In this document: one piece after another, positions 1-64,000 of the stretch | Layout of the letters: each line of letters opens with the position of its first letter | How positions within the stretch are numbered: position 1 is the first letter of the stretch | Origin: Candidatus Omnitrophota bacterium | GTDB taxonomy: Bacteria; Omnitrophota; Gorgyraeia; Aquiviventales; JACQRC01 | Length of the DNA stretch: 64,000 bases | Reading direction: 5' to 3' | Assembly (NCBI GenBank): GCA_016206665.1 | Contig: JACQRC010000089.1 | Location: 8,393-72,392 of the forward strand | Notes under the pieces: generated by a model | Told to the model about the DNA's origin: nothing | The model's input: only the letters and a program-made list of their open reading frames with translations | The model's database searches: none | Position numbers and translations under genes: made by a program

Positions 1-210
1 CAGCTATTAGCCGCCTTCGGCGTGCCGCAGGACGCGCGCGGGCTCGCCGCCGCAGATGCGCTTCACCGGACCGCGGTGCCGGGCGTCTTCGTCGCCGGAG
101 ACATGCGCCGCGGCCAGTCGCTCGTCGTCTGGGCCATCCGGGAAGGACGCGAAGCCGCGCACGCCATCGACTGTTTCCTCATGGGCCGCTCCGCCTTGCC
201 GACCGGCTGA
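1..210 (+). CDS. gltD: glutamate synthase small (beta) subunit, C-terminal fragment; 5' end lies outside the window
   Basis: Frame-1 translation from base 1 (..[33 protein letters not shown]..) matches the conserved C-terminal FAD/NAD(P)-binding end of GltD-type pyridine nucleotide-disulfide oxidoreductases. Stop at 208-210. Confidence 0.55.
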
Positions 211-332
211 CCATCCCGCCGGCGCCACCCGCCGTTCCGTTCCCTCGCTGTGACGTCATGCCGGCCCATCCCCACTCCCTTCCCCGCGGCCGGTGGGAGA
301 AATAAATTCACAACCCAGCCCGCCGCAGGCTC

Positions 333-341
333 TGGTATAAT
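333..341 (+). promoter_or_regulatory. extended -10 element TGGTATAAT upstream of msrA
   Basis: Exact TGnTATAAT at 333-341, ~110 bp upstream of the msrA start. A near-identical ctggtataatg box recurs at 3268-3276. Confidence 0.35.
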
Positions 342-453
342 GGCCGCGACCAGGAGGCCGTGGCGGTCATGCGCAGAGGTGGAGGAGGCAGGCCACACCG
401 CCGATGACTGCACCGGCATCAGCCTCCTGCCCGCCATTGTTCTCATGTGATGC

Positions 454-1086
454 ATGAAACGCCACCTCCTCCTCATCGCCATCGCCGGCCTGATGGCCGG
501 CTGTGCCAAGGCGCCCATGGCCACAGCGACACCTGCCACGCCCGTTGATGCCTCGAAACTGAAAACCGCCACCTTTGCGGGGGGCTGCTTCTGGTGCATG
601 GAGGGCCCCTTCGAGGCGCTCGCAGGCGTGGCCTCCGTCACCTCCGGCTACACCGGCGGCACCAAGCTCAACCCCACCTACATGGAGGTCTCCTCCGGCT
701 CCACCGGCCACGCCGAATCGATCCAGGTGGCCTACGATCCGACGAAGGTGACCTACCAGGAGCTCTTGGACACCTTCTGGCGGCAGATTGACCCCACCCA
801 GGTTGACGGCCAATTCGCCGACCACGGCCGCCAGTACCGCACCGCCATCTTCTACCATGACGAGGAGCAGCGCCGCCTCGCCGAAGCCTCGAAGCAGCAG
901 CTGGCCGCCTCCGGCAAGTTCGCGAAGCCCATCGTCACCGCAATCACCCCCGCCTCACAGTTCTATCCAGCCGAAGGCTACCACCAGGACTACTACAAGA
1001 AGAACCCCCTCCGCTACAAACTCTACAAGGTCGGCTCCGGCCGCGAAGGCTTCCTCAAGAAGACGTGGGGGACAGCAGGCCACTAA
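454..1086 (+). CDS. msrA: peptide methionine sulfoxide reductase MsrA, lipoprotein-type signal
   Basis: GCFWC active-site motif (FAGGCFWCMEG) and overall MsrA-like sequence. N-terminus has a signal peptide with lipobox LMAGC. Confidence 0.9.
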   Translation: MKRHLLLIAIAGLMAGCAKAPMATATPATPVDASKLKTATFAGGCFWCMEGPFEALAGVASVTSGYTGGTKLNPTYMEVSSGSTGHAESIQVAYDPTKVTYQELLDTFWRQIDPTQVDGQFADHGRQYRTAIFYHDEEQRRLAEASKQQLAASGKFAKPIVTAITPASQFYPAEGYHQDYYKKNPLRYKLYKVGSGREGFLKKTWGTAGH

Positions 1087-1320
1087 CGCACCCAGCACAA
1101 GGAGGTTCCCATGGCCAACCGTCCGCCTGCCTACAAGCCCCTTGTGGAGTAACTGGAACGTTGGTACCATGGTCTTCAACATGAACACGCCCATCGCTGG
1201 TTACTGCAACCCCGCTGACTCGTCCCCGCCCGTGACGCCGCGCTGATTCACTGGCCATCCGTTCGCGGCCAGCCGAGAGGCACCCCAGCATACCCGAGAC
1301 CAAGCGGGGCGAAGCTCGGC

Positions 1321-1349
1321 TTGACAATACAACTATTCAGTTGTATACT
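1321..1349 (+). promoter_or_regulatory. sigma70 promoter (TTGACA-N17-TATACT) with embedded palindromic operator ACAACT-attc-AGTTGT
   Basis: Perfect -35 at 1321-1326, 17-nt spacer, then TATACT -10. The 16-bp perfect inverted repeat 1329-1344 sits in the spacer, consistent with autoregulation by the downstream XRE HTH protein. Confidence 0.55.
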
Positions 1350-1375
1350 TATGGTGAGCTGAATGGCGTATCATT

Positions 1376-1693
1376 ATGAAATCTAGAAAATTAACACGGG
1401 TCCAGGATCACCTGCAAGAGAAGCTGCGCTCTCCCCAATTTCGAGAATCCTATGCGGTGGAGGTCTTTAAGGCGCAGATCGCCAGGGAAATCATCGAGGT
1501 CAGAATCAAAGAGGGATTGACGCAGGGGGAGCTGGCCCAGAAAATCGGCGTTACGCAGCAGGAGATTTCCAAGATTGAAAATGGCGAATTCCAGCAGATT
1601 AAGACCGTGATGAGAGTGTTGCTCGCCCTTCGGCATCGGACGACCGTCTGCTTGCCCGCCGAGGAAGTGCCTCTCGGGTCTCAGCGCGCTTGA
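1376..1693 (+). CDS. XRE-family helix-turn-helix transcriptional regulator (possible antitoxin-like)
   Basis: HTH_XRE signature (LTQGELAQKIGVTQQEISKIENGE). Confidence 0.7.
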   Translation: MKSRKLTRVQDHLQEKLRSPQFRESYAVEVFKAQIAREIIEVRIKEGLTQGELAQKIGVTQQEISKIENGEFQQIKTVMRVLLALRHRTTVCLPAEEVPLGSQRA

Positions 1694-1854
1694 TGGCCCG
1701 CGTCAAACAAGCCAAGCGCTCAGGCATTCCTCCCGCCGCCCTCGCCCGCTTCAAGGCCAAGGTGCTGAAGGGGCAGCCTGGCGACATTACCGCCAGTTCG
1801 ATGGAGGAATTGATTGCCAAGCTCCACCGCAAGAGCCGCCGCCGGCCAGCCTGA
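1693..1854 (+). CDS. small basic hypothetical protein (53 aa), possible partner of the XRE regulator
   Basis: ATG at 1693 overlaps the stop of the HTH gene (TGATG) and the ORF runs to TGA 1852-1854. Below the ORF-track length cutoff; no recognisable domain. Confidence 0.25.
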   Translation: MARVKQAKRSGIPPAALARFKAKVLKGQPGDITASSMEELIAKLHRKSRRRPA

Positions 1855-1949
1855 CCCTACCACCGCTAATTCCTGTTCCCCGCCCGCCGGATTTGCTACA
1901 ATAGGCTCTCCTTCCCCGGCTTCATTCAGCGCAAGGGAAAGCCACAGCA

Positions 1950-2105
1950 AGCAGACCACGGAGACACGGAAGCACGTGTCCGTGGTTCCGTGCACCTGGC
2001 CGTGGCGCGGCACTTCCGTGGTTCCGTGATTACCAAAGTACCTGGTACGCTTATTACCAAACACATCGCTAAATATGCTATAGTGTTTGGTAAACCAAAC
2101 ATCGC
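1950..2105 (+). promoter_or_regulatory. palindrome- and repeat-rich regulatory region upstream of the NTase gene pair
   Basis: CACGGA / TTCCGTG arms surround a central CACGTG at ~1957-1992. ccgtggttccgtg occurs twice (1978-1990 and 2015-2027) and ttaccaaa occurs twice. A perfect palindrome tgtttggtAAaccaaaca lies at 2084-2101, and a tatagt -10-like box at ~2071. Confidence 0.4.
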
Positions 2106-2107
2106 CT

Positions 2108-2416
2108 ATGGCCCACGTGATCAGAGCCGTCCTCCAAGAAGAATTAGCCAATTCCCGGCGGATGCAGCGCCGGTACGAACAGGCCCTGCGCAGGCTCGGC
2201 AAGGGCAGCCTGGTCAGGAAGCGCATCAGCGGCCATCCGTACTACTACCTGGCGCTGCGGGAAGGCAGGCGGGTGCGGTTCCAGTATCTGGGCAAGCTGT
2301 CGGCACAGGAACGTCAAGCGCGGCTGGCGCAGCATCGGCAGCGCGGGCAGTATCGGCGCCTCCTCCGGGAGGTCAAGCAGCAAATTCGCTTCCTGGAGCG
2401 GTCCCTGCGTGGCTAG
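2108..2416 (+). CDS. hypothetical basic protein, probable DNA-binding partner (antitoxin-like) of the downstream nucleotidyltransferase
   Basis: ORF with ATG at 2108 (the ORF track extends to a TTG at 2087). Arg-rich; its 3' end overlaps the downstream NTase start by 8 nt. Confidence 0.45.
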   Translation: MAHVIRAVLQEELANSRRMQRRYEQALRRLGKGSLVRKRISGHPYYYLALREGRRVRFQYLGKLSAQERQARLAQHRQRGQYRRLLREVKQQIRFLERSLRG

Positions 2417-3092
2417 CCAGCGCACGTTGTGCCAAGCGGTGCTCACGCGCCTGGCAAAGGCCGGTGTGCTGGAGGAGGTCGTGCTCATCGGGAGCTGGTG
2501 TCTGGAAGGCTACAAGAGCTACTTCGGCCGGCAGACACCGCTGACGGCGTTGCGGACGCGCGATATCGACTTTCTGGTGCCGCGACCAATGCGTATGCGA
2601 ACAGCGGTGGACGTGCCTGCCCTCCTGGACGATCTGGGCTTTATCCTGGACTTCCACCGGGGCGGGTACATCCGCCTCGTCCATCCGGAGCTAATTGTGG
2701 AGTTCCTCGTCCCAGAGCGGGGGCGGGGGACGGATCAGCCGGTGCGCTTACCCCAACTGAGCATCAACGCGCAATCCCTGCGCTTCTTGAATATGTTGGC
2801 GGAGCAGACGATCATGGCCACGCTGGAAGGGACCACGGTGCGCATGCCCCACCCGGCCGCCTTTGCGCTGCAGAAACTGCTCATCGCGCCGAGGCGTCAA
2901 GGCCATACGGGCAAGCAGGCCAAGGACGTGGAGGCAGCCATCGCGGTCCTGGAAGCCCTGCGCGCTCATGGAGAAACGGCCTCAGTGAGCCGGTGCTTTA
3001 CAGCACTGCCACGACGCTGGCAAACACACATTCGCCAGGCGCTCGGCGCGCGTCGCGAGCTGCGCGATTGGCTGGCGCTGCTGTCCAGTTAA
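2409..3092 (+). CDS. Pol-beta-superfamily nucleotidyltransferase, AbiEii/DUF1814-like (putative type IV TA toxin)
   Basis: GS-X10-DxD minimal NTase motif (LIGSWCLEGYKSYFGRQTPLTALRTRDIDFLV) near the N-terminus. ~227 aa; GTG start overlaps the upstream gene. Confidence 0.55.
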   Translation: MASQRTLCQAVLTRLAKAGVLEEVVLIGSWCLEGYKSYFGRQTPLTALRTRDIDFLVPRPMRMRTAVDVPALLDDLGFILDFHRGGYIRLVHPELIVEFLVPERGRGTDQPVRLPQLSINAQSLRFLNMLAEQTIMATLEGTTVRMPHPAAFALQKLLIAPRRQGHTGKQAKDVEAAIAVLEALRAHGETASVSRCFTALPRRWQTHIRQALGARRELRDWLALLSS

Positions 3093-3093
3093 C

Positions 3094-3252
3094 CACCGCG
3101 CCAAAGCCGCCGGAGCCGCCGTCATCTCCGAGCCCTCCGAGATGTTCTGGGGCGACCGGATGGCCTCCTTCAAAGACCCGGACGGCTACCTCTGGATGGT
3201 CGCCACCAACGTCGCTGACTTCGACCCCTCCAAAGTCCCGGCGGGGAAGTAA
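3094..3252 (+). pseudogene. orphan C-terminal fragment of a VOC/glyoxalase-family gene
   Basis: Frame-1 translation ..VISEPSEMFWGDRMASFKDPDGYLWMVATNVADFDPSKVPAGK* resembles the conserved C-terminal beta-strand region (DPDG-x-LWE) of glyoxalase/bleomycin-resistance proteins. There is no N-terminal part; it lies at the left boundary of the low-GC island. Confidence 0.4.
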
Positions 3253-3267
3253 AGGAGCGGCGGAATC

Positions 3268-3276
3268 TGGTATAAT
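3268..3276 (+). promoter_or_regulatory. extended -10 element TGGTATAAT upstream of the mod gene
   Basis: Exact TGnTATAAT. The surrounding tctggtataatg is shared with the msrA upstream box at 333-341. Confidence 0.3.
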
Positions 3277-3443
3277 GCGGCCAGCCTACCTGTTGGCATT
3301 ATCCATGCAGACCTGCTCGGAAAGACACACCACGGAAGCTCACGGCAACATGGAGAAATGAGAGCCAGTACCAATTTTATGTGTGTCAGCTTTTCGACAA
3401 TCAGCCGGTGGCTTAGCGGAAACACCAGACGGGAAAAGCAGTC

Positions 3444-5144
3444 ATGAGCGGATACGGCAGCTTGTCGAAAGAGCAGTTGATCGACAAAATCAAACGCTTA
3501 CAAAAACGTAAGAAATTTGGATTGGTTTGGGAGGACAAACTCGAAGATGTGGCAGAGCTTTGTAAGACAAAATTACCCGTGCTGGTCGATGAAAAAGGAG
3601 AGGAAATTTCGGATAGCGTGGCCGAGACAGCAAATGTGTTGATCGAAGGCGATAATTATCATGCACTCTCGGTTCTGAATTATACGCACAAGGGGAAAAT
3701 CGATTTCATTTATATAGACCCTCCTTACAACACTGGTGCAAAAGACTGGAAATATAACAACGCCTTTGTGGATGCTCAAGACCCCTACAGACATTCCAAG
3801 TGGCTATCCTTCATGGAGAAACGCCTCAAATTGGCAAAAAATCTTCTAAGGGATCAGGGAATTATATGTGTAACGATTGACGATTATGAAATGCCTCGTT
3901 TGTGGTCGCTTATGGATGAAATATATAACGAAAGTAATCATCTCGGAACCGTGGTTATAAGAAACAATCCGAAAGGAAGGAAAACGAAAAGGAAGGTATC
4001 GCTAATTCACGAATACGCCTTGTTTTACGGGCGAAGCGGTAATGCCAAGATTCAGAAATTAGAGGTCGCACCAGAGGACAAAACGCATAACTATGTGAAG
4101 GATAAGGACGACTCATGGTATCTGCCCGGCAACCTGAGAAAACAGGGAGTTGATAGTTTGGCCGTATCGCCTAAGACTGGGAGGTTGTCGGATAGATACT
4201 ACCCCATATATTACGATCCCAAGACGGGCAAGGTGAGTACCACCAAGAGTAAGCAATCAATAAAGATTTTGCCCATAGATAAGGACGGACAAAAAAGAAT
4301 ATGGCGTAGAGCCAAGCAAGTCATCGATGAGATGTTTGAGAGGGGTGATGTGTGGTATCAGAAAACCAAGTACGGCAATCAAATATTTTATAAATTTAGA
4401 GGCGGATTAGATGGCGAACCGCCAGAAAGCATTTGGTATGAGTCGAAATTTTCAGCAAGCGAACACGGGACACAAATACTCGACACAATTTTGGGAGTGC
4501 GAGAAACATTTCAGTATCCGAAATCCCCATACGCTGTTATGGAATGTATAAAAGTTGCTACCGCAAGCAGGGACGCGATCATACTGGATTTCTTCGCCGG
4601 TTCCGGCACTACCGGCCACGCAGCCTTAGAGTTAAATAGTGAAGATAATGGAAATCGCCAGTTCATTCTTTGCACAAATAATGAGAATGGCATTTGCAGG
4701 AACGTATGCTATCCCCGCATCAGGAAAGTCATGGCTGGATATACAGACTCAAAAAAGAAAAAAATAAATGGTTTAGGTGGAAATCTCAAATATTTTAAAA
4801 CGGATTTTGTTGAAGCCGAGCCAACTGATAAGAACAAAAAGAAATTAACGGTACAAGCGACTGAAATGCTTTGCTTGAAGGAGGGGGCGTTTAGAACAGT
4901 TGTTAACAAAAAATCTTTCAAAATTTTCAAGAATGCGAACCATTACGTGGGAATCATTTTTGACCACACAGCCATCCCCGATTTCAAGCAAGCGATCGAA
5001 AAGCTACAAGGCAAATTTAGCGTATACGTGTTCTCTCTTGGTGATGATGCTTTTGATGAGGAATTCGAGGATGTAAAACAAAAAGTGAAACTCTCGCCTA
5101 TTCCTGACGCGATCTTGAGAGTCTATCGAAGAATCTTCAAATGA
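3444..5144 (+). CDS. mod: Type III restriction-modification system, DNA methyltransferase (Mod) subunit, N6-adenine, beta class
   Basis: DPPY motif IV (IYIDPPYNTG) precedes the AdoMet motif I (LDFFAGSGTTGHAA), i.e. the beta-class order typical of Type III Mod. Low-GC codon usage; stop overlaps the res start (ATGA). Confidence 0.85.
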   Translation: MSGYGSLSKEQLIDKIKRLQKRKKFGLVWEDKLEDVAELCKTKLPVLVDEKGEEISDSVAETANVLIEGDNYHALSVLNYTHKGKIDFIYIDPPYNTGAKDWKYNNAFVDAQDPYRHSKWLSFMEKRLKLAKNLLRDQGIICVTIDDYEMPRLWSLMDEIYNESNHLGTVVIRNNPKGRKTKRKVSLIHEYALFYGRSGNAKIQKLEVAPEDKTHNYVKDKDDSWYLPGNLRKQGVDSLAVSPKTGRLSDRYYPIYYDPKTGKVSTTKSKQSIKILPIDKDGQKRIWRRAKQVIDEMFERGDVWYQKTKYGNQIFYKFRGGLDGEPPESIWYESKFSASEHGTQILDTILGVRETFQYPKSPYAVMECIKVATASRDAIILDFFAGSGTTGHAALELNSEDNGNRQFILCTNNENGICRNVCYPRIRKVMAGYTDSKKKKINGLGGNLKYFKTDFVEAEPTDKNKKKLTVQATEMLCLKEGAFRTVVNKKSFKIFKNANHYVGIIFDHTAIPDFKQAIEKLQGKFSVYVFSLGDDAFDEEFEDVKQKVKLSPIPDAILRVYRRIFK

Positions 5145-7360
5145 TGCTTCTGAAAGATTACCAGAACAACGCCATTAAGGAATTGCTCGGAAAAGCCAAA
5201 AAGCTTATTACCTACGGCGACGCGAAACGCATGGTTTTTAAAGCCCCCACCGCATCAGGTAAGACAATCATGATGGCCGAGTTCTTAAAGCAGTTATGCG
5301 AAGACAGGGAAGTTCTCGCTTCGTTTTCGCTTATCTGGACGGCCCCAAGGCAACTGCACATCCAGAGCAAGGACAAGCTGGAACAGTATTACGAGACAAG
5401 CCGCGCCCTTAGGTGTTCCCTCTTTGAGGAATTGGATGACAAACGGATTGACGAAGGCGAAATCCTCTTTTTCAACTGGGAGAGCATCAACAAGAACGAC
5501 AACATTTACATCCGCGAAAACGAGCAGGACAACAATCTGTCAAATGTTATAAGCCGGACGAAGGAGGAAGGCCGGATAATCGTTCTCGTCATTGACGAGA
5601 GCCATCACCATGCTACGAGCGAAATATCGCAAAACTTAATCCGCGACATTGACCCGAAGCTGACCATTGAAGTATCAGCTACCCCTGCGATGGAAAGCCC
5701 GGATGAGATTGTCTCCGTTCAGCTTGAGGATGTTAAGGCGGAGGCAATGATCAAGAAAGCTGTTATATTAAATCCGGACTTTGAAAATGTTCTCAGGGAC
5801 AGAAAAATTCAGAGTCAGTTAAGCAAGCAGTCCGAGGAGTTAGTTATTGAAACTGCTCTTAAGAAGCGAGATGCCCTTAAAGAAGCCTACAAGAAAGAGA
5901 GAGTAGGCGTCAATCCGCTCATTCTTATCCAGCTGCCGGACAGGAAAACGTCGCTTGAAGATGTGATTAAGGACAAAGTTATCGCAGTCCTCAAGAACAA
6001 GCACAAGATCACAGCTGAAAGTGGAAAGCTGGCAATCCATCTGGCGGAGCATAAAGAGAATCTTGACGACATTTCTGATCCCTACAACGAAGTAGAAGTT
6101 TTGATATTTAAACAAGCCCTTGCCTTGGGCTGGGATTGCCCCAGGGCTCATATCTTGGTTCTTTTCCGAGACTGGCAGAGCTTTGAGTTTTCGATCCAGA
6201 CAATAGGACGGATCATGCGTATGCCAGAACCTGATCATGGTCATTACGACACTGAAATCTTGAATTACGGATATGTATTTACCAACATCGAAAGTATAGA
6301 AATCCAAGAAGACTTGGCCAGAGATTACATCACGATTCACGCTTCGAAGCGTGGACGTGAATATTCACCTCTGTCGCTGCTTTCTTGCCACTCCAAGCGG
6401 TATCGCGAGAAAACTCGTTTGGCACCAATTTTTATCAAAGTTTTTCTGCAGGAAACTGCTGCCTACAGTCTGAGCCAGAGAATAAGGAAAAAAGCGAAGG
6501 GATTAAGCGCAAGATTTATTTCTGATTATAAGGCCGAGAATGTTGATGCATTAGCTGGCGCAAGCATAATCGGCGACAGGGCCATTAGAGTAACTGGCTG
6601 GGATTTACAAAAGTATTTTGATTACTTCATACGAAAGAGCCTCGCGCCGTTCTACGCCGAAGACAGGTCTATAGGCAGACTAAAAGAGGCCATTTACGAA
6701 TTTTTTGAGCAGGTCATGGGGATGCGCTATGAGGTTGTTCAAGAAGAGATTGTTCAAACGGTTTTAAGCGAAGGAAACCTCGTGCATTTTATTAATGTGA
6801 TCGACCAAGCTAAGGACAAATACATTGACTACATTTCAAGGCGGGAAAAAGAGCTTGAATTTGACCAGGGATGGGAAGTGCCAGAAACCATTGGTTTCAA
6901 CGCTCGCTACGCTATCGAAGATCGAAAAAAGTCCATCATGCACCCCTTTTTTAAGAGTGAGTATTCGGGTGTCGAAGCCGCATTTATGACTTTTTTAGAT
7001 GAACAGGACAAGGTAGTCTGGTGGTTCAAGAACGAAGCCAAGAATCCGGCTTATTTTGCTGTTCTCTACGAGGAAGATGGCGACAAAAGACCATTTTACG
7101 TTGATTTTATTGTCCAATTGAAAGATGGATTGATTGGGCTTTTCGATACGAAGGCCGGTCTGACCCAAAAAGTAGCTGGCCCGAAAGTCAATGGGCTTCG
7201 GACATATGTTGGGGAACAGAACAAAAAGGGCAAGAGGCTATTTGGCGGGATCGTTACCAATACCGATGGTCGGAATTACGCCGGGCGATGGGTTTACTTC
7301 AATAGGGAAGGAAAGGAATTATCCGGCAGCCTGGATAATTGGGAGACTTTGGCTTTTTAG
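5141..7360 (+). CDS. res: Type III restriction enzyme Res subunit (SF2 DEAD/DEAH helicase-nuclease)
   Basis: Walker A APTASGKT, DEAH-like box VIDESHHH and helicase motif layout. Translationally coupled to mod; low GC. Confidence 0.75.
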   Translation: MMLLKDYQNNAIKELLGKAKKLITYGDAKRMVFKAPTASGKTIMMAEFLKQLCEDREVLASFSLIWTAPRQLHIQSKDKLEQYYETSRALRCSLFEELDDKRIDEGEILFFNWESINKNDNIYIRENEQDNNLSNVISRTKEEGRIIVLVIDESHHHATSEISQNLIRDIDPKLTIEVSATPAMESPDEIVSVQLEDVKAEAMIKKAVILNPDFENVLRDRKIQSQLSKQSEELVIETALKKRDALKEAYKKERVGVNPLILIQLPDRKTSLEDVIKDKVIAVLKNKHKITAESGKLAIHLAEHKENLDDISDPYNEVEVLIFKQALALGWDCPRAHILVLFRDWQSFEFSIQTIGRIMRMPEPDHGHYDTEILNYGYVFTNIESIEIQEDLARDYITIHASKRGREYSPLSLLSCHSKRYREKTRLAPIFIKVFLQETAAYSLSQRIRKKAKGLSARFISDYKAENVDALAGASIIGDRAIRVTGWDLQKYFDYFIRKSLAPFYAEDRSIGRLKEAIYEFFEQVMGMRYEVVQEEIVQTVLSEGNLVHFINVIDQAKDKYIDYISRREKELEFDQGWEVPETIGFNARYAIEDRKKSIMHPFFKSEYSGVEAAFMTFLDEQDKVVWWFKNEAKNPAYFAVLYEEDGDKRPFYVDFIVQLKDGLIGLFDTKAGLTQKVAGPKVNGLRTYVGEQNKKGKRLFGGIVTNTDGRNYAGRWVYFNREGKELSGSLDNWETLAF

Positions 7361-7462
7361 CGAGCAAAGAGAGGGCCCAAAAGCACCGAGTACTTCGATG
7401 CCCTGCTGAACTATGTATCATGCCCACACACTTGGTATTGTGTTTACCGAATTAAAATTGGC

Positions 7463-8620
7463 ATGACCCAATTTTCGGGTACTCTACTGGCAAGCGGCGT
7501 TGTAGCCGCAGCGACGACGGCCACCCTACAGTTCCGCAGCGTTAGATGGGAACGACGGAAAGAATTTCTCGAGCACCAGCTGCGGTTGTATGGTCCCGCC
7601 TACGCCCTAATAGCACAGAATCGCGATGCTTTTGAACGAATCAAGAGCATTCATGTGCAGGGTGAGAAGCGCTTGAGTGGTGTAATCGGGGCAGAGAAAG
7701 ACATTGATGCAACGATAGCGGTGGCAAACGAACACATCAGACGAATCGTCTTGAGTAATAATGAAATCCTTGAGGACATGCTTAAGAAGAATCTACACTT
7801 CATCGATCCGGATGACATCCAGCTTGTAACGCAATTTTTCCATGATATGGCCAATTTAAAGGTGGAGACCTCAGCAGACGTGGGAACAAAGTTACCACTT
7901 CTAATGGCGCTGGATCTTCCCAATATATCATTTATGCGGCCCGGCCTTATTGAGTGCTTTGAGCAAAGATTTAGGCAGAAACAGGTTCAGTTTCGAGAAA
8001 TGCTAGGGAGCAGCAAGAGGCATCAACGGGATTTGCCAACGAACAAAAGACCGCTTTGCGCTGTTGGTTTACCTCCACGCATCTGGCGGACGTTTGCTAT
8101 ACCTGTCTTGACCGGCTTGATGGTGGCGCTCTTCTGGCATTTCTTTGAAGTGGTAAAACCGTGGAAGATAACATTATTCTTACCCTATGCGTATGAATAT
8201 GCCTATAGAGGAGCCACCAACACTACAGGCAATCAAAGCAGAGAAATCCTGCCCGTCGTCCCCATCCGCGTGCGTCTTACTGACAAAGCGAGTGGGTTTG
8301 TGTTTGCCGTTCACAATGATAACATTCGGAGTCTCCACGGAGTCTCGTTACATCTGCAACTACCGCCGGGTGTTGAGGTGACTGATCCAGGACCATTCAG
8401 AGCGTTTTGGCCAAACGAGGAATACTTTTTCTCTTTTGGGGACGCGGTGTTGAATCACGGAGTTTTCTATGCGACTGAGGTGCGTAATACTGCAGGCGAA
8501 CTGAAGGGTTCGATTCAACTAAAATTCAGCCAGCCAAGAGAGTACGAGATAATAGCCACTGTGAGCGGAGAAGACATGCTTCCGGCAGAGAAGAAAATCA
8601 AAATTGTCGTAGTACCCTAG
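7463..8620 (+). CDS. hypothetical membrane-associated protein (385 aa) of unknown function in the defence island
   Basis: Long low-GC ORF. N-terminal hydrophobic segment and an internal TM (AIPVLTGLMVALFWHFF); no recognisable catalytic motifs. Confidence 0.45.
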   Translation: MTQFSGTLLASGVVAAATTATLQFRSVRWERRKEFLEHQLRLYGPAYALIAQNRDAFERIKSIHVQGEKRLSGVIGAEKDIDATIAVANEHIRRIVLSNNEILEDMLKKNLHFIDPDDIQLVTQFFHDMANLKVETSADVGTKLPLLMALDLPNISFMRPGLIECFEQRFRQKQVQFREMLGSSKRHQRDLPTNKRPLCAVGLPPRIWRTFAIPVLTGLMVALFWHFFEVVKPWKITLFLPYAYEYAYRGATNTTGNQSREILPVVPIRVRLTDKASGFVFAVHNDNIRSLHGVSLHLQLPPGVEVTDPGPFRAFWPNEEYFFSFGDAVLNHGVFYATEVRNTAGELKGSIQLKFSQPREYEIIATVSGEDMLPAEKKIKIVVVP

Positions 8621-8666
8621 ACGCTTTACGCTATCCATAATGCCCGAAGCGGTTATTGACAGAATT

Positions 8667-8712
8667 GGCCAGGTTGAACCTCAGCGGAACGTGGCCCGAG
8701 TGAATTAAGTAT
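8667..8712 (+). repeat. 46-bp repeat, copy 1 (hairpin-forming), left of the 8733-9200 gene
   Basis: ggccaggttgaacctcagcggaacgtggcccgagtgaattaagtat matches 9190-9235 at 43 of 46 positions. It contains an imperfect stem ggccaggtt / aacgtggcc. Confidence 0.7.
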
Positions 8713-8732
8713 CTGTCCATGGAGTTGCAGTC

Positions 8733-9200
8733 ATGGATGCAAAGATTGTTGTGAAAATTTTAGGTCTTACCATAACTTCGGCTGGCGTCGTTCTGAGCCT
8801 GCTCAATCTGAAGGGTTTTCTCAAGTACCCAGAGCGCCTAAATTTTGCGCATTTGGCGCTCGAAACGAGCGAAGGCATTCCGCTTTCGCATCCTGGAGCT
8901 AAGTCCTTTATGAGTCGCTTCCCGCCACCTCCAACAGACAGCAAGGGTACGTTCACTCACTTCGTAAAAAATGCAATACAATTTACTGGTGGCGGGACCC
9001 CATTGTCAGGCACTGTTAAATACATGTATCCTGATGGAAGGCGGACTGCTGCGGTCGCAACATTTGAAGACGTAAAGCGCTGGGCCGCAGAATCACGTTA
9101 TCCGTGGCTTGCCTGGTGGCTGACAGTCGTAGGACTTCTCATCACTAGTGCAGGTGTCTTTTGGGACTGGCGGACAGCAGATCCCACCGGGCCAGGTTGA
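8733..9200 (+). CDS. hypothetical two-TM membrane protein (155 aa)
   Basis: Hydrophobic helices at the N-terminus (KILGLTITSAGVVLSLL) and C-terminus (WLAWWLTVVGLLITSAGVFW). Low GC; its stop codon lies inside repeat copy 2. Confidence 0.4.
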   Translation: MDAKIVVKILGLTITSAGVVLSLLNLKGFLKYPERLNFAHLALETSEGIPLSHPGAKSFMSRFPPPPTDSKGTFTHFVKNAIQFTGGGTPLSGTVKYMYPDGRRTAAVATFEDVKRWAAESRYPWLAWWLTVVGLLITSAGVFWDWRTADPTGPG

Positions 9201-9235
9201 ACCTCCGCGGAACGTGGCCCGATTGAATTAAATAT
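9190..9235 (+). repeat. 46-bp repeat, copy 2, right of the 8733-9200 gene
   Basis: ggccaggttgaacctccgcggaacgtggcccgattgaattaaatat is a direct repeat of 8667-8712. Confidence 0.7.
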
Positions 9236-9276
9236 TGCGGCCCTCAAATCGTTTATTACTTTGGGTAATATTTTGC

Positions 9277-9305
9277 TTGACAAACATCCGGCCGGTTCGT
9301 ATAGT
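9277..9305 (+). promoter_or_regulatory. consensus sigma70 promoter TTGACA-N17-TATAGT driving the non-coding region upstream of the RT module
   Basis: Perfect -35 at 9277-9282, exact 17-nt spacer, TATAGT -10 at 9300-9305. The nearest ORF start is ~450 nt downstream. Confidence 0.6.
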
Positions 9306-9311
9306 GCTTCT

Positions 9312-9758
9312 GGTGGATCCGATGGGACCATCGGACGTTCGATCTTTGATAGCTGCTACCTCCTTTTACTTTTAGCGAGGCGCGGTACCAAGAGTCGCTG
9401 AGAAGCGGCTGACCAGCCTGCCCCATGAAGACACCGTCATCCAGGACAGCCAATAGTGCGGTTGTCAAGGAAGGCGGGGTCTGTACGAAGGAGCTGGCGC
9501 TGGGTTAGTGTTCGGGCATGTGGTAAGCCAGAGAATTAAGGTGACCTGAGGCCAGACCCACGTAGCAGAACACTGGAAGACCCGGAACCTGTTCCAGTTG
9601 GGCAAGCCTACCCGTGCGGGTAGGAAATGACGTAGGCAGGGGTTCCAGGATGTTTTGGAAGAAGACGGGATCGCTTCCCCTTCCCCGCGGTGCGCGCCGA
9701 GCTTATGCAGGGGTTCCGGGTGCGCAACCCGGCTAGCTGCAGAGGAGGTGATGAAACA
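9312..9758 (+). ncRNA. candidate structured non-coding RNA (retron msr-msd-like or other RT-associated ncRNA); boundaries approximate
   Basis: It lies between the strong promoter and the first plausible RBS/ATG (GGAGGTG..ATG at 9759), with no convincing ORF. Multiple perfect hairpins are present: ccgatgg-ga-ccatcgg (9320-9335), cctacccg-tgc-gggtagg (~9607-9625), ccgggt-gcgca-acccgg (~9714-9730) and actggaa..ttccagt (~9572-9598). ggggttccRgg is a direct repeat. Confidence 0.35.
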
Positions 9759-10004
9759 ATGAGTAAGTGGCAGCTTATTTCAAAGGTCCTGGAGTTGATC
9801 TCGAAGTTAGAAGAGATCATCACCAGCGAGGGGAAGCGAAATTCTGAAGCGTCTGAGCTTCAGGAGTGCAGGGGCGACCTCAGGACTCTGCTAAAAAAAC
9901 TGCGGAGCCCCGGCGAGTCGGTCAACCCGAACGAAGTTCTACTGCTGTCATATAAAGCCGTAGAACACATAGCCTCCTGGCTCGAAGGAAAAGAAGAGAA
10001 GTAG
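9759..10004 (+). CDS. small hypothetical helical protein (81 aa)
   Basis: AGGAGGTGA RBS 6-7 nt upstream of ATG 9759. Predicted charged/coiled-coil protein. May instead be part of the ncRNA. Confidence 0.35.
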   Translation: MSKWQLISKVLELISKLEEIITSEGKRNSEASELQECRGDLRTLLKKLRSPGESVNPNEVLLLSYKAVEHIASWLEGKEEK

Positions 10005-10116
10005 AAACGATCAGACGCGGAAGACCCGTCTTTACTTCCAACAATAAAGTTTCTCCTGCCATTTTTCCTTCCTTACAATACACCAAGAACCTAAAAAGCG
10101 AACAAGGACGAACATC

Positions 10117-10410
10117 ATGAACGTCGGTGAAGCAATAAAAACGCTGCGGGTGAGGCGGCAGATAACTCAAAAGTTCCTGGCAGAACGATGCGGGATTACG
10201 CAAGGCTTCCTATCCCTTGTTGAAAGAGGAGACAGGGAGCCAGGGTTTGACTTAGTTGAGAAGATATCAGAAACGCTAGGCGTCCCACCACAGCTTATAC
10301 TCCTGCTTGCTTGTGAGAAATACACGCGGGGCAAACGCTACTCAAAACCTTTAAGGAAGATTGCTTTGACTCTAGACGAGCTACTTCACGCCTATTCCGC
10401 CGCTTGCTAA
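10117..10410 (+). CDS. XRE-family HTH DNA-binding protein, translationally coupled to the reverse transcriptase
   Basis: HTH_XRE signature (ITQKFLAERCGITQGFLSLVERGDREP). Stop TAA overlaps the RT start codon (TAATG). Confidence 0.7.
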   Translation: MNVGEAIKTLRVRRQITQKFLAERCGITQGFLSLVERGDREPGFDLVEKISETLGVPPQLILLLACEKYTRGKRYSKPLRKIALTLDELLHAYSAAC

Positions 10411-11333
10411 TGCATCCTCATCGAGCAGGGTCCACCATTTTATCGCCTGAAGAATTCGGGCGAGTTTTGGGCTACGAGCCAGCCTTCCTCCAGGACATGG
10501 TTAAGAATATCGAAAAAAACTACAGCCCCTATTTGGATAGAACAGGAAAGAAGCCACGCTGGATTGCCAGACCATCTGAAACTCTTAAGGGCGTCCAGCG
10601 TAAGATTCTCGATAACTTCCTGGAACTGGTCTCGTTGCCGAATTACGTCATTGGTGGAGTAAAGGGAAGGAAACACGCAGAACATCCAAAGTTACACGTA
10701 GGCCACCCTATCGTTGTGACGCTTGACGTCAAAGATTGCTACCCCAATATCACTTATAAGCAAGTTCTCGAGGTGTTCCGCGAGATCGGATTCTCCAAAG
10801 AAGTTGCGGTTTTGGCTACACGGCTGACAACGTACAGACGTCGGCTACCGTTGGGTGCTCCTAGTAGTACTCAGCTTGCCAATTTAATACTGAAACCAGC
10901 GGTGACGCGTGTCTGCGCCCTCGCAGAACAGGCAGGATTGGATGTTGCGAGTCAGTATATAGATGATCTGGCTTTCTCGGGAGATCAACTGCCTAACGAT
11001 TTCATCACTCTGGCGATCCGAGAATTCTCAAGACACATGATTAAGATTAACCGCAAGAAAATTCAAGTTATGCGTAGAGGCCATACACAACTTGTGACAA
11101 GAAGGCTGGTGAATGCTCGGGTCGCTCTGCCCACAAAGGAAAGACACAGAGTTAGGGCTGCACTTCACCAGCTCGGTAAGCTTGAAGCAAGTGATTCCTC
11201 ATATAGCAAGCAGTTCCTCAGTGTGCGTGGACGGATTCTCTCTTTAAGGAAATTACATCCACATCTTGGGCAACGTCTGATGGCGCAGCTCAACAGTCTG
11301 CAGAAGTCCACAACCAAGAAAACATCGCACTAA
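10410..11333 (+). CDS. retron-type reverse transcriptase (~307 aa, Ec86-like)
   Basis: RT motifs are present: 1-2 IVVTLDVKDCYPNI, 4 LPLGAPSSTQLANLIL, 5 YIDDLAFSG (YxDD). A retron-like C-terminal region is present (KKIQVM..QLVTRRLVN, corresponding to the VTG motif). The block order and many residues parallel the E. coli Ec86 retron RT. There is no maturase/X or endonuclease domain. Confidence 0.8.
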   Translation: MHPHRAGSTILSPEEFGRVLGYEPAFLQDMVKNIEKNYSPYLDRTGKKPRWIARPSETLKGVQRKILDNFLELVSLPNYVIGGVKGRKHAEHPKLHVGHPIVVTLDVKDCYPNITYKQVLEVFREIGFSKEVAVLATRLTTYRRRLPLGAPSSTQLANLILKPAVTRVCALAEQAGLDVASQYIDDLAFSGDQLPNDFITLAIREFSRHMIKINRKKIQVMRRGHTQLVTRRLVNARVALPTKERHRVRAALHQLGKLEASDSSYSKQFLSVRGRILSLRKLHPHLGQRLMAQLNSLQKSTTKKTSH

Positions 11334-11554
11334 TCTGCACTAGTGCCTTCCCGCGCGATAATAGGCCAAAAGAAACCGTACGGTGCTCCAGGGGGGCTGA
11401 CTATCCGTGAAAGCGCAGCGTTGCCAATGACCGCCAAAGTTATAGCCCAGAGAAAATTCGGATCGGCGCTATCATCTTGAATTCGAGGAATGCATCACCT
11501 AACTACAGGCCGAAATAATTTCCGTGTCCCTGAATTTTAAAGGGGGAAGTTTCA

Positions 11555-12202
11555 ATGGTAAAACTTTTCCTCGATATAGAAACCCTGCCCGCTGAAGAGT
11601 CCTTCAAAGCTGAAATTCAGAAGGGGATTCTTGCGCCGCGGGGTCCTAAAAAGAAGGCGGCAAAGGTCGCCGCGGCGCCAGCGACACCTAAGGAACTGGA
11701 AGAGCAATTGCGACAAACGGCCCTCAGCGGGGACTTTGGGCGAATTCTCTGTATTGGATACTGTAAAGAACCTCCTGCGGGGAGTTCTGCTGAGATACTG
11801 CAGGGTGGCGAGCGCGAGATATTGGAAAAGTTTTGGGTGATTGCGAGAGATGTCGATCTTTTTATTGGGCACAACGTTATGGAGTTCGATTTAAGGTTCA
11901 TCTACAAAAGGTCGATCATTCACAAAGTGAGGCCGACGAAAAACGATTTGAGCTTCGCACGATATCGCAGCCAACCAATCTACGACATCATGCGAGAGTG
12001 GGAAAAGTGGGACGTACAGACGTACACCTCTCTTGACAGAATGGCCAAAGTTTTGGGATTGGAGACTTCAAAGAAGGGACTGTCTGGAGACAAGGTTTAC
12101 GACGCTTTCCTGGCTGGGAAACTTAATGAGATCTACGAATATTGCAAGGCGGATGTTGAGCTGACGAGGCAGATTTATAAGCGAATGAATTTCGAGATCT
12201 AG
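11555..12202 (+). CDS. predicted 3'-5' exonuclease related to the exonuclease domain of family-B DNA polymerases (DEDD/RNase H-like fold)
   Basis: N-terminal LFLDIETLP (Exo I DxE). A C-terminal YCKADVELT (Exo III YxxxD) is present. Length ~215 aa, typical of stand-alone PolB-like exonucleases; low GC like the RT. Confidence 0.65.
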   Translation: MVKLFLDIETLPAEESFKAEIQKGILAPRGPKKKAAKVAAAPATPKELEEQLRQTALSGDFGRILCIGYCKEPPAGSSAEILQGGEREILEKFWVIARDVDLFIGHNVMEFDLRFIYKRSIIHKVRPTKNDLSFARYRSQPIYDIMREWEKWDVQTYTSLDRMAKVLGLETSKKGLSGDKVYDAFLAGKLNEIYEYCKADVELTRQIYKRMNFEI

Positions 12203-12382
12203 TAAAGGTACCAGCTTCCTCCGTGCCAGGTTAACCGAAGCATAGCTGATGAGCACAAAACTAATTGACCCAGACAAAATCCAGATCGGCGACGTGGTGT
12301 TGGTGGCCACGCGGAATCGGATTACGGAGTGGGTGCAACGGAAGCTGGGGTTTGGGGATCGGAGGGCCGTTGAGGACGACAC

Positions 12383-12417
12383 TTGACATGCATAAAAACT
12401 CATGCTATCTTATGCAT
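12383..12417 (+). promoter_or_regulatory. sigma70-like promoter (TTGACA-N17-TATCTT) overlapped by the inverted repeat ATGCATAA-N14-TTATGCAT (operator) for vapBC
   Basis: -35 at 12383-12388, -10 at 12406-12411. Palindromic arms lie at 12388-12395 and 12410-12417. Confidence 0.5.
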
Positions 12418-12430
12418 TGGAGGTGACCCC

Positions 12431-12631
12431 ATGCGGACGACCCTGGACATCAACGCGCGGTTGCTGCGGGACGCCATGCGGCGCGCCCGCCTCAAGACGA
12501 AGACCGAGACGGTGGAGCGCGGGCTGGAGGAGCTCATCAATACCGAGCGGCGCCGGCGGCTGATCCGAGCCCGGGGCGCGGGTTACGGATTGACCTTCGA
12601 GGACTTCCTGCGTTCCCGCCGGGATGAGTAG
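12431..12631 (+). CDS. vapB: type II antitoxin, VapB-like
   Basis: Small Arg-rich protein immediately upstream of, and overlapping by 8 nt, a PIN-domain gene. ATG at 12431 follows the GGAGGTGA RBS. Confidence 0.7.
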   Translation: MRTTLDINARLLRDAMRRARLKTKTETVERGLEELINTERRRRLIRARGAGYGLTFEDFLRSRRDE

Positions 12632-13028
12632 ACAGCTCGTCCTCGCGGACACCTCGGTCTGGGTGGCGCACCTGACCGGGCGTCACACAGCGGTGACGAA
12701 CGCCCTGCAAGAGCTCCTGTCCGCACACCGCGTGGCCGTCAATGCCGTGATTCGGCTCGAGCTGTTGACCGGCGCCCGGGACGAGGCCCAGTACGCCGAA
12801 CTCGATGACGCCCTGGGCGGCTTGCACGCGGTGGAGCTGACGGAGGCCGTCTGGCGCCAGGCCGAGCGGCTGCGGTTCGACTTGCGACGGCGCGGGCGGT
12901 TGATTCCCGCCCTGGATGTGCTCATCGCCTCCTGCGCGATGGCGTATGATTGCGCCGTGCTGCATGCCGACCGCCACTTCGACTTCATCGCGCGCAGCGC
13001 TCCACTGACGATTCATCAGCCCGCCTAA
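12624..13028 (+). CDS. vapC: type II toxin VapC (PIN-domain ribonuclease)
   Basis: PIN-domain acidic residues (LADTSVW.., ..LELLTGA.., ..PALDVLIAS..) and size ~134 aa. Confidence 0.8.
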   Translation: MSRQLVLADTSVWVAHLTGRHTAVTNALQELLSAHRVAVNAVIRLELLTGARDEAQYAELDDALGGLHAVELTEAVWRQAERLRFDLRRRGRLIPALDVLIASCAMAYDCAVLHADRHFDFIARSAPLTIHQPA

Positions 13029-13306
13029 GTGCTTGCCGTGGAAGCCGTACCAGGTTCCAGGGGGACAGGTTATCAGTCAAAGTACCAGGGCACTTGGTGC
13101 CAGGGTGAGGAGACCGGCGCATGGGAAAATCCTTGCCTTCAGCTTTGGCCGGCCTATAATATCATTACCCTTCCGTACGAAGCGATCTTATCGTGGAGAT
13201 GTTACCCGCGGCAGGGGCGAGACCTGGAGGGTGTGGCAGGCAGGTCGCCGGCGGGTAGCTACATCGTCCACGATCCTACCAGGCCCACTTTCATGTTATA
13301 CTTAGC

Positions 13307-13564
13307 GTGAGTGAACCGTACGACCCTACGGCCTTTCAGGAGATCATCTGTACCGGCCACGCCCGTGAACGCATGGAGAAGCGCGGCGTCAGCCGGGACG
13401 ATGTGGAGACGACACTGCAGCGTCCCGATGTCATCTTGCCGGTCATGCCGGATGGGACGAGAGAATTGCGCCGGCGTATCGGGCGGCGAGTGCATTATGT
13501 CGTCATCGCCCTGAAGCGCCAGCAGGCTATCTTGATTACCACGGGGTGGAGCCGAGAACCATGA
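13307..13564 (+). CDS. DUF4258-family protein (putative toxin of a TA pair)
   Basis: CTGHARERMEKRGVSRDDVE motif characteristic of DUF4258. Overlaps the downstream partner gene. Confidence 0.5.
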   Translation: MSEPYDPTAFQEIICTGHARERMEKRGVSRDDVETTLQRPDVILPVMPDGTRELRRRIGRRVHYVVIALKRQQAILITTGWSREP

Positions 13565-13857
13565 AACCGAGCAAATTTGCCGAGCATCCCACCGTCAAGC
13601 TGGTGACCTATGACCCGGTGGCCCACGCCGCCTACTTCCTGTTCGAGGACCGGCCGGTGGCCGAGACCAAAAAGTTTAACGCCTATATCTCGTTAGATTT
13701 GGATGAGGCCGGCCGGTTGATCGGCATCGAGGTGCTGCACCTGAATGGTTCCAAGCTGCATGAGGTGGAGGAGGCTCTTCAAGAGGTCGCGCGAATGTTT
13801 CGGCGGCCCGAAGTTACCCACATTCACCTCGACGCCCTGCAGGAAGCTTTTCAGTAA
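13546..13857 (+). CDS. DUF2283-family protein (putative antitoxin partner)
   Basis: VTYDPVAHAAYFLF..DLDEAGRLIGIEVL pattern typical of DUF2283. This pairing with DUF4258 is common. Confidence 0.5.
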   Translation: MEPRTMKPSKFAEHPTVKLVTYDPVAHAAYFLFEDRPVAETKKFNAYISLDLDEAGRLIGIEVLHLNGSKLHEVEEALQEVARMFRRPEVTHIHLDALQEAFQ

Positions 13858-13941
13858 ACACGGTACGCCTACCATCTCTCCTACGAAACAGCGCAAGGTC
13901 AATTGATGTGCCATAAAAATACCAGCCACCTCGGTACCAGG

Positions 13942-14535
13942 ATGAGGCTGCCGATGCTACGGCGCTGGGTGCAGGTGGGCGCGGGTCTGGTCTGTTGTCA
14001 CGCGATACTGTCAGGAGGTGAGATGATGGGCACGGCGCACGCGAGTGAGACGGAGAAGGCCAAGGTGGCGGTCGGGCAGACCGCGCCCGAGTTTACGCTC
14101 TTGGATCAAGCCGGCCAGCCCCAGCGGTTGGCCGACTACCGGGGGCAGTGGGTGCTGGTCTACTTTTATCCCAAGGATGATACGCCCGGCTGCACGAAGG
14201 AGGCCTGCGGTCTCCGGGATCGCTTCGCGGAGTTCAAGAAGCTCAAGGCGGTCGTGTTAGGGGTGAGCGCGGATTCGGTGGAGAGCCACAAGAAGTTTGC
14301 CGACAAGTTCACGCTGCCGTTTCCCCTGCTCGCCGACACCCAGAAGCAGGTCGTGCAGGCCTACGGGGTGTGGGGGCAGAAGTCGTTCATGGGCAAGACG
14401 TACCTGGGGATCAGCCGCAGCTCATTTCTCATCGATCCGCAGGGGAAGATCGCGAAAATCTATCCGAAGGTCAAGCCCGAAGAGCACACGGCGGAGATCC
14501 TGCAGGATTTGGCGCAGCTCGGCGCGCGCGGCTGA
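13942..14535 (+). CDS. bcp: thiol peroxidase Bcp (peroxiredoxin Q family) with N-terminal signal/extension
   Basis: Peroxidatic motif FYPKDDTPGCTKEAC and AhpC/TSA fold. The start could also be ATG 13903. Confidence 0.8.
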   Translation: MRLPMLRRWVQVGAGLVCCHAILSGGEMMGTAHASETEKAKVAVGQTAPEFTLLDQAGQPQRLADYRGQWVLVYFYPKDDTPGCTKEACGLRDRFAEFKKLKAVVLGVSADSVESHKKFADKFTLPFPLLADTQKQVVQAYGVWGQKSFMGKTYLGISRSSFLIDPQGKIAKIYPKVKPEEHTAEILQDLAQLGARG

Positions 14536-14539
14536 TGCG

Positions 14540-15433
14540 ATGCAGGTGACGGTGCGCGTGACGGCGCGATCGAGACGGCCGGGTATCGTCCAACAGGGCG
14601 ATGGCAGCCTCCACGTCCGAGTGACGGCGCCGGCGGAGGGCGGGCGGGCGAATGCGGCGGTCATCGCAGCGCTGGCGCGCCACTTCGGCGTGCCGAAGCA
14701 GGCGGTCGCCATCGTGCGCGGCCACACGAACCGGCAAAAAGTGGTGGAGATTGCGCGGGAAGGAGTGACGATGCGAAACAAGCCATGGAGGGTGGTGGCC
14801 ATCGTGGCCATGGCCGGCTGGCTGGTGGCCGGTCAGGCCTTGGCGGCGACGACGAAGGATAAAGAGGGGCTGTTGGCGCTGGGCGCGAAGGCGCCGGGGT
14901 TTGCGTTGCAGGATGTGGTGACGCTTCGGGAATGGTCACTGAAGGACTGGGCCGACAAGGAAGTTCTCGTCGTCATGTTTATTTGTCGCCATTGTCCGTA
15001 TGTGCAGCGAGTCAAGGGCGGGTTAGCGCAGTTGGGCAGGGATTATGCCGACAAAGATGTGGGGATTGCGGCGATTAGCAGCAATGATCCGAAGGCGATC
15101 CCAGAGGATAGCCCGGGGAAGTTAAAGGGGATGGCGCTGGAAGAGGGGTTTGTGTTTCCGTTGCTGTTCGATGAGACCCAGAAGGTTGCGGCGGCCTACA
15201 CGGCGCTGTGCACGCCGGATATCTTCGTCTTCGATGCGCAGCGGCGGCTGGTCTACCGTGGCCAGTTCGACGATGCCCGGCCGGGCAACCGCTCACCGGT
15301 GACCGGCCAAGACGTCCGCGCCGCCATCGAGGCGGTCCTGGCGGGCCAGCCCGTTTCCTCCAATCAGCGCCCCAGCGTCGGCTGCGGGATTAAGTGGCAA
15401 CCCGGCCGCGAGCCGGCATACACCCGACGATAA
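14540..15433 (+). CDS. DUF167 (YggU-like) domain fused in frame to a membrane/secreted thioredoxin-like (TlpA/redoxin, CxxC) domain
   Basis: The N-terminal 76 aa match DUF167 (VRVTA..DGSLHVRVTAPAEGGRANAAVIAALARHFGVPK..VRGHTNRQKVVEI). The same frame then continues without a stop into MRNKPWRVVAIVAMAGWLVAG (signal/TM) and a redoxin domain with FICRHCPY. An alternative internal start at ATG 14779 is preceded by GGAAGGAG. Confidence 0.5.
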   Translation: MQVTVRVTARSRRPGIVQQGDGSLHVRVTAPAEGGRANAAVIAALARHFGVPKQAVAIVRGHTNRQKVVEIAREGVTMRNKPWRVVAIVAMAGWLVAGQALAATTKDKEGLLALGAKAPGFALQDVVTLREWSLKDWADKEVLVVMFICRHCPYVQRVKGGLAQLGRDYADKDVGIAAISSNDPKAIPEDSPGKLKGMALEEGFVFPLLFDETQKVAAAYTALCTPDIFVFDAQRRLVYRGQFDDARPGNRSPVTGQDVRAAIEAVLAGQPVSSNQRPSVGCGIKWQPGREPAYTRR

Positions 15434-15636
15434 GATCGGGTGAGGCTCGTCCACCGAGGTTGTGATTACCATCGTCTTCGTCTGCTCCAACAGTCAATCT
15501 GTTGCGACTTTTCAACATCTGCTCTCCACTCTAAGCCTACCCAGCGAGGCTCCCCCGTTGCCATCCAGTCGTAAGTAACAGATAACAGCATATAAATAAA
15601 CAGGTTATAGATTTCGGGCTCTTCCAAGCCAGAGAG

Positions 15637-15655
15637 TTGGCATGCCATCTGCTTC
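15637..15655 (+). promoter_or_regulatory. candidate sigma54 (-24/-12) promoter TTGGCAT-N5-CTGCT upstream of the EPS operon
   Basis: GG (15639-15640) and GC (15651-15652) are separated by exactly 10 nt. It lies in an AT-rich intergenic region 55 bp upstream of the MerR-like HTH gene. rpoN and an NtrC-type activator are encoded in the same locus. Confidence 0.4.
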
Positions 15656-15710
15656 TATGTCTGTCATAGACAGTCCAAGTCGAACTTATCTATTAGGAGG
15701 CGTTAGACAG

Positions 15711-15893
15711 ATGGTACCAGGCCGGTTGAGCATCACCGAGGTGGCGAGGCAGCTCAGCGTGACGACGAAGACCATCACGCGCTGGGAGAAGGCCGGTAAG
15801 ATCAAGTCGGCCAAGCGGGATTATCGCGGCTGGCGCGTCTATTCGCCGGAAGAGGTCCAGACGATCAAGAGTCTGGTGGAAACGGTCTATTAA
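15711..15893 (+). CDS. MerR/excisionase-family HTH DNA-binding protein
   Basis: LSITEVARQLSVTTKTITRWEKAGKI..RDYRGWRVYSPEEV matches the MerR/Xis-type HTH_17 pattern. The ORF-track start at 15642 (TTG) is probably too far upstream. Confidence 0.55.
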   Translation: MVPGRLSITEVARQLSVTTKTITRWEKAGKIKSAKRDYRGWRVYSPEEVQTIKSLVETVY

Positions 15894-15900
15894 GGTAGGG

Positions 15901-16896
15901 ATGGCCATGCGACGGACGCAGGGGAGGATTCGGATGATGAGCGAGTGCCGGAAGTCCGGGAGCTGCAGGACCCTCTGGTTCGTGCTCGTGGTGGCGGTGG
16001 TGGGGATGGGCGTGGCCCAACCGGGATGGGCCGACGAGACGACCGCGCCGGCATCGGCCTCGGCCCAGCCGCAGGCGCCCACGCAGGCTGTCTCGGAGCC
16101 CTCCACCGGTCAGGCCATCCCGGCCACCTCCGGAGAGATCATCGGCTACCAACCGATCCCCAATAGCGTCCTCGCAGGCATCGCCGCCTCGAATGCGGCC
16201 GCCGTGGCCTCGCCCGCCGCCCAGGAAGGCCAGGCCGCCGCCACCCGGACGAGGGTGCCCACCGACTTTCCGCCGCCGCCCACGACGTACGACCCCATGA
16301 CCTGGTTCGTCGGCCAGGGGCCTTACACGTTGGGCCGGGATGACGTCATCCGCATCCAGGTGCGCAACCAGCCGGACTTTAGCGGCGACTTCATCATCGA
16401 TCCCGAGGGCAGCATCCAGTACAACTACCTCAGCGATATCAAGGTCCTGGGGATGACGAAGACGGAGGTGGAGCAACTGCTCACGCAGCGGCTCGAGCAG
16501 TACATCCGCGCGCCGCAGGTGAGCGTCGTCATCCTGCAGTACAACTCCAAGGCCGTCTACGTCGTAGGCGAGGTGGCCCGGCCCGGCAAGTACATCATGC
16601 GGGGCGATGTGATCAAGCTGCGGGAGGCGATCGTGGCGTCGGGGCTGCCCACGCGCACGGCGGCCCTGGGCCGGACCCACGTCGTCAAGCCTGACCTGGA
16701 CCATCCGCGGATCCGGAAGATCAATTTGAAAAAGATCCTCTATAAAGGCCGGCTCAAGGACGACATCGACCTCTATCCGGGCGAAATCGTCGTCGTCCCC
16801 TCGACCGTGCTGGCTTCCATCAACAACTTCCTCAGCCAACTGCTCAACCCCTTCACCCGCGCCACGGCCGCCGCCGCCGTGGGCGCCGCGCTCTAA
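15901..16896 (+). CDS. polysaccharide export outer-membrane protein (Wza/EpsA family)
   Basis: Signal peptide, then the Poly_export motif (YTLGRDDVIRIQV..) and an SLBB-like repeat (VYVVGEVARPGKY). Confidence 0.75.
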   Translation: MAMRRTQGRIRMMSECRKSGSCRTLWFVLVVAVVGMGVAQPGWADETTAPASASAQPQAPTQAVSEPSTGQAIPATSGEIIGYQPIPNSVLAGIAASNAAAVASPAAQEGQAAATRTRVPTDFPPPPTTYDPMTWFVGQGPYTLGRDDVIRIQVRNQPDFSGDFIIDPEGSIQYNYLSDIKVLGMTKTEVEQLLTQRLEQYIRAPQVSVVILQYNSKAVYVVGEVARPGKYIMRGDVIKLREAIVASGLPTRTAALGRTHVVKPDLDHPRIRKINLKKILYKGRLKDDIDLYPGEIVVVPSTVLASINNFLSQLLNPFTRATAAAAVGAAL

Positions 16897-16898
16897 CC

Positions 16899-18419
16899 AT
16901 GGATACGACGACCGAGCGACGCATTGGCTGGCAGGACTACCTGACGGTCATCCTGCGCCGCCGCTGGTTTTTCGCGATTCCGTGCCTGCTCGTCATCGTC
17001 ATCACCCTGCTCGTGGGGATGTGCATGCCCCGCATCTACCGGGCGGAGACGGTGCTGCTGGTGCAGGAGCCCAACGTCATCAACCCGCTCATCCAGGGGC
17101 TGGCGGTCTCCACGCCGGTGAGCGAACGGCTGCGCACGCTGCGCGAGGAGATCCTGGGTTGGACGAGCCTGAGCCGGCTGGTCAATGAGCTGAAGCTCGC
17201 CCGGCGCATCAACAACCCCGTGGGCTTCGAGCGGCTCATCAAGGAGCTGCAGCAGCAGGTCGAGGTGAGGATGCGCGGACGGGAGCTGTTGGTCATTAGC
17301 TACGAGCACCAGAATCCCAAGTTGGCTCAGCAACTCGTTAGCACCATCTCGTCGATCGTCATCGACCGCAACACCAAGGCCCAGACGGCCGAGGCCGGCA
17401 CGGCGATCAGTTTCATCGAAGGCGAGATGGGCGTCTACCAGAAGAAGCTGGAAGACTCCGAGGCGGCCCTCCGGCAGTTCAAGGAGCTCTATGAGATGCA
17501 GATGCCGGTGGCGACGGAGCTCAATCGGCAGATCATCAACTTGGAGGTGAGCCTCGCGGCGTTGCTGGTGGAAAACACCGAGCAGCATCCGCGCGTCGTC
17601 GAGACCCGCCACCGCATCGCGGACCTCAAGGCGAAGCGCAACGAGGAAATCAAGCGCGTCATCAGCCAGGCGATCAGCCAAGGCCAGGACCCGGCGGTCT
17701 ACCGGGATTTCATCCAGGCGATCGACCAGCCGGTGGATGAGGCCGACGTCCAGACCCCTGCCGTCTTGGCCGCGAAGGAGGCCTATCAGGCCTGGGTCAA
17801 GCGGCTCGATTCCCCGATCGCGACCCCTCCAGCATCGCCGGCGCCCACGGTCCAGCTGGTGACCACGCCGTCGAGCGCCGCAGCCACCGCCCCATCCTTC
17901 GAGCTGGTGGGCGGCAGCGCTGCGTCGGTGACCCTGGCGCCGCGTCAGGAGCAGGAGTTGGCGCGCCTCACCCGCGATTACGAGATCAGCAACCGCACCT
18001 ATCAGCACCTGCAGGAGCGGCTGGAGCGCGCGAAGATCACCCAGCGGCTCGGCGAGTCCGACGAGGGCGTCAAGTTCAAGGTCCTCGAGCCGGCACGGGT
18101 GCCGCTGCGGCCCGTCAAGCCGAACCTGCTCAAGATGTTCTTATTCGGGCTGATGCTGGGCCTGTGTCTGGGGGCGGGGGTGGCCTTTGCCGCGGAATAT
18201 CTCGACCAATCGTTCCAGTCGGCGGAAGAGGTGAGCCACAGCCTGGAACTGCCGGTCCTCGGCTCGATTTCGCCCATCGTGACGCCGGACGACATCGCGC
18301 AGCGCCGGCAGCGGCTGAAGGCCCGGCTCAACCCCAAGCGCTGGCGGGACGTGGCGCTGGAGCGCTGCAAGCCGGTGGCCGCCACCGTGGACCGGCTGCT
18401 GGCCAAGTGGAACCTGTGA
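16899..18419 (+). CDS. polysaccharide chain-length determinant protein (Wzz/GumC-like; PEP-CTERM-locus type)
   Basis: N-terminal TM plus Wzz domain (YLTVILRRRWFFAIPCLLVIV), long coiled-coil periplasmic region and C-terminal TM. Confidence 0.7.
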   Translation: MDTTTERRIGWQDYLTVILRRRWFFAIPCLLVIVITLLVGMCMPRIYRAETVLLVQEPNVINPLIQGLAVSTPVSERLRTLREEILGWTSLSRLVNELKLARRINNPVGFERLIKELQQQVEVRMRGRELLVISYEHQNPKLAQQLVSTISSIVIDRNTKAQTAEAGTAISFIEGEMGVYQKKLEDSEAALRQFKELYEMQMPVATELNRQIINLEVSLAALLVENTEQHPRVVETRHRIADLKAKRNEEIKRVISQAISQGQDPAVYRDFIQAIDQPVDEADVQTPAVLAAKEAYQAWVKRLDSPIATPPASPAPTVQLVTTPSSAAATAPSFELVGGSAASVTLAPRQEQELARLTRDYEISNRTYQHLQERLERAKITQRLGESDEGVKFKVLEPARVPLRPVKPNLLKMFLFGLMLGLCLGAGVAFAAEYLDQSFQSAEEVSHSLELPVLGSISPIVTPDDIAQRRQRLKARLNPKRWRDVALERCKPVAATVDRLLAKWNL

Positions 18420-18430
18420 GCTGAGCCGCC

Positions 18431-19258
18431 ATGTACGAAGCCTTCTTCGGCCTGCGTGAAAAACCCTTCAACATGACACCGGACCCCCGGTATTTCTACC
18501 CCTCCATCAAGCACGTCGAGGCGCTCAATCACATGGCCTATGCCGTGGAGCAGCGGCGGGGCTTCGTGGTGCTGACGGGGGAGATCGGCTCCGGCAAGAC
18601 GACGGTGTCGCGGGTGCTCTTGTCCCGGTTGAAGGCCCCCATCAAGACGGCCGTGATTCGCAACACGCACTTGACCGCCAAGGATCTCATCAGCCGCACC
18701 CTCGACGAGTTCGAGGTGGCCTACACCCCGGGCACCAAGACGCAGCTGTTGGACCAGCTCAACGCCTATCTCATCGACCAGCTGCGCGCCGGGGCGAACG
18801 TGGTGCTGCTGGTGGATGAAGCGCAAAACCTCTCGCCCCGCCTGCTCGAAGAGATCCGCATGCTCTCCAACCTGGAAACCGACCAGGAGAAACTCATCCA
18901 GATCGTGCTGATGGGCCAGCCGGAGCTGAAGGGCAAGCTCTGGCTGCGGTCCCTGACCCAATTTCGGCAGCGCGTCACCGTCTATTACCACCTGACGCCG
19001 CTCGATGTCGAGGAGACGGCGGCCTACATCCACCACCGGCTGCGCGTGGCAGGCGCCAACGGCTCCCCGGCGTTCACCGACACGGCCTGCCGCGGCGTCT
19101 TCGAACACTCCCACGGCATCCCGCGCCTGATCAACGCGCTCTGCGATCATGCGCTGCTCACGGGGTACGTGAATGAGTCGAAGATCATCGACCAGGACGT
19201 CATTGACGAAGTCGCGACGGAATTGCCTTCATTAACCGAAGCGCCCGTCGCGAGTTAG
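18431..19258 (+). CDS. ExeA/GspA-like AAA ATPase (PEP-CTERM/exosortase-system-associated ATPase)
   Basis: Starts MYEAFFGLREKPFNMTPDPRYFY and has Walker A GEIGSGKTT. This N-terminus is characteristic of the ATPase found in exosortase EPS loci. Confidence 0.7.
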   Translation: MYEAFFGLREKPFNMTPDPRYFYPSIKHVEALNHMAYAVEQRRGFVVLTGEIGSGKTTVSRVLLSRLKAPIKTAVIRNTHLTAKDLISRTLDEFEVAYTPGTKTQLLDQLNAYLIDQLRAGANVVLLVDEAQNLSPRLLEEIRMLSNLETDQEKLIQIVLMGQPELKGKLWLRSLTQFRQRVTVYYHLTPLDVEETAAYIHHRLRVAGANGSPAFTDTACRGVFEHSHGIPRLINALCDHALLTGYVNESKIIDQDVIDEVATELPSLTEAPVAS

Positions 19259-19276
19259 GGAGGAATCTAAGGAGCC

Positions 19277-20164
19277 ATGAGCAAGATCACGAAGGCCCTG
19301 GAAAAGGCGGCGCGCGAGCGGCTGCAGCGCGAGCAGGAGCACCCCACCGTCTCGCCCGTGGTCACCCAGGTGTCGCTGGCCATCGCCGAGGCGGAGGGAA
19401 TCGCGTCGGCCGGCCAGGTGACCATCGACCCGCACATCGTCGCCGCCACCGACGCCAGCTCCCCGATTGCGGAGCAGTATCGCATTCTGCGCACGAACCT
19501 CCAGTCGCTGCGGCTGCGGTCCGGGCCGAAGGTGGTGGTGGTGACGAGCGCGATGCATAGCGAGGGCAAGACCGTCACCGCCGTCAACCTCGCCCTGACG
19601 CTCGCCCGGCAGGAGGGCTTGCGCGTCGTGCTGGTGGATGCGGACCTGCGCAAGGGGTCGGTCCATCAATGGCTGGGGTTGGGCGAGCGGACGACGGGGC
19701 TGGCCACGGTGCTGGCCAATGGGGGCCTCCTGAACGGCGCGCTCGTGCGGCTGGAGACACCGCCGCTCGCCGCGCTGTTAGCAGGGCCCAAACCGGAGCA
19801 TCCGGCGGAGCTGCTGCAATCGGCCGCCATGCCGCGCCTGCTGGCCGCATTGAAGACCCAGTTCGACGTCATCGTGGTCGATGCGCCGCCGGTGCTGCCG
19901 GTGGCCGACCCGAGCATCCTGGGCGCGTACGCCGATGGTGTGCTCCTGGTCGTCAAGGCCGGCGTCACGCAGCGCCGCGTCGTCCAACAGGCCAAAGCGC
20001 TGCTGCAACAGGCGAAGGTGCCGCTGTTGGGCTGCGTGCTGACGAATGTGGCGTTCGACCCGACCGGGCTCTACCGATACTACCGTTACTACCGCGACGG
20101 CCACGCACCCGCCGCGGCAGCGAACGGCAACGCCGCCCCAGCCGCCGAATCCGCAGCCGCCTGA
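19277..20164 (+). CDS. BY-kinase (CpsD/CapB-family tyrosine-protein kinase) of the split Wzz/kinase pair
   Basis: Walker A SEGKTVTAVNLA, VLVDADLRKG Walker A'. C-terminal tyrosine cluster YRYYRYYRDGH. Confidence 0.75.
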   Translation: MSKITKALEKAARERLQREQEHPTVSPVVTQVSLAIAEAEGIASAGQVTIDPHIVAATDASSPIAEQYRILRTNLQSLRLRSGPKVVVVTSAMHSEGKTVTAVNLALTLARQEGLRVVLVDADLRKGSVHQWLGLGERTTGLATVLANGGLLNGALVRLETPPLAALLAGPKPEHPAELLQSAAMPRLLAALKTQFDVIVVDAPPVLPVADPSILGAYADGVLLVVKAGVTQRRVVQQAKALLQQAKVPLLGCVLTNVAFDPTGLYRYYRYYRDGHAPAAAANGNAAPAAESAAA

Positions 20165-20208
20165 TCGCCGTGTCGCTCTGCTCCTCCATGCCATCCCGGA
20201 GGTAAGCC

Positions 20209-21360
20209 GTGGCCGTCCTCGTCGTTGACGCGCATTTTAAGCAGGCCCTCGTGGTCACGCGCAGCCTCGGCCGCCGCGGCGTCGCCGTCGACCTGGTGGC
20301 CCACTCGGCGTACGCGCCCGCCTTTGCCTCCAAGTACTGCCGCCGGGCCTTTCAGTCCCCTGTGCGCAAGGACCAAGACGCCTTCGTTGAGTTCCTGCTC
20401 AGCCTCGTCAAGCGGGAGCGGTACGACTTCATCCTCACCTGTGAGGATGACTCGACGCGATTGCTCTCCGAGGCGCGCAGCCGCTTTGAGCCCTACACGC
20501 AGGTGCCGCTGCCGCCCCATGACGTCGTGCAGCTGACGCTGGACAAGGCCCGGATGACCCAGTTTGCTGCGGCGCACGGCATCCCGGTCCCGCGCACCCA
20601 CTATGCGCGCACGTTCGAGGAGATTGAACGGGCGGCCCAGGAGATTGGCCGTTGGCCGGTGGTCTTGAAGTACCCGGTCGGCTATGGCTCGCGGGGAGTG
20701 AAGCCGTGCCACTCGCGGCAGGCGCTGCGGCAGCACTATGATGCGTGCCTGCAGCGGTTCGCGCCATCCACCAGCTCCTGGCTGGTGCAGGAGTGCATCG
20801 GCGGCGACAATTACGGCAACCACCACTTGTGCCGCCACGGCAGCACCCTCGTTTCGACGCAGGCGAGGCTGCTCAAGACGTTTCCGGTGGCGGGCGGCAA
20901 CACGGCCAAGGCGGTCACCGTCTCTGAGCCTGACATGGAGCAGAGTTCCCGCAAGCTCCTCGCAGCGCTGGGCTGGCATGGTGTGGCCTGTTTAGGTTTT
21001 CGCTATGACCCTGTGAGCCGGCGGTTCGTCTTCCTCGATGTCAATCCGCGTTTCGGGGGGTCGCTGTTCCTGCACGTCCTGGGAGGGGTTGATTTCCCCT
21101 ATCTCCTGCATTGCATAGTGACCGGTCGGGAGGTGTCGGTGAACGGCCGCTTTCGCACAGGGGTTTTGTACCACTCCATCTTTGAGGAGAATCTCCAGCG
21201 GGCCGTGCTGCATCCGCGCTATTTCCTGGGATACTTGTGGGACTGCCTCGACCCGCGTGTGCGTACCGAAATTGCCTGGTCCGATCTCGGCCCCATACCC
21301 AACCAGGTGCGGCAGGCGCTGTGGCGCCTCCAACGGCGGAAAGAAACGGTGGCTGCATGA
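20209..21360 (+). CDS. ATP-grasp domain enzyme (carboxylate-amine ligase-like)
   Basis: ATP-grasp fold signatures (PVPRT.., WPVVLKYPVGYGSRGV). GTG start with a GGAGG RBS. Confidence 0.55.
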   Translation: MAVLVVDAHFKQALVVTRSLGRRGVAVDLVAHSAYAPAFASKYCRRAFQSPVRKDQDAFVEFLLSLVKRERYDFILTCEDDSTRLLSEARSRFEPYTQVPLPPHDVVQLTLDKARMTQFAAAHGIPVPRTHYARTFEEIERAAQEIGRWPVVLKYPVGYGSRGVKPCHSRQALRQHYDACLQRFAPSTSSWLVQECIGGDNYGNHHLCRHGSTLVSTQARLLKTFPVAGGNTAKAVTVSEPDMEQSSRKLLAALGWHGVACLGFRYDPVSRRFVFLDVNPRFGGSLFLHVLGGVDFPYLLHCIVTGREVSVNGRFRTGVLYHSIFEENLQRAVLHPRYFLGYLWDCLDPRVRTEIAWSDLGPIPNQVRQALWRLQRRKETVAA

Positions 21361-22805
21361 AGAACCTGAAATCGGCGACCCTCTCCGGCATCGCGTGGGT
21401 CTTGGTGGCGAGCGGCAGCCAGAAGGTGCTCGGCATCGCGACGACGATTGTTCTCGCCCGGTTGCTGAGCCCCGGCGACTTCGGCCTGTTTGCGCTGGCG
21501 TTCGTCCTCATCGACGGCTTCGGCCTCTTCAAGAGCCTTGGCGTCGATTTGGCCCTGATCCGGCAGCAGGAGCGGGTCGACGAGGCCGCCGATACCGCGT
21601 TCTGTCTCTTGCCGTTCATCGGCCTGTCCTTGTCGGCGCTGCTGTATGTCGCCGCGCCGTGGGCCGCGGTGCTGCTGCGCCATCCCGAGGTGGCGCCGCT
21701 CGTCCGGGCGCTCTCCGCCATCTTCGTCTTCTCGTGTCTGGCCCAAGTGCCGAACATCCTCATGCAGAAGCGGCTGTGGTTCTGGAAGCGCGGCCTCGCC
21801 GAGACCGTGGCGACAATCAGCTATGCGGCCGCCGCGATCGGCCTGGCCGTCGCCGGGTGCGGGGTCTGGAGTCTGGTCTATGCCTATCTGCTGAAAACGG
21901 CCGTCCATTTGGCGATGGTCTGGAGCTTTGCCGGCTGGCGGCCACGCTTGCAGTTCCGCTGGGAGCTGGCCGTGCAGATGTTGCGGTACGGCAAGTACAT
22001 CCTGGGCGGCAGTTTGCTGATGTTTGTGAAGAACAATGTCGACAACGTGATCGTGGGCGCGCTGTTGGGCACCACGGCCTTGGGCTATTACGCCCTCGCC
22101 TTCAATCTCTCAACCTTCACCTCGGCGCACGTCACGGGCCGGATGTTCGGCGTCCTCTTTCCGGCGTTTTCCCAGCTGCAGGATGATGATGCGGCGCTCT
22201 GCCGGGCCTTTCTCAAGGCCCTCAAGCTCATCGCCTTGATCTCCGTGCCGTTCGGCCTGGCGCTGGTCGTCCTGGCCCCGATGGTGCTGCAGACCATCTA
22301 TGGATCGCAGTGGCTGGCGGCGAGCGAGGTCCTGCGTTTGCTGGCGGTCGGCGGCATGCTGAAGGCCTTGGGCGGCAGCCAAAGTCCCGTCTTGCTCGCC
22401 AAGGGCCGCGCCCGGGTCGACTTCTGGGTCAACGTGGCCCACGTGGGCAGCTTTTTGGTATTCATCGTGCCGCTGACCCGCCTCTGGGGTCTGCGTGGCG
22501 CGGGGTATGTCGTCTTGCTCTCCGGGGGCGTCTCCTTCCTCGTCGGCATGTGGCGGGTCCGGCGGGTGCTGCCCGTCTCCTGGAGCGCCATCGCCACGGC
22601 GATGCGGCCGGCCCTCATCGGGTCGGTCCTGATGTTAGCGGTCTTTGAGGGCTTGACGCTGTGGCGGCAAGGGTTCACCGCCTGGCCATCGACGCTGTCG
22701 ATCCCGGGTTTTCTGACGATGGCGGCGGTCTCGGTCATCGCGTATGTGGGCGTGGTCGTGCTGATCGACCGCGAGATCCGGTTGGAAGTCCAGAGGATCG
22801 TCTGA
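21357..22805 (+). CDS. wzx: polysaccharide flippase (Wzx/MOP superfamily)
   Basis: ~12 predicted TMs and the N-terminal pattern SGIAWVLVASGSQKVLGIATTIVLARLL typical of Wzx flippases. ATGA overlap with the upstream gene. Confidence 0.7.
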   Translation: MKNLKSATLSGIAWVLVASGSQKVLGIATTIVLARLLSPGDFGLFALAFVLIDGFGLFKSLGVDLALIRQQERVDEAADTAFCLLPFIGLSLSALLYVAAPWAAVLLRHPEVAPLVRALSAIFVFSCLAQVPNILMQKRLWFWKRGLAETVATISYAAAAIGLAVAGCGVWSLVYAYLLKTAVHLAMVWSFAGWRPRLQFRWELAVQMLRYGKYILGGSLLMFVKNNVDNVIVGALLGTTALGYYALAFNLSTFTSAHVTGRMFGVLFPAFSQLQDDDAALCRAFLKALKLIALISVPFGLALVVLAPMVLQTIYGSQWLAASEVLRLLAVGGMLKALGGSQSPVLLAKGRARVDFWVNVAHVGSFLVFIVPLTRLWGLRGAGYVVLLSGGVSFLVGMWRVRRVLPVSWSAIATAMRPALIGSVLMLAVFEGLTLWRQGFTAWPSTLSIPGFLTMAAVSVIAYVGVVVLIDREIRLEVQRIV

Positions 22806-23722
22806 TGATGCGAGCGGCTGCCTGGTACCAACAGCAGTGGGACGCAGGGATCCGGCTCCAGCCGGAGCGGGACCTGGTCACGAATTTCCTGGATGAATTG
22901 GAGGCCTATTCGCGGCTGCCGCGGGCGGAGGTCGAAGCGCTCTTTTACCACGGCACCGAAGCCTTTGCCCAGGAATGGGAGCAGAAGTATAAAACCGACC
23001 CCCAGGCCCGGGTCAAGTTCTATGACGAGGCGCTGACGCACATCTTCTTTGTCATGCACAACAGCGCCCTGCGGACCCACTTGAGCAGCCCCTTGCTCTA
23101 TGTGTACGCCGCCGAGTGGGCCAGGCAATCGGGGGCGCGTCGCTATCTCGACTACGGCTCCGGCACCGGCTCTGGCGCCATCTTTTTCGCGCGCTCCAGC
23201 GTCGAGACGACCCTGGCCGACATCTCGAGCCGGATGCTGGACTTCGCGCGGTGGCGGCTGGAGCGGCGGGGGCTGGCCGCAAGCTACCTAGACGTCAAGA
23301 TGACGTCGTTGCCGCGCAACCACTACGACTTCATCACCTGCTTTCATGTGCTGCAGCACGTCGAGGACCCCATCGCGACCCTGCGCCAATTGCGCGAGGC
23401 GCTGACGGACGGGGGGATCCTCATCGTGAATGGGGCCTTGCGCAAGGATCCGGACCGACCCATGCAACCGGATCATGGCGGGGCACGGACGACGCGCCAC
23501 TACCGGTCGGTCGGGTTTCAAATCCTTTGGGAGCGGAACCGCGCGATGCGGCATCTGTCAAACACTAATCCGATCGCCCTGCAGAGGGTCGAGCGGCCGG
23601 CGGTCGTCAACGGCGCGTACCTGGCGTTTGATTCGCTGTTGGCCTCACCCGTGGGCGCGCTGACGGCTGCGGCGGCCCGCGCGGTCCGCGGACGGAAAGC
23701 CCGCACCGAGGTGGCGGCATGA
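22805..23722 (+). CDS. class I SAM-dependent methyltransferase
   Basis: Motif I YLDYGSGTGSGAIFFA, then acidic motif II and TCFHVLQHV post-I. Confidence 0.65.
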   Translation: MMRAAAWYQQQWDAGIRLQPERDLVTNFLDELEAYSRLPRAEVEALFYHGTEAFAQEWEQKYKTDPQARVKFYDEALTHIFFVMHNSALRTHLSSPLLYVYAAEWARQSGARRYLDYGSGTGSGAIFFARSSVETTLADISSRMLDFARWRLERRGLAASYLDVKMTSLPRNHYDFITCFHVLQHVEDPIATLRQLREALTDGGILIVNGALRKDPDRPMQPDHGGARTTRHYRSVGFQILWERNRAMRHLSNTNPIALQRVERPAVVNGAYLAFDSLLASPVGALTAAAARAVRGRKARTEVAA

Positions 23723-25422
23723 GCGCGACGACGGCCACCGCACATCCACGCTTCCTCGCCATCGGGCTTGACGGAGCCACCTGGACCATCCTGCGCCCCC
23801 TCATGGAGCAGGGACTCCTGCCGCATTTGCAACGGCTGGTCTCGGAGGGAGCGTCGGGGGAGTTACTCTCCACGGTGCCGGCCCACTCGGGGCCGGCTTG
23901 GACGACCTTCATGACCGGGGTCAACCCGGGCAAACACGGCGTCTTCGGTTTCACGACACGGCTGTTTAACGGGAAGGTCGGCAGCCGTCCGACCAGCTCC
24001 CGCGACATCCAAGCGCCCACCATCTTTCAGCTCCTCGGGGAGGCGGGCCAGGTCGTGGGTTCGGTCAACCTGCCCATGACCTACCCGCCGTTTCCCGTGA
24101 ACGGTTTTCTCATCTCCGATGACATGCTCCGACCGCCGCGTGGCGGGGAGTTCACCTATCCGACGGACGTCTTAGCCCGCATCGGCCTCGACCCGGCGTC
24201 CTACAACGAAGGCGGCGTCCGCACCGAGCGGCACGACGGCCGTGATGAGGCCCTCATCGAGGACTCCTTGCGCCGCATCGAGATCCGCGTGCAGGTCACC
24301 CTGCGGCTCATGGCCTCCTACGACTGGCGCTATCTTGTCGTGGTCTTTACCGAAACGGACCGGGTGCAGCACCTCTTGTGGCATGTGCTCGACCCCGCGC
24401 ATCCGCGGTATGAGGAGGCGCTGGTCCAGCGCCTGCGGCCGCGGCTGCTCGAGGTCTATCGCGCGGCGGACCGGGCGATCGGGGCGTTGGCGGCTCAGGC
24501 GGGGCCGTCGTCGGTCGTGACCGTGGTCTCGGACCACGGCTTCGGCCCCCAGAAGGCGCACCTCCTGGTCAACCACGTGCTGGCCCAGTCGGGGCTGCTC
24601 GCCTTCGCCCCTACGCCGGTCCTGCCGTGGCCGTACCGAGTGCGGGGTTTTCTCCACCGCCATGTGGCGCCGTATCGGTGGCTGAAGCGCGGGCGGCAGA
24701 TGGTAAACCACAACCGGCAACAACGCAAACCCGTCAAGCGGTACATCGGCTTCAACGCCACCCAGGAGGTGGCCAGCCGGATCGACTGGTCCCGTTCGTA
24801 CATTTACTCCTTCACGGAAGCCAGCGCAGGGGTCCACGTCAACTTGAAGGGTCGCGAGCCGCACGGGGTCGTCGAGCAGGGCGACCACTACGACCAGGTG
24901 CGCCGACAGGCGATTGCCGCGCTCTCACAGGTGCGCGATCCGCAAACGGGTGAGGTCGTGCCGATCAGCTGGCATCCCAAAGAGGCCTTCTACCACGGGC
25001 CGTGCACCGAGCACGCGCCCGACATCCTGTGCGTCAACGAGTCCGATTACAAGCCGAACAGTCAGATCGCGGAGAACCGACAGGAACTCTATCTGCCGAC
25101 GGTCTACACGACTGGCTGGCACCGGGCGGAGGGCATCGTCGTCCTCGCCGGGCCGGGCATCCGACGCGGGGTCGTGTTGGCCCCGTCATCGATCGCCGAC
25201 CTGGCACCGACCACATTACATTACCTCGGCTGTCCGGTCCCCGCCCATATGGATGGCCGCGTCCTCGAAGCGGCCCTGGAGCCGTCCTGGCTGGCGACGC
25301 ACCCGATTCAGCGAGGCCAGGCGGTCATCAAGGCACAGACCGCCGCGGCAGCCGAGGTCTACTCCCCCGAGGAGATGGCGAAGATCGAGCAGCGACTCGG
25401 GGATTTGGGCTATCTGGAGTAG
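23719..25422 (+). CDS. alkaline-phosphatase-superfamily enzyme (type I phosphodiesterase / nucleotide pyrophosphatase family)
   Basis: N-terminal FLAIGLDGATW metal-binding motif and overall AP-like layout. Confidence 0.6.
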   Translation: MSATTATAHPRFLAIGLDGATWTILRPLMEQGLLPHLQRLVSEGASGELLSTVPAHSGPAWTTFMTGVNPGKHGVFGFTTRLFNGKVGSRPTSSRDIQAPTIFQLLGEAGQVVGSVNLPMTYPPFPVNGFLISDDMLRPPRGGEFTYPTDVLARIGLDPASYNEGGVRTERHDGRDEALIEDSLRRIEIRVQVTLRLMASYDWRYLVVVFTETDRVQHLLWHVLDPAHPRYEEALVQRLRPRLLEVYRAADRAIGALAAQAGPSSVVTVVSDHGFGPQKAHLLVNHVLAQSGLLAFAPTPVLPWPYRVRGFLHRHVAPYRWLKRGRQMVNHNRQQRKPVKRYIGFNATQEVASRIDWSRSYIYSFTEASAGVHVNLKGREPHGVVEQGDHYDQVRRQAIAALSQVRDPQTGEVVPISWHPKEAFYHGPCTEHAPDILCVNESDYKPNSQIAENRQELYLPTVYTTGWHRAEGIVVLAGPGIRRGVVLAPSSIADLAPTTLHYLGCPVPAHMDGRVLEAALEPSWLATHPIQRGQAVIKAQTAAAAEVYSPEEMAKIEQRLGDLGYLE

Positions 25423-25424
25423 CG

Positions 25425-26804
25425 ATGAGACGACCGTCACGCGTCCTGGTCATTGGGTTGGATTGTCTGACGCCGCAGCTGGTCTTCGACCAGTGGCGTG
25501 GCGAGTTGCCCCATCTCAGCCGGCTGATGGCGCGGGGGCTGTGGGGTCGGCTCAAGACGACCGTTCCGCCGATTACGGTCCCGGCCTGGATGTCGATGAT
25601 GACGGGCCGCGACCCGGGGGAGCTGGGCTTCTATGGCTTTCGCAACCGGGCCGACCACTCCTATCACAAGCTGGCTTACGCCACCTCAGCCCTGGTGCAG
25701 GAGCCGACGGTGTGGGACCTCTTGTCGCGCGCGGGCAAGCACGTGGTCATCTTGGGCGTGCCGCAGACCTACCCGCCCAAGCCGGTGAACGGCTGCCTGG
25801 TGAGCTGTTTCCTCACGCCGGATACGAACGCCCAGTACACCTATCCCGCGGAGCTCAAGGAGGAGATTCGCGCCGTGGTCGGCGATTACGTGCTGGACGT
25901 CCACGACTTCCGCACCGACGACAAGCAACGGATCCTCGACCAGATCTACGACATGACCGCCAAGCGCTTCCGGCTGGCCCGGCACCTGATGCAAACGAAG
26001 CCGTGGGACTTTTTCATGGTGCATGAGATCGGCATCGACCGCATCCACCACGGCTTCTGGAAGTACATGGATGCCACCCATCCCAAGCACGAGCCGGGCA
26101 ATCCGTACCAGGATGCGATCCTGCGCTACTACCAGTTTGTGGACCAACAGGTGGGCGAGCTCATCGCCCTCTCCGGCGACGAGACGGCCGTCCTGATCGT
26201 CTCCGACCATGGAGCGAAGCGGATGCTGGGCGGTATTTGCTTCAACGACTGGCTCATCCGCCAGGGCTATCTCCGCCTGAAGACGATGCCGAGTCAGCCC
26301 ACACCCCTCGAGAAGCTGGAGGTGGATTGGACGAAAACGCGCGTCTGGGGGGCGGGGGGTTATTACGGCAGGGTCTTCCTCAACGTGAAAGGCCGCGAGC
26401 CGCAGGGCCTCATCGAGCCGTCGGAGTCCGAGGCCTTCCGGGACCGGTTGATCCGCGAGATCGAGGCCATTCCCGATCATGCAGGGCGGCGGCTGGCGAC
26501 GCATGTCTACAAGCCGGAGCAGATTTACCGTGCGTGCCGGGGAGTGGCACCCGACCTCATCATCTACTTTGACGATCTGGAATGGCGGTCGGTCGGCTCC
26601 GTGGGATACGACTCGCTCTACACGTTCGACAACGATACCGGTCCCGATGACGCCAACCACGCCCAGCATGGAATCTGCGTGATGCGGGATAGTGACCGGC
26701 AGGGCTGCCGGGAGAATCTAACCATCTACGACATCGCTCCAACGATCTTGGACCTGTTTGGCCTGCCGATTCCGGCAGCGATGCAGGGCCGGGTCATTGC
26801 TTAG
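25425..26804 (+). CDS. alkaline-phosphatase-superfamily enzyme, paralog of the upstream gene
   Basis: VLVIGLDCLTP.. N-terminal motif and HGFWKYMD.. region. Shares its block layout with 23719-25422. Confidence 0.6.
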   Translation: MRRPSRVLVIGLDCLTPQLVFDQWRGELPHLSRLMARGLWGRLKTTVPPITVPAWMSMMTGRDPGELGFYGFRNRADHSYHKLAYATSALVQEPTVWDLLSRAGKHVVILGVPQTYPPKPVNGCLVSCFLTPDTNAQYTYPAELKEEIRAVVGDYVLDVHDFRTDDKQRILDQIYDMTAKRFRLARHLMQTKPWDFFMVHEIGIDRIHHGFWKYMDATHPKHEPGNPYQDAILRYYQFVDQQVGELIALSGDETAVLIVSDHGAKRMLGGICFNDWLIRQGYLRLKTMPSQPTPLEKLEVDWTKTRVWGAGGYYGRVFLNVKGREPQGLIEPSESEAFRDRLIREIEAIPDHAGRRLATHVYKPEQIYRACRGVAPDLIIYFDDLEWRSVGSVGYDSLYTFDNDTGPDDANHAQHGICVMRDSDRQGCRENLTIYDIAPTILDLFGLPIPAAMQGRVIA

Positions 26805-26821
26805 AGGTTAAGGAGGCTGCC

Positions 26822-27379
26822 ATGCGCAACGGTAACGGTGGAGTGACCCTCTGGTTCACGGGACTGCCATGTTCGGGGAAGACCACCATCGCCCAACTCG
26901 TCAGGACGGAACTCCAACAACGAGGGACAGCGGTGGAACTCCTCGACGGGGATGAAATCCGCAAGCATTTCAGCGCCGGGGTGGGCTTCAGCAAAGAGGA
27001 CCGCAGCAACCACCTCAAGCGCGTGGCGTATCTGTGCCACCTGCTCACGAAGCACGGCGTGGTGGTCTTGGCGTCGTTCGTCTCGCCCTACCGGGAGAAC
27101 CGCGACTACGCGCGGCAATTGATCGGCGAGCGGTTTGAGGAGGTCTTCGTGGACACTCCGCTCGAGGAGTGCATTCGGCGGGATGTGAAAGGCATGTACA
27201 AAAAGGCCCTCGCAGGCGAGCTCAAGGAGTTTACCGGGATCTCCGACCCGTACGAGCCGCCGCTCCAGCCGGAACTGGTGATTCGGACCGTGGGCGACAC
27301 CGTTCCGGAGAGCGCCGCGAAGGTCCTGAGGCTGTTGGAGCAGGTGCGGGCCCCGTCAACGCCAGTGGTCGTGGCATAA
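26822..27379 (+). CDS. cysC: adenylyl-sulfate (APS) kinase
   Basis: P-loop LWFTGLPCSGKTT, plus SFVSPYRENRD and PYEPP motifs of CysC. Confidence 0.85.
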   Translation: MRNGNGGVTLWFTGLPCSGKTTIAQLVRTELQQRGTAVELLDGDEIRKHFSAGVGFSKEDRSNHLKRVAYLCHLLTKHGVVVLASFVSPYRENRDYARQLIGERFEEVFVDTPLEECIRRDVKGMYKKALAGELKEFTGISDPYEPPLQPELVIRTVGDTVPESAAKVLRLLEQVRAPSTPVVVA

Positions 27380-27392
27380 GGACAGCCGAGCG

Positions 27393-28598
27393 ATGACGCA
27401 GGTGCGGGAGTTCGTCGAAGAGCCACGGCCGTTCACGGAGGCGGATTATGTGCGGCTGCGTGAGCGGTATACGGCGCAGCTCCTATCCATTGATGGGGTG
27501 CGGGCCGTCTACGAGTACGGCAACACCCACTACCATCCTGGCATCTCCGACATCGACCTCATTGCCGTCACCGAGGAGCGGCTGAGCCGCCGCGCCGCGC
27601 GGGAACTCACCATCTATCCCCTCGACGATCCGGCGGCGGTGGTGATGCGGGGGTGGGCCAACCCATGTTCCGTGGAGCTGTTTCAGCAGCCACTGCTGGC
27701 CCCGTATTGGGAGGGATCGTTGCGGCATCGGGGTGGAGCCGTCATTGCGCAGACACCCTTGGCGCCTGAGGTCGCGGCCTATGCGCATCTCATTACCGTG
27801 GTGGACCGTTGCTATCAGGCCGTCATCGGATTGATGCAGCGTTTCGTCAGCCATCGTTGGTACGTGGTAGCTACGCTGAGTCATTTGCGGGCCATCTCGC
27901 ACAACGTCCAGGTGTACGAGCGCTTCACTGGGACACCCTTGTCCGGAGCATCGAAACTCGGCGAGGCCGTTGCCGATCTGCGCCGAACGTGGTTCACAAG
28001 CGGACCGCAGCGCTATCAACGGATGGTCACCCTGGTGTCCGAGGGGTTGCGTGTAGGGCAGCGGCTCAGTCACGGGCTCGAGCAGGTATTGACGGCCCGG
28101 GGCTGGACGCGACCCTGGATCCCGCCCGAGGTGACCTTGCGTACGGATGACGGCTGGACCATGGCCTTCGGCGGGCGCACCGCAGATTGGGCAGGGCTGG
28201 CACCGACCAGCCACGGCCACCGACCGGCGTTGCCGTTGCCGCCACTCGCGTTGCGACAGCTGTACTTTATCTATCGCCATGCGCCGGATCTGTTAGGGCC
28301 AAGCCTGGTCCGCCAGTTGCGCACCCATGCGGTTCACGACGCTGCCTGGGAGTTCCAGGGTCGGTATCGAGCGGTGCTCCTGGACTACCTGTCCTTGCAG
28401 CAACAGCGGCAGCAGTACCTGCGGCGTCATCGCTTGCCAGGAAGACCGTGTCCCGGTGCGTGGTGGCACCGGCTCGAGCGGCGCGCCGTCCCGACCGTCC
28501 AACGGGCGCAGCGCTGGCTGCAGGCGCGGTGGGCCGAGCGGTCCCGGTTCGTGAAGTGGCCGCGGCGTTCCGCGCCGCAGCCGGCGCTGCGGGGGTAG
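27393..28598 (+). CDS. hypothetical protein with nucleotidyltransferase-like N-terminal motif
   Basis: YGNTHYHPGISDIDLIAV resembles a G(S)-x-D-x-D NTase signature; the rest is unknown. Co-oriented and tightly linked to cysC. Confidence 0.35.
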   Translation: MTQVREFVEEPRPFTEADYVRLRERYTAQLLSIDGVRAVYEYGNTHYHPGISDIDLIAVTEERLSRRAARELTIYPLDDPAAVVMRGWANPCSVELFQQPLLAPYWEGSLRHRGGAVIAQTPLAPEVAAYAHLITVVDRCYQAVIGLMQRFVSHRWYVVATLSHLRAISHNVQVYERFTGTPLSGASKLGEAVADLRRTWFTSGPQRYQRMVTLVSEGLRVGQRLSHGLEQVLTARGWTRPWIPPEVTLRTDDGWTMAFGGRTADWAGLAPTSHGHRPALPLPPLALRQLYFIYRHAPDLLGPSLVRQLRTHAVHDAAWEFQGRYRAVLLDYLSLQQQRQQYLRRHRLPGRPCPGAWWHRLERRAVPTVQRAQRWLQARWAERSRFVKWPRRSAPQPALRG

Positions 28599-28604
28599 GA
28601 GCCG

Positions 28605-29561
28605 ATGACAGCCACACCGATGGTGAGTGTCGTCCTGCCAACGTACAACCGGACGCAGTGGCTGGGCGAGGCCATCGAGAGCGTCCTCGCCCAGACGCTG
28701 GCCGACTGGGAGCTGGTCATCGTGGACGACGGCTCGGCGCCGGCCACGGCTGATACGGTCCGACCCCATCTGTCGGATGCGCGCATCCATTATGTCTGGA
28801 AGCCGCACGCGGGGGTGGCGGCGGCGCGCAACGCCGGGCTACGACTCACCCGCGGCTCGTATGCGGCCTTTCTGGACGATGACGACTGTTTCTTGCCTGA
28901 CAAGCTGGCCCGGCAAGTGGCCTGGATGGAGGAGCATCGGGACGTCGGCCTGGTCTACAACCAGATCTACGTGGTGGATGAACCGATGAACCAGTCTCGC
29001 CTCCTGCCACGGCGGTCGGCCCGCACCTTCCTGGAGCTGTTTTGTGAGAACGCGATTCAAGTGGCCTCGGTCTTGGTGAGGCGCACCTGTCTCGAGGCCG
29101 TCGGCGGCTTTGACGAGTCGCTCATTGGGAGCGAGGACTACGACCTGTGGTTGCGCATCGCGCAGCGGTTCCCTATCGAGTACTTGCCACGGCCGCTGGC
29201 CATCTACCGCAAACATGGTCAGAACAAATCCAACAACTTAGTGCAGCAGCGGCTCAACGCTTTGGCGATCGTCGGCCGGTACCGCGTGCACCAGGTCCCG
29301 GGCCTCACCCGGGCGGTCAAGCGCCGCCGCCTGGCGACGATCCATTATCGGTTAGCCCGCACCTACCGGGCGCAGCGAGAGTATTGGCGCACGGCGCAGC
29401 ATTTCTGGCGCGCGGCTCGACTCGATCCGGCCATTGGCACCGTCATTGAGGGGACGTCCGTGCGCGGCAGGACCTGGCTCAAGCAATGGCTCAAACCGTA
29501 TGGCGGGATTGTCTATGGCGTGGCGCAATGGGTGCGTCACGGGGCAGGAGGTCGTCGATGA
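28605..29561 (+). CDS. glycosyltransferase family 2
   Basis: VSVVLPTYNR..VIVVDDGS..FLDDDD (DxD) GT-A signatures. Confidence 0.8.
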   Translation: MTATPMVSVVLPTYNRTQWLGEAIESVLAQTLADWELVIVDDGSAPATADTVRPHLSDARIHYVWKPHAGVAAARNAGLRLTRGSYAAFLDDDDCFLPDKLARQVAWMEEHRDVGLVYNQIYVVDEPMNQSRLLPRRSARTFLELFCENAIQVASVLVRRTCLEAVGGFDESLIGSEDYDLWLRIAQRFPIEYLPRPLAIYRKHGQNKSNNLVQQRLNALAIVGRYRVHQVPGLTRAVKRRRLATIHYRLARTYRAQREYWRTAQHFWRAARLDPAIGTVIEGTSVRGRTWLKQWLKPYGGIVYGVAQWVRHGAGGRR

Positions 29562-30517
29562 GCGCTCGACAGCAACCCAACGTGACCGTTGTGGTGGTGC
29601 CCAGGGAACGGTTCAGTTTAACGCGCGCCTGCGTCGAACGACTGTATACGCACACGCCGGAGCCCTTCCAACTGTTGGTCGTAGACGCCAACGCACCGCG
29701 TCCCATCGCCCGCTGGCTCCGACAGTGGGAGGCGAGCCATGCGAACTGTCGGGTGATTCGGTCGGAGCGGTTCCTCTATCCCTACGAGGCGAAGAACCTG
29801 GTCCTGCCGCACCTGGCGACGCCGTGGGTCGCCTTTCTGGACAGCGATGTGTTGGTCGGGCCGCAGTGGCTGACCTGGTTACGGCGAGCCGCTGACGAGA
29901 CCGGAGCGCGGGTGGTGCATCCGCTCTATTTCGTCGAGCAGGAGGACGAGATCCGCATTCACATGACGGACGGCAAGTTCCGCGCGGTGCAGCGCAACGG
30001 CCAGTCGCTCGTGCATCCGGTCATGGGCCATGTGGCCCAGCGCGTTGAAGCAGCGCAGGGATTGCAGCGGCAGGACAGCGATTTTCTGGAGTTCCACGGT
30101 TTCTTCATCCACCAGGAGGTGCTCCGCCGGGTCGGCCCCTTTGAGCCCTTCACGCTGGGCGAGGATGTCAATTTCTCTTTCCGCCTGCGGGACCTCCGGG
30201 AGCGGATCGTCTTTGAGCCGCGCTCGGTCATCACCTATGTGGCGGGCCCACCGTTTGAGCGCGCCGATCTGCCCTATTTCCGATTTCGGTGGGACCTGGA
30301 ACAGGGGAAGGCCTCGGTCGAACGGTTACGCGAGCGTTGGCCGCTGCCTGAGGAATATTGCCGGGGCAAACTCTCCTGGGCGACCTATCACCACAGCCGC
30401 GCGGTGCCCTGGTTTAGTCTGGTCAAGCGCTGGCGGCGCTGGTTGGGGCAAGCGCAGTCAGCGTTGGTGGCCCAGCTGCGCCGGATGGTCCCGGTGCTTC
30501 GGTCGGCCGGCAGGTAA
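29558..30517 (+). CDS. GT-A-fold glycosyltransferase-like protein (divergent GT2)
   Basis: VTVVVVPRERF..LLVVDANAP..FLDSDV layout resembles a GT2 with a DxD. ATGA overlap with the upstream GT2. Confidence 0.5.
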   Translation: MSARQQPNVTVVVVPRERFSLTRACVERLYTHTPEPFQLLVVDANAPRPIARWLRQWEASHANCRVIRSERFLYPYEAKNLVLPHLATPWVAFLDSDVLVGPQWLTWLRRAADETGARVVHPLYFVEQEDEIRIHMTDGKFRAVQRNGQSLVHPVMGHVAQRVEAAQGLQRQDSDFLEFHGFFIHQEVLRRVGPFEPFTLGEDVNFSFRLRDLRERIVFEPRSVITYVAGPPFERADLPYFRFRWDLEQGKASVERLRERWPLPEEYCRGKLSWATYHHSRAVPWFSLVKRWRRWLGQAQSALVAQLRRMVPVLRSAGR

Positions 30518-30523
30518 GAGGAG

Positions 30524-31525
30524 ATGATGACGCAACTCACGCAGAGGCCATCACCGCTTGGCATGACGCCGAAGGTGAGCGTGGTCGTCCCGACCTACAA
30601 CCGCGCCCACCTGATCCCTGAGGCGTTGGAGAGCATCTGGGCGCAGACGTATCGGGATCTCGAGGTGATCGTCGTCGACGACGGCTCAACCGACGACACC
30701 CGCGAGATCCTGCGACCGTGGTGGCCGCGCCTGCGCTACATCTACCAGCCCAATCAGGGCTGTGCTGCGGCGCGCAACCGGGGCATCTCGCTGGCCCGCG
30801 GGACGTACGTGGCCTTCCTCGATTCGGATGACCGGTGGTTGCCGGACAAGCTCGCCCAACAGGTGGCGTGGCTGGAGGCGCACTCGAAGGCCGGGCTGGT
30901 CTACAGCCGGCTGTGGCGTTACGTGTTGGGCCGGGACGCGGAGCGCGAAATCTGCCCCCGGGAGCTGCCGGCGACGTTTCTGGACGTGCTGCGCGGCTCC
31001 GGCTTCATCCCCACCTCGACTGTCATGGTGCGGCGGCGGTGCTTGGAGGCGGTGGGTCTCTTCGACGTGTCGCTTCCCGTGGCGGAGGATTGGGACCTGT
31101 GGTTGCGCATCGCGAGGCGGTATCCGATCGCCGCGCTGCCTGCGGTGCTGGCCGAGCATCGCGAGCATGCGACCAACATCACGAAGGATCTGGCGAAGGT
31201 CTATGAGGGCTATTGGCGGTTCTACGCGAAGGCCGTCCGGCTCTACGCGACCGCCGCCGGCGCCGAGACCGCGCGGTTCCGTGACCGCGCCATTTCGTTC
31301 CGCTATCTGTTAGGGACGACGTATCTCAAGCGCGGCCAGATGCGCGAGGCGGTCAGGCAGATCGCCGGCGCCCTGCAGGCCCGGTGGTCGATCGGCACCT
31401 ATTTCGCCCGGCAACGGTCTTGGGTCACGACGCTGGCCTGTCTCCTGAAGCCGTACGGGGCCTTGACGGTGAGCCTCTTGGGTGCGCTGGGGTCATTGGT
31501 GATTCCCAGTTGGAGGTCCCGATGA
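30524..31525 (+). CDS. glycosyltransferase family 2 (paralog of 28605-29561)
   Basis: VSVVVPTYNR..VIVVDDGSTD..FLDSDD. The C-terminal EDWDLWLRIARRYPI block is shared with the paralog. Confidence 0.8.
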   Translation: MMTQLTQRPSPLGMTPKVSVVVPTYNRAHLIPEALESIWAQTYRDLEVIVVDDGSTDDTREILRPWWPRLRYIYQPNQGCAAARNRGISLARGTYVAFLDSDDRWLPDKLAQQVAWLEAHSKAGLVYSRLWRYVLGRDAEREICPRELPATFLDVLRGSGFIPTSTVMVRRRCLEAVGLFDVSLPVAEDWDLWLRIARRYPIAALPAVLAEHREHATNITKDLAKVYEGYWRFYAKAVRLYATAAGAETARFRDRAISFRYLLGTTYLKRGQMREAVRQIAGALQARWSIGTYFARQRSWVTTLACLLKPYGALTVSLLGALGSLVIPSWRSR

Positions 31526-32721
31526 TTCCCGTGCGTGTCCTCATCGCGGAATCCGGCAGCGGCTACGGCGGCAGCGCGCGCTACCTCGCCGACCTGGTGC
31601 AGCGGCTGGATCGTCGGCGGTTCGCCATCCGCGTCGTGGCGGCGGGCGAGGGCCCGTTCATTCGCCGCATCCAGGCGCAGGGGATTCCGGTGACGCTCAA
31701 GCCCCAGTGGCGATTCGTGGGATCGATGGAGGCTGCGGCCTCGTTGGTCCGGCGCAGCCTAGCGTGGTGGAACACTGCGATCGGCGGGGCGGCGCAGCTC
31801 GCACTCCTCGTGCCGGCGATCGCGGTATGGCTGCAGCGCCGCCGCATCCAGGTCGTGCATCTCAATAACGAACTGTGGTCGCATCTGCCGTTGCTGCTGG
31901 CCGCCCGCTGGGCGGGCTGCCGCACCCTCTGCCACCTCCACGGCTGGCGTCCCCTCACGCGGGCCGAGCGTTGGGCCAGCCGGTATGTGGACCAGTTCAT
32001 CGCCGTGACGCACGCCGGCGCCAGGTTTTACCGCGGGCAGCTCGGCGGTCGGGAGGTGGCGGCCATTCCGAATGGCCTCGTCCTCAACGGCGCCCGGCAC
32101 CGCGACGATGCGGACCGCGCCCGGTTGCGCGCCGCGCTCGGCGTGGAGGAAGAGGCGGTGCTCGTTGCTGCCATCGGCAGGCTCATTCCGCTCAAAGGCT
32201 GGCCGGTCTTCCTGCAGGCCCTGGCGAAGGCCCGACAACGGCAGCCGCAGCTCCGCGGCGTGGTCGTGGGCCACGACCCCTCCGCCGACCGGTCGTATGA
32301 CCGTCACCTGCAGCGCTTGGCTGCGGAACTGGGCCTCGCGTCGCACGTGTGCTTTCTGCCGTGGCAGGACGAGGTCGCGCCGATCTATGCGGCCAGCGAT
32401 CTGGTGGTCCAACCGTCGGTGCGGCCGGAGGCTTTCGGCTTCGTGACCCTTGAAGCCATGGCGGCGGGCAAACCCGTCGTGGCGAGTCGGCTGGGCGGCC
32501 TGGTCGACCTGGTGGCCGACCAGGAGACGGGACTGCTCGTGGCGCCGGGTGACGTGGCCGAGCTGGCCGGCGCGCTGGGCCTGCTCGCCGGGGACCGGAC
32601 GCTGATGGCGACGCTGGGCCACAACGCCCAGCGCCGGGCGCGGGACGTCTTTACCATGGAGCAGAACGTGACCGCCGTCACCGCGCTCTACGAACGGCTC
32701 GCGCCACAGGATGCGCCATGA
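31522..32721 (+). CDS. glycosyltransferase family 4 (GT-B)
   Basis: EAFGFVTLEAMAAGKPVVASRLGGLVDLV (E-x7-E region) typical of GT4. GGAGG RBS and ATGA overlap. Confidence 0.8.
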   Translation: MIPVRVLIAESGSGYGGSARYLADLVQRLDRRRFAIRVVAAGEGPFIRRIQAQGIPVTLKPQWRFVGSMEAAASLVRRSLAWWNTAIGGAAQLALLVPAIAVWLQRRRIQVVHLNNELWSHLPLLLAARWAGCRTLCHLHGWRPLTRAERWASRYVDQFIAVTHAGARFYRGQLGGREVAAIPNGLVLNGARHRDDADRARLRAALGVEEEAVLVAAIGRLIPLKGWPVFLQALAKARQRQPQLRGVVVGHDPSADRSYDRHLQRLAAELGLASHVCFLPWQDEVAPIYAASDLVVQPSVRPEAFGFVTLEAMAAGKPVVASRLGGLVDLVADQETGLLVAPGDVAELAGALGLLAGDRTLMATLGHNAQRRARDVFTMEQNVTAVTALYERLAPQDAP

Positions 32722-34160
32722 CGCCAACCCAGGGACCGGCCCTCGCGACAGGGATCGACCGGCGGATTTGGTGGATGATCATGGCGATCGGCCTCTTCGC
32801 CGTGCTGATCATGAGAGAGGTCGCCCTGCCGTCCTCGGTGATGGCCGTGTTCGGCGGACTCGCCCTCCTGGGCCTCTTCATGGTCGGTGTACAGCAGCCG
32901 GAACTGCCCTTGTACGCGCTCATCGCGTATTTGCCGTTCAGCCGAATCCTCGTGGGCGACTTCGGCACGTACGCGACCGCCTTCAATCTCACCAACATCT
33001 TGATCCTCTGGACGCTGGTGGCCCACGCCTTCCGGCAGGCCGGACGCGGGCAGCCGCTGTTTCAGGGCACGCCGCTCAATCGCGTCATCCTGCTCTTTTC
33101 GGCGTTGGGAACGATCTCTTTGCTCATTGCCGGCTGGAGCTACGGCTCCTGGTACGCCTGGGAGTATCTGATTCCCTTGAAGCGATGGCTCACACCGATG
33201 TTCCTCTACTTCTTGACGCTCTGGGTGGTGCGCGATGTCCGCGCCATCAAGACGGTTGCGGCCCTCATCATGGTGGTGGTCACCGTCGTTGCCCTCATGG
33301 CCATCCGGGATTACGCGTCCGTGGCCAACAGCAGCTTCGAAGATTCCCGTGTGGGCGGCATCGCGGAGCACTCCAACACCCTCGGGGCCTTCTTCGTCTA
33401 CTACATGTTCCTCCTGCTCGGCTTCTTCCTGGCCTATCCGTCCAAACTCAAGGCCTGGTGGCTGCTCATTCCCTTCGCCCTCTGTTTCCGCGGGATCATG
33501 GTGACCTTTTCTCGCGGCGCCTACCTCGCCTGTGCGGTAGGGGCCCTGGCTGCCTGCTGGTTCCGCAGCAAGATCCTGTTCGTGGTCGCCGTGGCGGTTG
33601 GGCTGTTCGCCTTGGCCAATCCGGTGGTCTTGCCCGCCGGGATCCGGTACCGGCTGGGGCAGACTGTGCAGGGCGGCGAGTACGCCCTGCAACAGGACGA
33701 TCTCGCGCAGAACCTGGAGTCGAGCGCCGCCTCGCGGATCGTCATCTGGCGGGGGGCGTGGCAGATGATTCGGGAGCATCCCTGGCGGGGGGTGGGCTAC
33801 GGGGCTTTTCCCCGCTTCATCCCGCACTACACCGTGGGCCGTATCGGTGAGATGGACGCTCACAACAGCTATCTCTTGATCGCGGCCGAGATGGGCCTCC
33901 CGACGCTGGCGGTGTTCCTCCTCGTCCTCGTCATGGTCTGGCACTACACCTGCTGGTTGTATCGCCATGCCCAGGACCCGGCGCTGCGCGCGATCGCCCT
34001 GGGATTCCTCGCCGGCTTGGCGGGATTGGTGGTGGCGAACCTCTTTGGCTCACGGATGGATGCGCAGGAGGTCACCGGCTATTTCTGGGTGCTCTGCGGG
34101 CTCGTCATGCGTGGCGTGCTGATGGAACGGCAGGCCAGGCGGGAGGCGAGACGCGCATGA
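32718..34160 (+). CDS. O-antigen ligase / Wzy-type polysaccharide polymerase family membrane protein
   Basis: ~10-12 TMs with a large periplasmic loop carrying the Wzy_C-like pattern (FSRGAYLA..NSYLLIAAEMGL). Confidence 0.65.
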   Translation: MTPTQGPALATGIDRRIWWMIMAIGLFAVLIMREVALPSSVMAVFGGLALLGLFMVGVQQPELPLYALIAYLPFSRILVGDFGTYATAFNLTNILILWTLVAHAFRQAGRGQPLFQGTPLNRVILLFSALGTISLLIAGWSYGSWYAWEYLIPLKRWLTPMFLYFLTLWVVRDVRAIKTVAALIMVVVTVVALMAIRDYASVANSSFEDSRVGGIAEHSNTLGAFFVYYMFLLLGFFLAYPSKLKAWWLLIPFALCFRGIMVTFSRGAYLACAVGALAACWFRSKILFVVAVAVGLFALANPVVLPAGIRYRLGQTVQGGEYALQQDDLAQNLESSAASRIVIWRGAWQMIREHPWRGVGYGAFPRFIPHYTVGRIGEMDAHNSYLLIAAEMGLPTLAVFLLVLVMVWHYTCWLYRHAQDPALRAIALGFLAGLAGLVVANLFGSRMDAQEVTGYFWVLCGLVMRGVLMERQARREARRA

Positions 34161-36514
34161 CCCCTGCGCCCCAGGCCACCCCGGCGGTCCTTGGAGTCGT
34201 GGTGTCGCAGTTTCCCGAGCTCCATGAGACCTTCATCACCCGCGAACTGGCGGCGCTGCGCGACGCGGGAGTGGTCCTCCGGATCTATTCCCTCAAGCGC
34301 TGCCGTGACCGCTTCATCCACGCGGAGGCCCAAACGCTTCTCTCGTGCACCGTCTATCTCCCGTGGGACCAGGTCCGGGTGTGGTGGCGCGCCGCGGTGG
34401 AGCTCGCGCGGCATCCCTGGCAGGCCGCGACCACCCTCGGCTGGACGCTCAGACATCACGCCTGGCCACCGAGGACGGTCGCCAAGGCCCTCGTCGTCTG
34501 GGTCCAGGCCATGGCGCTGGCGCGCCAGATGCGCCGCGACGGGGTGGCGCGTCTGCACGCCCACTGGGCGACGATGCCGGCGACCGCCGCCGCGATTGCG
34601 GCGCGGTGGCTGAGGCTGAGCTGGAGTTTCACCGCCCATGCGTGGGACCTCTTCGTGCCGAATCCATCGCTGGCTGCCAAGGTGCGGCTGGCGGACCGGG
34701 TCTTGACGTGCACCGCGTACAACCGCGCCCATCTCGCGCGGATCTGCCCGGACGCGCAGGACAAGATGCTCCTGAACTATCACGGCGTGGATCTCGCGCG
34801 CTTCACACGCGCACCCGCGGCAGCGTCGGCCGGCGCGCCCCTGCTGCTGTCCATCGGCCGTCTCGTCGAGACGAAGGGGTTTGACACGCTCTTGGAGGCG
34901 TACCATCGGCTGCGCCGGCGTGGCGTAGCGTTCCGCGCGGTCATCATCGGCGAAGGGCCTGGGCACCGGCGCCTGCAGCGGCAGATCGAGGCGTTCGGCC
35001 TCGCGGACAGCGTCGAGCTGCGGCCCGTCGCGGGTCAGGAAGCGCTGCGTCAATGGTACGCCGACGCCTTCGCCTTCGTCCTGCCCTGCGCGGTCGCGCG
35101 CAATGGCGACCGCGATGGGATTCCCAATGTCATCCTCGAGGCGATGGCGATGGGCAAGCCCGTCATCTCGACGACCATCTCGGGTGTGCCGGAAGCCGTC
35201 CAAGACCAGCACACGGGGCTCCTGGTGCCGCCCGCCCGGCCGGACCTGTTGGCCGATGTGCTGGCGTGGCTGCTCGAGCGGCCGCAACTTGCGCAGGTCA
35301 TGGGACAGGAGGGGCGGCGGTGGGTCGAGCGGCACTTCGATGATCGCATCCATGCGCAGCGCCTGGTCACGCACATGAAGGCGTTGTGCGAGCCACGCCC
35401 CCGGAAGGTCATGTACCTCATCTGGTCGCTCGAGGTGGGCGGGGCGGAGCGGGTGGTGGTCTCTCTGGCTCAAGGTTTGGATCGGCGTCGGTTTACCCCG
35501 TTAGTGGTCTGCCTGAATCAGGCGGGTCGGCTCGCGGAGCTCCTCCGGCGGCAGGGCGTCGAGGTGGTGGCGCTCCATAAGCGACCGGGGATCGATCTGG
35601 TCCTGCTCTGGCGGCTGACGCGACTGATGCGCCGCACCCGCCCCGCCATCGTGCACACCCACCTGTGGGGGGCGAACTTCTGGGGACGATGGGCGGCGCG
35701 GCTCGCGGCCGTCCCCATCATCATCGCGCACGAACACGGGATGCAGCCCTGGCGGGGTCGCCTGCACTTCCGGCTGGACCGGTGGCTTGCCGGCGTGACG
35801 CGCCGGGTGCTGTTCGTCTCCCGCGAAGTGCTGGCCGGCTATGTCGAGCGCATCGGCATCGCTCCGGCGCGCTGCACACTGGTCCCGAATGGTGTGGCCT
35901 GTGAGGGGCTGCCCGACGATCGGGCGCGGCTCCGGCAACAATTGGGGTGGGGGGCCGACGACCGCGTGATTATCAACGTGGGCCGCCTGTCACCCGAGAA
36001 GGGCCACGCGGACCTGTTGGAGGCCTTCGCCATGATCGTGCAGCACGTCCGGCGGGCCCGCCTCATCCTGGTGGGTGATGGCCCGCAGCGTCCTGCCCTG
36101 GAGCGGTTGCAGGAGCGCCTGCACCTGAATGGTGAAGTCACGTATGCGCGGACCCAGGAGGACGTCACGCGGTGGCTGGCGGCGGCGGATGTCTATGTCC
36201 AGCCGTCGCGGCGTGAGGGATTGCCGCTGGCGGTGTTAGAGGCGATGGCGACGGGACTGCCCGTCATCGCGACGCGCGTGGGCGACGTCGAGCGGCTGAT
36301 CACCGACGGCCACGACGGGTATCTCGTGCCGGCGGGGGATCCGTATGTGCTGGCGACCAAACTGTTGGCGGTCCTTCGCGAGCCCGACGGCCACCGCGCC
36401 ATGGCGGCGCAGGCCCAGCGGCTGGTGCGGTCCCGGTATTCGAGCGACCACATGCTGCGGGCCGTCGTGGCCATCTATGAGGAGGAACTGGCGCGATGGG
36501 GTGGGCCGCGGTGA
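34157..36514 (+). CDS. tandem GT4-GT4 fusion glycosyltransferase (785 aa)
   Basis: There are two complete GT4 modules, each with its own EAMAxGxPV(I/V) motif: EAMAMGKPVISTTISGVPEAV at ~aa 335 and EAMATGLPVIATRVGDVERLI at ~aa 715. Confidence 0.7.
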   Translation: MTPAPQATPAVLGVVVSQFPELHETFITRELAALRDAGVVLRIYSLKRCRDRFIHAEAQTLLSCTVYLPWDQVRVWWRAAVELARHPWQAATTLGWTLRHHAWPPRTVAKALVVWVQAMALARQMRRDGVARLHAHWATMPATAAAIAARWLRLSWSFTAHAWDLFVPNPSLAAKVRLADRVLTCTAYNRAHLARICPDAQDKMLLNYHGVDLARFTRAPAAASAGAPLLLSIGRLVETKGFDTLLEAYHRLRRRGVAFRAVIIGEGPGHRRLQRQIEAFGLADSVELRPVAGQEALRQWYADAFAFVLPCAVARNGDRDGIPNVILEAMAMGKPVISTTISGVPEAVQDQHTGLLVPPARPDLLADVLAWLLERPQLAQVMGQEGRRWVERHFDDRIHAQRLVTHMKALCEPRPRKVMYLIWSLEVGGAERVVVSLAQGLDRRRFTPLVVCLNQAGRLAELLRRQGVEVVALHKRPGIDLVLLWRLTRLMRRTRPAIVHTHLWGANFWGRWAARLAAVPIIIAHEHGMQPWRGRLHFRLDRWLAGVTRRVLFVSREVLAGYVERIGIAPARCTLVPNGVACEGLPDDRARLRQQLGWGADDRVIINVGRLSPEKGHADLLEAFAMIVQHVRRARLILVGDGPQRPALERLQERLHLNGEVTYARTQEDVTRWLAAADVYVQPSRREGLPLAVLEAMATGLPVIATRVGDVERLITDGHDGYLVPAGDPYVLATKLLAVLREPDGHRAMAAQAQRLVRSRYSSDHMLRAVVAIYEEELARWGGPR

Positions 36515-37914
36515 GCCGTTTAGCGCAACGTCGGCGTCTCGCCATCGTCATCGCCGTGGTCGTGGTGGCCGCGACGGCCGCCTGGGCCGACGCGCGCTAT
36601 CCCTGGGTGTGGGCGTATCTCGGCGACCAACTGCAGCCGCGGGCCACCGCCACGCCGGCCGGTCCGATCCATGTGATGTTTACGTTCGCCGATCACTTTG
36701 AACCGCATGAGCAGGCGACGATGGACCGGTGGCTTCAGGACTACCCCACCGTCGCCCGCCGCCACCGGGACGCGGACGGCCGCCATCCGCAGCATACCTG
36801 GTTCTGGTACTTCGGCCACTCGGATGAGGCGGAGTCCCGGCGGTTTCTGCGGTCGCTGGCGCAGTTGACCTACGCAGGCTTCGGCGAGGTGGAGCTGCAT
36901 CTGCATCATCGGGGGGACAACGAGCAAACCTTCCTCGACAAAATGGCCCGCATGCTCCGGCTCTCGCAGGAGGCCGGGGCGATGATCACGGCAGAGCCAC
37001 GCCCACGCACCGCCTTCGGATTCATCCACGGATTGTGGGCGCTGGACAATTCGCGCCATGGCGAGGCGTGCGGCGTCAACAACGAGCTCATCCTCCTCAA
37101 GCGGTTGGGCTGTTATGCGGACTTCACCCACCCCTCGTGGGGTCCCATGCATCCGCGGATGGTCAACCGGCTGTACTACGCGACCGACGATCCGCAGCGC
37201 CCCAAGTCCTATGACACCGGCACCGTGCTGCGGGTCGGCAAACCTGCGGCCGGGGACCTGCTCATCTTTGAAGGCCCCAGCGTCGTGCGGTGGCAAGGGT
37301 GGCGGCCGGTCTATGACCATGGCGATGTGACCATGGTGGACCTGGCCACGCCCGAGCGCATCGATGCGTGGATCCGAACCGGCATCCACGTCCCGGGCCG
37401 GCCGGCGTGGCTCTTCGTCAAAGTCTTCACGCATGGCGCCGTGGCGCGCGACCACGACGCGGTGTTGGGGGCATGGGCCGACCGGCTCTTTGCCTACCTG
37501 GAGGAGCATTACAACGACGGCCGGCGCTATGTCCTACATTACGTCACTGCGCGGGAAGCCTACAACATTGCCAAGGCCGCCGAAGCGGGGCAGACCGGCG
37601 ATCCGAACGGCTATCGTGATTTTCTGGTGCCGCCCTATGTCAACCGCTTCCTGACGGCCTCGGTGCCTTACGAGGTGCTGGCGATGGATGGGACGACGAC
37701 CGTGGTGAAATTTCTGGCCGCTTCGGACCAACCGGTTCAGGTGCAGCTGCATGCCGACCGGGTGGCCGTGACGGGCGGGGCGGTCGTTACCGCCGCCGAG
37801 CGCTCCGCCGCACGCGGCGGGACGGCCCTCACGCTGACGCTGCAGGGCGAGGGCATCGTGACCTTCAGCGCCGAACCGCGCTCCATCGCGAGCGGGGAGG
37901 CGCCCCATGGCTGA
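36496..37914 (+). CDS. hypothetical exported/membrane-anchored protein, possibly hydrolase or deacetylase-like
   Basis: N-terminal signal anchor and His-rich segments (ADHFEPHE, ELHLHHRGDN). No confident family assignment. Confidence 0.35.
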   Translation: MGWAAVSRLAQRRRLAIVIAVVVVAATAAWADARYPWVWAYLGDQLQPRATATPAGPIHVMFTFADHFEPHEQATMDRWLQDYPTVARRHRDADGRHPQHTWFWYFGHSDEAESRRFLRSLAQLTYAGFGEVELHLHHRGDNEQTFLDKMARMLRLSQEAGAMITAEPRPRTAFGFIHGLWALDNSRHGEACGVNNELILLKRLGCYADFTHPSWGPMHPRMVNRLYYATDDPQRPKSYDTGTVLRVGKPAAGDLLIFEGPSVVRWQGWRPVYDHGDVTMVDLATPERIDAWIRTGIHVPGRPAWLFVKVFTHGAVARDHDAVLGAWADRLFAYLEEHYNDGRRYVLHYVTAREAYNIAKAAEAGQTGDPNGYRDFLVPPYVNRFLTASVPYEVLAMDGTTTVVKFLAASDQPVQVQLHADRVAVTGGAVVTAAERSAARGGTALTLTLQGEGIVTFSAEPRSIASGEAPHG

Positions 37915-39046
37915 GAGGCCCTGCACGGTGGCCTACATCATCGATGACCTCGGCCTGGGCGGCGCCCAGCGGCAGCTCGTCGAGCTCATCAAGGTCCTGC
38001 CCCGCGAGCGGTATACCGCGCATGTCATCAGTTTGTCGATGGAACAGGTCGCTTATGCGCCGGCGCTGCGCGCCGCGCGGGTTCCGCTGACGCTGATCGC
38101 GCACCGGGGCGCGTGGTCGTGGGGGACGCTGGTGGCGGTCTACCGCGCGCTGCGGCAGATGCGCCCGACCATCGTGCATACCTGGCTCTTCACCGCCGGG
38201 CTGTACGGCCGGGTGGCGGCGTGGCTGGGCCGGGTGCCGGTCATCCTCTGCGCCATCCGCAGCGTGGAGGACGACAAACCCCGCCATTACGTGGCGGTCG
38301 ACCGCGTCCTGCGCCACGTCACCCAGGCCTTCACCGTGAATGCCCGCGCCATCGGCGAGGTCTTGGCACGACGGGAGCGCGTTCCTGCGGAGCGCATTGT
38401 GACCATTTACAACGGGGTCGACCTGCAGGCATTCCAACCCTCGCCGGATGGGGCCATCCGGCGCCGGCTGGGCCTCCAGAGCGAGAACCCCCTCGTGGGC
38501 ATCGTCGGCCGGCTCGCCCCGGTCAAGGATCACGAGACCTTTCTTCAGGCCGTCGCGCGCATCGCCGCGACGCTGCCGTCGGCGCGGTTCCTCGTCGTGG
38601 GCGATGGGCCTCGGCAGGCGGCGCTGCAGGCGCTGGCCCAGACGCTGGGCCTCGCCGACCGGCTCTGGTTTTGGCCGAGTCAGTCGCGGGTCGCCGACAT
38701 CCTGGCGGCGTTGGATGTGGTCGTCGTCAGTTCGCGCTATGAAGGTTGCAGCAATGTCATCCTGGAGGCGATGGCGATGGGCAAGCCGGTCGTGGCCACC
38801 GCCGTCGGCGGCAATCCCGAATTGGTGCTCGCCGGCGCAACCGGCGAACTGGTGCCCCCGCAAGACCCCAGCAGTTTGGCCGACCGCGTGGTGCAGTTAC
38901 TGAGCCATCCGCAGCGCGCCCGCGCCATGGGGGCGGCGGCTCGCCAGCGCATCACCGCCCGATTCGGCCTCGACCAGATGGTGGCTCAGATGACGGCGTG
39001 GTACGACACCGTCGTGGCAGCGCAAGAAGCGAGGAGCGGACGATGA
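37907..39046 (+). CDS. glycosyltransferase family 4
   Basis: EAMAMGKPVVATAVGGNPELV GT4 signature and N-terminal GT4-like domain (IIDDLGLGGAQR). Confidence 0.8.
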   Translation: MAERPCTVAYIIDDLGLGGAQRQLVELIKVLPRERYTAHVISLSMEQVAYAPALRAARVPLTLIAHRGAWSWGTLVAVYRALRQMRPTIVHTWLFTAGLYGRVAAWLGRVPVILCAIRSVEDDKPRHYVAVDRVLRHVTQAFTVNARAIGEVLARRERVPAERIVTIYNGVDLQAFQPSPDGAIRRRLGLQSENPLVGIVGRLAPVKDHETFLQAVARIAATLPSARFLVVGDGPRQAALQALAQTLGLADRLWFWPSQSRVADILAALDVVVVSSRYEGCSNVILEAMAMGKPVVATAVGGNPELVLAGATGELVPPQDPSSLADRVVQLLSHPQRARAMGAAARQRITARFGLDQMVAQMTAWYDTVVAAQEARSGR

Positions 39047-41322
39047 TGAAACAGGTGATGATGCGGTACGGGATCACCCTCCTGATCGGCGTCGCCATCG
39101 GTTCGTGGCTAGCCGAACCGAAGCGGGGGGACGTCGTGGCGCCGTCGCACCCAGCGGTCGCGCGGTCCGGCGGCTCCGAGGCGCCGGCGGCGGTCAAGAC
39201 GCCCCAGGGCGCGCTGTTCCTCGCCGACTTCGAGACGGACCGTGATCTGGAGGCGTGGGAGCGTCGCGACGTCGAGGCCAGCCGGGTCTCCGAACATGCG
39301 ACCCACGGCACCTTCGCGGCCAAGGTCACCTTCCAGGAGGGCCAAGCGCCGGCCTTCATGCTGGAGGATCTGTTCGACCGTCAGCCGGCGCTCCGGGACT
39401 GGCGCGGCTATGCGACGCTGCGGTTCGACCTCTACAACGTGCAGTCGAACCAACAGCGTCTCATCCTCAAGATCAAGGACCGCGATGGCCGCGCGTACAG
39501 CGAAGACCTGTATGTCAACGGCAACAGCGCGGAACCGGTGTCGATCCGTCTCGACGACCTCCAGGCGTACGTGAACGTCGGCCACATTGCCCAGTTCAAC
39601 CTGTTCCGCTGGAAGCCGCGCGGCGTGGGAACCTTCTACCTGGATGCTGTCCGCCTCGAGCCGGCCGGACGAAGTACCGCGGCTCCGGTACCGGCGCCCG
39701 TCGTCGCAGCAGCACCGCGCGTGGCATCAGGCGGTCCGTGGCAGATCGCCTGGACCTCAGGGACCACCAAGGTGCTGCGCGATCCGGCAGCCTTCCAGGG
39801 CCACACGACGAACCCGGTGCAGCTCTTCCTGGCCCGCCAGGAATATGAGAGCGCCCAACTGGTCCTCATTGGTGGAGCGGAGTCGGCGCACGTCACTGTC
39901 GCGGTCGGTCCGCTGACCCATACCGACGGCCACACGGCCTGGCCGTCTGACACCGTGGAGGTGCGTCGGGTCGACTATGTGCGCACGCGGCCGCCCTATT
40001 ATCCGGTGACCCACGTCGGCGAGTGGCCCGATCCGCTGCCGCTGGCCGGCGCCGTGGATGTGCCGGCCAATCAGGTGCAGCCGGTCTGGCTCACGATCTA
40101 CGCTCCCGCGGCGCTGCCGGCCGGTCGCTATGAGGGGACCATCACGCTCACCGACGACCACGGCCGCCGCGAGCAGGTCGCCCTGCAGGTCACGGTCTGG
40201 GACTTTACCCTGCCGCGCACATCGCACCTCAAGACGGCATTTGACTTCTACCGCTCGCGTCTGATCCAAGCGTACCGCGAGTTCGTGCCCGGCGGAGCCG
40301 CATGGGAAGGTCGTCTCGACGAGCTGCAGCGTCGGTACCTGGTGGAGATGCTCCGCTACCGCCTCAGCCCCGTCTGGGGGGCGGATCCCGCCCGGACGTC
40401 GTTTGCCGCCGACGTGCAGAACTATCTGCAGGAGGGCCTGACGGTCTTCGGCGTGGGCAGCCGCGGCGGCAGCAACGGCAACAACTGGCCCAAGGATCCT
40501 GCAGGCCTCGCGCAGGTGATGACGTGGTACGGCCAGGCGGCGTCGGCGTTGCGACGCCAGCAACTGCTGGACCGGAGCTACATCTACACCTACGACGAGC
40601 CCAAGCCGGGCAACCCGCACGTCGCCGAGGTCATGGCGGCGATCCACCAGGTCGATCCAGGGCTCAAGAATCTCCTGGTGATGCACGAGGCCCCGGACCC
40701 CGCGGTGTACGCCGACTGGCTCAAGGACGCCGACATCCTCTGCATCCGCCTGGCGGCGCTCAGCCCGGAGCTCGCGCAGCGGTATCGTTCACTGGGCAAG
40801 GAGCTGTGGATGTACGTCTCTTCGCCCAGCCACCCGGTGCCAGCACTCGTCATCGATTACCCCGCGATCGCGGCGCGGATTTTACCCTGGATGGCGTGGA
40901 AGTATCAGGCGACGGGGCTGCTCTACTGGTGCGTCAACTTCTGGCAGGGCGATCCCTGGCAGAACCCCGCCAGTTTCAAGGAGGACCAAAACGGCAACGG
41001 CTTTCTCTTTTATCCCACGGCGGACGGGCCGGTGCCCTCCATTCGGTCGGCCGCCCTGCGTGATGGCATGGAAGATTACGAGTATCTCTATTTGTTGAGC
41101 CAGTTGGTGGCCCAGGCCAAGGCCGACGGCCGTCACGAGCCGGCCCTCGTGGCCGAGGCCGAGCGGCTGACCGCCATCGATCCTGCGCTGCTGGAATCGG
41201 CCCGGAGCTACACGAAGGATGCCGACGTGCTGCTGGCTCAGCGCCAGGCGATCGCGGCGATGATCGTGAAATTCCAGCCACCGTCCGCCGCCGCACCAGC
41301 TCCGACGACCCCAGGCGCCTGA
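39043..41322 (+). CDS. large secreted/membrane-anchored hypothetical protein (~759 aa), possibly glycoside-hydrolase-like
   Basis: ATG at 39043 (ATGA overlap with the upstream GT4) and an N-terminal TM (ITLLIGVAIGSW). The ORF-track start at 38746 is probably too far upstream. No confident motif; such proteins are common in EPS loci. Confidence 0.4.
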   Translation: MMKQVMMRYGITLLIGVAIGSWLAEPKRGDVVAPSHPAVARSGGSEAPAAVKTPQGALFLADFETDRDLEAWERRDVEASRVSEHATHGTFAAKVTFQEGQAPAFMLEDLFDRQPALRDWRGYATLRFDLYNVQSNQQRLILKIKDRDGRAYSEDLYVNGNSAEPVSIRLDDLQAYVNVGHIAQFNLFRWKPRGVGTFYLDAVRLEPAGRSTAAPVPAPVVAAAPRVASGGPWQIAWTSGTTKVLRDPAAFQGHTTNPVQLFLARQEYESAQLVLIGGAESAHVTVAVGPLTHTDGHTAWPSDTVEVRRVDYVRTRPPYYPVTHVGEWPDPLPLAGAVDVPANQVQPVWLTIYAPAALPAGRYEGTITLTDDHGRREQVALQVTVWDFTLPRTSHLKTAFDFYRSRLIQAYREFVPGGAAWEGRLDELQRRYLVEMLRYRLSPVWGADPARTSFAADVQNYLQEGLTVFGVGSRGGSNGNNWPKDPAGLAQVMTWYGQAASALRRQQLLDRSYIYTYDEPKPGNPHVAEVMAAIHQVDPGLKNLLVMHEAPDPAVYADWLKDADILCIRLAALSPELAQRYRSLGKELWMYVSSPSHPVPALVIDYPAIAARILPWMAWKYQATGLLYWCVNFWQGDPWQNPASFKEDQNGNGFLFYPTADGPVPSIRSAALRDGMEDYEYLYLLSQLVAQAKADGRHEPALVAEAERLTAIDPALLESARSYTKDADVLLAQRQAIAAMIVKFQPPSAAAPAPTTPGA

Positions 41323-42107
41323 TGCGTATCGTTGCCTTGACCTTCCATGACATTGTCGCCGACGACCGGCCGCCCACCGCCAGCGAGGCCTTCTATCGGC
41401 TGACGGCGGAGGAGTTTGAACGGCTGCTCACCCAGTTGCGCAAGTTGGGATATCAGGCCGTCAGTTCCCGGACCTTCCGCGCCTGGCAAGGGGGGCAGAC
41501 CGCGCTGCCGGAGCGGAGCGTCGTGCTCACGTTTGATGACGGCTATGCCAGCCACTTCGAGGTGGTCGTGCCCTTGCTGCTGCGCTACCGGTTGACCGGC
41601 ACCTTCTTCGTGCCGGTCGCGCGCATCGGCCAGCCGGGCTACATGACCTGGGACCAGTTGCGGCGGCTGGTCTTCCTCGGGATGGAGATTGGTTCGCACG
41701 GCGTGACGCACCGGCCGCTGACGCAGCTCTCACGCGCCGAATTGGCGGAGGAACTGGGCGAGTCAAAACGCCGGCTGGAGGAGGAGCTGGGCATTCCCGT
41801 GCGGGCCCTGGCCGCGCCCGGCGGTTGTTGGAATCGCCGCATGGCCGGGGCAGTCCACGCGGCCGGTTACGAGGCCGCGTGGGTGTCGACGATCGGGACC
41901 AACGGCGCCGAGACGCAGCCGCTCGCGCTGCGACGCGTCGTGGCGCGGCAGCCCTTTTCGGCGCAGCGGCTCGTGGCGATGGTCGAAGGTTGGCAGCCCG
42001 CCTTCTGGTGGGCGGCGAACCAGCAGTTGCTGATTCGGTTGTTAAAGCGCCTCTTGGGCGTGTATGGGTATGAGCAGTTGAAACGGCGACTCGTGCCGAC
42101 GGCCTAG
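41322..42107 (+). CDS. polysaccharide deacetylase (carbohydrate esterase family 4)
   Basis: TFDDGY motif 1, plus His motifs (EIGSHGVTH) of NodB-type deacetylases. Confidence 0.8.
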   Translation: MRIVALTFHDIVADDRPPTASEAFYRLTAEEFERLLTQLRKLGYQAVSSRTFRAWQGGQTALPERSVVLTFDDGYASHFEVVVPLLLRYRLTGTFFVPVARIGQPGYMTWDQLRRLVFLGMEIGSHGVTHRPLTQLSRAELAEELGESKRRLEEELGIPVRALAAPGGCWNRRMAGAVHAAGYEAAWVSTIGTNGAETQPLALRRVVARQPFSAQRLVAMVEGWQPAFWWAANQQLLIRLLKRLLGVYGYEQLKRRLVPTA

Positions 42108-42109
42108 CC

Positions 42110-43246
42110 ATGACGACCCTGATCATCCTCTGCGGGGTTTCCCTGAGTGTCCTGCTCTACATCTATGCGGGCTATCCCATCGTGGTCTGGGTCTTGGCGC
42201 GGCTGTTCGGCCGGGAGCCGCGGCGTCGAGGCATCCTGCCGATGGTTTCGCTGCTGATTCCCGCTTACAACGAGGAGGCCCACATCGAGGCCAAGCTGCG
42301 CAACAGCCTGCGGCTCGATTACCCGCGCGACCGGCTGGAGATCGTCGTCGCCAGCGATGGTTCCACCGACCGCACCAATGACCTCGTCCGCCGGTTTCGC
42401 GGTCAGCGGGTGCGGCTCGTGGCGATGCGCCGACATGCGGGCAAGTCGGCGCTGGTCAACCTAACGCTGCCACGGCTGCGGGGCGAGGTCGTGGCCTTTT
42501 CGGATGTCTCGAGCGAACTGGAACGCGATGCGCTGCGCCGGCTCGTGCGGAGCTTTGCGGATCGCCGCGTCGGCTGCGTCTCCGGGCTGTATCGGCTGGG
42601 CCACACCGGCGACCTGCGTTCGCAGGGCGAAGGGCTCTACTGGCGCTACGAGACATTCATCAAGCGTCAGGAGAGCCGTCTCCATTCCATCCTGGGAGCC
42701 CACGGGGCCTTCTACGCGATTCGCCGGCCGCTCTTTCAGCCGCTCGACGACGCGGCGATCAATGACGACTATCTGATCCCCATGCGCATCGTGGCTCAGG
42801 GCTACCGGGCCGTGTACGAACCGCGCGCGGTAGCCTGGGAGCGTGAGCAGACGTCCGTGCGCGGCGAGTTTGCCCGCCGCCGGCGTATTGCGGTCGGCAA
42901 CTGCCAGCAGATCGTCACCCTGCGCCACCTGCTCCATCCCCGCCACGGCTGGCCGGCCTTTCTGTTTTTCTCGCACAAGGTGCTGCGCACCGCGGCCCCA
43001 CTCTTCATGTTGGCATTGGCGGTGTCGAGTCTGCAGGTGCCGACCCCATGGGCCGCGGTGTTAGTGGGCCTCCAAGCGCTGTTCTATGGCAGCGCCGTGG
43101 TCGGCTACCTCTGTCAGCGCCGGGGCCGGATGGTCAAGTGGCTCTCGCCGCCCCTGTACTTCTGTTTGGGCAATCTCGCCATGTTGGCCGGTCTCCTGAA
43201 GTACTCCTTCGACCGCCGACGACTCGTCTGGGAGCGCGCCCGGTAA
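42110..43246 (+). CDS. membrane glycosyltransferase family 2 (processive-type, PgaC/CESA-like)
   Basis: N-terminal TM, LIPAYNEE..VVASDGSTD..DxD and C-terminal TMs. The QxxRW region is degraded or absent. Confidence 0.65.
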   Translation: MTTLIILCGVSLSVLLYIYAGYPIVVWVLARLFGREPRRRGILPMVSLLIPAYNEEAHIEAKLRNSLRLDYPRDRLEIVVASDGSTDRTNDLVRRFRGQRVRLVAMRRHAGKSALVNLTLPRLRGEVVAFSDVSSELERDALRRLVRSFADRRVGCVSGLYRLGHTGDLRSQGEGLYWRYETFIKRQESRLHSILGAHGAFYAIRRPLFQPLDDAAINDDYLIPMRIVAQGYRAVYEPRAVAWEREQTSVRGEFARRRRIAVGNCQQIVTLRHLLHPRHGWPAFLFFSHKVLRTAAPLFMLALAVSSLQVPTPWAAVLVGLQALFYGSAVVGYLCQRRGRMVKWLSPPLYFCLGNLAMLAGLLKYSFDRRRLVWERAR

Positions 43247-43446
43247 CGAGGAAGGCCGGACGCGGCGCCCGTCTCGTTGTTGCATTCCTGCCCCCATCTG
43301 GGCACCATCTTGTCGGAGTTCTGCAACAAGGTGGTGTAGGGCAGGGGCGCTGGCCGTTCTCTGGGATTTAGACTGAGGCGATGAGGGCAGAACCCTATGT
43401 ATTCAAATAGGTTACTACAGAGAAATAGAATTCGTGTTGAGCCGAG

Positions 43447-43465
43447 TTGGCACAGAACGTGCTGA
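43447..43465 (+). promoter_or_regulatory. sigma54 promoter TTGGCAC-N5-GTGCT upstream of the PEP-CTERM gene
   Basis: GG at 43449-43450 and GC at 43461-43462 with a 10-nt gap. The first seven bases are a perfect TTGGCAC. It is nearly identical to 46293-46311. Confidence 0.6.
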
Positions 43466-43494
43466 ATACTTTAGGTAAGCCTTGTATTCTTTAA

Positions 43495-44385
43495 TTGGCG
43501 AAGACGAAGTTGTCTCTATACATTAACAAGTCAACAGAAGTTAGGAGTCACCAGCTGAGCGACAGGGTGAAAGGTCTGAGAATCGGACGGACGGTCAGCG
43601 CTTGGCTGCTGTCGATTGCGGTCGCCCCCATGGCGCATGCGTCGATTTTGGACCTGACCAGCGCCGGTTCATCCGGCTTCATCAACGGAGCGTTTTACCA
43701 GCAAATCGATCCCCAAGCGACCGGCACCGGCGCCATCAACTCGTTTGTCGAGATCGGCGATGCCACTCCAAGGACCGGCACGGTCGTCCACGCCTACAAC
43801 ACGACCGTCAACATGACGCTGGACAACGGTGCCAGCGACGTCTTCAACCACGCAATCATGATCACGGATGTGCCGCGGGTGACGATTGACGGCATCCAGT
43901 ATCGAGAGTTCTTGCTGGACATCAACCAGAATGCGAGTGACAATCCGTCCCTGCTCTCCCTCGATGAGATTCAGATTTTTCTCTCCGGCACGGCGAACCA
44001 GAGTGTCGAAACCTTCACCGGCGGGATTCTCGACCTGACCGATGCCAGCCTCGTCTATCGGCTCGATGCGGGCAGCGACAGCTGGATCAAGATGAACTAC
44101 ACCTTGAACCACGGCAGCGGCTCGGGCGACATGTTCGCCTACATTCCCGAAACCCTGTTCGCCAACGTCTACACGGGATCAAACAAGTTCGTCTATCTCT
44201 ACTCGCGCTTTGGCGAGAACCACGTCAACAATGACGGGTTCGAGGAATGGGCGGTGCGGGAAGGCGGCGGCCCAGAGCCGGGTCCCGACGCTGGTCCCAC
44301 CATTCCCGAGCCCACATCGCTGTTCCTGATGGGCACGGGACTCTTGAGCTGGTTGGGGGCCCGTCGCTTGCGCCTGGTGGCGTAG
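43495..44385 (+). CDS. PEP-CTERM sorting-domain protein (exosortase substrate)
   Basis: Signal peptide, then a C-terminal PEP-CTERM sorting domain: TIPEPTSLFLMGTGLLSWLGARRLR (PEP, TM, basic tail). Confidence 0.8.
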   Translation: MAKTKLSLYINKSTEVRSHQLSDRVKGLRIGRTVSAWLLSIAVAPMAHASILDLTSAGSSGFINGAFYQQIDPQATGTGAINSFVEIGDATPRTGTVVHAYNTTVNMTLDNGASDVFNHAIMITDVPRVTIDGIQYREFLLDINQNASDNPSLLSLDEIQIFLSGTANQSVETFTGGILDLTDASLVYRLDAGSDSWIKMNYTLNHGSGSGDMFAYIPETLFANVYTGSNKFVYLYSRFGENHVNNDGFEEWAVREGGGPEPGPDAGPTIPEPTSLFLMGTGLLSWLGARRLRLVA

Positions 44386-44505
44386 GGTGCGGCATGGCGA
44401 TCGGGTTGGCCCTGATGACGATGGTGCTGACCGCCTGGTGCCTCGTGCACTGTCATCGGTACGATCATTAACACTGACATCAACGGAGTAGCTTAGGAAA
44501 ACGAG

Positions 44506-45210
44506 ATGAGTGTCTTCATTGCGCGATTGTTAGGTGCTCCACCGGAAATGCTCTTGGAGCTCGGCCGTTTCTGGTCGCTGCGCTGGGGGCAACAGGACGT
44601 GCCGTCCTATGCCGTCTGGTGGCGGCTCGTCTTGAAACGGGCGGTGGATTTCACGGGTGCGCTGGTCCTGGTGGTCCTGCTGAGCCCGGCCCTGGCAGCG
44701 ATCGCCCTGGCCATTACACTCGATTCCGCCGGCCCGATCCTCTTTACCCAGGAGCGGGTGGGGCTCTTCGGCCGCGTCTTTCGCATCTATAAATTCCGCA
44801 CGATGGTGGCCAACGCCGAAGTCCTCACCGGTCCGGTGTGGGCGGCCCGCGAGGGTGATCCACGGGTCACACGTGTGGGTCGGTTCCTGCGCCGCACGCA
44901 CCTCGATGAGTTGCTGCAGCTCCTGAATGTCCTCAAGGGGGACATGAGCCTGGTTGGCCCGCGACCCGAACGGCCCTGCTTCGTCACCGGCTTGCAACGA
45001 GAGGTCGCCGGCTATGACCATCGGCTCTACGTCCGGCCAGGCATCACCGGGCTGGCCCAGATTCATTACCGCTACGACCAAACGGTCTCCGACGTGCGGA
45101 AAAAACTGCGGTTCGACCTGCTCTATGTCAAGCGGATGTGTCTGATGTTGGACGCCCGGATCCTGGTGTGGACGATGGCAGTGGTCCTGACCGGGCGAGG
45201 CATCAAGTAA
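44506..45210 (+). CDS. bacterial sugar transferase (undecaprenyl-phosphate glycosyl-1-phosphate transferase, EpsB/WbaP C-terminal-domain type)
   Basis: [47 protein letters not shown] signatures of the Bac_transf family. Confidence 0.8.
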
Positions 45211-45286
45211 CGGCTTTCAGAAGAGCGTGGTGCAGCATGCTTGCGGGGCGCGTGATCGTCGCAAGCCACATCAAGGAGGCAAGGCA

Positions 45287-45970
45287 ATGAGACGATGGAT
45301 GGCAGTGCTTGGCGTCGGTCTGGCGGCGGCCGTGGCCGTAGCCTCTCCGGCGTGGGCCGTTCCGACCATTGACGGGTCGGCCACCACCTTTGCGGGTGAG
45401 TGGGATGGGTTTATCCTGCAGGCCTTCGACCCGGACGAGGTGGCCATTCCGGATGGCTACGACTTCTCGGAGCTCCGGATCATCCAGGAGGCCAGCGGCG
45501 GGGCGAGTGACGGGTTGTATGTCCTGTTCGATTTGCACGGGGTGCCCACCTTCACCTCACTGGACCCCATCTTCCCCTTCGACCCCGTCACGTACTCGAT
45601 CGGGATGGATTTCGATGGGGATGGGCTATTCACGAGCGCGGTCGACCGGAGCATCGTCTACACGTCGAGCGGGGTGCTGGTCTTCGATGGCACCGGTACA
45701 CCCATCGTCGGCGCTCCCGGTTCGGCGCTGGGATCGGTGGTCGAATTGTACATCCCGAAGAGCATGCTGGCCGGTGGGGCCTTGCCGGTGAGCGGCACGT
45801 TCGGCATGTTTGCCTCGCTGGACAATGGTGGTGCGCCGCCGGACGATTTCATTCCGGACTTCGATCTGGTGCATCCTATTCCTGAGCCTGGCAGCGCGCT
45901 GCTGTTTGGGTTCGGGCTGATGGGCGCTTTCTTACGCCGCCAGCGGCGTTACCCGTCCACGGTCGCCTAA
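45287..45970 (+). CDS. PEP-CTERM sorting-domain protein
   Basis: AGGAGG RBS, then signal peptide. C-terminal PIPEPGSALLFGFGLMGAFLRRQRR. Confidence 0.8.
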   Translation: MRRWMAVLGVGLAAAVAVASPAWAVPTIDGSATTFAGEWDGFILQAFDPDEVAIPDGYDFSELRIIQEASGGASDGLYVLFDLHGVPTFTSLDPIFPFDPVTYSIGMDFDGDGLFTSAVDRSIVYTSSGVLVFDGTGTPIVGAPGSALGSVVELYIPKSMLAGGALPVSGTFGMFASLDNGGAPPDDFIPDFDLVHPIPEPGSALLFGFGLMGAFLRRQRRYPSTVA

Positions 45971-46056
45971 CACCCATAGGGACTCCACACGGCCTCCACG
46001 CGCCGGAGGCCGCTGGGGTGGTGAGATGCATACAGCCAGTCCATTGTCTCAGACGA

Positions 46057-46086
46057 CAGCCCTCCCCAGTGGGAGGGCTGTTTGCT
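46057..46086 (+). terminator. rho-independent terminator
   Basis: GC-rich 10-bp stem cagccctccc / gggagggctg with a cagt loop, followed by TTTGCT. Confidence 0.5.
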
Positions 46087-46292
46087 AAATTGACCGATAG
46101 CAGTTGTCTTAAGTCAACAGATTGTCTTGAACCATCAGCAATTTGGTGAAAAGCCACAACACTTCTCCAGACCAGATGGTTTGCTGGGCGTCTATGCGGA
46201 GAGCATCGCACGCAGCCAGGGCGGCAGGTTCATAGAGGAGATGAATGAAAAAGTGAACGCTGGGCGGAGAAATTCCTCATTATGGCGGAAAC

Positions 46293-46311
46293 TTGGTACA
46301 GAACCTGCTTT
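46293..46311 (+). promoter_or_regulatory. sigma54 promoter TTGGTAC-N5-CTGCT upstream of the third PEP-CTERM gene
   Basis: GG at 46295-46296 and GC at 46307-46308, 10-nt gap. cTTGGTACAGAACCTGCTtt versus gTTGGCACAGAACGTGCTga at 43447: 16 of 18 identical. Confidence 0.55.
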
Positions 46312-46354
46312 AACTACAGGTCAGCATGGCTGGCCGATGGCTCAAGGAGGCCCC

Positions 46355-46687
46355 ATGAAAGAGGGCTGGATGGCGCAGGGGAAGTTGCTCGTGTTAGGAG
46401 TTACCTGCCTGTTCGCAGCGACCGGTTGCGGCAGTAGTGGCGGTGGGCTGTCTGGTTTGTTGGGCTCGGGCGGATCTTTCGCAGGCTTGTTTGACGGTGG
46501 CAATAGCGGTGGCGGTGACCAACCATCTCCCATCGTGGTCGACTCTGTGCCTAACCCCGAACCGATAGGCATCAGCCCACTCGCTACGGTGTCCAACCCT
46601 GAACCGGCGAGCGCAGCGCTCTTCGGCGGTGGCTTGGCTGGCATGGCGTGGTGGCGGCGGCGGCGAAAGGCCGGCAAGCGCGCCTGA
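46355..46687 (+). CDS. small glycine-rich PEP-CTERM protein with lipoprotein-type signal
   Basis: GGAGG RBS. LFAATGCGSS lipobox; C-terminal SNPEPASAALFGGGLAGMAWWRRRRK. Confidence 0.75.
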   Translation: MKEGWMAQGKLLVLGVTCLFAATGCGSSGGGLSGLLGSGGSFAGLFDGGNSGGGDQPSPIVVDSVPNPEPIGISPLATVSNPEPASAALFGGGLAGMAWWRRRRKAGKRA

Positions 46688-46743
46688 CGCCTCGTTAGCG
46701 TTCGTTCCGCCCGCACACAACTGAAGCAGGAGGGGGCTCGTCC

Positions 46744-48471
46744 ATGCGAACCTTGTGGCAGGCGGCACAACAGACCGTCAAACTGCTCGGCCCACACCGC
46801 AAACTGTGGCTGCCGTTTCTCTTGGTAGCCATGGTCGAAGTGGGCGGTCTGTTGCTGCTCTGGCTGGCCCCCCAACCTCCCTTTACCCGCCTGCTCGCCC
46901 CGCCCATCCGTTTCTTCTTCGGTGACCGCATCCTCCATTACCCCTGGCATCTGTGGTTCCTCTACCATGCCATGAAACACACCCATATGGCCGCCTCGCT
47001 CCTGGTCGGTGCCTTCATGACCGGCATCGCCTGCGTCATGGTAGGGCAGTCGCATGCCGATCAGCCGTTGTCGCTGCGCGCCGCCCTGGCGAGCCGGCAG
47101 GTGCGCTACGGGACGGTCGTGCTGCTGTGGCTGCTCCTCTGGGGCATGGGGCGCGGCGCAATGACGGCGGTGACGCGGTACGCGCCGTCGAGCCAGTGGG
47201 CGCTGTGGTTGGGCGTGGGGCTGACGGTGCTGATCCAGACCCTATTCATCTACGCCATTCCCGCCGCGGTCTATGACCGCGTGAACTGGTGGCGGGCCCT
47301 GGGACGGAGCGTCCGGGAAACATGCCGCGATCCCCTGGCGGCCCTCGTCGTGGTCGGCGTGCCAAGCGCGGCCATGATCGGCTTCATCAGTTTTGCCCCG
47401 CCCGCCCGCGTCTCCCAGTGGATGTTGCAGACGGCGCCGGAGGTGGCGATTCCGCTCATTGCGGCACGGCTGCTCGTGTGGCTCGTCGCGGATGTCGTGG
47501 CCACGGTCGGTGCGGCCCATCTCTGGTGGATCCATCGGGCGGCACAGCAGCCGGCGGCCGCCGCGGTCCGGACCGTCGGCCGGCTCACGCGCCCCGCACC
47601 CATCGTCCCGCCCATCGCGGCGCTGCCGCTGATACTGACGCTGCTGACCGCGAACGGCTGCAGCGCTACCTACAACGGCGAGCGGTTGTTTTGGAAGGCG
47701 CAGCAGTTCAGCGCCCCCATCGGCAAGGATCCCAGCAAGGCCACCGCTGCGCAATTCGCGCAAGCCGTGACACTCCATGAAGCCGTCATCCGCGCGGCCC
47801 AGGGAACCAGCTGGGCGGCGCGGGCCCAGTTTGCCATCGGCTCGCTCCAGGCGCTGCAACAACATTATCCCCAGGCGCGGGAGGCGTACGCACTGGTCGT
47901 GCAGAATTACCCCCAGCATCCCGATTACGCGTTGAGCGCGCGGCTCGCAGCCGCCAGGACCTACGAGGCGGAGCAGTTGTGGGAGGAGGCGGCCAAGATG
48001 TATTACGAACTGGCCGACTACCATCCGTGGAGCCGGGTGGGGCTTGAGGCTCTCATCTACGTCGCGGCCCACTATGAGCGCGACGGCAAGCGCGAGCAGG
48101 CCGAGCACATCTACGAACGGGCCGTGCGCCACTACCTCAAGCGGCTCGCCGAAGCGCCCAGCCGCGAATTGGCCTCCCAAATTCGTGTCTACCTCTCCAT
48201 GGCGTACCAACGGTTGGAGAAGTGGGAGGAGGCAGCCAAGACTCTGGAAGAATTGGCCCAACAGTCCGTGGGTATTAACCGACCGCTCGTGCTCCTGACC
48301 CTGGCGTCGCTCTATCAGACAAAGATCCATCATCCACAACAGGCGGCGGGCATCTACCTGAAACTGAGCGAAGAGTTTCCGGACCATCCCTTAGCCCAGA
48401 CCGCCAAGACGCAACTCGAACGTCTGGATGCACCGGCGGCGCCGACCGCCGCACCAGCCCGCGCCCAGTGA
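46744..48471 (+). CDS. polytopic membrane domain fused to a C-terminal TPR-repeat domain (exosortase-locus accessory protein)
   Basis: ~8 predicted TMs in the first ~290 aa. An internal lipobox-like LTANGCS is followed by TPR-like repeats (AREAYALVVQNYPQHPDYALSARLAAARTYEAEQ..). Stop overlaps the exosortase start. Confidence 0.5.
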   Translation: MRTLWQAAQQTVKLLGPHRKLWLPFLLVAMVEVGGLLLLWLAPQPPFTRLLAPPIRFFFGDRILHYPWHLWFLYHAMKHTHMAASLLVGAFMTGIACVMVGQSHADQPLSLRAALASRQVRYGTVVLLWLLLWGMGRGAMTAVTRYAPSSQWALWLGVGLTVLIQTLFIYAIPAAVYDRVNWWRALGRSVRETCRDPLAALVVVGVPSAAMIGFISFAPPARVSQWMLQTAPEVAIPLIAARLLVWLVADVVATVGAAHLWWIHRAAQQPAAAAVRTVGRLTRPAPIVPPIAALPLILTLLTANGCSATYNGERLFWKAQQFSAPIGKDPSKATAAQFAQAVTLHEAVIRAAQGTSWAARAQFAIGSLQALQQHYPQAREAYALVVQNYPQHPDYALSARLAAARTYEAEQLWEEAAKMYYELADYHPWSRVGLEALIYVAAHYERDGKREQAEHIYERAVRHYLKRLAEAPSRELASQIRVYLSMAYQRLEKWEEAAKTLEELAQQSVGINRPLVLLTLASLYQTKIHHPQQAAGIYLKLSEEFPDHPLAQTAKTQLERLDAPAAPTAAPARAQ

Positions 48472-49331
48472 TGCCCACCCTGCGCCGTCCGCTTCCACGA
48501 GCCCTCCTGCGTGGACTACCGTTTCTGCTGCTGTGGCTGCCCCTCTTCTGGCCCACGTGGCGCTGGATGGCGGAGCGCTTTGCCGCGCACGATTCGTTCT
48601 ATTCTCACGGCTGGTTGGTGCCTCTGGCCAGCGCGTGGCTCGTCTGGCAGCGTCGGCAGATCCTGCAGCGCCTGCCGCAAAGACCGAGCGCAGCCGGCTT
48701 GGGATTGTTAATCCCGGCGCTGGCCATCCATGTGCTGGCCAGCTGGTGGCAGGTGGGCTTCGCATCGGGGTTGGCGATGGTGGCGGCGCTCTGGGGCCTG
48801 GTCTGGACGCTGTGGGGCGGACGGGTCATATGGGCGCTGCGGTTTCCCCTGCTCTTTTTACTGTTCATGGTGCCCCTGCCAGGCGTCCTGCTCATCGCGA
48901 CCAGCTTCAGAATGAAACTCGTCGCAGCCACGCTGGCGACGCACGCCCTGCGTCTGCTGGGATTATCTGCGGTCCAGGCCGGCTCGACGATTCACCTGCC
49001 GGGCGTCTCGGTCATCGTCGATGACACCTGCAGCGGCCTGCGTTCCCTCATCAGCCTTGGCGCGCTGGCGATCCTCTGGACATCGTGGATGCCGGCGAAG
49101 TCGCGGACCTGGCAGAAGGTTGCGGTCTGCGCCGCCTCGATGCCGATCGCTCTCGTGGCGAATATGGTCCGGATCCTCGTCCTCGTGCTGCTGGCGGCCA
49201 TCTATGGACCCGAGGCGGCGGAGGGCTTTATCCACTACGGCTCCGGCATCGTTGTCTTTGGTCTCTCGGTCATCCTCCTCATGTGGTTGAGCCGGCGGCT
49301 GGCGCCGTCATCCTATGCCGTCACCGGCTAA
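48468..49331 (+). CDS. exosortase (XrtA/EpsH family transpeptidase)
   Basis: 8-TM protein with the conserved exosortase Cys (DDTCSGLRSL) and Arg (NMVRI) motifs. Confidence 0.8.
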   Translation: MMPTLRRPLPRALLRGLPFLLLWLPLFWPTWRWMAERFAAHDSFYSHGWLVPLASAWLVWQRRQILQRLPQRPSAAGLGLLIPALAIHVLASWWQVGFASGLAMVAALWGLVWTLWGGRVIWALRFPLLFLLFMVPLPGVLLIATSFRMKLVAATLATHALRLLGLSAVQAGSTIHLPGVSVIVDDTCSGLRSLISLGALAILWTSWMPAKSRTWQKVAVCAASMPIALVANMVRILVLVLLAAIYGPEAAEGFIHYGSGIVVFGLSVILLMWLSRRLAPSSYAVTG

Positions 49332-49341
49332 GGGGGCAGCG

Positions 49342-49959
49342 ATGGTCAGCTGGCACACCCGGCTCAGGCAGCCACCGAGCGTGGCGTGGCTGTGCCTCGG
49401 GCTCGCTACATGGCTGGTGTGGGCCAGGCCGATGACGACCCACAGCACCGGCCGGGCCACTCCGGTGCCAGCCACCATTGGTGCGTGGGTGGGCATCTCG
49501 ATACCGGCGGACCAGCGCGTCATCGAGATCCTGGAAACGGATGACGTCGACCTCCTGGAGTACCGCCATGGTGCCGAGGCACCGGTGTGGCTCGCGCGGG
49601 TGGCAGGCTTCGGGAATCGGGCGGCGTTCCATCCGCCGGAGCTCTGTTATATCGGCAGCCATTACGAGGTGCTGGAGCGCGGGACGATGACGGTGCGGGT
49701 TGGGGGAGCGCCCCGTCGGCTGATGCGGCTGGTGCTCGGCCAGGACCACAAGCGGTTTGAGGCGTGGTACTGGTTTACCGCCAACGGTCGCGTCACCGAG
49801 AATTACTATCGGCAGCAGCTCTGGCTGCTCCTCGATGCCATGCGCGGCCGGCCGCTCGCCGGCACCCTCGTGCGGATTTCCACGCCACTCGACGATGCCG
49901 GACGCAGCCGGGAGCGATTGCTGACCTTCGCCCAGGCGCTGGCCGCCCCCGCACCCTGA
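49342..49959 (+). CDS. EpsI-family exosortase-associated protein
   Basis: Small N-terminally anchored protein immediately downstream of the exosortase, with the typical architecture. GGGGG RBS before ATG 49342; an alternative start lies at 49315. Confidence 0.5.
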   Translation: MVSWHTRLRQPPSVAWLCLGLATWLVWARPMTTHSTGRATPVPATIGAWVGISIPADQRVIEILETDDVDLLEYRHGAEAPVWLARVAGFGNRAAFHPPELCYIGSHYEVLERGTMTVRVGGAPRRLMRLVLGQDHKRFEAWYWFTANGRVTENYYRQQLWLLLDAMRGRPLAGTLVRISTPLDDAGRSRERLLTFAQALAAPAP

Positions 49960-49997
49960 CATGAGCAGCGCAAAGTTGTTACCAGCCAAATTTCCGC

Positions 49998-50026
49998 TTG
50001 ACACCCCTCCAGAGGCATTGTATGGT
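49998..50026 (+). promoter_or_regulatory. sigma70 promoter TTGACA-N17-TATGGT upstream of the sensor kinase
   Basis: Perfect -35 at 49998-50003, 17-nt spacer, then the -10 at 50021-50026. Confidence 0.5.
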
Positions 50027-50098
50027 GGTACTCCCTTTTCTTACCGTCCTATCATACCGCGTCGTTCACGAGCACCAGTCGTCCGTCATCGGCAGCCC

Positions 50099-51178
50099 AT
50101 GGAGCGCAACGGCATCGAATCCTGGGAGTCGTGTTTACAGGTATTGCCCTGCGGAGCCCTGGTGGTCGACCAGAACGGCATCGTCGAGGCGGCCAACCCC
50201 GCCGCGCTGACCATGCTCTCGGTCGACGCTGGCCGGCTGCTGCACCAGCCGCTCCTCACGGCCATCCCAGCCTGGCGGACGACACCGCTCGCCGAGCAGT
50301 GGTCCGACGGGATCGCGCCGCACACCGCCAACGGCGCCGTCGAACAGATCGAGGTACAGGTCCCCCAAGACCGGTGGGTGCAGGTGTGCGTCAGCCGGAT
50401 CCCGAACGGCACCCCACCGCAGCGACTCCTGCTCGTGCTCACCGACATCACCGACCTCGTCAAACTCCGTCAGCGGCTGCGATGGACGGAATACCAGGCC
50501 TCCATCGGCAAACTCGCCCGCGGCATTGCCCACGAACTCAACAATCCCCTCGATGGGGTGCTGCGGTACACCCACCTCTCGCTCGAGCAGTTGCGGGAGG
50601 ACGAACCGGTCCGGGAATATCTGGTCCATATCAAAGAAGGGCTGGACCGGATGGTGCGGGCGGTGCGGGCCTTCCTCGAGTTTGCCCGCCAGGCCACGAG
50701 TCCCATCAGCCGGGCCGTCAACCTCAACCGCCTCATTGACGATGCCCTCCTGCTCGTCCAGCATCGGGCCAAGTTCCTGCAGATTCGGGTGATGAAACAG
50801 TTGGACGAACAGCTGCCCGAGGTACCCGACGGCGGATTGCAGCACGCGCTCGTCAACCTCATCAAGAATGCCTTTGATGCCATGCCGCGGGGAGGCACGC
50901 TGACCGTCGCGACCCGCCAGGCCGACGGGGTCGTGGAGGTCGAGGTGGCCGATACCGGCTGCGGCATTGCGGAGGAGGTGCGTCCCCGTCTGTTTGAACC
51001 GTTCTTTTCCACCAAACCGATTCATCAGGGCAACGGCCTCGGTCTCATCATCGCCAAGGAATCTGTGGAGCGGTCCGGCGGCACGCTGAGCTTCACGAGC
51101 CGGGTCGGCATCGGCACGACCTTCACGGTGCGCATTCCACTCGCTGCGCAGGAGATCTACCCGAATGGAACCCCGTAG
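50099..51178 (+). CDS. cytoplasmic PAS-domain sensor histidine kinase
   Basis: H-box LARGIAHELNNPL, then N, G1 (DTGCGI) and G2 (GNGLGL) boxes. No TM. An upstream extension to 49961 is possible but runs over the promoter. Confidence 0.75.
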   Translation: MERNGIESWESCLQVLPCGALVVDQNGIVEAANPAALTMLSVDAGRLLHQPLLTAIPAWRTTPLAEQWSDGIAPHTANGAVEQIEVQVPQDRWVQVCVSRIPNGTPPQRLLLVLTDITDLVKLRQRLRWTEYQASIGKLARGIAHELNNPLDGVLRYTHLSLEQLREDEPVREYLVHIKEGLDRMVRAVRAFLEFARQATSPISRAVNLNRLIDDALLLVQHRAKFLQIRVMKQLDEQLPEVPDGGLQHALVNLIKNAFDAMPRGGTLTVATRQADGVVEVEVADTGCGIAEEVRPRLFEPFFSTKPIHQGNGLGLIIAKESVERSGGTLSFTSRVGIGTTFTVRIPLAAQEIYPNGTP

Positions 51179-52556
51179 CCGGATATTGATGGTCGATGAC
51201 GATCCCTTGATCCGGGGGTCCCTCTATGAGCTGTTGCGGCGCCGCCACTTCGACGTCGAGACGGCCGCCGACGGGACCGAGGCCTTAGAGCGCCTCAAGC
51301 AGAAATCCTTCCGGTTGGTGATCACCGACCTGCGGATGCCGGCCATCGATGGGATGAGCCTCCTGGCGCACATCCGCAGCGAATATCCCGACGTGAGCGT
51401 CGTCCTCATCACCGGTTTTGGGACGATCGCGTCGGCTGTGGAGGCGATCCGGCAGGGGGCCTTCGATTATTTAACCAAGCCGGTCCAACCCGAGGAGCTC
51501 GAGGCCACCATTCAGCGCGCCATCGACGCGCCCGGCTCATCCACCGATGAGGATCCGTTCAGCGGCGTCATCGGTCAGCATCCGAGCATCCAGGCGATCT
51601 GTGAGGTGGTGCGGTCGCTCGCCATCAGTCCGGCGACCGTGCTGTTGGAAGGGGAGAGCGGTACGGGCAAGCGGGTCATCGCGTACGCCATTCACCGCGC
51701 CGACCCCAAGCGCAAAACGCAACCGTTCATTGAGGTGAGTTGCGGGGCGTTGCCGGAGACCCTGTTGGAGAGCGAGCTGTTTGGGCATGTGCGCGGGGCC
51801 TTTACCGGGGCGATCCGCGACAAGCAAGGGCGGTTTGAGCTGGCCGGCGGCGGGACCATCCTGCTCGACGAAATCGATACCCTGTCGCCCGCGCTGCAGG
51901 TGAAGCTCCTGCGGGTCCTGCAGGAGCGGGTCTTTGAGCGGGTGGGGGACACGCGTACGCTCAAGGTGGATGTGCGAGTGATTGCCGCGACCAACCGTCC
52001 CCTGGCGGAGTTGGTGCGGGAGGGCAAGTTTCGTGAAGACCTCTACTACCGTGTCAACGTCATTGCGCTGCGCCTGCCCGCGTTGCGCGAGCGGCAGAGC
52101 GACTTGCCGCTGCTCATCGACCACTTCATCAAGCGCAGCGCGCACGCGATGAGCAAGACGATTACCGGCATCGATGAGGCGGCGCTGGCGGTCCTGCTGC
52201 GCTACCCCTGGCCGGGGAATATCCGGGAACTCGAGAACGTGGTCGAGCGCGCGGTGGTGCTGTCGCGCCGGACACGTTTGGGGGTGGAGGACCTGCCGGA
52301 CCCCGTGCGGGCCTCCGCCGCCACCACCACAGCATCGGCAGAGCCGGGGTCTCCCGCGCCGACCGCGGCGTCGGAGACCGGTCAGCCCACAGAGCTGAAG
52401 GCGGCGCTCAAGATACCGGAGCGCGAACTCATTTTGAAGGTCCTGGCGGAGGTGCGCTGGAACCGGTCGGAAGCCGCGCAGCGGTTAGGCATCCACCGTT
52501 CGACCCTCTACCACAAGATGCGCCAACTGGATATTGACACGTCGTTATCATCGTAG
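51165..52556 (+). CDS. sigma54-dependent response regulator (NtrC family; REC, AAA+, Fis-HTH)
   Basis: REC Asp (LVITDLRMP), Walker A GESGTGKR and the sigma54-interaction GAFTGA motif. ESELFGH motif. C-terminal HTH (RSEAAQRLGIHRSTLYHKM). Confidence 0.85.
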   Translation: MEPRSRILMVDDDPLIRGSLYELLRRRHFDVETAADGTEALERLKQKSFRLVITDLRMPAIDGMSLLAHIRSEYPDVSVVLITGFGTIASAVEAIRQGAFDYLTKPVQPEELEATIQRAIDAPGSSTDEDPFSGVIGQHPSIQAICEVVRSLAISPATVLLEGESGTGKRVIAYAIHRADPKRKTQPFIEVSCGALPETLLESELFGHVRGAFTGAIRDKQGRFELAGGGTILLDEIDTLSPALQVKLLRVLQERVFERVGDTRTLKVDVRVIAATNRPLAELVREGKFREDLYYRVNVIALRLPALRERQSDLPLLIDHFIKRSAHAMSKTITGIDEAALAVLLRYPWPGNIRELENVVERAVVLSRRTRLGVEDLPDPVRASAATTTASAEPGSPAPTAASETGQPTELKAALKIPERELILKVLAEVRWNRSEAAQRLGIHRSTLYHKMRQLDIDTSLSS

Positions 52557-52589
52557 CGCGCGTGCGCACGCGCCTCTACTGCACATCTC

Positions 52590-53666
52590 ATGCCTCATCC
52601 TGAGATCCTTATGGGCAGTTCTGACACCGACGGGCGACCGCAACTCTTAGCCTTGGTCGAGGCGGCCCGCTGGCAGCGGCTGCAGGGCCACTTTGCCAAC
52701 GTGTTAGGCGTGGGGCTGCGCACCGTCAATCCCTCCCGCGAGTTGCTCGTTGAGCCCAGCTGGCCCACCCCGCTACAGGACGCGACGGCACTCCACCTGC
52801 TCCAGGTCGGCGAGGAAGTGGAGCGGCTCGTCTCCGGCGCGGAGCCGCCGCGCGATCCACTGACCATCACGACCCCGCTGGGGCTGTCCTACACCGCCGT
52901 GCCCATCCGGGTCATTCCCGAGCAGATGCTCGCGTACTGGATCATCGGACCGGCGATGGTGGGCGCGCGCCCCACCGCCGCGGAGTTGGCCGAGCGCGCG
53001 GCCAGCCTCAACCTCGACGCCCACCGCCTCTGGCCGCTCCTGCTGACCCTCAAGCCATACACCTTTGCGGGATTCCAATCCGTCATCCACCTGATCGGCG
53101 AAGTGAGCGATTCGTTGGTGCAGCTCGCCTACCAGGCCAAGTGGCTGCCGACCGTCTTGCCGACGACGAGCCGCGTGAATCAAGCGATCCTCGCCTATTA
53201 CGTCGAGCGGATTTTTCATTCCCTGTTAGGGGCCGCCACCCTGGCGACGCAGGCCGAGGGCGGGTCCGTGATGGCGTACGATCAGGCGCGGGACGGCTTT
53301 CGCATCAGCGTCGCCCAGGGCCTGCCCGAGGAGATCATCAAGTCGACCCTGGTGAAACGGGGGCAGGGTATTGCGGGGTTGGTGGCGCAAGGGCAGAGGA
53401 TGGTCATCATCGATGAGGAGCACGCCGATCCGCAGGTGCGCCCGCGGATGCACCGGCACGACCTGGTGTCTTCCTTGGTGGCTCCGGTGGTCCCCGAGGC
53501 CTCCACGACGCCCGTGGCGGTCTTGAGCCTGCGCACCGCCAACCGGGCGCGGCCGTTCACCCGCACCGATCTCGACGTGGTCCAGCACCTGTTAGCGCTG
53601 ACGGGGATGGCGTTGGGGAATGTGGGACCGATCTTTACCCGAGCGCCGTCGGCGTCGGGTTCGTGA
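52590..53666 (+). CDS. GAF-domain sensory protein
   Basis: C-terminal GAF-like fold (GIAGLVAQGQRMVIIDE..). Its 3' end overlaps the convergent rpoN 3' end. Confidence 0.45.
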   Translation: MPHPEILMGSSDTDGRPQLLALVEAARWQRLQGHFANVLGVGLRTVNPSRELLVEPSWPTPLQDATALHLLQVGEEVERLVSGAEPPRDPLTITTPLGLSYTAVPIRVIPEQMLAYWIIGPAMVGARPTAAELAERAASLNLDAHRLWPLLLTLKPYTFAGFQSVIHLIGEVSDSLVQLAYQAKWLPTVLPTTSRVNQAILAYYVERIFHSLLGAATLATQAEGGSVMAYDQARDGFRISVAQGLPEEIIKSTLVKRGQGIAGLVAQGQRMVIIDEEHADPQVRPRMHRHDLVSSLVAPVVPEASTTPVAVLSLRTANRARPFTRTDLDVVQHLLALTGMALGNVGPIFTRAPSASGS

Positions 53667-55164
53667 GGGGCGCCGCACCGACCGCGGGTGCCGACGCCTG
53701 GCCTACCTGAGCGGGTTCCTGCCGTTGCCTACCTGACCACACGGCCGCCCGGCGCCGCAGATGCGCTGGCAGCATCTTAAGGGCCGTGCGGTACTTGGCC
53801 ACCGTTCGTCTTGCCACCGCCATGCCCTGCTGTCGCAGCAACGTAGTCAGCGCCTCGTCACTGTACGGATGGCGGGGGTCTTCCTCCGCGAGGCAGGTAG
53901 CGATCGCGGCCTTGATGGAGGCATCCGAGAGTGAGGCGTGGGCCTCGGCTTGCGGCACACGGCTGGCAAAGAAGCGTTCCATGGGCAGGATGCCGAAGGG
54001 CGTGGCCATCAATTTGCCGGCGATCGCGCGGCCCACGGTGGACGGATGCCGGCCCACTCGCTGAGCGACCTCGGCTTGCGTGAGCGGTCGCAGGGCGGCA
54101 AACCCCTGCTCCAAAAACGCCCGCTGTTCCTCAATGAGGCAGCGGGCGATGGCGAGCAGGGTGGTGTGCCGTTGTTCAATCGCGCGCAGGAGCCAGATGG
54201 CCTGCCGCAGCCGTTCTTTGACGAAGAGCTTGGCGTCTACGGGGGCGCGGGGGTCGTGCAGCATCTGCCGGTAGGTCCGGCTCACCCGCAACCGGGGCAG
54301 CTCCTCGTCATAGAGCTCCACTTCATAGCCGTCCTCGACCTGACGGATGGCTAGATCCGGCACCCATGGGCGTTCCGCCGGCGCGCTGGTGGCGCGATAC
54401 GGTTTAGGGTTCAACTGGCGGATAAGATGACAGGCGGCCTCCATCTCCTCCAGCGAGCGACCGCTGCGGGCGGCGAGGTGCTTCAGGTCATGGCGCAGGA
54501 AGAGAGTCCAGTGCTCCCGCACGACGGCAGCCGCCAGACTGTCGGCCAGGCCCCGGTGGCGCAACTGGATGAGCAGGCATTCCTGGATGGTGCGCGCGCC
54601 GACGCCGGACGGTTCAAGGGTGTGCAGGATCTGAAGCAGGCGCTCGGCCTCGCCGAGCGGTATCTGAGCCTGGCGGGCGATCTCCTCCAGAGGGGCGGAC
54701 AGGTAGCCATCTTCATTGCACTGCTCGATGAGCAGCTCGCCCATCTGTCGCTCGGCCTCGCCGAGCGGCAGACACCCTAACTGAAGCCGCAGCAGTTCGT
54801 GGAGCGAGGGCGACGGCATCGGCTGAGCCTCCAGTCGCCCCTGTCTCGGATCCTCTGTCTGACGCTGCACGGGCGTGTCGTTGGCGGCCAAGGCTTCCAT
54901 GAGATTGTCATCAAGATCCCCAAACCGGTCCTCGTGCTCATCGCCGGCCGGCGTATCGCTGTGCGGATCCTCCACCGAGTCGGAGGTCAGCGTCGTCGAG
55001 GCTCCCTCCTCCATCTCTAACAGCGGATTTTCCTCGATTTGATGCTCGAGGAAGGCCTTCAAGTCCAGCAGGGGCAACTGGAGCACGTCGAGTGCCAGGC
55101 GTACGGATGGCGTGACCGTCAGACGCTGCAGTTGGCGAGTGGTTTGGACTGTGGATAGCTTCAT
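53635..55164 (-). CDS. rpoN: RNA polymerase sigma-54 factor RpoN
   Basis: N-terminal region I (MKLSTVQTTRQLQRLTVTPSVRLALDVLQLPLLDL), core-binding region and C-terminal RpoN box ARRTVAKYR. Confidence 0.9.
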   Translation of the reverse strand: MKLSTVQTTRQLQRLTVTPSVRLALDVLQLPLLDLKAFLEHQIEENPLLEMEEGASTTLTSDSVEDPHSDTPAGDEHEDRFGDLDDNLMEALAANDTPVQRQTEDPRQGRLEAQPMPSPSLHELLRLQLGCLPLGEAERQMGELLIEQCNEDGYLSAPLEEIARQAQIPLGEAERLLQILHTLEPSGVGARTIQECLLIQLRHRGLADSLAAAVVREHWTLFLRHDLKHLAARSGRSLEEMEAACHLIRQLNPKPYRATSAPAERPWVPDLAIRQVEDGYEVELYDEELPRLRVSRTYRQMLHDPRAPVDAKLFVKERLRQAIWLLRAIEQRHTTLLAIARCLIEEQRAFLEQGFAALRPLTQAEVAQRVGRHPSTVGRAIAGKLMATPFGILPMERFFASRVPQAEAHASLSDASIKAAIATCLAEEDPRHPYSDEALTTLLRQQGMAVARRTVAKYRTALKMLPAHLRRRAAVWSGRQRQEPAQVGQASAPAVGAAPLTNPTPTALG

Positions 55165-55428
55165 CGTGGGTAGGTGGAACGAAATTGTAGAGCAAGGTTA
55201 GCATAAATCGTGCCAAAGGTCAAGGGGTATCTGTGGTGACCGGCTGGTCGGCATCTGCACCAGGCTGCGCCGTTATGAGGTCTTTGGCGGCTACGGGCGT
55301 GTGGCTAGAACTTTTCATCAATGTTAAAAAAAGTTCTTGCGTTGCTTGGTCTGATCTGGTAGTGTTGGCACTGGCCTTATTTCCTGGCGGCATGGTGCCG
55401 CACGGGCCCCTGCAAAAGGAGGAGACCA

Positions 55429-55818
55429 ATGCAGCGAGGGTGGATTGTTGGTGTCATGCTGGCGCTGGTGGCTCTGCCATCGGTCGCCTTGGCGGCTGGT
55501 AAGCAGATGAGCGGTGGTGCCAAGTGCACCATATCGTTCACCAAGGAGTACACGGCGAGTCCGTGGACCAGCGAAGCCGAGTATGGCAAGCGTGCCTTCG
55601 GCAAGCTGGGCTTTGGAGCGAAGAATCTGCTCCTGGGCTGGACGGAGCTCTTCACCGAGCCGAAAGAGGCCATCGAGGGTGGCGGAAACTTCTTCGGCGG
55701 CCTCTGGCGCGGCCTCGTGAAAGGCGTCGGCGATGAGGTGGGAGGGGCGGTCCACATCGTGACCTTCCCGTTCACCGAGATCGACGTGCCGTTGCCGGAA
55801 GGCGGCGTGAGCTTCTAA
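55429..55818 (+). CDS. small secreted exosortase-system-associated protein (TIGR04073-like)
   Basis: Signal peptide plus the GKLGFGAKNLLLGWTELFTEP motif, reminiscent of the small XrtA-associated secreted family. Assignment is from memory. Confidence 0.4.
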   Translation: MQRGWIVGVMLALVALPSVALAAGKQMSGGAKCTISFTKEYTASPWTSEAEYGKRAFGKLGFGAKNLLLGWTELFTEPKEAIEGGGNFFGGLWRGLVKGVGDEVGGAVHIVTFPFTEIDVPLPEGGVSF

Positions 55819-55841
55819 GCTCCAGCCGTTGTTCATCTGAC

Positions 55842-55876
55842 AGGCCCCTGGGGGGAACCCCAGGGGCCTTTTTTTA
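55842..55876 (+). terminator. rho-independent terminator
   Basis: aggcccctgggg-gaa-ccccaggggcct 12-bp GC stem followed by TTTTTTTAT. Confidence 0.7.
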
Positions 55877-55877
55877 T

Positions 55878-55923
55878 ACACCGAAACACCGAAAGCTGCG
55901 AAACGGCTGCTTCCACCGAAAGC
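55878..55923. repeat. CACCGAAA triple direct repeat downstream of nuoN
   Basis: acaccgaaacaccgaaagc..ccaccgaaagc. The same heptamer (and its complement) clusters again at 61708-61785. Confidence 0.6.
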
Positions 55924-55933
55924 GCAGAACAGG

Positions 55934-57355
55934 TTAAAACCAAGATTGGATGGCGGTCGTGGCGAGGGCGAGGAAGGGACGCTGGAAGATGCCGACACCG
56001 AGGATGCCGGCGAGGCAGGCATAGAGTACGAAGCGGTAAGGCAGACCGACAGTGAGTTCGGTATCCTCCCGGGCGGGGCGCAGGTAGATCTGCTTGATGA
56101 CCAGCAGGTAGTAGTAGAGCGAGATGACGACATTGACCGCGCCGATGGCGGCCAGCCAGAAGAGCTGTCCCTGCACCGCCGAGAGGATGAGCAGAAACTT
56201 GCCGAAGAAACCCGCCAACGGGGGTACTCCCGCCAGGGACATGAGCGCCACAAACATCGCGGCGGCCAGGAAGGGTGAGCGCTGGGAGAGGCCGGCGTAG
56301 TCCTCGATCCGGTCGCTGCCGATGCGCTGCGAGACCGCCACGACCACCAGAAACGCCGCACCCGTCATCAGCAGATAGGCCAGCAGGTAGAAGAGCACCC
56401 CCGCCGTGCCCAGCACGCTGGCCGAGGAGAGCCCCATCAGCAGATACCCCACGTGGCCGATGGAGGAATACCCTAACAGGCGCTTGATGTTTTTCTGGGG
56501 CAGGGCGGCGAGGTTGCCATAGAGCATCGTGGCGCCGGACAGGGCGGCCAGCACCCACGTCCACTGGGCGTGGAGCGGCTGGAGCGTCGTCAGGAGCAGA
56601 CGGAGCAGCGCCGCAAAGCCGGCCGTCTTGGAGCCGACGGCGAGAAAGGCCGCAACCGGCGTGGGCGCGCCCTCGTACACATCCGGGACCCAAAGGTGAA
56701 ACGGCACCATCGCGATCTTGAAACCGAGACCGGAGAGAATCAGCAGCATCCCTAACAGCACGGCGGGCGTGGGCGGGTGGGTCATCAGGTGGAGGGTGAG
56801 CTCGTCGTAACGGGTGTGGCCGGTCTGGCTGTAGAGCATGGCGATGCCGTAGAGGACCGAGGCGGAGGCGACCGCGCCGAGGATGAGGTATTTCAGGCCG
56901 GCCTCGATCGACCGCGCGTCCGTGCGCACATAGGCGGTCATGACGTAGAGGGAGAAGGTGAGCAGTTCCAGCGAGACGAAGAGCAGCGTGAGGTCGGCGG
57001 TGGCCGTGAGCAGGCTCATGCCGGTCGCGGCGAGCACCAGGAGCAGGTACAGCTCGCCGCGCGGGCCGGGCAGGCGTCGCAGAAACTCGCGCGTCATCGT
57101 GACCACTAACAAAGAAGCTCCGAGAATGAGGCCCTTCATGTACCAGGCGAACCGGTCGAGGACGGCGAGGCCGTAGAAGCCGGTGCCGGAGGCCCCGCGC
57201 TGGTGCCACCACAGCGCGAGGATGAGCAGCAGCCCCACGGTGGTCACCGCGCCGAGGCGCTCCTGCTGTTCGCGTGACCAGACGAGGTCCAGCGCCAGGA
57301 CGATGAGCGCGAGCGCCGCGAGGGCCAGCTCGACCGCGAGGATGGGCCAGTTCAT
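55934..57355 (-). CDS. nuoN: NADH-quinone oxidoreductase subunit N
   Basis: 14-TM antiporter-like subunit (NuoN/ND2) with conserved Lys/Glu-rich TM pattern. Last gene of the nuoJKLMN order. Confidence 0.85.
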   Translation of the reverse strand: MNWPILAVELALAALALIVLALDLVWSREQQERLGAVTTVGLLLILALWWHQRGASGTGFYGLAVLDRFAWYMKGLILGASLLVVTMTREFLRRLPGPRGELYLLLVLAATGMSLLTATADLTLLFVSLELLTFSLYVMTAYVRTDARSIEAGLKYLILGAVASASVLYGIAMLYSQTGHTRYDELTLHLMTHPPTPAVLLGMLLILSGLGFKIAMVPFHLWVPDVYEGAPTPVAAFLAVGSKTAGFAALLRLLLTTLQPLHAQWTWVLAALSGATMLYGNLAALPQKNIKRLLGYSSIGHVGYLLMGLSSASVLGTAGVLFYLLAYLLMTGAAFLVVVAVSQRIGSDRIEDYAGLSQRSPFLAAAMFVALMSLAGVPPLAGFFGKFLLILSAVQGQLFWLAAIGAVNVVISLYYYLLVIKQIYLRPAREDTELTVGLPYRFVLYACLAGILGVGIFQRPFLALATTAIQSWF

Positions 57356-58869
57356 GGCAGCACGCCTCCGGCCAGCATGGTGGAGGCGCCGATCCGCTGG
57401 AGCAGCGCCCGGGAGCCGGTGTCGATGATCGGCAACAGGCCGTTCGGCCAGCAGCCCAGGATGAGCAGGGCCACGATGAGCGCCACGAAGGGCAGGCGTT
57501 GGAAGGGCGTCGTGGCGTCGCGCAGCTCATCCCAGCGCGACAGTGTTTCGCCGAAGAAGCCGCTGCGCACGAACCGCAGGAGATAGGTCGCGGTGATCAC
57601 GACCCCGAAGACCGCGGCCACCGTCTGCCACCGGTATTTTTCCCACGCGCCCACGAAGATCAACAGCTCCGCCACGAAATTGCCGAAGCCGGGCACGCCC
57701 GCCGAGGCCATCGCCATGAAGGAGACGGCGGTCGCGATGAAGGGCAGCTGCTTCGCCAGCCCGCCCCAGTCGGGCAGCATCCGCGTGTGCGCCTGGTCGT
57801 AAATGAAGCCGATGAGCGCGAAGGCGAGGGCCGTCATCCAGCCGTGGGCGACCATGAGATAGACCGCGCCGTTGAGGCCGATGATGTTGAGCGTCGAGAG
57901 GCCGAGCAGGACGTAGCCCATGTGGCTCGACGAGGAGTAGCCGATGATGAACTTGGCATCCTGCTGCGCCATGGCGACGAGGCCGCCGTAGATGATGTTC
58001 ATGATGCACACCGTCGCGACGAGTGGCAACCAGGCGGCCGCGCCCTCCGGCAGGAGCGAGATGGCGATGCGGATGATGGCATAGGAACCGAGTTTCATGA
58101 GGACCCCGGCGTGGAGCATGGAGACGGCGGAGGGGGCGGCGGCGTGGCCGATCGGGCTCCAGGAGTGGAAGGGCCACAACGGCGCGATCACGCCGAAGCC
58201 GATGAGCAGGAAGGGAAAGATCCAGCGCTGGAGCTCGGGCGGCAGCGGATGCAGCGCGAGGTGGTGTTCCAGCGCCGGCAGGCTGAAGGTCGAAATCCCC
58301 GAGCCGCCGTAGAGGACCAGCAGCCCCAAGAGCGCGAGGACGGCGCCGCTCGTCAGGTACAGCGTCAGCTTCATCGTCGCGTATTCTTTGGAGTAGGCGT
58401 TGCTGGCGTCGCTGCCCCAGATGCCGATGAGCGGGTACATCGGGATGACGGCCATCTCATAGAAGAGGTAGAAGAAGAAGAGGTCGAGCGAGGCGAAGAC
58501 GCCGAAGACGCCGGTGATCAGGGTGAGATAGAACAGGTAGTACTCCTTCACCCGCTCCTTGATCGAGTACGAGATGAGCACGCCGGTCCAGGCGCACAGC
58601 GCATGGAGCAGGAGCATGGCGACGGAGATGCCGTCCGCGCCGACATGGAAGGCGATGCCGACTTGGGGCACCCAGGGTATCTCGGTGACGAACTGGTAGC
58701 CGCCGGCCGCACGGTCGTAGGAGCCGACGAGTATGAGCGCCAGCGCCAGCGAGACGGTGGTTGCGGCGACGGCGATGCGGCGGACCCACGCCTCCTGGGT
58801 GCGCGGCACGAACAACAGCAGCGTCATGCCGAGGGCCGGGGCGCCGAGGATCCAGGAGACGAGGTTCAT
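57352..58869 (-). CDS. nuoM: NADH-quinone oxidoreductase subunit M
   Basis: NuoM/ND4 sequence. ATG (MNLVSWILG) at 58869 overlaps the nuoL stop (ATGA). The ORF track extends to 58950 but that upstream part is non-NuoM. Confidence 0.85.
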   Translation of the reverse strand: MNLVSWILGAPALGMTLLLFVPRTQEAWVRRIAVAATTVSLALALILVGSYDRAAGGYQFVTEIPWVPQVGIAFHVGADGISVAMLLLHALCAWTGVLISYSIKERVKEYYLFYLTLITGVFGVFASLDLFFFYLFYEMAVIPMYPLIGIWGSDASNAYSKEYATMKLTLYLTSGAVLALLGLLVLYGGSGISTFSLPALEHHLALHPLPPELQRWIFPFLLIGFGVIAPLWPFHSWSPIGHAAAPSAVSMLHAGVLMKLGSYAIIRIAISLLPEGAAAWLPLVATVCIMNIIYGGLVAMAQQDAKFIIGYSSSSHMGYVLLGLSTLNIIGLNGAVYLMVAHGWMTALAFALIGFIYDQAHTRMLPDWGGLAKQLPFIATAVSFMAMASAGVPGFGNFVAELLIFVGAWEKYRWQTVAAVFGVVITATYLLRFVRSGFFGETLSRWDELRDATTPFQRLPFVALIVALLILGCWPNGLLPIIDTGSRALLQRIGASTMLAGGVLP

Positions 58870-60758
58870 CGCAGCACGTTGACGTAGATGAGGGCGGTCA
58901 TGCCGAAGAGAAAGACGAGCACGTAGAACTGGACCCGGCCGGTCTGGCACAAGCGCAGGAGGCCGCCCGCCGTGCGCGTGACCCAGCCGGTGCCGTTGAC
59001 CAGGGTGCCGATGAGGATGAACCGCTCAAAGAGGCTGCACAACTTGGCTGCCGTCTGCTGGACGCGCAGGACCAACCAATCGTAGAAGGTGTCGAAGCCC
59101 AGCTTGTCGACGAGGGCTTGGTACACGGCCATGCCCCGCTGGATGAGTTGCTGCTCCGTCATGACCTGCCGGTAGTAGATCTGGTACGCCAGCCACAGCC
59201 CGGTGCTCATGGCGAGCACCGAGATCACGGCGACGATCTCATTGAACCCGACCTGGACGCCGTGCAGCTGGTGGAGGTACTCGGGGATGCCGAGATAACC
59301 GGCGATGATCGTGAACACCGCCAACACGACGAGCGGCACGGTCATGACGGGCGGTGATTCGTGGGCATGCCCGCCCCGGCCAGCGTGATTGGCGGGCCGG
59401 GGGAGATGGCTGCGCGGCTGGCCGAAGAAGACGACGAAACAGGCACGGCCCATGTAGAGGGCGGTGAGCCCTGCCGTGACGATGGCCACGATGCACAGCA
59501 GCCAATTCTGATGCCAGGCGAGGGCGAGGATCTCATCCTTGCTCCAGAAGCCGGACAGCCCCGGAAAGCCCGCGAGGGCCGCGGCACCGATCAAGAACGT
59601 CCCACCGGTGACCGGCATGGTCTTAAGCAGCCCGCCCATCTTCCAGATCTCCTGCTCGTGGAGGGCGTGGATGACGCTGCCTGCGCCGAGAAAGAGCAGG
59701 GCCTTGAAGCAGGCGTGGGTCGTGAGGTGGTACATCGCGGCGACCGGGCCGCCGAGGCCGGCGGCCATGACCATGTAGCCCAGCTGGCTCAGCGTCGAGT
59801 AGGCGAGGATCCGTTTGAGGTCATTCTGGACAAAGGCCATGCAGCCGGCGAGGAAGGCGGTGATGCCGCCCACCCAGGCCACGACGGAGAGCGCGATCGG
59901 TGCGGCGTCAAAGAGAAAGAAGACGCGGCACAGCAGGTACACGCCGGCCGCGACCATCGTGGCGGCGTGGATGAGGGCGGAGACCGGGGTGGGGCCTTCC
60001 ATGGCATCCGGCAGCCAGACGTGGAGCGGCATCTGCGCCGATTTGCCGAGGACGCCGCAAAAGATGAGCAGGGCCCCGATGTTCAGGAGGTTCTGTGGCA
60101 GGTAGCCGTGCTCGATGACATCCTTGAGGGCGGGCAGCGCAAAGGTGCGGTGCGCGCCGCCGAGCGGGTCGGAGACGGACCACAGCAGCAGGATCCCGAG
60201 CAGGAAGCCGAAGTCGGCGACGCGATTGACCATGAAGGCCTTCTTGCCGGCATCCGCCGCCGCGGGCCTCTGGTACCAGAAGCCGATCAAGAGATACGAC
60301 GCCAATCCCACCAGCTCCCACGATATGAACAGGGTGATCCAGTTGTCGGCCAGCACGATGCCGAGCATCGCGAAGGCGAAGAGCGAGAGACAGGCGAAGT
60401 AGCGCGGGTAGCCGGGATCGTCATGCATGTAGCCGGTCGAGTAGATGAAGATGGCGGAGCCGACGCCGGTCACGACGAGCAGCATTAGAATCGAGAGCGG
60501 GTCGAGCAGGATGCCGAGCGGCACTTCGAAACCGTCGAAGCGGATCCAGGAGAAGGCCTGCTGCAGCGGGAGCGCGGCCCCATGGAGACTGTGCCACCAC
60601 AACGTCACCGCGCAGAGGAAGGAGAGCAGCAGCGAGCCCACTGCCAGCGTCGCGGCGCGCCTCCGTCGCTGCAGGCCGACGAGGGTGATCATCAGGCACG
60701 CGGCGAGCGGCGCAAACCACGCTACCCAGGCGAGGGTGAGCAGGCGTCCGGCTACCAT
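58866..60758 (-). CDS. nuoL: NADH-quinone oxidoreductase subunit L
   Basis: NuoL/ND5 sequence, 630 aa including the C-terminal long-helix extension. Confidence 0.85.
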   Translation of the reverse strand: MVAGRLLTLAWVAWFAPLAACLMITLVGLQRRRRAATLAVGSLLLSFLCAVTLWWHSLHGAALPLQQAFSWIRFDGFEVPLGILLDPLSILMLLVVTGVGSAIFIYSTGYMHDDPGYPRYFACLSLFAFAMLGIVLADNWITLFISWELVGLASYLLIGFWYQRPAAADAGKKAFMVNRVADFGFLLGILLLWSVSDPLGGAHRTFALPALKDVIEHGYLPQNLLNIGALLIFCGVLGKSAQMPLHVWLPDAMEGPTPVSALIHAATMVAAGVYLLCRVFFLFDAAPIALSVVAWVGGITAFLAGCMAFVQNDLKRILAYSTLSQLGYMVMAAGLGGPVAAMYHLTTHACFKALLFLGAGSVIHALHEQEIWKMGGLLKTMPVTGGTFLIGAAALAGFPGLSGFWSKDEILALAWHQNWLLCIVAIVTAGLTALYMGRACFVVFFGQPRSHLPRPANHAGRGGHAHESPPVMTVPLVVLAVFTIIAGYLGIPEYLHQLHGVQVGFNEIVAVISVLAMSTGLWLAYQIYYRQVMTEQQLIQRGMAVYQALVDKLGFDTFYDWLVLRVQQTAAKLCSLFERFILIGTLVNGTGWVTRTAGGLLRLCQTGRVQFYVLVFLFGMTALIYVNVLR

Positions 60759-61054
60759 TTGAGCAGGCGCACCTCATCCGCGTTGAGCGTCTTGAGATGG
60801 CGCACGAGCAGGATCGCGATCGCCAGGCCCACGCTCACCTCGGCGGCGGCGACGGTCATGGAGAAGAAGACGAGGATCTGGCCATTGAGGTTGCCCAGAT
60901 AGCGGGAGGCGGCGACGAGGGCGAGATTGGCGGCATTGAAGAGGATCTCGATGGAGAGCAGGAGCAGGATCGCGTTGCGGCGCGTCACCATCCCGACGAA
61001 GCCGATGACGAAGAGCGCGGCGCTGGCGACGAGATAGTGGTGCAGGTTGATCAT
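60752..61054 (-). CDS. nuoK: NADH-quinone oxidoreductase subunit K
   Basis: 100-aa 3-TM protein matching NuoK/ND4L, including a conserved Glu (LSIEILFNAANL). Confidence 0.85.
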   Translation of the reverse strand: MINLHHYLVASAALFVIGFVGMVTRRNAILLLLSIEILFNAANLALVAASRYLGNLNGQILVFFSMTVAAAEVSVGLAIAILLVRHLKTLNADEVRLLKW

Positions 61055-61130
61055 GGTTCGACGCGCCCCGCCTTCGGCGTGGCTTGCTCACCATGACCCT
61101 GAGCGAGCCCGTACGGGCGAGTCGAATGGG

Positions 61131-61622
61131 TCACGTGTCGATCCGCCGCTTGGCGAGCACGACCGCGCCCACGATGGCGGCCAGGAGCAGCAGCGACGTC
61201 ACCTCAAAGGGAAGCAGATACTGGGTGAAGAGCAACCGCCCGATCGCCGTGATGGTCCCCGGCGTGTCGGGGGCGGGCGCGGCCGCCGTGAGCCGAAGGA
61301 TGGGCACCAGGACCGAGAGTAAGACCAATCCGGCGCCCACGCCGAGAACGAGCAGGGTGTGCTGCCGGGTGCGCGAGAGTTCCTGCTGGTTCAGGTTCAG
61401 GAGCATGATGACGAAGAGAAACAGCACGAGGATGGCCCCGGCGTAGAGCAGGACCTGCAGCGCGGCGACGAAGAAGGCGTGGAGCAGGACAAAGAGGGCG
61501 GCCACCGCGAACATGCTGACCAAGAGCGACAGCAGGCTGTAGATGGGCGAGCGCAGGGCCACCGCTCCGATGGCGGCGACGAGCATGACGGTGGTGAAGA
61601 GATAGAAAAAGCAGGCTTCCAC
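61131..61622 (-). CDS. nuoJ: NADH-quinone oxidoreductase subunit J
   Basis: NuoJ/ND6-like 5-TM protein. GTG start (MEACFFYLFTTVMLVAAIG) chosen; the ORF-track extension to 61829 crosses the repeat-rich intergenic region. Confidence 0.7.
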   Translation of the reverse strand: MEACFFYLFTTVMLVAAIGAVALRSPIYSLLSLLVSMFAVAALFVLLHAFFVAALQVLLYAGAILVLFLFVIMLLNLNQQELSRTRQHTLLVLGVGAGLVLLSVLVPILRLTAAAPAPDTPGTITAIGRLLFTQYLLPFEVTSLLLLAAIVGAVVLAKRRIDT

Positions 61623-61707
61623 GTGGGGTCCTGAGGTTGTGAAAAAAATCACAAAGTTGTGACTTCCAATTATAGAAAACATCTTGTTGATTGTCCACAT
61701 AAAACAG

Positions 61708-61785
61708 ACCACCGAAGCACCAAAACCCACCGAGCCACCGAATAGACCGGATTCGGTGTTTCGGTGCGCTTCGGTGTCTCGGTGG
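61708..61785. repeat. large imperfect inverted repeat built from CACCGAA / TTCGGTG heptamers in the nuoJ-peptidase divergent intergenic region
   Basis: Left arm ccaccgaagcaccaaaacccaccgagccaccgaa, right arm ttcggtgtttcggtgcgcttcggtgtctcggtgg. It shares its heptamers with 55878-55923. Confidence 0.6.
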
Positions 61786-61874
61786 TATGCTTTAGGTACC
61801 CCCCCACTGCTCCCTTGCCAGCTGCCCACGGCTGTGTTAAGCTATTGCACACTTCACCACGGAGTTTCCGACGC

Positions 61875-63014
61875 ATGCCATCAGCCGCCCAGAACGGCGA
61901 GGCGATGGTGCTCATCGCCGACAGTGAACGCGACGCCAACCTGTATTACGCCACCCGCTTTTTGGCTCCCGACCCTTTTATTTATGTGCAGATGGGGGGC
62001 CGGCGCATCCTGCTCATGAGCGACCTTGAGGTGGACCGGGCCAAGGCCCAGTCACGGGTCGATGAAGTCCTGTCGCTCTCCCAGCTCGGGCGGCAGGTGA
62101 AGGCGCGGACGCAGCAGGAGCCATCGGTGCTCGATCTCGTCGACCATCTCTTGCGTGAACGGCAGGTGAAGAGCCTCACCGTCCCCGCCACCTTCGGTGT
62201 CGAGTACGCCGACTATTTTCGGTCGAAGGGCTATACGCTCACGACCAAGCGGGAGCCGCTCTTCGAACAGCGCGCGGTCAAGGCCGAAGAGGAGATCCGC
62301 GCCATCGAGCAGACCCAGCGGGCCACCGAGCGGGCGGTGCAGGCGGCCATCGACATCATCCGGGAATCCGAGATCCGCGGCGAGGAGCTCACCATCGGCG
62401 GCAAACCGCTGACGGCGGAGCAGATTAAGAAGGTCATCAACCTCCATCTGATGCAGAACGAATGCGTGGCCCAGCATACGATCGTGGCCTGCGGGGTGCA
62501 GGCGGTCGACCCGCACAACGAAGGCTCGGGCGTCCTGAAAGCCCATCAGCCCATTGTCATGGATGTGTTTCCCCAGCACGCCCAGAGCCGGTACTACGCC
62601 GATATGACGCGCACCGTCGTCAAAGGGCGAGCCTCCGACAAGGTCAAGCGGATGCAGGCGGCGGTCCTCGAGGGCCAGGCGATCGCCTTCCAGGCGATCC
62701 GGGACGGCGCGGATGGCTCGCTGATTCATCAGGATATTCTGGACAGGTTCACGCGGCTCGGGTTTGAGACCGGCGAGATGGGCGGCCGCATGCAGGGTTT
62801 CTTTCACGGCACCGGCCACGGGTTGGGTCTCGAGGTCCACGAGCCGCCGCGGATCAGCCCGAAGCGGGACATCTTGAAGGCCGGCATGGTCGTCACCGTC
62901 GAGCCGGGGCTCTACTACCTTGACGCCGGCGGGCTGCGCATCGAGGACCTGGTGGTCGTCACCCAGAATGGCTGCCGCAATTTGACCCAGATGCCGAAGG
63001 TTCTTGAAGTCTAG
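61875..63014 (+). CDS. M24-family metallopeptidase (Xaa-Pro aminopeptidase / prolidase-like)
   Basis: Creatinase_N-like N-terminus and the metal-binding block FFHGTGHGLGLEVHE, VEPGLY. Confidence 0.8.
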   Translation: MPSAAQNGEAMVLIADSERDANLYYATRFLAPDPFIYVQMGGRRILLMSDLEVDRAKAQSRVDEVLSLSQLGRQVKARTQQEPSVLDLVDHLLRERQVKSLTVPATFGVEYADYFRSKGYTLTTKREPLFEQRAVKAEEEIRAIEQTQRATERAVQAAIDIIRESEIRGEELTIGGKPLTAEQIKKVINLHLMQNECVAQHTIVACGVQAVDPHNEGSGVLKAHQPIVMDVFPQHAQSRYYADMTRTVVKGRASDKVKRMQAAVLEGQAIAFQAIRDGADGSLIHQDILDRFTRLGFETGEMGGRMQGFFHGTGHGLGLEVHEPPRISPKRDILKAGMVVTVEPGLYYLDAGGLRIEDLVVVTQNGCRNLTQMPKVLEV

Positions 63015-63023
63015 GCCTTCGGC

Positions 63024-63356
63024 ATGATTCACGTCATCACCGATAAGGCCACACCGGAACAGATCAAGGACATGCTTCAGGAGTTAAAGAGCTACATCAA
63101 ACTGGCCGTGGATGTTCGTCGGCGCATGGTGGCCGGTGGTGGATCCCTGCATGCGGATTGCGAATCGGCGCTGCTGGAAACTGACAGCGCGCAGTCCGAT
63201 GTGTGGGGTGCGGACTGGCTGCCGGAGAGCCGGCGGGTCCGCTTTGAGTCGTTGATCAACATTCGGCCCAAGCAAGGCAATCGTTCTATGACCATTGCCG
63301 ATCCCGCGTTGCGGGAGAGCGTGGAAGCCATCGTGCGGGAGCGCTTACAGATCTAA
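63024..63356 (+). CDS. conserved hypothetical protein (110 aa)
   Basis: Compact ORF with good codon usage (MIHVITDKATPEQIKDMLQELKSYIKLAVDV..). No assignable domain. Confidence 0.45.
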   Translation: MIHVITDKATPEQIKDMLQELKSYIKLAVDVRRRMVAGGGSLHADCESALLETDSAQSDVWGADWLPESRRVRFESLINIRPKQGNRSMTIADPALRESVEAIVRERLQI

Positions 63357-63357
63357 G

Positions 63358-63687
63358 ATGGTTTCAGCCACGATTCGGGAACGGTACCTACGCGATCCTT
63401 GGCCCATCCGTCTGGGCGGTCTGGCCGCTGATCTGGCGCGCGTCGCTTCGTTTGCGGACGATCCCAGGGATCATACGGCAGTAGCTGACTTGCTGGAAGA
63501 GGGCAAGTATTTTGCCGAATGGTCAGCCCCAGACGCCCCTGTCGAGATTCAAGCGTCCTTGGCCGAAGTTCAGCGAGATCTGGCGATGTGGCGTCTGCGT
63601 TGGCTGGCAGGACGGCCGGTGCCGTCCATGCGGGAAGCCGCGCAGCGCTGGTCCGATGAGTTGTTGAAGCTGGCTGGATTCGTATGA
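63358..63687 (+). CDS. hypothetical protein (109 aa)
   Basis: ORF starting 2 nt after the previous stop, and its own stop overlaps the next start (ATGA). No recognisable motif. Confidence 0.4.
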   Translation: MVSATIRERYLRDPWPIRLGGLAADLARVASFADDPRDHTAVADLLEEGKYFAEWSAPDAPVEIQASLAEVQRDLAMWRLRWLAGRPVPSMREAAQRWSDELLKLAGFV

Positions 63688-64000
63688 CCACGAGCGTCGC
63701 ACCGACCAAAGTGACTCTCAGCCCCGAGCCCATCGTCAAGCTCGAGAACTACTTCCGCGAGCCGTACAACCTGTCGGTGGCGACGGCGAGGACGTGTTAC
63801 TCCTCGAAGATCATCTCGACGGCCGACGTCGCCAAAGATGAGCAGGCCATCGAGCAGCGGGACCGGATCGCGGAGAGCATCTACAAGGCCGGCCATCACA
63901 CGACCATTCAGCACCCCACCTTTCAATTCATCCTCGACAAAGTCTCGCGGCAGTTCATCTGGTCTTTTCTTCATGCACATCCATATTATAATTCGGAACA
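63684..64000 (+). CDS. ThyX-like flavin-dependent thymidylate synthase family protein, N-terminal part (3' end outside window)
   Basis: N-terminal layout resembles ThyX (CYSS..GHHTTIQHPTFQFILDKVSRQFIWSF.. versus the ThyX block ..HESVLEH..SRA..HQ..RHR). Truncated by the window end. Confidence 0.4.
   Translation, partial: MTTSVAPTKVTLSPEPIVKLENYFREPYNLSVATARTCYSSKIISTADVAKDEQAIEQRDRIAESIYKAGHHTTIQHPTFQFILDKVSRQFIWSFLHAHPYYNSE

Follow-up and report, generated by a model that had tools for sequence, protein, structure and literature searches.

A low-GC block at positions 3253–12248 of the window (the whole 64,000-nt stretch of Candidatus Omnitrophota DNA analysed) is best explained as a horizontally acquired mosaic of self-contained modules, drawn from donors of lower GC content and lodged between the core genes msrA (454–1086) and bcp (13903–14535) in a hotspot that took repeated insertions; we put the probability of this reading at about three in four. 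It is built on direct observations: the composition, the domains encoded, catalytic motifs that are intact, homology of single modules to DNA elsewhere, and a lack of mobility genes. As a defence island gained by horizontal transfer, the block is genuine but ordinary, and no means of moving is visible in it. The defence-island concept is reportedly that of Makarova et al. in 2011, and pangenome surveys of E. coli place such islands at hotspots of integration flanked by core genes. The present case resembles them in the clustering of defence and toxin-antitoxin modules between two housekeeping genes, in atypical composition and mosaic content, and in having modules whose relatives occur in unrelated settings, accessory regions of phages among them. 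It differs from them in its uncultured Omnitrophota host and in the lack of integrase, tRNA or att repeats, and, with no syntenic relative among the matches listed, the variability of the hotspot across strains is here a proposal from one genome.

Composition and edges of the block

The drop in GC content and codon usage which the first-pass annotation placed between about 3253 and 12380 is real: in 500-nt windows GC is 0.39–0.57 over 3251–12250 versus 0.62–0.69 in the flanks on both sides, and the remainder of the window has a 1-kb GC of 0.656 ± 0.027 with a minimum of 0.574. Third-position GC (GC3) of the block genes, in the order described below, is 0.47 (Mod), 0.53 (Res), 0.52 (unk385), 0.47 (unk155), 0.65 (small-protein ORF), 0.50 (HTH), 0.50 (RT) and 0.57 (Exo), compared with 0.87 in msrA, 0.84 in bcp and 0.90 in Wza/Wzz. 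The tetranucleotide Kullback–Leibler (KL) distance to the window background is 0.30–0.55 in the block, that is 5–8 times the background value (0.064 ± 0.020, maximum 0.148). By all these measures the profile is not uniform, and the ~9-kb block is compositionally foreign DNA. Its modules differ in GC (0.42–0.45 in the restriction-modification, or R-M, operon versus 0.48–0.53 in the rest), its genes all occupy one strand, the plus strand shared by every feature described below, no host-like DNA separates the modules, and every island protein is a singleton at 90% clustering. The left compositional shift, at 3250–3350, coincides with the junction and 5′ leader of the R-M operon (3253–3443), which passes from GC 0.66 to 0.48 in 100-nt steps and contains TGGTATAAT, an extended −10-like motif spotted by eye and absent from the promoter scan output; the right one falls between the Exo stop codon (12202) and ~12400.

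As annotated, the left edge abuts a 52-codon C-terminal VOC/glyoxalase remnant (3094–3252) devoid of a start codon, which matches the Pfam Glyoxalase profile (PF00903, E 2.1e-6) at positions 87–121 of 121 and has a host-like GC3 of 0.89. In-frame translation upstream of ~3094 is no longer VOC-like, the broken 5′ end adjoining the stop codon (3090–3092) of an NTP_transf_8 gene, and the intact VOC stop codon points to the block. At the right edge the proposed 45-aa ORF is present, albeit at 12249–12386 rather than 12245–12382, and its composition is intermediate (GC 0.56, GC3 0.70). Its intact N-terminus faces the island, and family similarity is lost near 12360, ~20 nt ahead of the vapBC promoter (12383–12411, 10/12 in the promoter scan). 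The ORF has 6 matches in 1.84 billion representatives, the aligning relatives (37–86 aa) having the N-terminal ~37 residues in common, and one relative compared with the Peptidase_C92 N-terminus gives a sub-threshold E of 0.13; these data hint weakly that the ORF may be what remains of the N-terminal part of a longer gene. The description of the block as bounded by gene remnants therefore holds for their position, but not for the notion that the island broke them. Since the broken ends of both face away from the block, the msrA–bcp interval looks like a hotspot hit repeatedly rather than the site of one gene-breaking insertion.

Further outwards on the left, Pfam identifies an XRE/HTH_37 protein (1376–1693) devoid of PADLOC matches and a 109-aa protein paired with the NTP_transf_8 (PF12281) nucleotidyltransferase (2087–3092), their GC3 of 0.67–0.79 (1376–3092) lying between core and island values. 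The pair had been labelled AbiEii-like; it belongs to PF12281 and has zero PADLOC matches, AbiE models included. On the right, the predicted vapB and vapC (to 13028) and the DUF4258/DUF2283 pair (13307–13857) are confirmed by Pfam, with GC3 of 0.72–0.84 over 12383–13857.

The initial observation that no integrase or transposase is visible extends to every ORF from msrA to bcp, where phage structural genes and excisionases are lacking as well. Within the window neither tRNA nor tmRNA genes were detected, and the block boundaries share no repeat longer than chance, the best being 9 nt, with at least 8 nt reached in ~59% of shuffles.

Gene content of the block

The Type III R-M system reported in the first-pass annotation is supported by both Pfam and PADLOC. 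Mod (3444–5144, 566 aa; PADLOC MTase_III 6.8e-81, Pfam N6_N4_Mtase 4e-31) is a beta-class N6-adenine methyltransferase in which DPPY (residue 92) precedes FAGSG (residue 384), and among PDB sequences it matches Mbo45V (1.9e-43) and EcoP15I Mod (1.9e-25). Res (5141–7360, 739 aa; Pfam ResIII 1.2e-19, Helicase_C 5e-4) combines an SF2 helicase in its N-terminal half with a C-terminal region bearing a PD-(D/E)xK-like motif (YVDF...FDTK), the latter picked out by eye; the motifs DESH, SAT, QTIGRIMR and D..DTK are present. As in EcoP15I and EcoP1I, Mod is followed by Res in a single operon with overlapping stop and start codons (ATGA), Mod is a beta-class enzyme related to EcoP15I Mod, and Res has the helicase core and terminal nuclease-like motif. 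Unlike classical Res subunits (~870–990 aa), the present one is shorter, aligns to PADLOC REase_III with partial coverage (2.1e-16, residues ~150–390) and has no match among PDB sequences. The operon appears from its sequence to be an intact Type III-like Mod-Res pair and a recognised defence system. Its closest relative (Mod 74% and Res 69% aa identity) is found on an IMG/VR contig, L100, with GC 0.41 and a tail-fibre J gene (phrog_31, 1e-70), and in being phage-borne it recalls EcoP1I, which is carried by phage P1. Nucleotide identity between L100 and window positions 3519–7364 is 70% across 3883 nt and ends at the module ends, which, together with the phage location, suggests mosaic assembly and an operon that moves as a discrete unit. 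L100 has an HTH gene directly upstream of Mod, whereas here no gene for a control (C) protein stands there. Another relative of the operon (L101), 46% identical, has a tyrosine integrase 2.3 kb away.

What had been described as an RT module is present and is more exactly a Type VI retron, as assigned by the best-scoring PADLOC models, RT_VI and HTH_VI, its sequence being that of a seemingly complete unit with promoter, structured ncRNA, small protein (SP), HTH and RT. The promoter (9277–9305, TTGACA-17-TATAGT, 11/12) is the best promoter-like site in 3000–13000 and is preceded by an inverted repeat, TTATTAC...GTAATA, which may be an operator; promoter and repeat are kept in two retron relatives (L094 and L095). 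The following msr-msd-like RNA (9310–9758), the 5′ part of a "hybrid RNA", folds with an MFE of −192 kcal/mol (z −3.45; 0/100 shuffles as stable), shares conserved blocks with both relatives and has no match in Rfam. The motif CAGGGGTTCC recurs in it, and its 5′ segment CCUCCUUU is predicted to base-pair with the ribosome-binding site of SP; two-sided changes affect 20 of 90 consensus pairs in comparison with L094, a two-sequence alignment that makes this weak support. SP (9759–10004, 81 aa, GGAGG 8 nt upstream of ATG) is 43% (E 2e-22) and 37% (E 5e-18) identical to the ORFs at the same position in L094 and L095, respectively, and has no segment above the hydropathy threshold used. The Cro/C1-type HTH (10117–10410, 97 aa; PADLOC HTH_VI 2e-19 over its full length, Pfam HTH_3 1.7e-13) is 62% and 55% identical to its counterparts there and overlaps the start of RT (10404–11333; PADLOC RT_VI 8.1e-57, Pfam RVT_1). 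The latter counts 309 aa from TTG as opposed to the 288 aa called by NCBI, carries YIDD at residue 185, scores best with RT_VI among 37 PADLOC retron RT models and matches the NCBIfam retron St85 family at 2.7e-34. The Type VI class was defined by Mestre et al. (2020; PMC7736814), and the SP-HTH-RT architecture has been published for Retron-Vpa2 (bioRxiv 10.1101/2025.10.22.683967) and Retron-Sen3 (bioRxiv 10.64898/2026.04.27.721009). The present unit agrees with these two in the order ncRNA, SP, HTH, RT with HTH overlapping the RT start, in the ~450 nt of structured RNA ahead of a small ORF, and in the repeated RNA motif and predicted sequestration of the SP ribosome-binding site. By analogy, SP is a candidate toxic effector. 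Departures from the published systems are the Omnitrophota host, the placement of SP in none of the published clusters, and a distant RT, which shares ~25–30% identity with retron RTs carried on plasmids and no more than 54% with any entry in a collection of 5.8 billion clusters.

The exonuclease (Exo, 11555–12202, 215 aa) is a stand-alone DEDDy 3′-5′ enzyme of PolB-exo type by Pfam (DNA_pol_B_exo2, 3.4e-16; phrog_403, 1.4e-22) with intact DIE, NVMEFD and YCKAD motifs. The prediction of an exonuclease is thereby upheld, but its listing among defence genes is not, as it matches no PADLOC defence model and its relatives are phage replication/recombination genes: 165 phage records have a match, and a homologue stands beside ERF and SSB in a Yersinia prophage. 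It shares the domain (PF10108; PHROG 403, "DNA polymerase exonuclease subunit") and intact motifs of phage stand-alone enzymes, and aligns over its full length with genes of phages and prophages at ~30% identity; unlike them, it lies alone between retron and vapBC with no polymerase, ERF or SSB, and probably represents either a passenger or what is left of a phage-derived vehicle. A role as conserved retron partner was rejected, since L094 and L095 carry a different gene downstream of RT.

Two further ORFs, rightly annotated as unknown membrane proteins, have hydrophobic segments and no match in Pfam, PADLOC, NCBIfam or PHROGs. The orphan unk385 (7463–8620, 385 aa), identical (100%) to HY597_05720 of a Candidatus Omnitrophica MAG, comprises an N-terminal helical module, a single clear TM helix by hydropathy (~207–231) and a C-terminal beta-sandwich; its AF2 model (pLDDT 58) matches only generic Ig-like folds. 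It is very rare, with 5 homologues among 5.8 billion clusters, one located after HmaABC (L082) and one after DruE and a Cas4-like nuclease (L081), neither of them near R-M or retron genes. The second protein, unk155 (8733–9200, 155 aa, hydrophobic helices 3–27 and 124–144), forms a singleton cluster and has no plasmid match. Its ORF is bracketed by a 46-nt direct repeat (8667–8712 and 9190–9235, the second copy directly upstream of the retron unit and enclosing the unk155 stop codon), whose copies agree at 43/46 positions, with 2 matches versus 0 expected in shuffles and no similarity outside the 46 nt. In sequence it looks like a cassette-like membrane ORF.

Origin and predicted function

Arrival in a single event, as cargo or decayed remnant of one prophage, satellite or integrative element whose integrase and att sites have since been lost, is possible but doubtful. 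GC3 uniform at ~0.5, the common strand and the absence of host-type DNA inside fit en-bloc transfer equally well; the nearest R-M relative sits in a phage accessory region by its tail-fibre gene, the second one near an integrase, and Exo is of phage replication/recombination type. Against such an element speak an interval free of phage structural genes, integrase, excisionase and flanking repeats, the exact end of L100 homology at the R-M module, and the unequal GC of the modules. Both unk385 and the retron, moreover, have relatives with unrelated neighbours, so that these modules look as if they travel separately, and the block looks more like a mosaic than like one unit.

That DNA of another organism was joined to the contig during assembly or binning is highly improbable. 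The source is a MAG, the left junction is not reproduced by a second assembly and Logan assemblies contain no record of the Mod protein; against this, two chimeric joins would be needed, the edges share no repeat that might mislead an assembler, the gradual GC transition in 100-nt steps and regulatory-looking sequence on both sides fit real intergenic junctions, and the right one (Exo-vapBC-DUF4258) recurs in an independent Logan assembly (SRR12113385) at 99.92% identity over 11180–13783. Long residence in the lineage with low GC kept by selection is even less probable. Restriction-modification, retron and other defence genes are often AT-rich in many hosts, and the genome collection yielded neither an empty site nor a syntenic relative among the matches listed, the closest bcp relatives (93% nt) losing similarity at both ends of bcp. 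Yet the GC3 gap of ~0.35–0.40 to core genes far exceeds gene-to-gene variation in the window, and neighbouring toxin-antitoxin modules have the intermediate GC3 expected of older arrivals. The R-M operon still has nearly the GC of the phage-borne L100, which implies little amelioration.

For the mosaic acquired in several steps, we infer donors with GC of ~41–50%. In the order of events inferred here, a VOC gene already in place would have lost its 5′ part to an incoming GC-rich NTP_transf_8 module, the 45-aa ORF on the right was probably cut short by the vapBC module, and the low-GC block would have come to lie between the intact ends of both remnants. Of an island "packed with defence genes" there remain two recognised systems, Type III R-M and retron, among toxin-antitoxin modules, Exo and the orphans matching no defence model. 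Their activities are predictions: Mod would methylate its own site, and the Mod-Res complex, driven along DNA by ATP, would cut unmodified invaders. By analogy with Retron-Vpa2 and Retron-Sen3, the retron RNA may unite RT template and toxin ORF on one molecule, HTH and RT would hold the small toxin silent, and phage interference with recombination or RecBCD would free it and abort the infection.

Composition and identity of the low-GC block

The first-pass annotation had described a sharp drop in GC content and codon usage between about 3253 and 12380, and the profiles of GC, GC3 and tetranucleotides all confirm a strong anomaly there, in the interval between msrA (454-1086) and bcp (13903-14535). 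In 500-nt windows the block (3251-12250) has a GC content of 0.39-0.57 against 0.62-0.69 on both sides, the remaining part of the 64-kb window averaging 0.656 +/- 0.027 per kb with a minimum of 0.574. The tetranucleotide KL distance to the window background rises to 0.30-0.55 in the block (background 0.064 +/- 0.020, maximum 0.148). GC3 amounts to 0.47 for Mod and 0.53 for Res, the modification and restriction subunits of a Type III R-M system, to 0.52 and 0.47 for two orphan proteins of 385 and 155 aa (unk385 and unk155), to 0.50 for each of the HTH and RT genes of a retron, and is higher in the exonuclease gene (Exo, 0.57) and in the ORF for the small protein of the retron (SP, 0.65), compared with 0.87 for msrA, 0.84 for bcp and 0.90 for Wza/Wzz among the core genes. 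Small modules flanking the block take intermediate values of 0.67-0.84 (an HTH gene at 1376-1693, the pair formed by a 109-aa protein and an NTP_transf_8 nucleotidyltransferase, vapBC, and DUF4258/DUF2283). A second and milder GC dip is seen at 42000-47000 (0.60-0.63 vs about 0.66).

The block proves to be a real defence island of foreign composition, without visible mobility apparatus, in a hotspot where toxin-antitoxin modules abound. Its contents, as predicted from sequence, are a classical Type III R-M system, a recently characterised kind of retron (Type VI), an exonuclease of phage type and the two orphans, both membrane proteins; the island thus belongs to a well-known kind of locus and is otherwise a routine example of such islands. 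That defence systems cluster in it is supported, PADLOC finding the Type III R-M system and the Type VI retron, with vapBC and other TA-like pairs alongside. Domain searches of the msrA-bcp interval give neither integrase nor transposase, as had been noted from the sequence. The check for flanking repeats and for tRNA/tmRNA attachment sites, made within the window, found edge repeats at chance level only (the longest repeat common to both edges measures 9 nt) and no tRNA or tmRNA anywhere in the 64 kb. The octamer AGTAAAGG, present at both edges (3248 and 12201), was rejected as a boundary repeat, since 8-mers are expected by chance.

An assembly chimera is an unlikely source of the low-GC block, as it requires two false joins. 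Two stretches of the window, 6998-10285 (100%) and 11180-13783 (99.92%), recur in Logan assemblies made independently from run SRR12113385; the second stretch spans the right junction, so that support from a second assembly covers the right and not the left junction. Clustered at 90%, every protein of the island remains a singleton, and the sequence of unk385 is that of HY597_05720 from a "Candidatus Omnitrophica bacterium" MAG. A prophage or phage remnant is not supported, as no phage structural, lysis, integrase or repressor gene was found in the block; PHROGs matches in it are confined to Res (helicase-type) and Exo (exonuclease). Rfam gave no match in window 1-20000.

Flanking remnants and a proposed history of the msrA-bcp interval

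The proposal that the island is bounded by gene remnants stands in part: a VOC fragment (glyoxalase-family remnant) and a 45-aa ORF do lie at its edges, but their broken ends point away from the block. The VOC fragment (3094-3252), with a host-like GC3 of 0.89, covers only profile positions 87-121 of 121; its similarity starts exactly after the TAA (3090-3092) of the NTP_transf_8 gene, and its own stop codon, facing the low-GC block, is intact. On the other side, the 45-aa ORF (12249-12386) keeps an intact N-terminus toward the block. Its relatives are few, 37-86 aa long, and have in common the first ~37 residues, past which they run on with a conserved S-x-W-x-H-V-A-G-like stretch; the similarity of the 45-aa ORF stops near 12360, some 20 nt short of the promoter of vapB (12383-12411). 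Since the VOC break falls at the NTP_transf_8 stop and the break of the 45-aa ORF near the vapB promoter, both broken ends face outward. We infer the following order of events as the simplest history: the low-GC DNA would have landed in the spacer separating two small genes already resident, and the NTP_transf_8 module and vapBC would then, by separate insertions or deletions, have clipped these genes from outside. With separate clipping events, the msrA-bcp interval (12.8 kb) would be a hotspot that has been used more than once. The direction in which flanking remnants are broken can thus distinguish a single insertion disrupting two genes from repeated hits on a hotspot.

The pair at 2087-3092 had been called AbiEii-like, a label that we do not retain: its nucleotidyltransferase matches PF12281 NTP_transf_8 (2.1e-27) only, and neither protein has a PADLOC match with any model at E <= 0.01. 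The 109-aa protein and the PF12281 nucleotidyltransferase form an overlapping two-gene module, the right end of which coincides with the VOC break, and which may represent an uncharacterised TA-like pair; a literature search on PF12281 found nothing. At the opposite flank (12383-12430), an almost perfect palindrome, ATGCATAA...TTATGCAT, coincides in part with the vapBC promoter TTGACA-17-TATCTT and is probably the VapB operator.

No empty site was found by the MsrA search, the bcp homologue search or the inspection of three bcp contexts. Against GTDB species representatives the best MsrA among the matches listed is 62% identical and has no shared neighbours, and exact look-ups of MsrA, VapC and Mod returned no record. 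For the closest bcp relatives (94% aa, 93% nt), similarity does not extend past either end of the gene; more distant ones lie in other contexts, one with msrA 3.3 kb away and another with methylases and a SIR2-like gene upstream. Two contigs with bcp relatives (78% aa), L091 and L092, carry the same bcp protein and differ in their upstream regions, that of L091 containing two Dam-type methylases, unknown genes and a SIR2-like gene, which is not so in L092. This difference indicates that the bcp neighbourhood is variable and defence-rich in relatives too. Beyond bcp, a sequence resembling DUF167 (YggU) by eye shares an uninterrupted reading frame with a thioredoxin-like protein bearing a signal peptide (14531-15433), the result of either a fusion or a wrongly placed start. 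GC falls locally to 0.55-0.59 at 15251-16000, where a small gene for a MerR-type HTH protein has a lower GC3 of 0.67 (15642-15893).

The Type III R-M operon and the Type VI retron

The Type III R-M system proposed earlier is confirmed by PADLOC and Pfam as a pair of Mod and a Res-like protein. Mod (3444-5144; PADLOC MTase_III 6.8e-81) is a beta-class N6-adenine methyltransferase, with DPPY (residue 92) before FAGSG (residue 384) and sequence matches in PDB to EcoP15I Mod (1.9e-25) and Mbo45V (1.9e-43). Res (5141-7360; ResIII 1.2e-19, Helicase_C) carries the SF2 helicase motifs DESH, SAT and QTIGRIMR, and its start overlaps the Mod stop at 5141-5144, placing both genes in one operon. At 739 aa Res is short for this subunit, and REase_III models aligned in part only; residues 510-665 give a weak NCBIfam restriction-endonuclease match (1.7e-5), the C-terminal YVDF...FDTK resembles PD-(D/E)xK as a pattern alone, and the search against PDB gave no sequence match. 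The mod-res pairing recurs in four of the contigs fetched as relatives' loci (L100-L103) and on plasmids. The closest relative (74% aa for Mod, 69% for Res) occupies 6313-10226 of L100 (IMG/VR UViG_3300035698_013396), a phage contig of GC 0.41 with a tail-fibre J gene (phrog_31, 1e-70) upstream of the R-M pair; its nucleotide identity to window 3519-7364 is 70% over 3883 nt, and similarity ends at the module ends. Unlike the pair in the window, that of L100 has an HTH (control-protein-like) gene directly 5' of Mod. A 46% R-M relative in L101 is found 2.3 kb from a tyrosine integrase. The modules of the block appear to travel separately.

The RT module named in the first-pass annotation is present, and its assignment can be refined to a Type VI retron on the basis of the HTH_VI and RT_VI matches. 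The Cro/C1-type HTH protein (10117-10410) matches PADLOC HTH_VI over its full length (2e-19), and its gene overlaps the RT start at 10404; RT (10404-11333) retains YIDD and matches RT_VI at 8.1e-57. RT_VI tops the 37 PADLOC retron RT models with 190.6 bits vs 170.7 for the runner-up, and the assignment to the Type VI clade (Mestre RT-clade 3) is made by this profile score. According to two preprints, Type VI retrons have the order ncRNA-SP-HTH-RT (10.1101/2025.10.22.683967; 10.64898/2026.04.27.721009). In Retron-Vpa2 one "hybrid RNA" contains the template for RT and also encodes a small toxin whose translation is repressed (10.1101/2025.10.22.683967); in Retron-Sen3 the SP toxin is made constitutively and neutralised by HTH, and inhibition of RecBCD triggers defence (10.64898/2026.04.27.721009).

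The best sigma-70-like site in 3000-13000 (TTGACA-17-TATAGT, 9277-9305) is the putative retron promoter. The RNA of ~450 nt that follows it folds more stably than 100 of 100 shuffles (z -3.45), with no Rfam model matching, and is succeeded by the 81-aa SP ORF (9759-10004), a candidate toxin gene preceded by a GGAGG RBS. The nearest RT relatives with readable context, L094 (52% identity) and L095 (45%), both carry HTH and RT, and each has an ORF of similar size at the SP position (43% identical, E 2e-22, and 37%, 5e-18, respectively). Blocks conserved with both loci in the non-coding region are an inverted repeat over the -35 element, CGATCTTTGA and two copies of CAGGGGTTCC. The inverted repeat, TTATTAC-N5-GTAATA, overlaps the retron -35 (window 9240-9283; about 3940-3975 in L094 and about 2560-2600 in L095), and its conservation in three distant Type VI retrons makes it a candidate operator for HTH. 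A consensus fold with L094 predicts that the SP RBS is paired, with compensatory changes, to a 5' segment of the CCUCCUUU type, two-sided changes occurring in 20/90 consensus pairs from two sequences only. Because the alignment comprises just these two, the predicted pairing is weak evidence, and would fit Vpa2-like translational repression. As read from the DNA, the retron appears complete, consisting of a putative structured RNA, SP as the candidate toxin, HTH and RT. A search of metagenome contigs with RT yielded one short locus only; among viral contigs RT alone had no match and an RT alignment retrieved only distant retrons at <=36%.

Exonuclease, orphan membrane proteins and significance of the hotspot

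The exonuclease had been counted among the defence genes, which is not upheld: PADLOC gives no match, and its relatives are phage genes. Exo (11555-12202) is a DEDDy exonuclease of PolB-exo type (PF10108, 3.4e-16) with intact motifs; 165 phage records match it, and one relative, in a Yersinia prophage, has ERF and SSB as neighbours, with no close relative among the viral contigs searched. It was considered as a retron component and rejected, since the gene 3' of RT differs in each locus, encoding proteins of 140 and 199 aa in L094 and L095 and Exo in the window. Literature on PF10108 yielded nothing useful.

That the island encodes two unknown membrane proteins is corroborated, unk385 having one clear TM helix and unk155 two, and both being family-less: neither matches Pfam, PADLOC, NCBIfam or PHROGs, nor any plasmid. 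In unk385 (7463-8620) an N-terminal helical module is followed by the TM helix and a C-terminal beta-sandwich. Only five homologues exist among 5.8 billion clusters; the AF2 prediction from 5 sequences has pLDDT 58, and Foldseek of the model against PDB returns only generic Ig-like beta-sandwiches (E > 1e-3), so that no function is assigned. The homologue in L081 (1651-2823) is preceded by a DruE C-terminus and a Cas4-like nuclease; that in L082 (9656-10342), comprising the N-terminal module alone, comes after HmaA-HmaB-HmaC, and neither has R-M or a retron nearby. The family is modular, its N-terminal and C-terminal halves each occurring alone too. In 3/3 readable loci, among them the window with its Type III R-M, its member lies on the same strand, 30-102 nt 3' of a helicase/nuclease defence system.

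The gene for unk155 (8733-9200) is framed exactly by a 46-nt direct repeat (8667-8712 and 9190-9235; 43/46 identical, none expected by chance), its stop codon falling inside the second copy. The surroundings of the copies share no similarity outside the 46 nt, and the repeat was not found in the other fetched loci or in viral contigs. A GTTGAAC motif prompted a reading of it as integron attC, which we do not claim; its hairpin does not exceed shuffled sequences in stability. Together, unk155 and the repeats look like a small cassette inserted between the unk385 gene and the retron promoter. It is rather doubtful, and put forward as a long shot, that unk385 would be an unrecognised accessory or effector carried directly downstream of helicase/nuclease-based DNA-targeting defence systems, and that the unk155 gene would be a small mobile cassette of a type not described before.

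Two points are worth carrying forward. One is the rare unk385 family, recurring behind helicase/nuclease defence systems in three loci only; the other is a divergent Type VI retron (RT, HTH, SP) in Omnitrophota, which, its SP RBS being predicted to be sequestered by the RNA, would serve well as an outgroup when the two mechanisms proposed for Type VI are put to the test. The locus provides a compact example of a defence hotspot in Omnitrophota, for which few immune loci have been characterised, and extends the newly characterised SP-HTH-RT architecture of Type VI to this phylum.

Follow-up and report, generated by a model that had tools for sequence, protein, structure and literature searches.

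[quoted passage not shown] In Retron-Vpa2 and Retron-Sen3, a hyRNA that contains the msr-msd and the SP toxin ORF is accompanied by the HTH and RT genes. Integron attC sites contain RYYYAAC and GTTRRRY motifs that pair on one strand as the R box at the foot of the hairpin, have an L box, an unpaired central spacer and extrahelical bases, and are 57–141 bp in length (PMC5027507). Integrons and CALINs are marked by a nearby IntI integrase or by an array of two or more attC sites, and REP, MITE and PATE elements by many copies dispersed through a genome. In tandem accretion, attL, attR and internal att sites have a core in common, and their arms are shared pairwise among the sites (PMC5704250). 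CIMEs are cis-mobilizable elements that keep attL and attR but have lost the integrase; the known ones are kilobases long and occupy conserved targets, tRNA genes for instance. Here we describe a locus in a 64-kb window (the whole stretch of DNA that was analysed) in which a gene for a 155-aa protein with two TM helices (2TM) lies between two 46-bp direct repeats, ahead of a Type VI retron. We consider it about an even bet that these repeats are a one-off insertion scar around the 155-aa gene, in an island assembled module by module, a reading drawn from one locus.

The low-GC stretch at ~3.4–12.4 kb is best explained as a ~9-kb defence island, acquired horizontally, to which this locus belongs; its GC content is 0.41–0.46, as compared with 0.57–0.69 for the flanking host DNA. 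Its modules are all encoded on the forward strand. The first consists of Type III restriction-modification genes at 3444..7360 (mod 3444–5144, res 5141–7360), which match the PADLOC models MTase_III (E = 6.8e-81) and REase_III (E = 2.1e-16) and the Pfam families N6_N4_Mtase and ResIII. It is followed by the genes for a 385-aa membrane protein (7463..8620) and the 155-aa two-TM protein (8733..9200), by the retron (9277..11333) and, as the last island gene, by that for a 215-aa PolB-exonuclease-like, RNase H-fold protein (11555..12202; Pfam DNA_pol_B_exo2, E = 3.4e-16; RNase_H_2, E = 1.1e-10). The modules are mutually independent, each protein family being found elsewhere without the others, and a tblastn comparison of all window proteins with all fetched loci revealed no co-occurrence. 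A Pfam scan of the ORFs examined at 1–20 kb found no recombinase gene and likewise no integrase or HUH transposase, and Rfam had no match in 7000–12500.

Judged from sequence, the RT module appears to be a complete Type VI retron, with a clade-3 RT, an overlapping upstream Cro/C1 HTH gene, an SP ORF and a structured RNA. PADLOC, a promoter scan, RNA folding and the ORF list together delineate a self-contained unit. It begins with a sigma-70-like promoter, TTGACA-17-TATAGT (9277–9305, an 11/12 match), which is followed by a hyRNA-like structured region at about 9310–10015 (fold z = −5.67) that encloses an SP ORF of 81 aa (9759–10004). The HTH (10117–10410; PADLOC HTH_VI, E = 2e-19) and RT (10404–11333; RT_VI, E = 8.1e-57) ORFs overlap by 7 nt. 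The SP–HTH–RT order and the strong promoter are those of published Type VI retrons, as is the ~700-nt, highly structured RNA with paired ends and direct repeats in loops, and the SP is close in length to that of Sen3 (79 aa). The locus differs from published examples in that the SP matches no library by sequence and in that two membrane proteins and a 46-bp repeat upstream of the promoter have no published counterpart. An RT-based search for related loci found none in genomes or viral contigs.

The two 46-bp copies noted in the preliminary description are real. They are 43/46 identical without gaps, far above chance, and they bracket the 155-aa gene exactly, with that single gene enclosed. Copy 1 (8667..8712) begins 47 nt past the stop codon of the 385-aa gene and ends 20 nt ahead of the 155-aa ATG; copy 2 (9190..9235) starts within the 155-aa coding sequence, covering its final 11 nt, supplies its stop codon (TGA, 9198–9200, inside GTTGAAC) and ends 41 nt ahead of the retron −35 box. 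A Smith–Waterman comparison of the two flanks of the gene scored 38.5; the best of 500 shuffles reached 14.5. When the window was searched with a 42-nt pattern (two N, up to three mismatches), only these two sites were recovered, both with zero mismatches, and none of 100 dinucleotide-preserving shuffles contained a match; no further diverged copy was found within the 64 kb. Beyond the window, no match was obtained with a stems-only pattern in 185,579 GTDB species genomes (a set from which the source MAG is absent), with a core pattern in IMG/VR viral contigs and JGI metagenome contigs, or by blastn of 8621–9320 against PLSDB plasmids. Within the collections that could be searched, the repeat is confined to this locus, an outcome that the preliminary description had itself set against its reading. 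No sigma-70, ECF-like (GGAAC) or sigma-54 promoter fits inside the repeat by eye, in agreement with the promoter scan. The idea that the 46-mer is a coding remnant was dropped, as it holds an ORF of 22 codons at most.

A second pair of direct repeats brackets the exonuclease gene (11411..11468 and 12233..12291; ~59 nt, 43/59 identical), with its right copy at the right-hand boundary of this low-GC stretch. This pair scored 17.5, a value reached by none of 5,000 shuffles (maximum 14.5) and by none of 2,781 real island pieces, and it would be older than the 46-bp pair. Uniting the two pairs in one family was rejected: a four-way alignment yielded an 11/14 patch, but pairwise scores did not exceed those of shuffles. 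A possible degenerate third partial copy of the 46-mer lies at 12212..12236, 10 nt past the exonuclease stop codon, and aligns with the opening 14 nt of the repeat together with the 12 nt that precede copy 2 (21/25, one gap). Its kinship with the 46-mer is suggestive only: it was found post hoc, and its weak score of 12.0 was reached by none of 5,000 shuffles of the target but by 4 of 2,536 real window pieces. Because flanking repeats were found at none of the eight other 155-aa homologue loci, as against both the 2TM and the exonuclease genes here, the bracketing repeats belong to the island and not to the gene family.

These observations fit a model in which the 155-aa gene would have come in alone, on a segment of 523 bp, and the 46-bp direct repeats would be the duplicated junction of that insertion. 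A likely route would be a single crossover, or a small circular intermediate integrating site-specifically, where donor and recipient have a sequence in common; the result would have the geometry of attL/attR. The suggestion of a cassette boundary survives in this loose sense, in that the repeat brackets one gene and behaves like the edge of an inserted segment. If the repeats are an insertion junction, they are therefore not a functional attC, a REP/MITE, a terminator or a part of the retron. As a side effect, recombination between the two 46-bp copies could loop the 2TM gene out again. No empty site or alternative allele was found. Repeats of 46–59 bp are far longer than the target duplications made by transposases, and for this reason we assign no enzyme or process to the insertion.

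The older pair and the possible third site, with its GGCCAGGTT(G)AACC core, suggest that the island may have grown by repeated events of this kind, that is, by accretion. Copies 1 and 2 share the core and the right arm (43/46), and copy 2 and the third site share the left arm and the core (21/25 with one gap, a score equalled by 4 of 2,536 real pieces). This sharing would fit the B-O-P′ / P-O-P′ / P-O-B′ pattern of tandem accretion, subject to the weak, post hoc status of the third site. As in CIMEs, direct repeats of tens of base pairs flank modules that lack a recombinase. The unit here differs from known CIMEs in comprising 523 bp and a single ORF; moreover, the third of its sites is weak, the sequence of the second pair is unrelated and a cognate integrase is not known.

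Of the alternatives to an insertion scar, a duplicated RNA 3′-end element, either a terminator without a U-tract or an mRNA-stabilising hairpin, fares best, and we regard it as unlikely. Such an element would close first the 385-aa and then the 155-aa transcript and would insulate the retron promoter, and both copies do lie at or just past stop codons. An imperfect palindrome is indeed predicted, as the preliminary description had it: in both copies, 30 nt can fold into a hairpin that has a small loop, a single internal mismatch and an interrupted stem of 10 bp rich in GC. The hairpin is weak, however, at −12.7 kcal/mol, and folds much as shuffles do (z = −1.2; 21–27 of 200 shuffles fold equally well). 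All three substitutions between the copies fall outside the stem, as some selection on the hairpin might produce, though the pattern is not significant (chance of ~0.18 by our arithmetic). The proposal of a duplicated terminator is not supported. The hairpin is followed by CGAGTGAATTAAGTAT, with no U-tract or T-run, and the terminator scan made no call. The 16-nt tail outside the hairpin is as conserved as the stem, and copy 1 lies only 20 nt upstream of the ATG of the very gene that it would silence, a gap too short to hold a promoter. Moreover, the second repeat pair has no obvious palindrome by eye, and the 46-mer is absent downstream of the 385-aa homologues.

The 46-mer could instead be an operator common to the 2TM gene and the retron, bound for example by the retron's Cro/C1-type HTH protein and coupling their expression, which we judge to be a distinctly poor prospect. 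It contains the inverted half-sites GGCCA(G/C)GTT ... AAC(G/C)TGGCC around an inner GGTTgAACC palindrome, each downstream unit has one copy ahead of it, and the gene for an HTH protein lies at a distance of 0.9 kb. Against this, the spacing differs widely (20 nt to the ATG as opposed to 41 nt to the −35 box), copy 1 shows no sign of a promoter and the HTH proteins of studied Type VI retrons are reported in the RT–hyRNA complex, where they neutralise the SP. A search for a related locus with the element, in which its conservation could be tested, found none.

That the copies are dedicated mobile-cassette sites, whether integron attC sites (including CALINs), REP/RAYT, a MITE or an IS200/IS605-type hairpin element (PATE) with a passenger gene, is very improbable. 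The resemblance to integron cassettes that led to the attC-like label is genuine as far as it goes: a single ORF per unit, promoterless in appearance, is flanked by directly oriented copies with its stop codon inside the downstream one, and the 46-mer combines a hairpin-forming imperfect palindrome with a GTTGAAC core that fits GTTRRRY. Each copy, however, has one GTTRRRY (at 8673 and 9196), and a regular-expression search of both strands within 30–130 nt found no RYYYAAC to pair with it. The R″/R′ pair, the L box and any UCS or EHB arrangement are missing, the polarity of GTT (5′) and AAC (3′) in the hairpin is the reverse of that in attC, and 46 bp falls short of the 57-bp lower end of the attC range. 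No IntI or HUH transposase gene was found among the ORFs examined within 1–20 kb. Two copies in 64 kb, with none in the metagenome, viral or plasmid collections or in the genome collection (which lacks the source MAG), likewise speak against a REP/MITE-like repeat. Some members of the 155-aa family do occur in rows of small unknown ORFs, as at locus L009, but that locus has no attC-like repeats.

The 155-aa gene itself is real, and its product is a well-folded protein from an accessory gene family of scattered occurrence. Its ORF exists as previously described, with a GGAG 8 nt upstream of the ATG, and is probably transcribed either by read-through from genes upstream or from a promoter that escaped recognition. 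Neither Pfam, PADLOC nor NCBIfam has a model that matches the protein, and PHROGs has none for its family, in keeping with the description of both membrane proteins as uncharacterised and without recognisable domains. The view that it is an orphan, which came from a word-indexed search that returned the query alone, was overturned by exhaustive HMMER searches that gave 97 cluster representatives at E ≤ 1e-3, of which 47 also passed E ≤ 1e-10; tblastn against plasmids and phages gave no match. The family alignment conserves G18, G28, F63-P64, Y97, W117 and G134. An AlphaFold (AF2) model was obtained with high confidence (pLDDT 92.7, pTM 0.79), and a fold search of the PDB with this model returned nothing at E < 0.3. 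The TM helices (3–26 and 123–148) surround a folded alpha/beta domain of ~95 aa, and the protein is therefore not a minimal 2TM peptide, contrary to its initial portrayal. The positive-inside rule, applied to 42 family members, was ambiguous as to the side that the loop domain faces.

Homologues of the 155-aa protein lie in varied, mostly accessory neighbourhoods (toxin–antitoxin, prophage, IS, tRNA-adjacent), and one directly precedes a SieB-family gene. At L007, a family member is found in a housekeeping context. The protein resembles SieB and the 2TM effectors of Type IV retrons and Abi systems in its small size, its two TM helices and its defence or prophage contexts. It differs from them in having no sequence or profile similarity and in the conserved, confidently modelled ~95-aa domain between its helices, which carries FPPP and W117 motifs and has no PDB analogue.

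Could the 155-aa protein, possibly with the 385-aa protein, nevertheless be an accessory or effector of a novel Type VI retron variant with a membrane effector? The gene is immediately adjacent to the retron and on the same strand, its family is enriched in accessory and defence contexts, including that beside a SieB-family gene, and 2TM effectors are reported from other retron types (Mestre et al. 2020). We nevertheless give this reading very little weight. The gene does lie just upstream of the ncRNA promoter, as first stated, but this places it outside a self-sufficient retron whose promoter follows it and which has an SP ORF of its own. As the SP is the published toxin of Type VI retrons, no 2TM effector is required. 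None of the PADLOC retron-effector models matches the protein, and across 42 family members PADLOC gave nothing at E below about 0.007. No homologue of the retron RT, HTH or SP occurs near the family members at the eight other loci. The sole related retron locus (L014), on a metagenome contig of 1.3 kb, is too short to reach upstream of the ncRNA and is uninformative on this point. Most likely, the 2TM protein functions independently at the membrane, and phage exclusion or abortive infection, suggested by its genomic company, is the leading guess as to its role. With one family member in a housekeeping setting, a defence role is a contextual guess.

The 385-aa ORF (7463–8620) likewise exists as described and belongs to a rare, unnamed family with four homologues; no Pfam, PADLOC or NCBIfam model matches it. 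Its designation as a membrane protein holds for one strong hydrophobic segment at about residues 210–232, and its N terminus is merely weakly hydrophobic. This segment separates a helical N-terminal region from a beta-rich C-terminal domain, and the two halves also exist as separate proteins (P0006 corresponding to the N-terminal and P0005 to the C-terminal half). For the most part, the homologues come directly after defence genes of the nuclease or helicase kind (PD-(D/E)XK or DUF499/DUF1156/SNF2). The AF2 model (pLDDT 58) was too poor for a structure search.

It is very improbable that the island is a miniature gene-cassette array (2TM gene, retron and exonuclease) moved by an undescribed trans-acting system that recognises a ~14-bp core, GGCCAGGTTGAACC, at the foot of the hairpin; if true, this would amount to a non-integron shuffling of single defence genes between islands.

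These findings bear on how the locus is annotated and understood. A mis-annotation is averted, as the 2TM gene is better left out of the retron, which is itself a standard, self-sufficient Type VI. The two-TM protein family, with ~100 clusters, is missing from Pfam, PHROGs, NCBIfam and PADLOC and has a confident model that matches no solved structure; found mostly beside defence, toxin–antitoxin and mobile genes, it is therefore a reasonable candidate for phage-exclusion screens. Finally, this is a defence island with two adjacent single-gene modules, each with its own flanking direct repeats, and it may record the assembly of such an island gene by gene.

The sources name the two membrane proteins HY597_05720 and HY597_05725 and place them in a Candidatus Omnitrophica MAG, on a 74.8-kb contig. 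Between ~3.5 and 12.5 kb the GC content is 0.41–0.55, down from 0.57–0.69 outside, and this stretch is therefore a foreign island. Its genes, which are on the + strand throughout, are Type III mod and res (3444–7360; Pfam, PADLOC), the 385-aa ORF (7463–8620), the 155-aa ORF (8733–9200), an 81-aa ORF (9759–10004), a Cro/C1 HTH gene (10117–10410), a gene for a 309-aa reverse transcriptase (10404–11333) and a gene for a PolB-exonuclease-like protein (11555–12202). A promoter scan placed a near-consensus promoter (TTGACA-17-TATAGT, + strand) at 9277–9305, and ~450 nt of untranslated sequence separate it from the 81-aa ORF. Toxin–antitoxin-type genes lie on both sides of the island, with an HTH/MqsA-like protein and an NTP_transf_8 nucleotidyltransferase on the left (within 1376–3092) and VapB/VapC-PIN on the right (within 12431–13028). 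No recombinase gene was present among the ORFs examined at 1–20 kb, and no tRNA gene in the whole 64-kb window.

As the preliminary description had reported, the 155-aa gene is flanked by two direct copies of a 46-bp element (copy 1, 8667–8712; copy 2, 9190–9235) that are identical at 43/46 positions. The pair is real and non-random: its pattern occurs at exactly two sites in the window and at none in 100 shuffles, and a local alignment of the two flanks of the gene reaches 38.5, a score that shuffles never exceed 14.5 to approach. The ATG of the gene begins 20 nt past the end of copy 1, and its stop codon is indeed provided by copy 2, in which the TGA sits inside GTTGAAC. The proposed imperfect palindrome is present as a stem (GGCCA.GTT paired with AAC.TGGCC), but the hairpin is weak (−12.7 kcal/mol, z of about −1.2), and 21–27 of 200 shuffles fold equally well. 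The 64-kb window contains no diverged further copies. Searches with the exact pattern returned zero matches in 185,579 species genomes, JGI metagenomes and IMG/VR, as did blastn with the repeat region against PLSDB plasmids. The element is also missing downstream of the homologues of the 385-aa protein, including at L003, a locus that is similar at the DNA level.

The element had been read as a cassette boundary, either attC-like or REP/MITE-like, or as a duplicated terminator. The generic idea of a boundary survives in the form of a probable insertion scar, but none of the specific versions is supported. The attC sites span 57–141 bp and are defined by an L box, an unpaired central spacer and extrahelical bases (PMC5027507); the 46-mer is too short and lacks this arrangement. 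Each copy does contain one GTTRRRY motif, but RYYYAAC is absent from both strands and the polarity of the stem is reversed, with GTT on the 5′ side and AAC on the 3′ side. A REP/MITE-like element is made unlikely by the count of two copies in 64 kb and none in the genome, metagenome, viral and plasmid collections. The terminator reading fails on a fold close to that of shuffles, the absence of a T-run and of any call in a terminator scan, and the position of copy 1, which would stop transcription 20 nt before the gene that it precedes.

A pairwise comparison of all island intergenic regions revealed exactly one other significant repeat pair. These direct repeats of ~59 nt, 43/59 identical, bracket the exonuclease gene (11411–11468 and 12233–12291), and their score of 17.5 was reached by 0/5,000 shuffles (maximum 14.5) and by 0/2,781 real island pieces. 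Two adjacent single-gene modules, the 155-aa gene and the exonuclease gene, thus each have their own flanking direct repeats. No direct repeats surround the family gene in eight other loci with members of the 155-aa family, which suggests that the flanking repeats reflect the assembly of this island and not the gene itself. It seems that each module arrived by an insertion in which the junction sequence was duplicated, as in the integration of a circular intermediate at a shared sequence. Insertion with junction duplication is what the 46-bp repeat most likely represents, although no empty-site allele was found. Judged by sequence divergence, the 46-bp pair, which differs at 3/46 positions, would be the younger event and the exonuclease pair, with 27% of positions differing, the older.

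What may be a degenerate third site, related to the left flank and core of the 46-bp element, lies at the island's right edge (12212–12236), 10 nt after the exonuclease stop codon. Its counterpart at copy 2 is made up of the repeat's first 14 nt and the 12 nt that precede them; the two agree at 21/25 positions with one gap, a score that is reached by 0/5,000 shuffles but by 4/2,536 real window pieces. Copies 1 and 2 have the core and right arm in common, and the third site and copy 2 have the left arm and core. Such sharing of arms among attL-like, internal att-like and attR-like sites would be expected if elements accrete in tandem at a single att site (a concept set out in PMC5704250); found post hoc, it is suggestive only. 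For a mosaic defence island, the 46-bp pair is nothing out of the ordinary.

The neighbouring reverse transcriptase module was assigned by PADLOC to retron Type VI (HTH_VI, E = 2e-19; RT_VI, E = 8.1e-57). Type VI retrons comprise a promoter, a ‘hybrid RNA’ that combines the msr–msd template with an ORF for a small toxic protein (SP), and then HTH and RT genes; the effector is SP, which is restrained by the HTH protein and the RNA (10.1101/2025.10.22.683967; 10.64898/2026.04.27.721009). The window has the same layout. The hybrid-RNA-like region 9310–10015 is much more strongly structured than its shuffles (z = −5.67), its 5′ end pairs with its 3′ end, and the SP position is occupied by the 81-aa ORF, which has only a weak bAvd-like Pfam match (E = 0.07) and compares with an SP of 79 aa in Retron-Sen3. 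The region also carries 17-nt direct repeats in the loop (9633–9649 and 9704–9720), and such repeats are reported for Retron-Vpa2 as well (10.1101/2025.10.22.683967). With these parts the retron is complete, and no two-transmembrane (2TM) protein is needed. The suggestion that the 155-aa protein is a retron 2TM effector does not hold: the retron promoter lies downstream of its gene, and RT, HTH and SP are all absent from the eight other family loci, as are homologues of the 385-aa protein.

Only four homologues of the 385-aa protein were found. At the three loci with usable context, one follows a PD-(D/E)XK gene directly (L001), a second comes after a DUF1156/DUF499/SNF2 operon (L002) and a third precedes a gene with a product that is PD-(D/E)XK-like by eye (L003); in the window, the gene directly follows res (together 5141–8620). 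The 385-aa protein is rare and, from these positions, seems to go with nuclease/helicase defence systems rather than with the retron or the 155-aa gene. Its halves also occur as separate proteins, P0006 (N-half only) and P0005 (C-half only), which suggests that it consists of two modules. Its AlphaFold2 model is unreliable (pLDDT 58).

The 155-aa protein belongs to a conserved family. A word-indexed search across 5.8 billion proteins yielded the query alone, whereas exhaustive HMMER recovered representatives of 97 clusters at E ≤ 1e-3 (47 at E ≤ 1e-10), which with few exceptions are 140–220 aa long and align over their full length; an ‘orphan’ label based on the first search would have been wrong. 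The family alignment runs TM1; G..F..ER; G(I/L)P; F-PPP; THI.K; Y; RT..VAT...V..WA.ET.Y.W.AW; TM2. With this alignment, AlphaFold2 yielded a confident model (pLDDT 92.7, pTM 0.79) with two transmembrane helices (3–26 and 123–148) and a small alpha/beta domain in between. Foldseek against the PDB gave no match with E < 0.3, and a profile search of PDB sequences was empty. Pfam, PHROGs and PADLOC gave no meaningful match for any of 42 members, nor did NCBIfam match the three members scanned. These results establish a real, conserved gene from an undescribed family; the protein remains without a recognisable domain, as first described, but it is no orphan. Both helices carry the motif GL(T/L)ITSAGV in different codons (residues 7–18 and 131–142; nt 8751–8786 and 9123–9158), which could reflect an ancient duplication within the protein or serve in helix packing.

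The eight other loci examined (L004, L007–L011, L015 and L016; L005 is the L004 locus from NCBI and L006 a short fragment) place the family in varied company. The closest homologue (47% identity; L008, 164–637) directly follows tRNA-Thr(CGT) (67–139), 25 nt apart; tRNA genes are typical island integration points. Other members lie after an AAA+ cytidine-deaminase protein near a CI-type repressor and PemK toxin (L004), in a row of small unknown ORFs with a GIY-YIG protein (L009), beside IS66 and a group II intron (L010), near a Hypoth_Ymh protein (L011, also L012 and L013), beside Phd/YoeB (L015) and among cyanobacterial housekeeping genes (L007). At L016 (7835–8829), the member is directly upstream, with a 2-nt gap, of a SieB-family superinfection exclusion gene; no other neighbour observed has a named role in phage exclusion. 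Accessory, toxin–antitoxin, prophage or mobile contexts thus account for 7–8 of nine loci, one of which adjoins SieB. From this genomic company only, we infer that the 155-aa protein, independent of the retron, may work by itself at the membrane, either in phage exclusion or in abortive infection; its charge distribution is compatible with a loop domain on either membrane side. Two by-products are of modest interest: an undescribed, well-folded 2TM family and, adjoining it, a second repeat-bracketed gene, the exonuclease.

Follow-up and report, generated by a model that had tools for sequence, protein, structure and literature searches.

A predicted Type VI retron followed by a PolB-like exonuclease gene in a low-GC island of an uncultured Omnitrophota bacterium

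Introduction

In Type VI retrons an HTH protein of 91–110 aa is encoded directly 5′ of, or overlapping, the reverse transcriptase (RT) and is accompanied by a small protein (SP) of ∼75–80 aa (Mestre 2020, PMC7736814). The effector of these systems is the SP, a toxin whose partner is the HTH protein (Mestre 2020, PMC7736814; Zhang 2025, bioRxiv 10.1101/2025.10.22.683967; Garcia-Rodriguez 2026, 10.64898/2026.04.27.721009), and the toxin has been shown in two retrons of this type, Retron-Vpa2 of Vibrio parahaemolyticus (Zhang 2025) and Retron-Sen3 of the Sen3/cl2075 lineage of Salmonella (Garcia-Rodriguez 2026). In both published mechanisms RT-made ssDNA or RecBCD activity reports infection, and the nucleases are host enzymes encoded outside the operon (Zhang 2025; Garcia-Rodriguez 2026). 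For Retron-Vpa2, turnover of the RT product is proposed to be the job of host RecBCD and other nucleases (Zhang 2025). Accessory genes of retrons are recognized by specific co-occurrence with the RT (Mestre 2020).

The locus described here lies in a 64-kb stretch of DNA (the window) from an uncultured Omnitrophota bacterium (MAG). It has the promoter–RNA–SP–HTH–RT order of Retron-Vpa2 but comes from another host phylum, and ssDNA production would be expected here by analogy. It also differs in having a nuclease gene after the RT, as do many members of its clade, whereas none is mentioned in Zhang 2025.

Results

Assignment to Type VI

Positions 9255–11333 very probably make up an anti-phage system of the abortive-infection kind, a Type VI retron (Table 1). 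The SP–HTH–RT module is the architecture already described for Retron-Vpa2 and Retron-Sen3, and the locus is a new member of this known system. The genes of the island have a GC content of 0.42–0.51 and the leader one of 0.58, compared with ∼0.65 in the flanks, and the methylase and helicase identified by Pfam confirm that the retron adjoins R–M genes in a low-GC island. These data support the reading of promoter, non-coding RNA, small ORF, HTH gene and RT as a single module in a defence island beside an R–M system. The SP–HTH–RT order is kept in ∼30 metagenomic relatives with RT identities of 30–54%; annotated phage and plasmid records yielded no closely related sequence.

Table 1. Features of the retron locus and its surroundings (positions in the window).
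Feature	Position	Strand	Remarks
N6_N4 methylase (R–M)	3444–5144		Pfam
ResIII helicase (R–M)	5141–7360		Pfam
Palindrome ATTACTTTGGGTAAT (ATTAC-N5-GTAAT)	9255–9269		7 nt 5′ of the −35 hexamer; candidate HTH-protein operator
Sigma-70-type promoter TTGACA-N17-TATAGT	9277–9305	+	11/12 consensus matches
Structured non-coding leader	9312–9758	+	like the msr-msd-containing part of the Type VI "hybrid RNA"
5′ hairpin of leader	9318–9335	+	
5′ inverted-repeat arm, conserved motif TGATCTTTGA	9339–9360	+	pairs with SP start, 9769–9788
Closing helix of leader	9376–9384 with 9693–9701		encloses ∼300-nt central domain
Direct repeats TAGGCAGGGGTTCCAGG and TATGCAGGGGTTCCGGG	9633–9649 and 9704–9720	+	
Hairpin	∼9716–9732	+	just 5′ of SP ribosome-binding site
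SP	9759–10004	+	81 aa; predicted toxic effector
Cro/C1-type HTH protein	10117–10410	+	97 aa; Pfam HTH_3 1.7e-13
Retron RT	10410–11333	+	307 aa; YIDD motif; RVT_1 4.6e-11
8-bp hairpin across RT stop codon	11327–11346	+	no + strand T-tract
DEDDy PolB-like 3′–5′ exonuclease	11555–12202	+	215 aa; DNA_pol_B_exo2 3.4e-16

The RT has the expected RT motifs, with D185/D186 invariant in the alignment, and TAATG, read directly from the sequence, overlaps the HTH stop with the RT start; both features had been predicted. The best PADLOC match of the RT was RT_VI (7.9e-57, residues 12–288), followed by RT_III-A (1.1e-50), and all 25 matches listed (of 37) were retron RT models; the class assignment is one by profile scores. 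Three retron RT families were matched in NCBIfam, each below its cut-off. A single weak and unrelated NCBIfam match was to a NosR-family response regulator (8e-5). The defining features of Type VI found here are RT_VI as the best profile, an HTH protein whose 97 aa fall within the 91–110 range, an SP upstream and a structured upstream RNA. Since the best profile is that of Type VI, the RT is Ec86-like, as it was first called, only in the general retron sense, sharing the retron RT fold and motifs with Retron-Eco1/Ec86 (Type II-A). Type II-A identity was rejected, the RT_II-A profiles (6e-41) scoring lower than RT_VI and no nucleoside-deoxyribosyltransferase-like effector being present in 7400–12400. 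In contrast to Ec86, the partners here are HTH and SP, and the RNA is ∼450 nt long and continuous with coding sequence.

The HTH protein matches PADLOC HTH_VI (2e-19, profile positions 1–87 of 92), and its relatives, 42–63% identical, are always encoded immediately 5′ of the RT. By analogy with the characterized systems it is predicted to be the SP antagonist and RT partner. The SP is preceded by the strong ribosome-binding site AGAGGAGG at 9741–9748. The ORF listing gives 9690–10004 from a GTG, whereas the start that is conserved, an ATG at 9759, yields 81 aa. Matches were obtained by tblastn in 10 loci (best 5e-17), and of the 32 listed loci having HTH and RT, 28 carry an ORF of 76–92 aa where the SP is expected; the remaining four contigs begin too near the HTH gene to show it. 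The same analogy predicts that the 81-aa SP is the toxic effector here.

The TTGACA-N17-TATAGT promoter, taken at first to be perfect, is present and is the best-scoring promoter of the region, with one mismatch in the −10 hexamer. Both hexamers align across 20 loci. The ATTAC-N5-GTAAT palindrome has a single match in the whole window; 21 related loci each contain it exactly once, in every case just 5′ of the −35. The HTH protein probably binds the palindrome and is possibly an autorepressor. The conserved palindrome is a testable DNA target for a protein whose DNA-binding role is unreported.

Structure of the leader RNA

The hairpin-rich leader of ∼450 nt that had been predicted was borne out, with 9306–9758 being non-coding. 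The fold of 9312–10116 has a free energy of −312.8 kcal/mol, compared with −268.8 kcal/mol for shuffled sequences (z = −6.7). RNAalifold on the leader alignment gave 35 pairs, of which 28 show compensatory changes. Counted over the relatives, the leader has 57 pairs in 9 helices, 88.9% being paired compared with 76.3% in shuffles, and both-side changes occur at 39 pairs versus 24.4 in shuffles (0 of 500 shuffles reach 39). A search of Rfam with the leader returned no matching family and no retron RNA. Judged from these alignments, the RNA of the leader is structured and conserved and runs on into the SP coding sequence.

The duplex between the 5′ arm and the SP start (−15.4 kcal/mol) is matched by 1% of shuffles. 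Most of the other 19 loci show this pairing, 15 of them at ≤5% of shuffles, and there is covariation at two positions. In the MFE fold of the window the 5′ arm pairs instead with the HTH ribosome-binding site (10103–10113). An AGGGGYT core of the direct repeats is kept in two copies in all relatives in the alignment, and conserved direct repeats have been described in hyRNA loops (Zhang 2025). Thus, besides gene order, the locus resembles Retron-Vpa2 in the embedding of the SP start in RNA structure, the direct repeats, and the pairing of the 5′ region with sequences around the SP ORF. It resembles Retron-Sen3 in its long variable internal domain, in the structured region of the SP ribosome-binding site, and in a segment after the 5′ hairpin that can pair with the HTH ribosome-binding site, which is predicted in Retron-Sen3 and seen here in the MFE fold. 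However, the conserved long-range partner of the 5′ arm in the clade of the window is SP codons ∼3–14, whereas in Retron-Sen3 it is a repeat after the SP stop, and neither an operator palindrome nor a downstream nuclease is part of the description in Garcia-Rodriguez 2026.

The exonuclease gene

The predicted ∼215-aa DEDD/PolB-like exonuclease 3′ of the RT, in the same orientation and with the same low GC, was confirmed. It has the ribosome-binding site AAGGGGGAAG and a Pfam score of 60 bits (cut-off 24). Residues D7, E9, N107, D112, Y196 and D200 do not vary among 22 homologues and form the motifs Exo I (DxE), Exo II (NxxxFD) and Exo III (YxxxD) on an RNase H-like fold. The AlphaFold model (pLDDT 87) matches exonuclease domains of family-B polymerases in Foldseek (E ∼1e-7). 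On the basis of sequence and model, fold and active site are intact, and enzyme activity is predicted. The gene has a GC content of 0.485, close to the 0.484 of the RT, while the next gene (VapB) has 0.635. The exonuclease gene closes the low-GC island and was acquired together with it. The 221-nt gap between RT and exonuclease contains no + strand terminator or promoter that we could find, and the hairpin at 11327–11346 was called solely as a minus-strand terminator-like site.

Among the PF10108/PF13482 PolB-like exonucleases (RNase H-like clade F; Majorek 2014, PMC3985635), the protein is a full-length member with all DEDDy residues and is 50–73% identical to many homologues. The family comprises >1,100 clusters at 50–60% identity, mostly from Patescibacteria and Omnitrophota, and the window copy differs from most homologues examined, which occur in repair or housekeeping, non-retron contexts (neighbours include nucleotide-metabolism genes, an AddA-like helicase-nuclease and ExoVII/DinB), in lying beside a retron in a horizontally acquired defence island. 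The closest homologue (73%) is encoded after a ThsB-like TIR gene rather than a retron. Co-conservation with the RT, which had been set in advance as a refutation test, failed: none of the RT-related loci has a PF10108 exonuclease beside the RT.

Nuclease genes in related loci

A nuclease gene lies no more than two genes downstream of the RT in 10 of 17 distinct related loci, counting the window, as a raw count of loci. These nucleases are either solo Cas4-like proteins or Cas4+DEDD fusions (DUF2779); genes of the former often overlap the RT stop codon. A Cas4-like gene overlaps or abuts the RT stop in L005/L031, L030, L006, L032, L033/34, L046 and L049/50/52 and lies one gene further downstream in L010, while DUF2779 is encoded directly 3′ of the RT in L011/12 and one gene later in L035/36. 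None of ∼49 other called flank genes matches PF12705, PF01930 or PF11074. The flanks of the nuclease-bearing loci vary (R–M genes, prophage terminase, others), and since they differ, the conserved unit would be the retron plus nuclease. Most Cas4-linked loci belong to a single RT clade, from which L011 and the window stand apart, suggesting few independent linkage events. Seven of the 17 loci are without a recognisable nuclease, and none was recognised in L043 (the sister locus), L001, L007, L016 or L044. In a Pseudomonas plasmid with the canonical SP–HTH–RT order no nuclease directly follows the RT. The same plasmid carries an opposite-strand PDDEXK gene ∼2 kb downstream.

In the DUF2779 model the N-terminal half corresponds to Cas4 and the C-terminal half to an RNase-T-like DEDD domain, in agreement with Majorek 2014 and mSphere 2026. 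Hence, a DEDD exonuclease domain does occur in the slot after the RT. DUF2779 (PF11074) and solo Cas4-like proteins hold in the relatives the slot that the exonuclease holds in the window; the C-terminal half of DUF2779 has a DEDD-type exonuclease fold like that of the window protein, and its motifs FLDFET, NxxFE and YCxLD parallel LDIET, HNxxxFD and YCxAD. However, the window exonuclease has no Cas4 domain, and a comparison of the two profiles was non-significant (E ∼0.05). The notion of an exonuclease partner for the retron thus survives in altered form: PF10108 is absent beside the relatives, but a different nuclease, Cas4-like or Cas4+DEDD, recurs in the slot. No description of a recurrent retron–nuclease pairing was found in the literature searched. 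A nuclease accessory is plausible for the clade and possible for the window.

Discussion

With about even confidence, the locus as a whole is best explained as a Type VI retron with an exonuclease that is slightly likelier to serve it than not. We propose that a single promoter, flanked by a palindrome probably bound by the HTH protein, would drive a long structured transcript carrying both a reverse-transcription template and the coding sequence of the toxic 81-aa SP. Because the ribosome-binding site and first codons of the SP would be locked in long-range helices, the SP would stay untranslated in healthy cells, or else be neutralised by the HTH protein. During infection, phage recombination or anti-nuclease functions would cause RT-made ssDNA to accumulate, or would free the SP from the HTH protein, and the SP would then halt the cell. 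SP toxicity, an HTH–RT–RNA complex and ssDNA control are carried over from the literature and are expected here by analogy. The exonuclease may be an ssDNA nuclease dedicated to the retron, trimming the RT product or turning it over and filling the slot held by Cas4-like or Cas4+DEDD nucleases in related retrons. Position, island membership and the same-slot nucleases of relatives tentatively suggest such a functional tie, for which we hold just under even confidence. As the retron already has an effector in the SP, the original prediction of a new tripartite system of RT and exonuclease is not upheld.

The most serious alternative, which may also be correct although we do not favour it, is a complete, ordinary Type VI retron beside an unrelated exonuclease that is cargo of the island and serves DNA repair or defence in its own right, the nucleases of the relatives being defence-island or prophage content. 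Some Cas4 loci do adjoin genes for terminase and a ParB-methylase, a setting in which phage recombination nucleases are often met, but the RT–Cas4 junction, often with stop/start overlap, is kept while the flanks change and RT identity falls to ∼60%, and DUF2779 replaces Cas4 in two separate lineages. The exonuclease itself belongs to a huge family that is mostly unlinked to retrons and not co-conserved with the RT, and the 221 nt that separate it from the RT, together with the hairpin across the RT stop, contrast with the overlapping Cas4-like genes; yet it has the GC of the retron, lies on the same strand and ends the island. The five named loci with no recognisable nuclease, and the published Type VI retrons that work with SP, HTH, RT and RNA alone, are also in keeping with an unrelated neighbour.

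It is very unlikely that the nuclease, rather than the SP, kills, with ssDNA or an infection signal activating the exonuclease or Cas4-like protein against phage or host DNA. Nucleases are borne by retron types I, VII, IX and XIII (Mestre 2020), Cas4-family accessory nucleases occur in other defence systems (such as the Argonaute-associated ACE1, among the fold matches), and the catalytic residues are intact. Against this, all relatives keep the SP, whose role as the toxin has been demonstrated for two Type VI retrons, 7 of 17 loci have no recognisable nuclease, and a processive 215-aa 3′–5′ proofreading-type exonuclease with no sensor domain is an improbable stand-alone effector. That the RT belongs to a group II intron, DGR or Abi/UG/DRT class is scarcely credible, for although Pfam alone gives just the generic RVT_1 and the leader has no Rfam retron RNA match, the PADLOC matches listed (25 of 25, out of 37) and the NCBIfam RT families are retron ones with none from rival classes, maturase, endonuclease, Avd context and fused Abi/UG domains are absent, and the type-defining HTH and SP are present with covarying RNA upstream.

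If the exonuclease is a mere neighbour of the Type VI retron, the locus is a phylogenetically distant new member of a known defence family. It is also possible, though we consider it unlikely, that a sub-lineage of Type VI, so far in Omnitrophota, related uncultured bacteria and prophages, encodes its own ssDNA nuclease as a guarded target, be it a solo Cas4-like protein, a Cas4+DEDD fusion or, as here, a solo DEDDy exonuclease. If so, the encoded nuclease would hold RT-made ssDNA low in healthy cells, and phage anti-nuclease or recombination proteins would block it, so that ssDNA builds up and the toxin is turned on. Such a retron would be independent of host RecBCD, suggesting function in hosts without RecBCD, and a RecB-family (Cas4-like) or DEDD exonuclease within the operon would make the infection-reporting step genetically tractable.

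A Type VI retron in the low-GC island

The RT (307 aa) has YIDD and the residues conserved without exception across 26 homologues, and the records include an RT of 100% identity; the window belongs to a Candidatus Omnitrophica metagenome-assembled genome (MAG). The best PADLOC profiles were RT_VI for the RT (7.9e-57) and HTH_VI for the HTH protein (2e-19, full length), and the NCBIfam RT-family matches were to retron families, each below cut-off. The TAA stop of the HTH gene overlaps the RT start codon (TAATG), as had been read from the sequence, and the 81-aa small protein (SP) is best read from an ATG behind AGAGGAGG. Type VI retrons are defined by an RT, a Cro/C1 HTH protein and an auxiliary protein of 75–79 aa (Mestre 2020, PMC7736814), and exactly the same gene order is found in the window. 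The original prediction of an Ec86-like retron RT therefore stands as to the retron but not as to Ec86, which is too loose a comparison since the gene order and the best profile are those of Type VI, and the small ORF and HTH gene are the predicted effector pair rather than extras. With both PADLOC and NCBIfam pointing to retrons, there is next to no chance that this is a non-retron RT. We conclude that the retron itself adds a new and distant member to a known family.

The two studied Type VI retrons, Vpa2 (Zhang 2025, bioRxiv 10.1101/2025.10.22.683967) and Sen3 (Garcia-Rodriguez 2026, bioRxiv 10.64898/2026.04.27.721009), have SP as the toxin, and in both HTH and RT are complexed with a long 'hybrid' RNA that contains the template as well as the sequence coding for SP. 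Both are triggered by phage recombination functions or RecBCD inhibition; Vpa2 is activated by ssDNA-dependent derepression of SP translation (Zhang 2025) and Sen3 by post-translational release of SP from HTH (Garcia-Rodriguez 2026).

About 50 relatives of the RT were found at 30–54% identity, all from metagenomes or MAGs and several from Omnitrophota. An SP of 76–92 aa, followed by an HTH protein of 93–98 aa whose gene overlaps or abuts that of the RT, is present in 28 of the 32 listed loci with HTH and RT; the contigs of the other four begin too near the HTH gene to include SP. Scans of a genome collection and of viral contigs gave only 3 loci and only two weak partial matches, respectively, and relatives in annotated phage and plasmid collections were at most 32% identical. 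On a Pseudomonas plasmid with the canonical SP-HTH-RT order, a DUF2513 gene follows the RT.

Features of the window and of related loci (L handles)
Locus	Feature	Position	Strand	Remark
Window	XRE/MqsA-like HTH	1376–1693		left of island
Window	NTP_transf_8 nucleotidyltransferase	2409–3092		left of island
Window	N6/N4 DNA methylase	3444–5144	+	pair with helicase, 3444–7360
Window	ResIII helicase subunit	5141–7360	+	
Window	unannotated 385-aa protein	7463–8620	+	
Window	46-nt repeat, copy 1	8667–8712		
Window	unannotated 155-aa protein	8733–9200	+	
Window	46-nt repeat, copy 2	9190–9235		
Window	retron module	9255–11333	+	
Window	palindrome	9255–9269		
Window	promoter	9277–9305		
Window	7-bp hairpin	9318–9335		
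Window	long-range helix	9376–9384 with 9693–9701		
Window	AGGGGYT repeats	9633–9649, 9704–9720		
Window	SP start codon	9759		
Window	HTH gene	10117–10410		
Window	RT gene	10410–11333		
Window	exonuclease, 215 aa	11555–12202	+	
Window	VapB/VapC-PIN	12383–13028		right of island; TTGACA-17-TATCTT site at 12383–12411
Window	DUF4258/DUF2283 pair	13307–13857		right of island
L032	ResIII/methylase pair	1–3952		
L033/L034	ResIII/methylase pair	1–3907		
L032	212-aa protein	6807–7445		
L046	retron + Cas4-like cassette and phage-type genes	5652–8918		
L049	retron + Cas4-like cassette and phage-type genes	3264–5885		
L050	retron + Cas4-like cassette and phage-type genes	2868–5489		
L037	exonuclease homologue with TIR gene	537–2922		
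L002	PD-(D/E)XK-like string	3228–3854		RPDVCVY..FDLK; position is that of the unannotated protein
L035	PD-(D/E)XK-like string	4596–5195		KPDIIVY..CEIK; position is that of the unannotated protein
L003	PD-(D/E)XK-like string	7464–8306		MDLLAIK..LEVK; position is that of the unannotated protein

Leader RNA and a putative operator

The predicted promoter (TTGACA-N17-TATAGT) was borne out as the best sigma-70-like site of the region. A few bases upstream of its −35 hexamer lies the palindrome ATTAC-N5-GTAAT, which occurs once in the window and once per locus in 21 related loci (L001–L003, L005–L007, L010, L014, L017, L019, L029–L036, L043, L044 and L046). Every retron promoter of this clade has it a few bases ahead of the −35. 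It is mentioned in neither Type VI preprint (Zhang 2025; Garcia-Rodriguez 2026), and the HTH protein probably uses it as its operator.

The covariance-model search proposed for the retron RNA was unproductive, a permissive Rfam scan of 8500–12600 giving chance-level matches only and no retron family. The ∼470 nt upstream of SP were aligned from 20 loci. In this alignment the palindrome and the −35/−10 hexamers are followed by a 7-bp hairpin and then by the nearly invariant TGATCTTTGA. Downstream are several hairpins and a long-range helix that encloses a variable central domain of ∼300 nt; the motif AGGGGYT occurs twice, and the 3′ end consists of a hairpin and then the SP ribosome-binding site. 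RNAalifold predicted 35 pairs, 28 with compensatory changes. A 57-pair structure was 88.9% paired compared with 76.3% in shuffles, with 39 pairs changed on both sides compared with 24.4 (0 of 500 shuffles reached 39), although this slide control is biased toward the structure, which had itself been obtained from the alignment under test.

The conserved 5′ arm is predicted to pair with SP codons ∼3–14 in most loci (−12.5 to −23.5 kcal/mol; −15.4 kcal/mol in the window), an energy reached by ≤5% of shuffles in 16 of the 20 loci and by ≤1% in 12. In the minimum free energy fold of the window the arm pairs instead with the HTH ribosome-binding site, which is the alternative predicted for Sen3 (Garcia-Rodriguez 2026). 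As in the leaders of the Type VI preprints, the predicted structure has a stem-loop immediately ahead of the 5′ repeat, an internal stem that is long and variable, an SP initiation region that is sequestered, and loops bearing direct repeats.

The island and its neighbours

The island (∼3400–12200) has a GC content of 0.42–0.51 in its genes and 0.58 in the leader, against ∼0.65 around it. The VapB/VapC genes that follow the exonuclease have a GC content of 0.64–0.68, which puts the right-hand end of the island between 12203 and 12382, with the exonuclease as the final island gene. Neither a tRNA nor island-flanking direct repeats were found at the borders. Genes of toxin-antitoxin type lie on both sides.

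The R-M system expected beside the module is present as the methylase and the ResIII helicase. Such a pair stands directly upstream of the retron in the window and three other loci (L032, L033 and L034), with methylase similarity of only 23–25% and with reversed gene order, and R-M may be repeatedly co-located with this retron clade. In L032, a 212-aa protein encoded two genes past the RT shows homology (BLASTP 3e-16) to the C-terminal half of the 385-aa protein, making this a second neighbour that recurs beside these retrons. On either side of the 155-aa ORF lies one copy of a direct repeat of 46 nt. The copies are 93% identical and include a short GGCCA..TGGCC inverted repeat, and the second ends 20 nt upstream of the palindrome; the repeat may be terminator-like or mark a cassette boundary.

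Nuclease genes downstream of related RTs

In many RT relatives the slot of the exonuclease is occupied by another nuclease gene. Cas4-like proteins of 220–225 aa, with full-length Cas4 profile matches, four cysteines and DxK and QxxxY motifs, begin at the RT stop, or no more than a few bases away, in L005/L031, L030, L006, L032, L033/L034 and L049/L050/L052, and one gene further downstream in L010. In L046 the gene overlapping the RT stop encodes a PDDEXK_1 protein of 406 aa, and DUF2779 proteins (∼500 aa) follow the RT directly in L011/L012 and after one gene in L035/L036. Among ∼49 other called flank genes there was no Cas4, PDDEXK_1 or DUF2779 match. Counting the window, such a nuclease lies at most two genes downstream of the RT in 10 of 17 distinct loci. 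In an RT tree built without L049, L050 and L052, seven Cas4-type or DUF2779 loci form one clade (59–66% identity), L011 and the window are separate, and the sister of the window, L043, has no such nuclease downstream.

The flanks of the nuclease loci vary, with R-M genes upstream in L032/L033, prophage-like ParB-methylase and terminase genes downstream in L046, L049 and L050, and others elsewhere. In the latter three, genes for ParB-N/methylase and the terminase large subunit adjoin the retron and Cas4-like cassettes, so prophages or phages carry some members.

The proteins downstream of the RT in L001 (229 aa), L002 (208), L003 (196 and 280), L035 (199), L011 (193) and L043 (140) had no usable Pfam, PHROG, NCBIfam or PADLOC match. 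PD-(D/E)XK-like strings without profile support were seen by eye in L002, L035 and L003.

Among RNase H-like proteins, DUF2779 is assigned to the 3′–5′ exonuclease clade, and it is found together with a Cas4-like domain (Majorek 2014, PMC3985635; mSphere 2026). The model of the L011 protein (pLDDT 86) matches Cas4 in its N-terminal half and RNase T in its C-terminal half; together with this literature, it places a DEDD exonuclease domain in the slot in two lineages. In the window that domain stands alone. Sequence homology between the exonuclease and DUF2779 could not be confirmed, BLASTP aligning the motifs only and hhalign E values of 0.19, 0.055 and 0.049 not being significant; fold matches and literature were therefore relied on.

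The exonuclease of the window

The DEDD/PolB-like assignment is confirmed by Pfam scores above threshold for DNA_pol_B_exo2 and RNase_H_2, by retention of all DEDDy residues and by a model (pLDDT 87) matching the proofreading domains of family-B polymerases. Whether the gene belongs to the retron is a closer question. That it is an unrelated neighbour is a serious possibility, somewhat short of an even chance. Its family comprises >1,100 clusters at 50–60% identity, mainly in Patescibacteria and Omnitrophota, and homologues lie in other contexts: one comes behind nucleotide-metabolism genes (L038), one follows an AddA-like UvrD-PDDEXK protein (L040) and one is near ExoVII and DinB (L042). In L037 the closest homologue (73%) begins where a ThsB-like TIR gene (PADLOC 7e-57) ends, and a C5 cytosine methylase gene comes next, so this sub-branch appears in another defence context. 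Searches by tblastn and with an HMM from 22 homologues found the family near no RT relative, contrary to the co-conservation looked for, a weak opposite-strand match in L022/L023 (E 0.003) being dismissed. A gap of 221 nt separates it from the RT, and a hairpin without a T-tract spans the RT stop. However, the exonuclease shares strand and GC content with the retron and closes the island, and other nucleases fill the same slot in many RT relatives with differing flanks. Because independent events are few, we regard association of a nuclease with the retron as probable at the level of the clade, and the link of the window's own exonuclease as roughly even odds.

The suggested tripartite system of RT and exonuclease was not upheld: SP and HTH, in Type VI order, are already the predicted effector pair, and it is very unlikely that the nuclease is the effector.

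Proposed mechanism

Neither Mestre 2020 (PMC7736814) nor the two Type VI preprints mention an attached nuclease gene, and we found no paper on a retron with Cas4 or a Type VI retron with a nuclease; as the searchable literature is incomplete, this is absence of evidence only. By analogy with Vpa2 and Sen3, the promoter would drive a long RNA, SP translation would be blocked by RNA structure or SP neutralised by HTH, and RT would be complexed with HTH and RNA; phage recombination or anti-RecBCD functions would then cause ssDNA accumulation or SP release, and cell arrest. We propose that HTH may also bind the palindrome, setting transcription, and that the exonuclease may trim or remove RT-made ssDNA, which in Vpa2 is proposed for RecBCD and other host nucleases (Zhang 2025). 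Alternatively, the exonuclease might be a guarded target. The nuclease-bearing Type VI retron is possibly a new variant.
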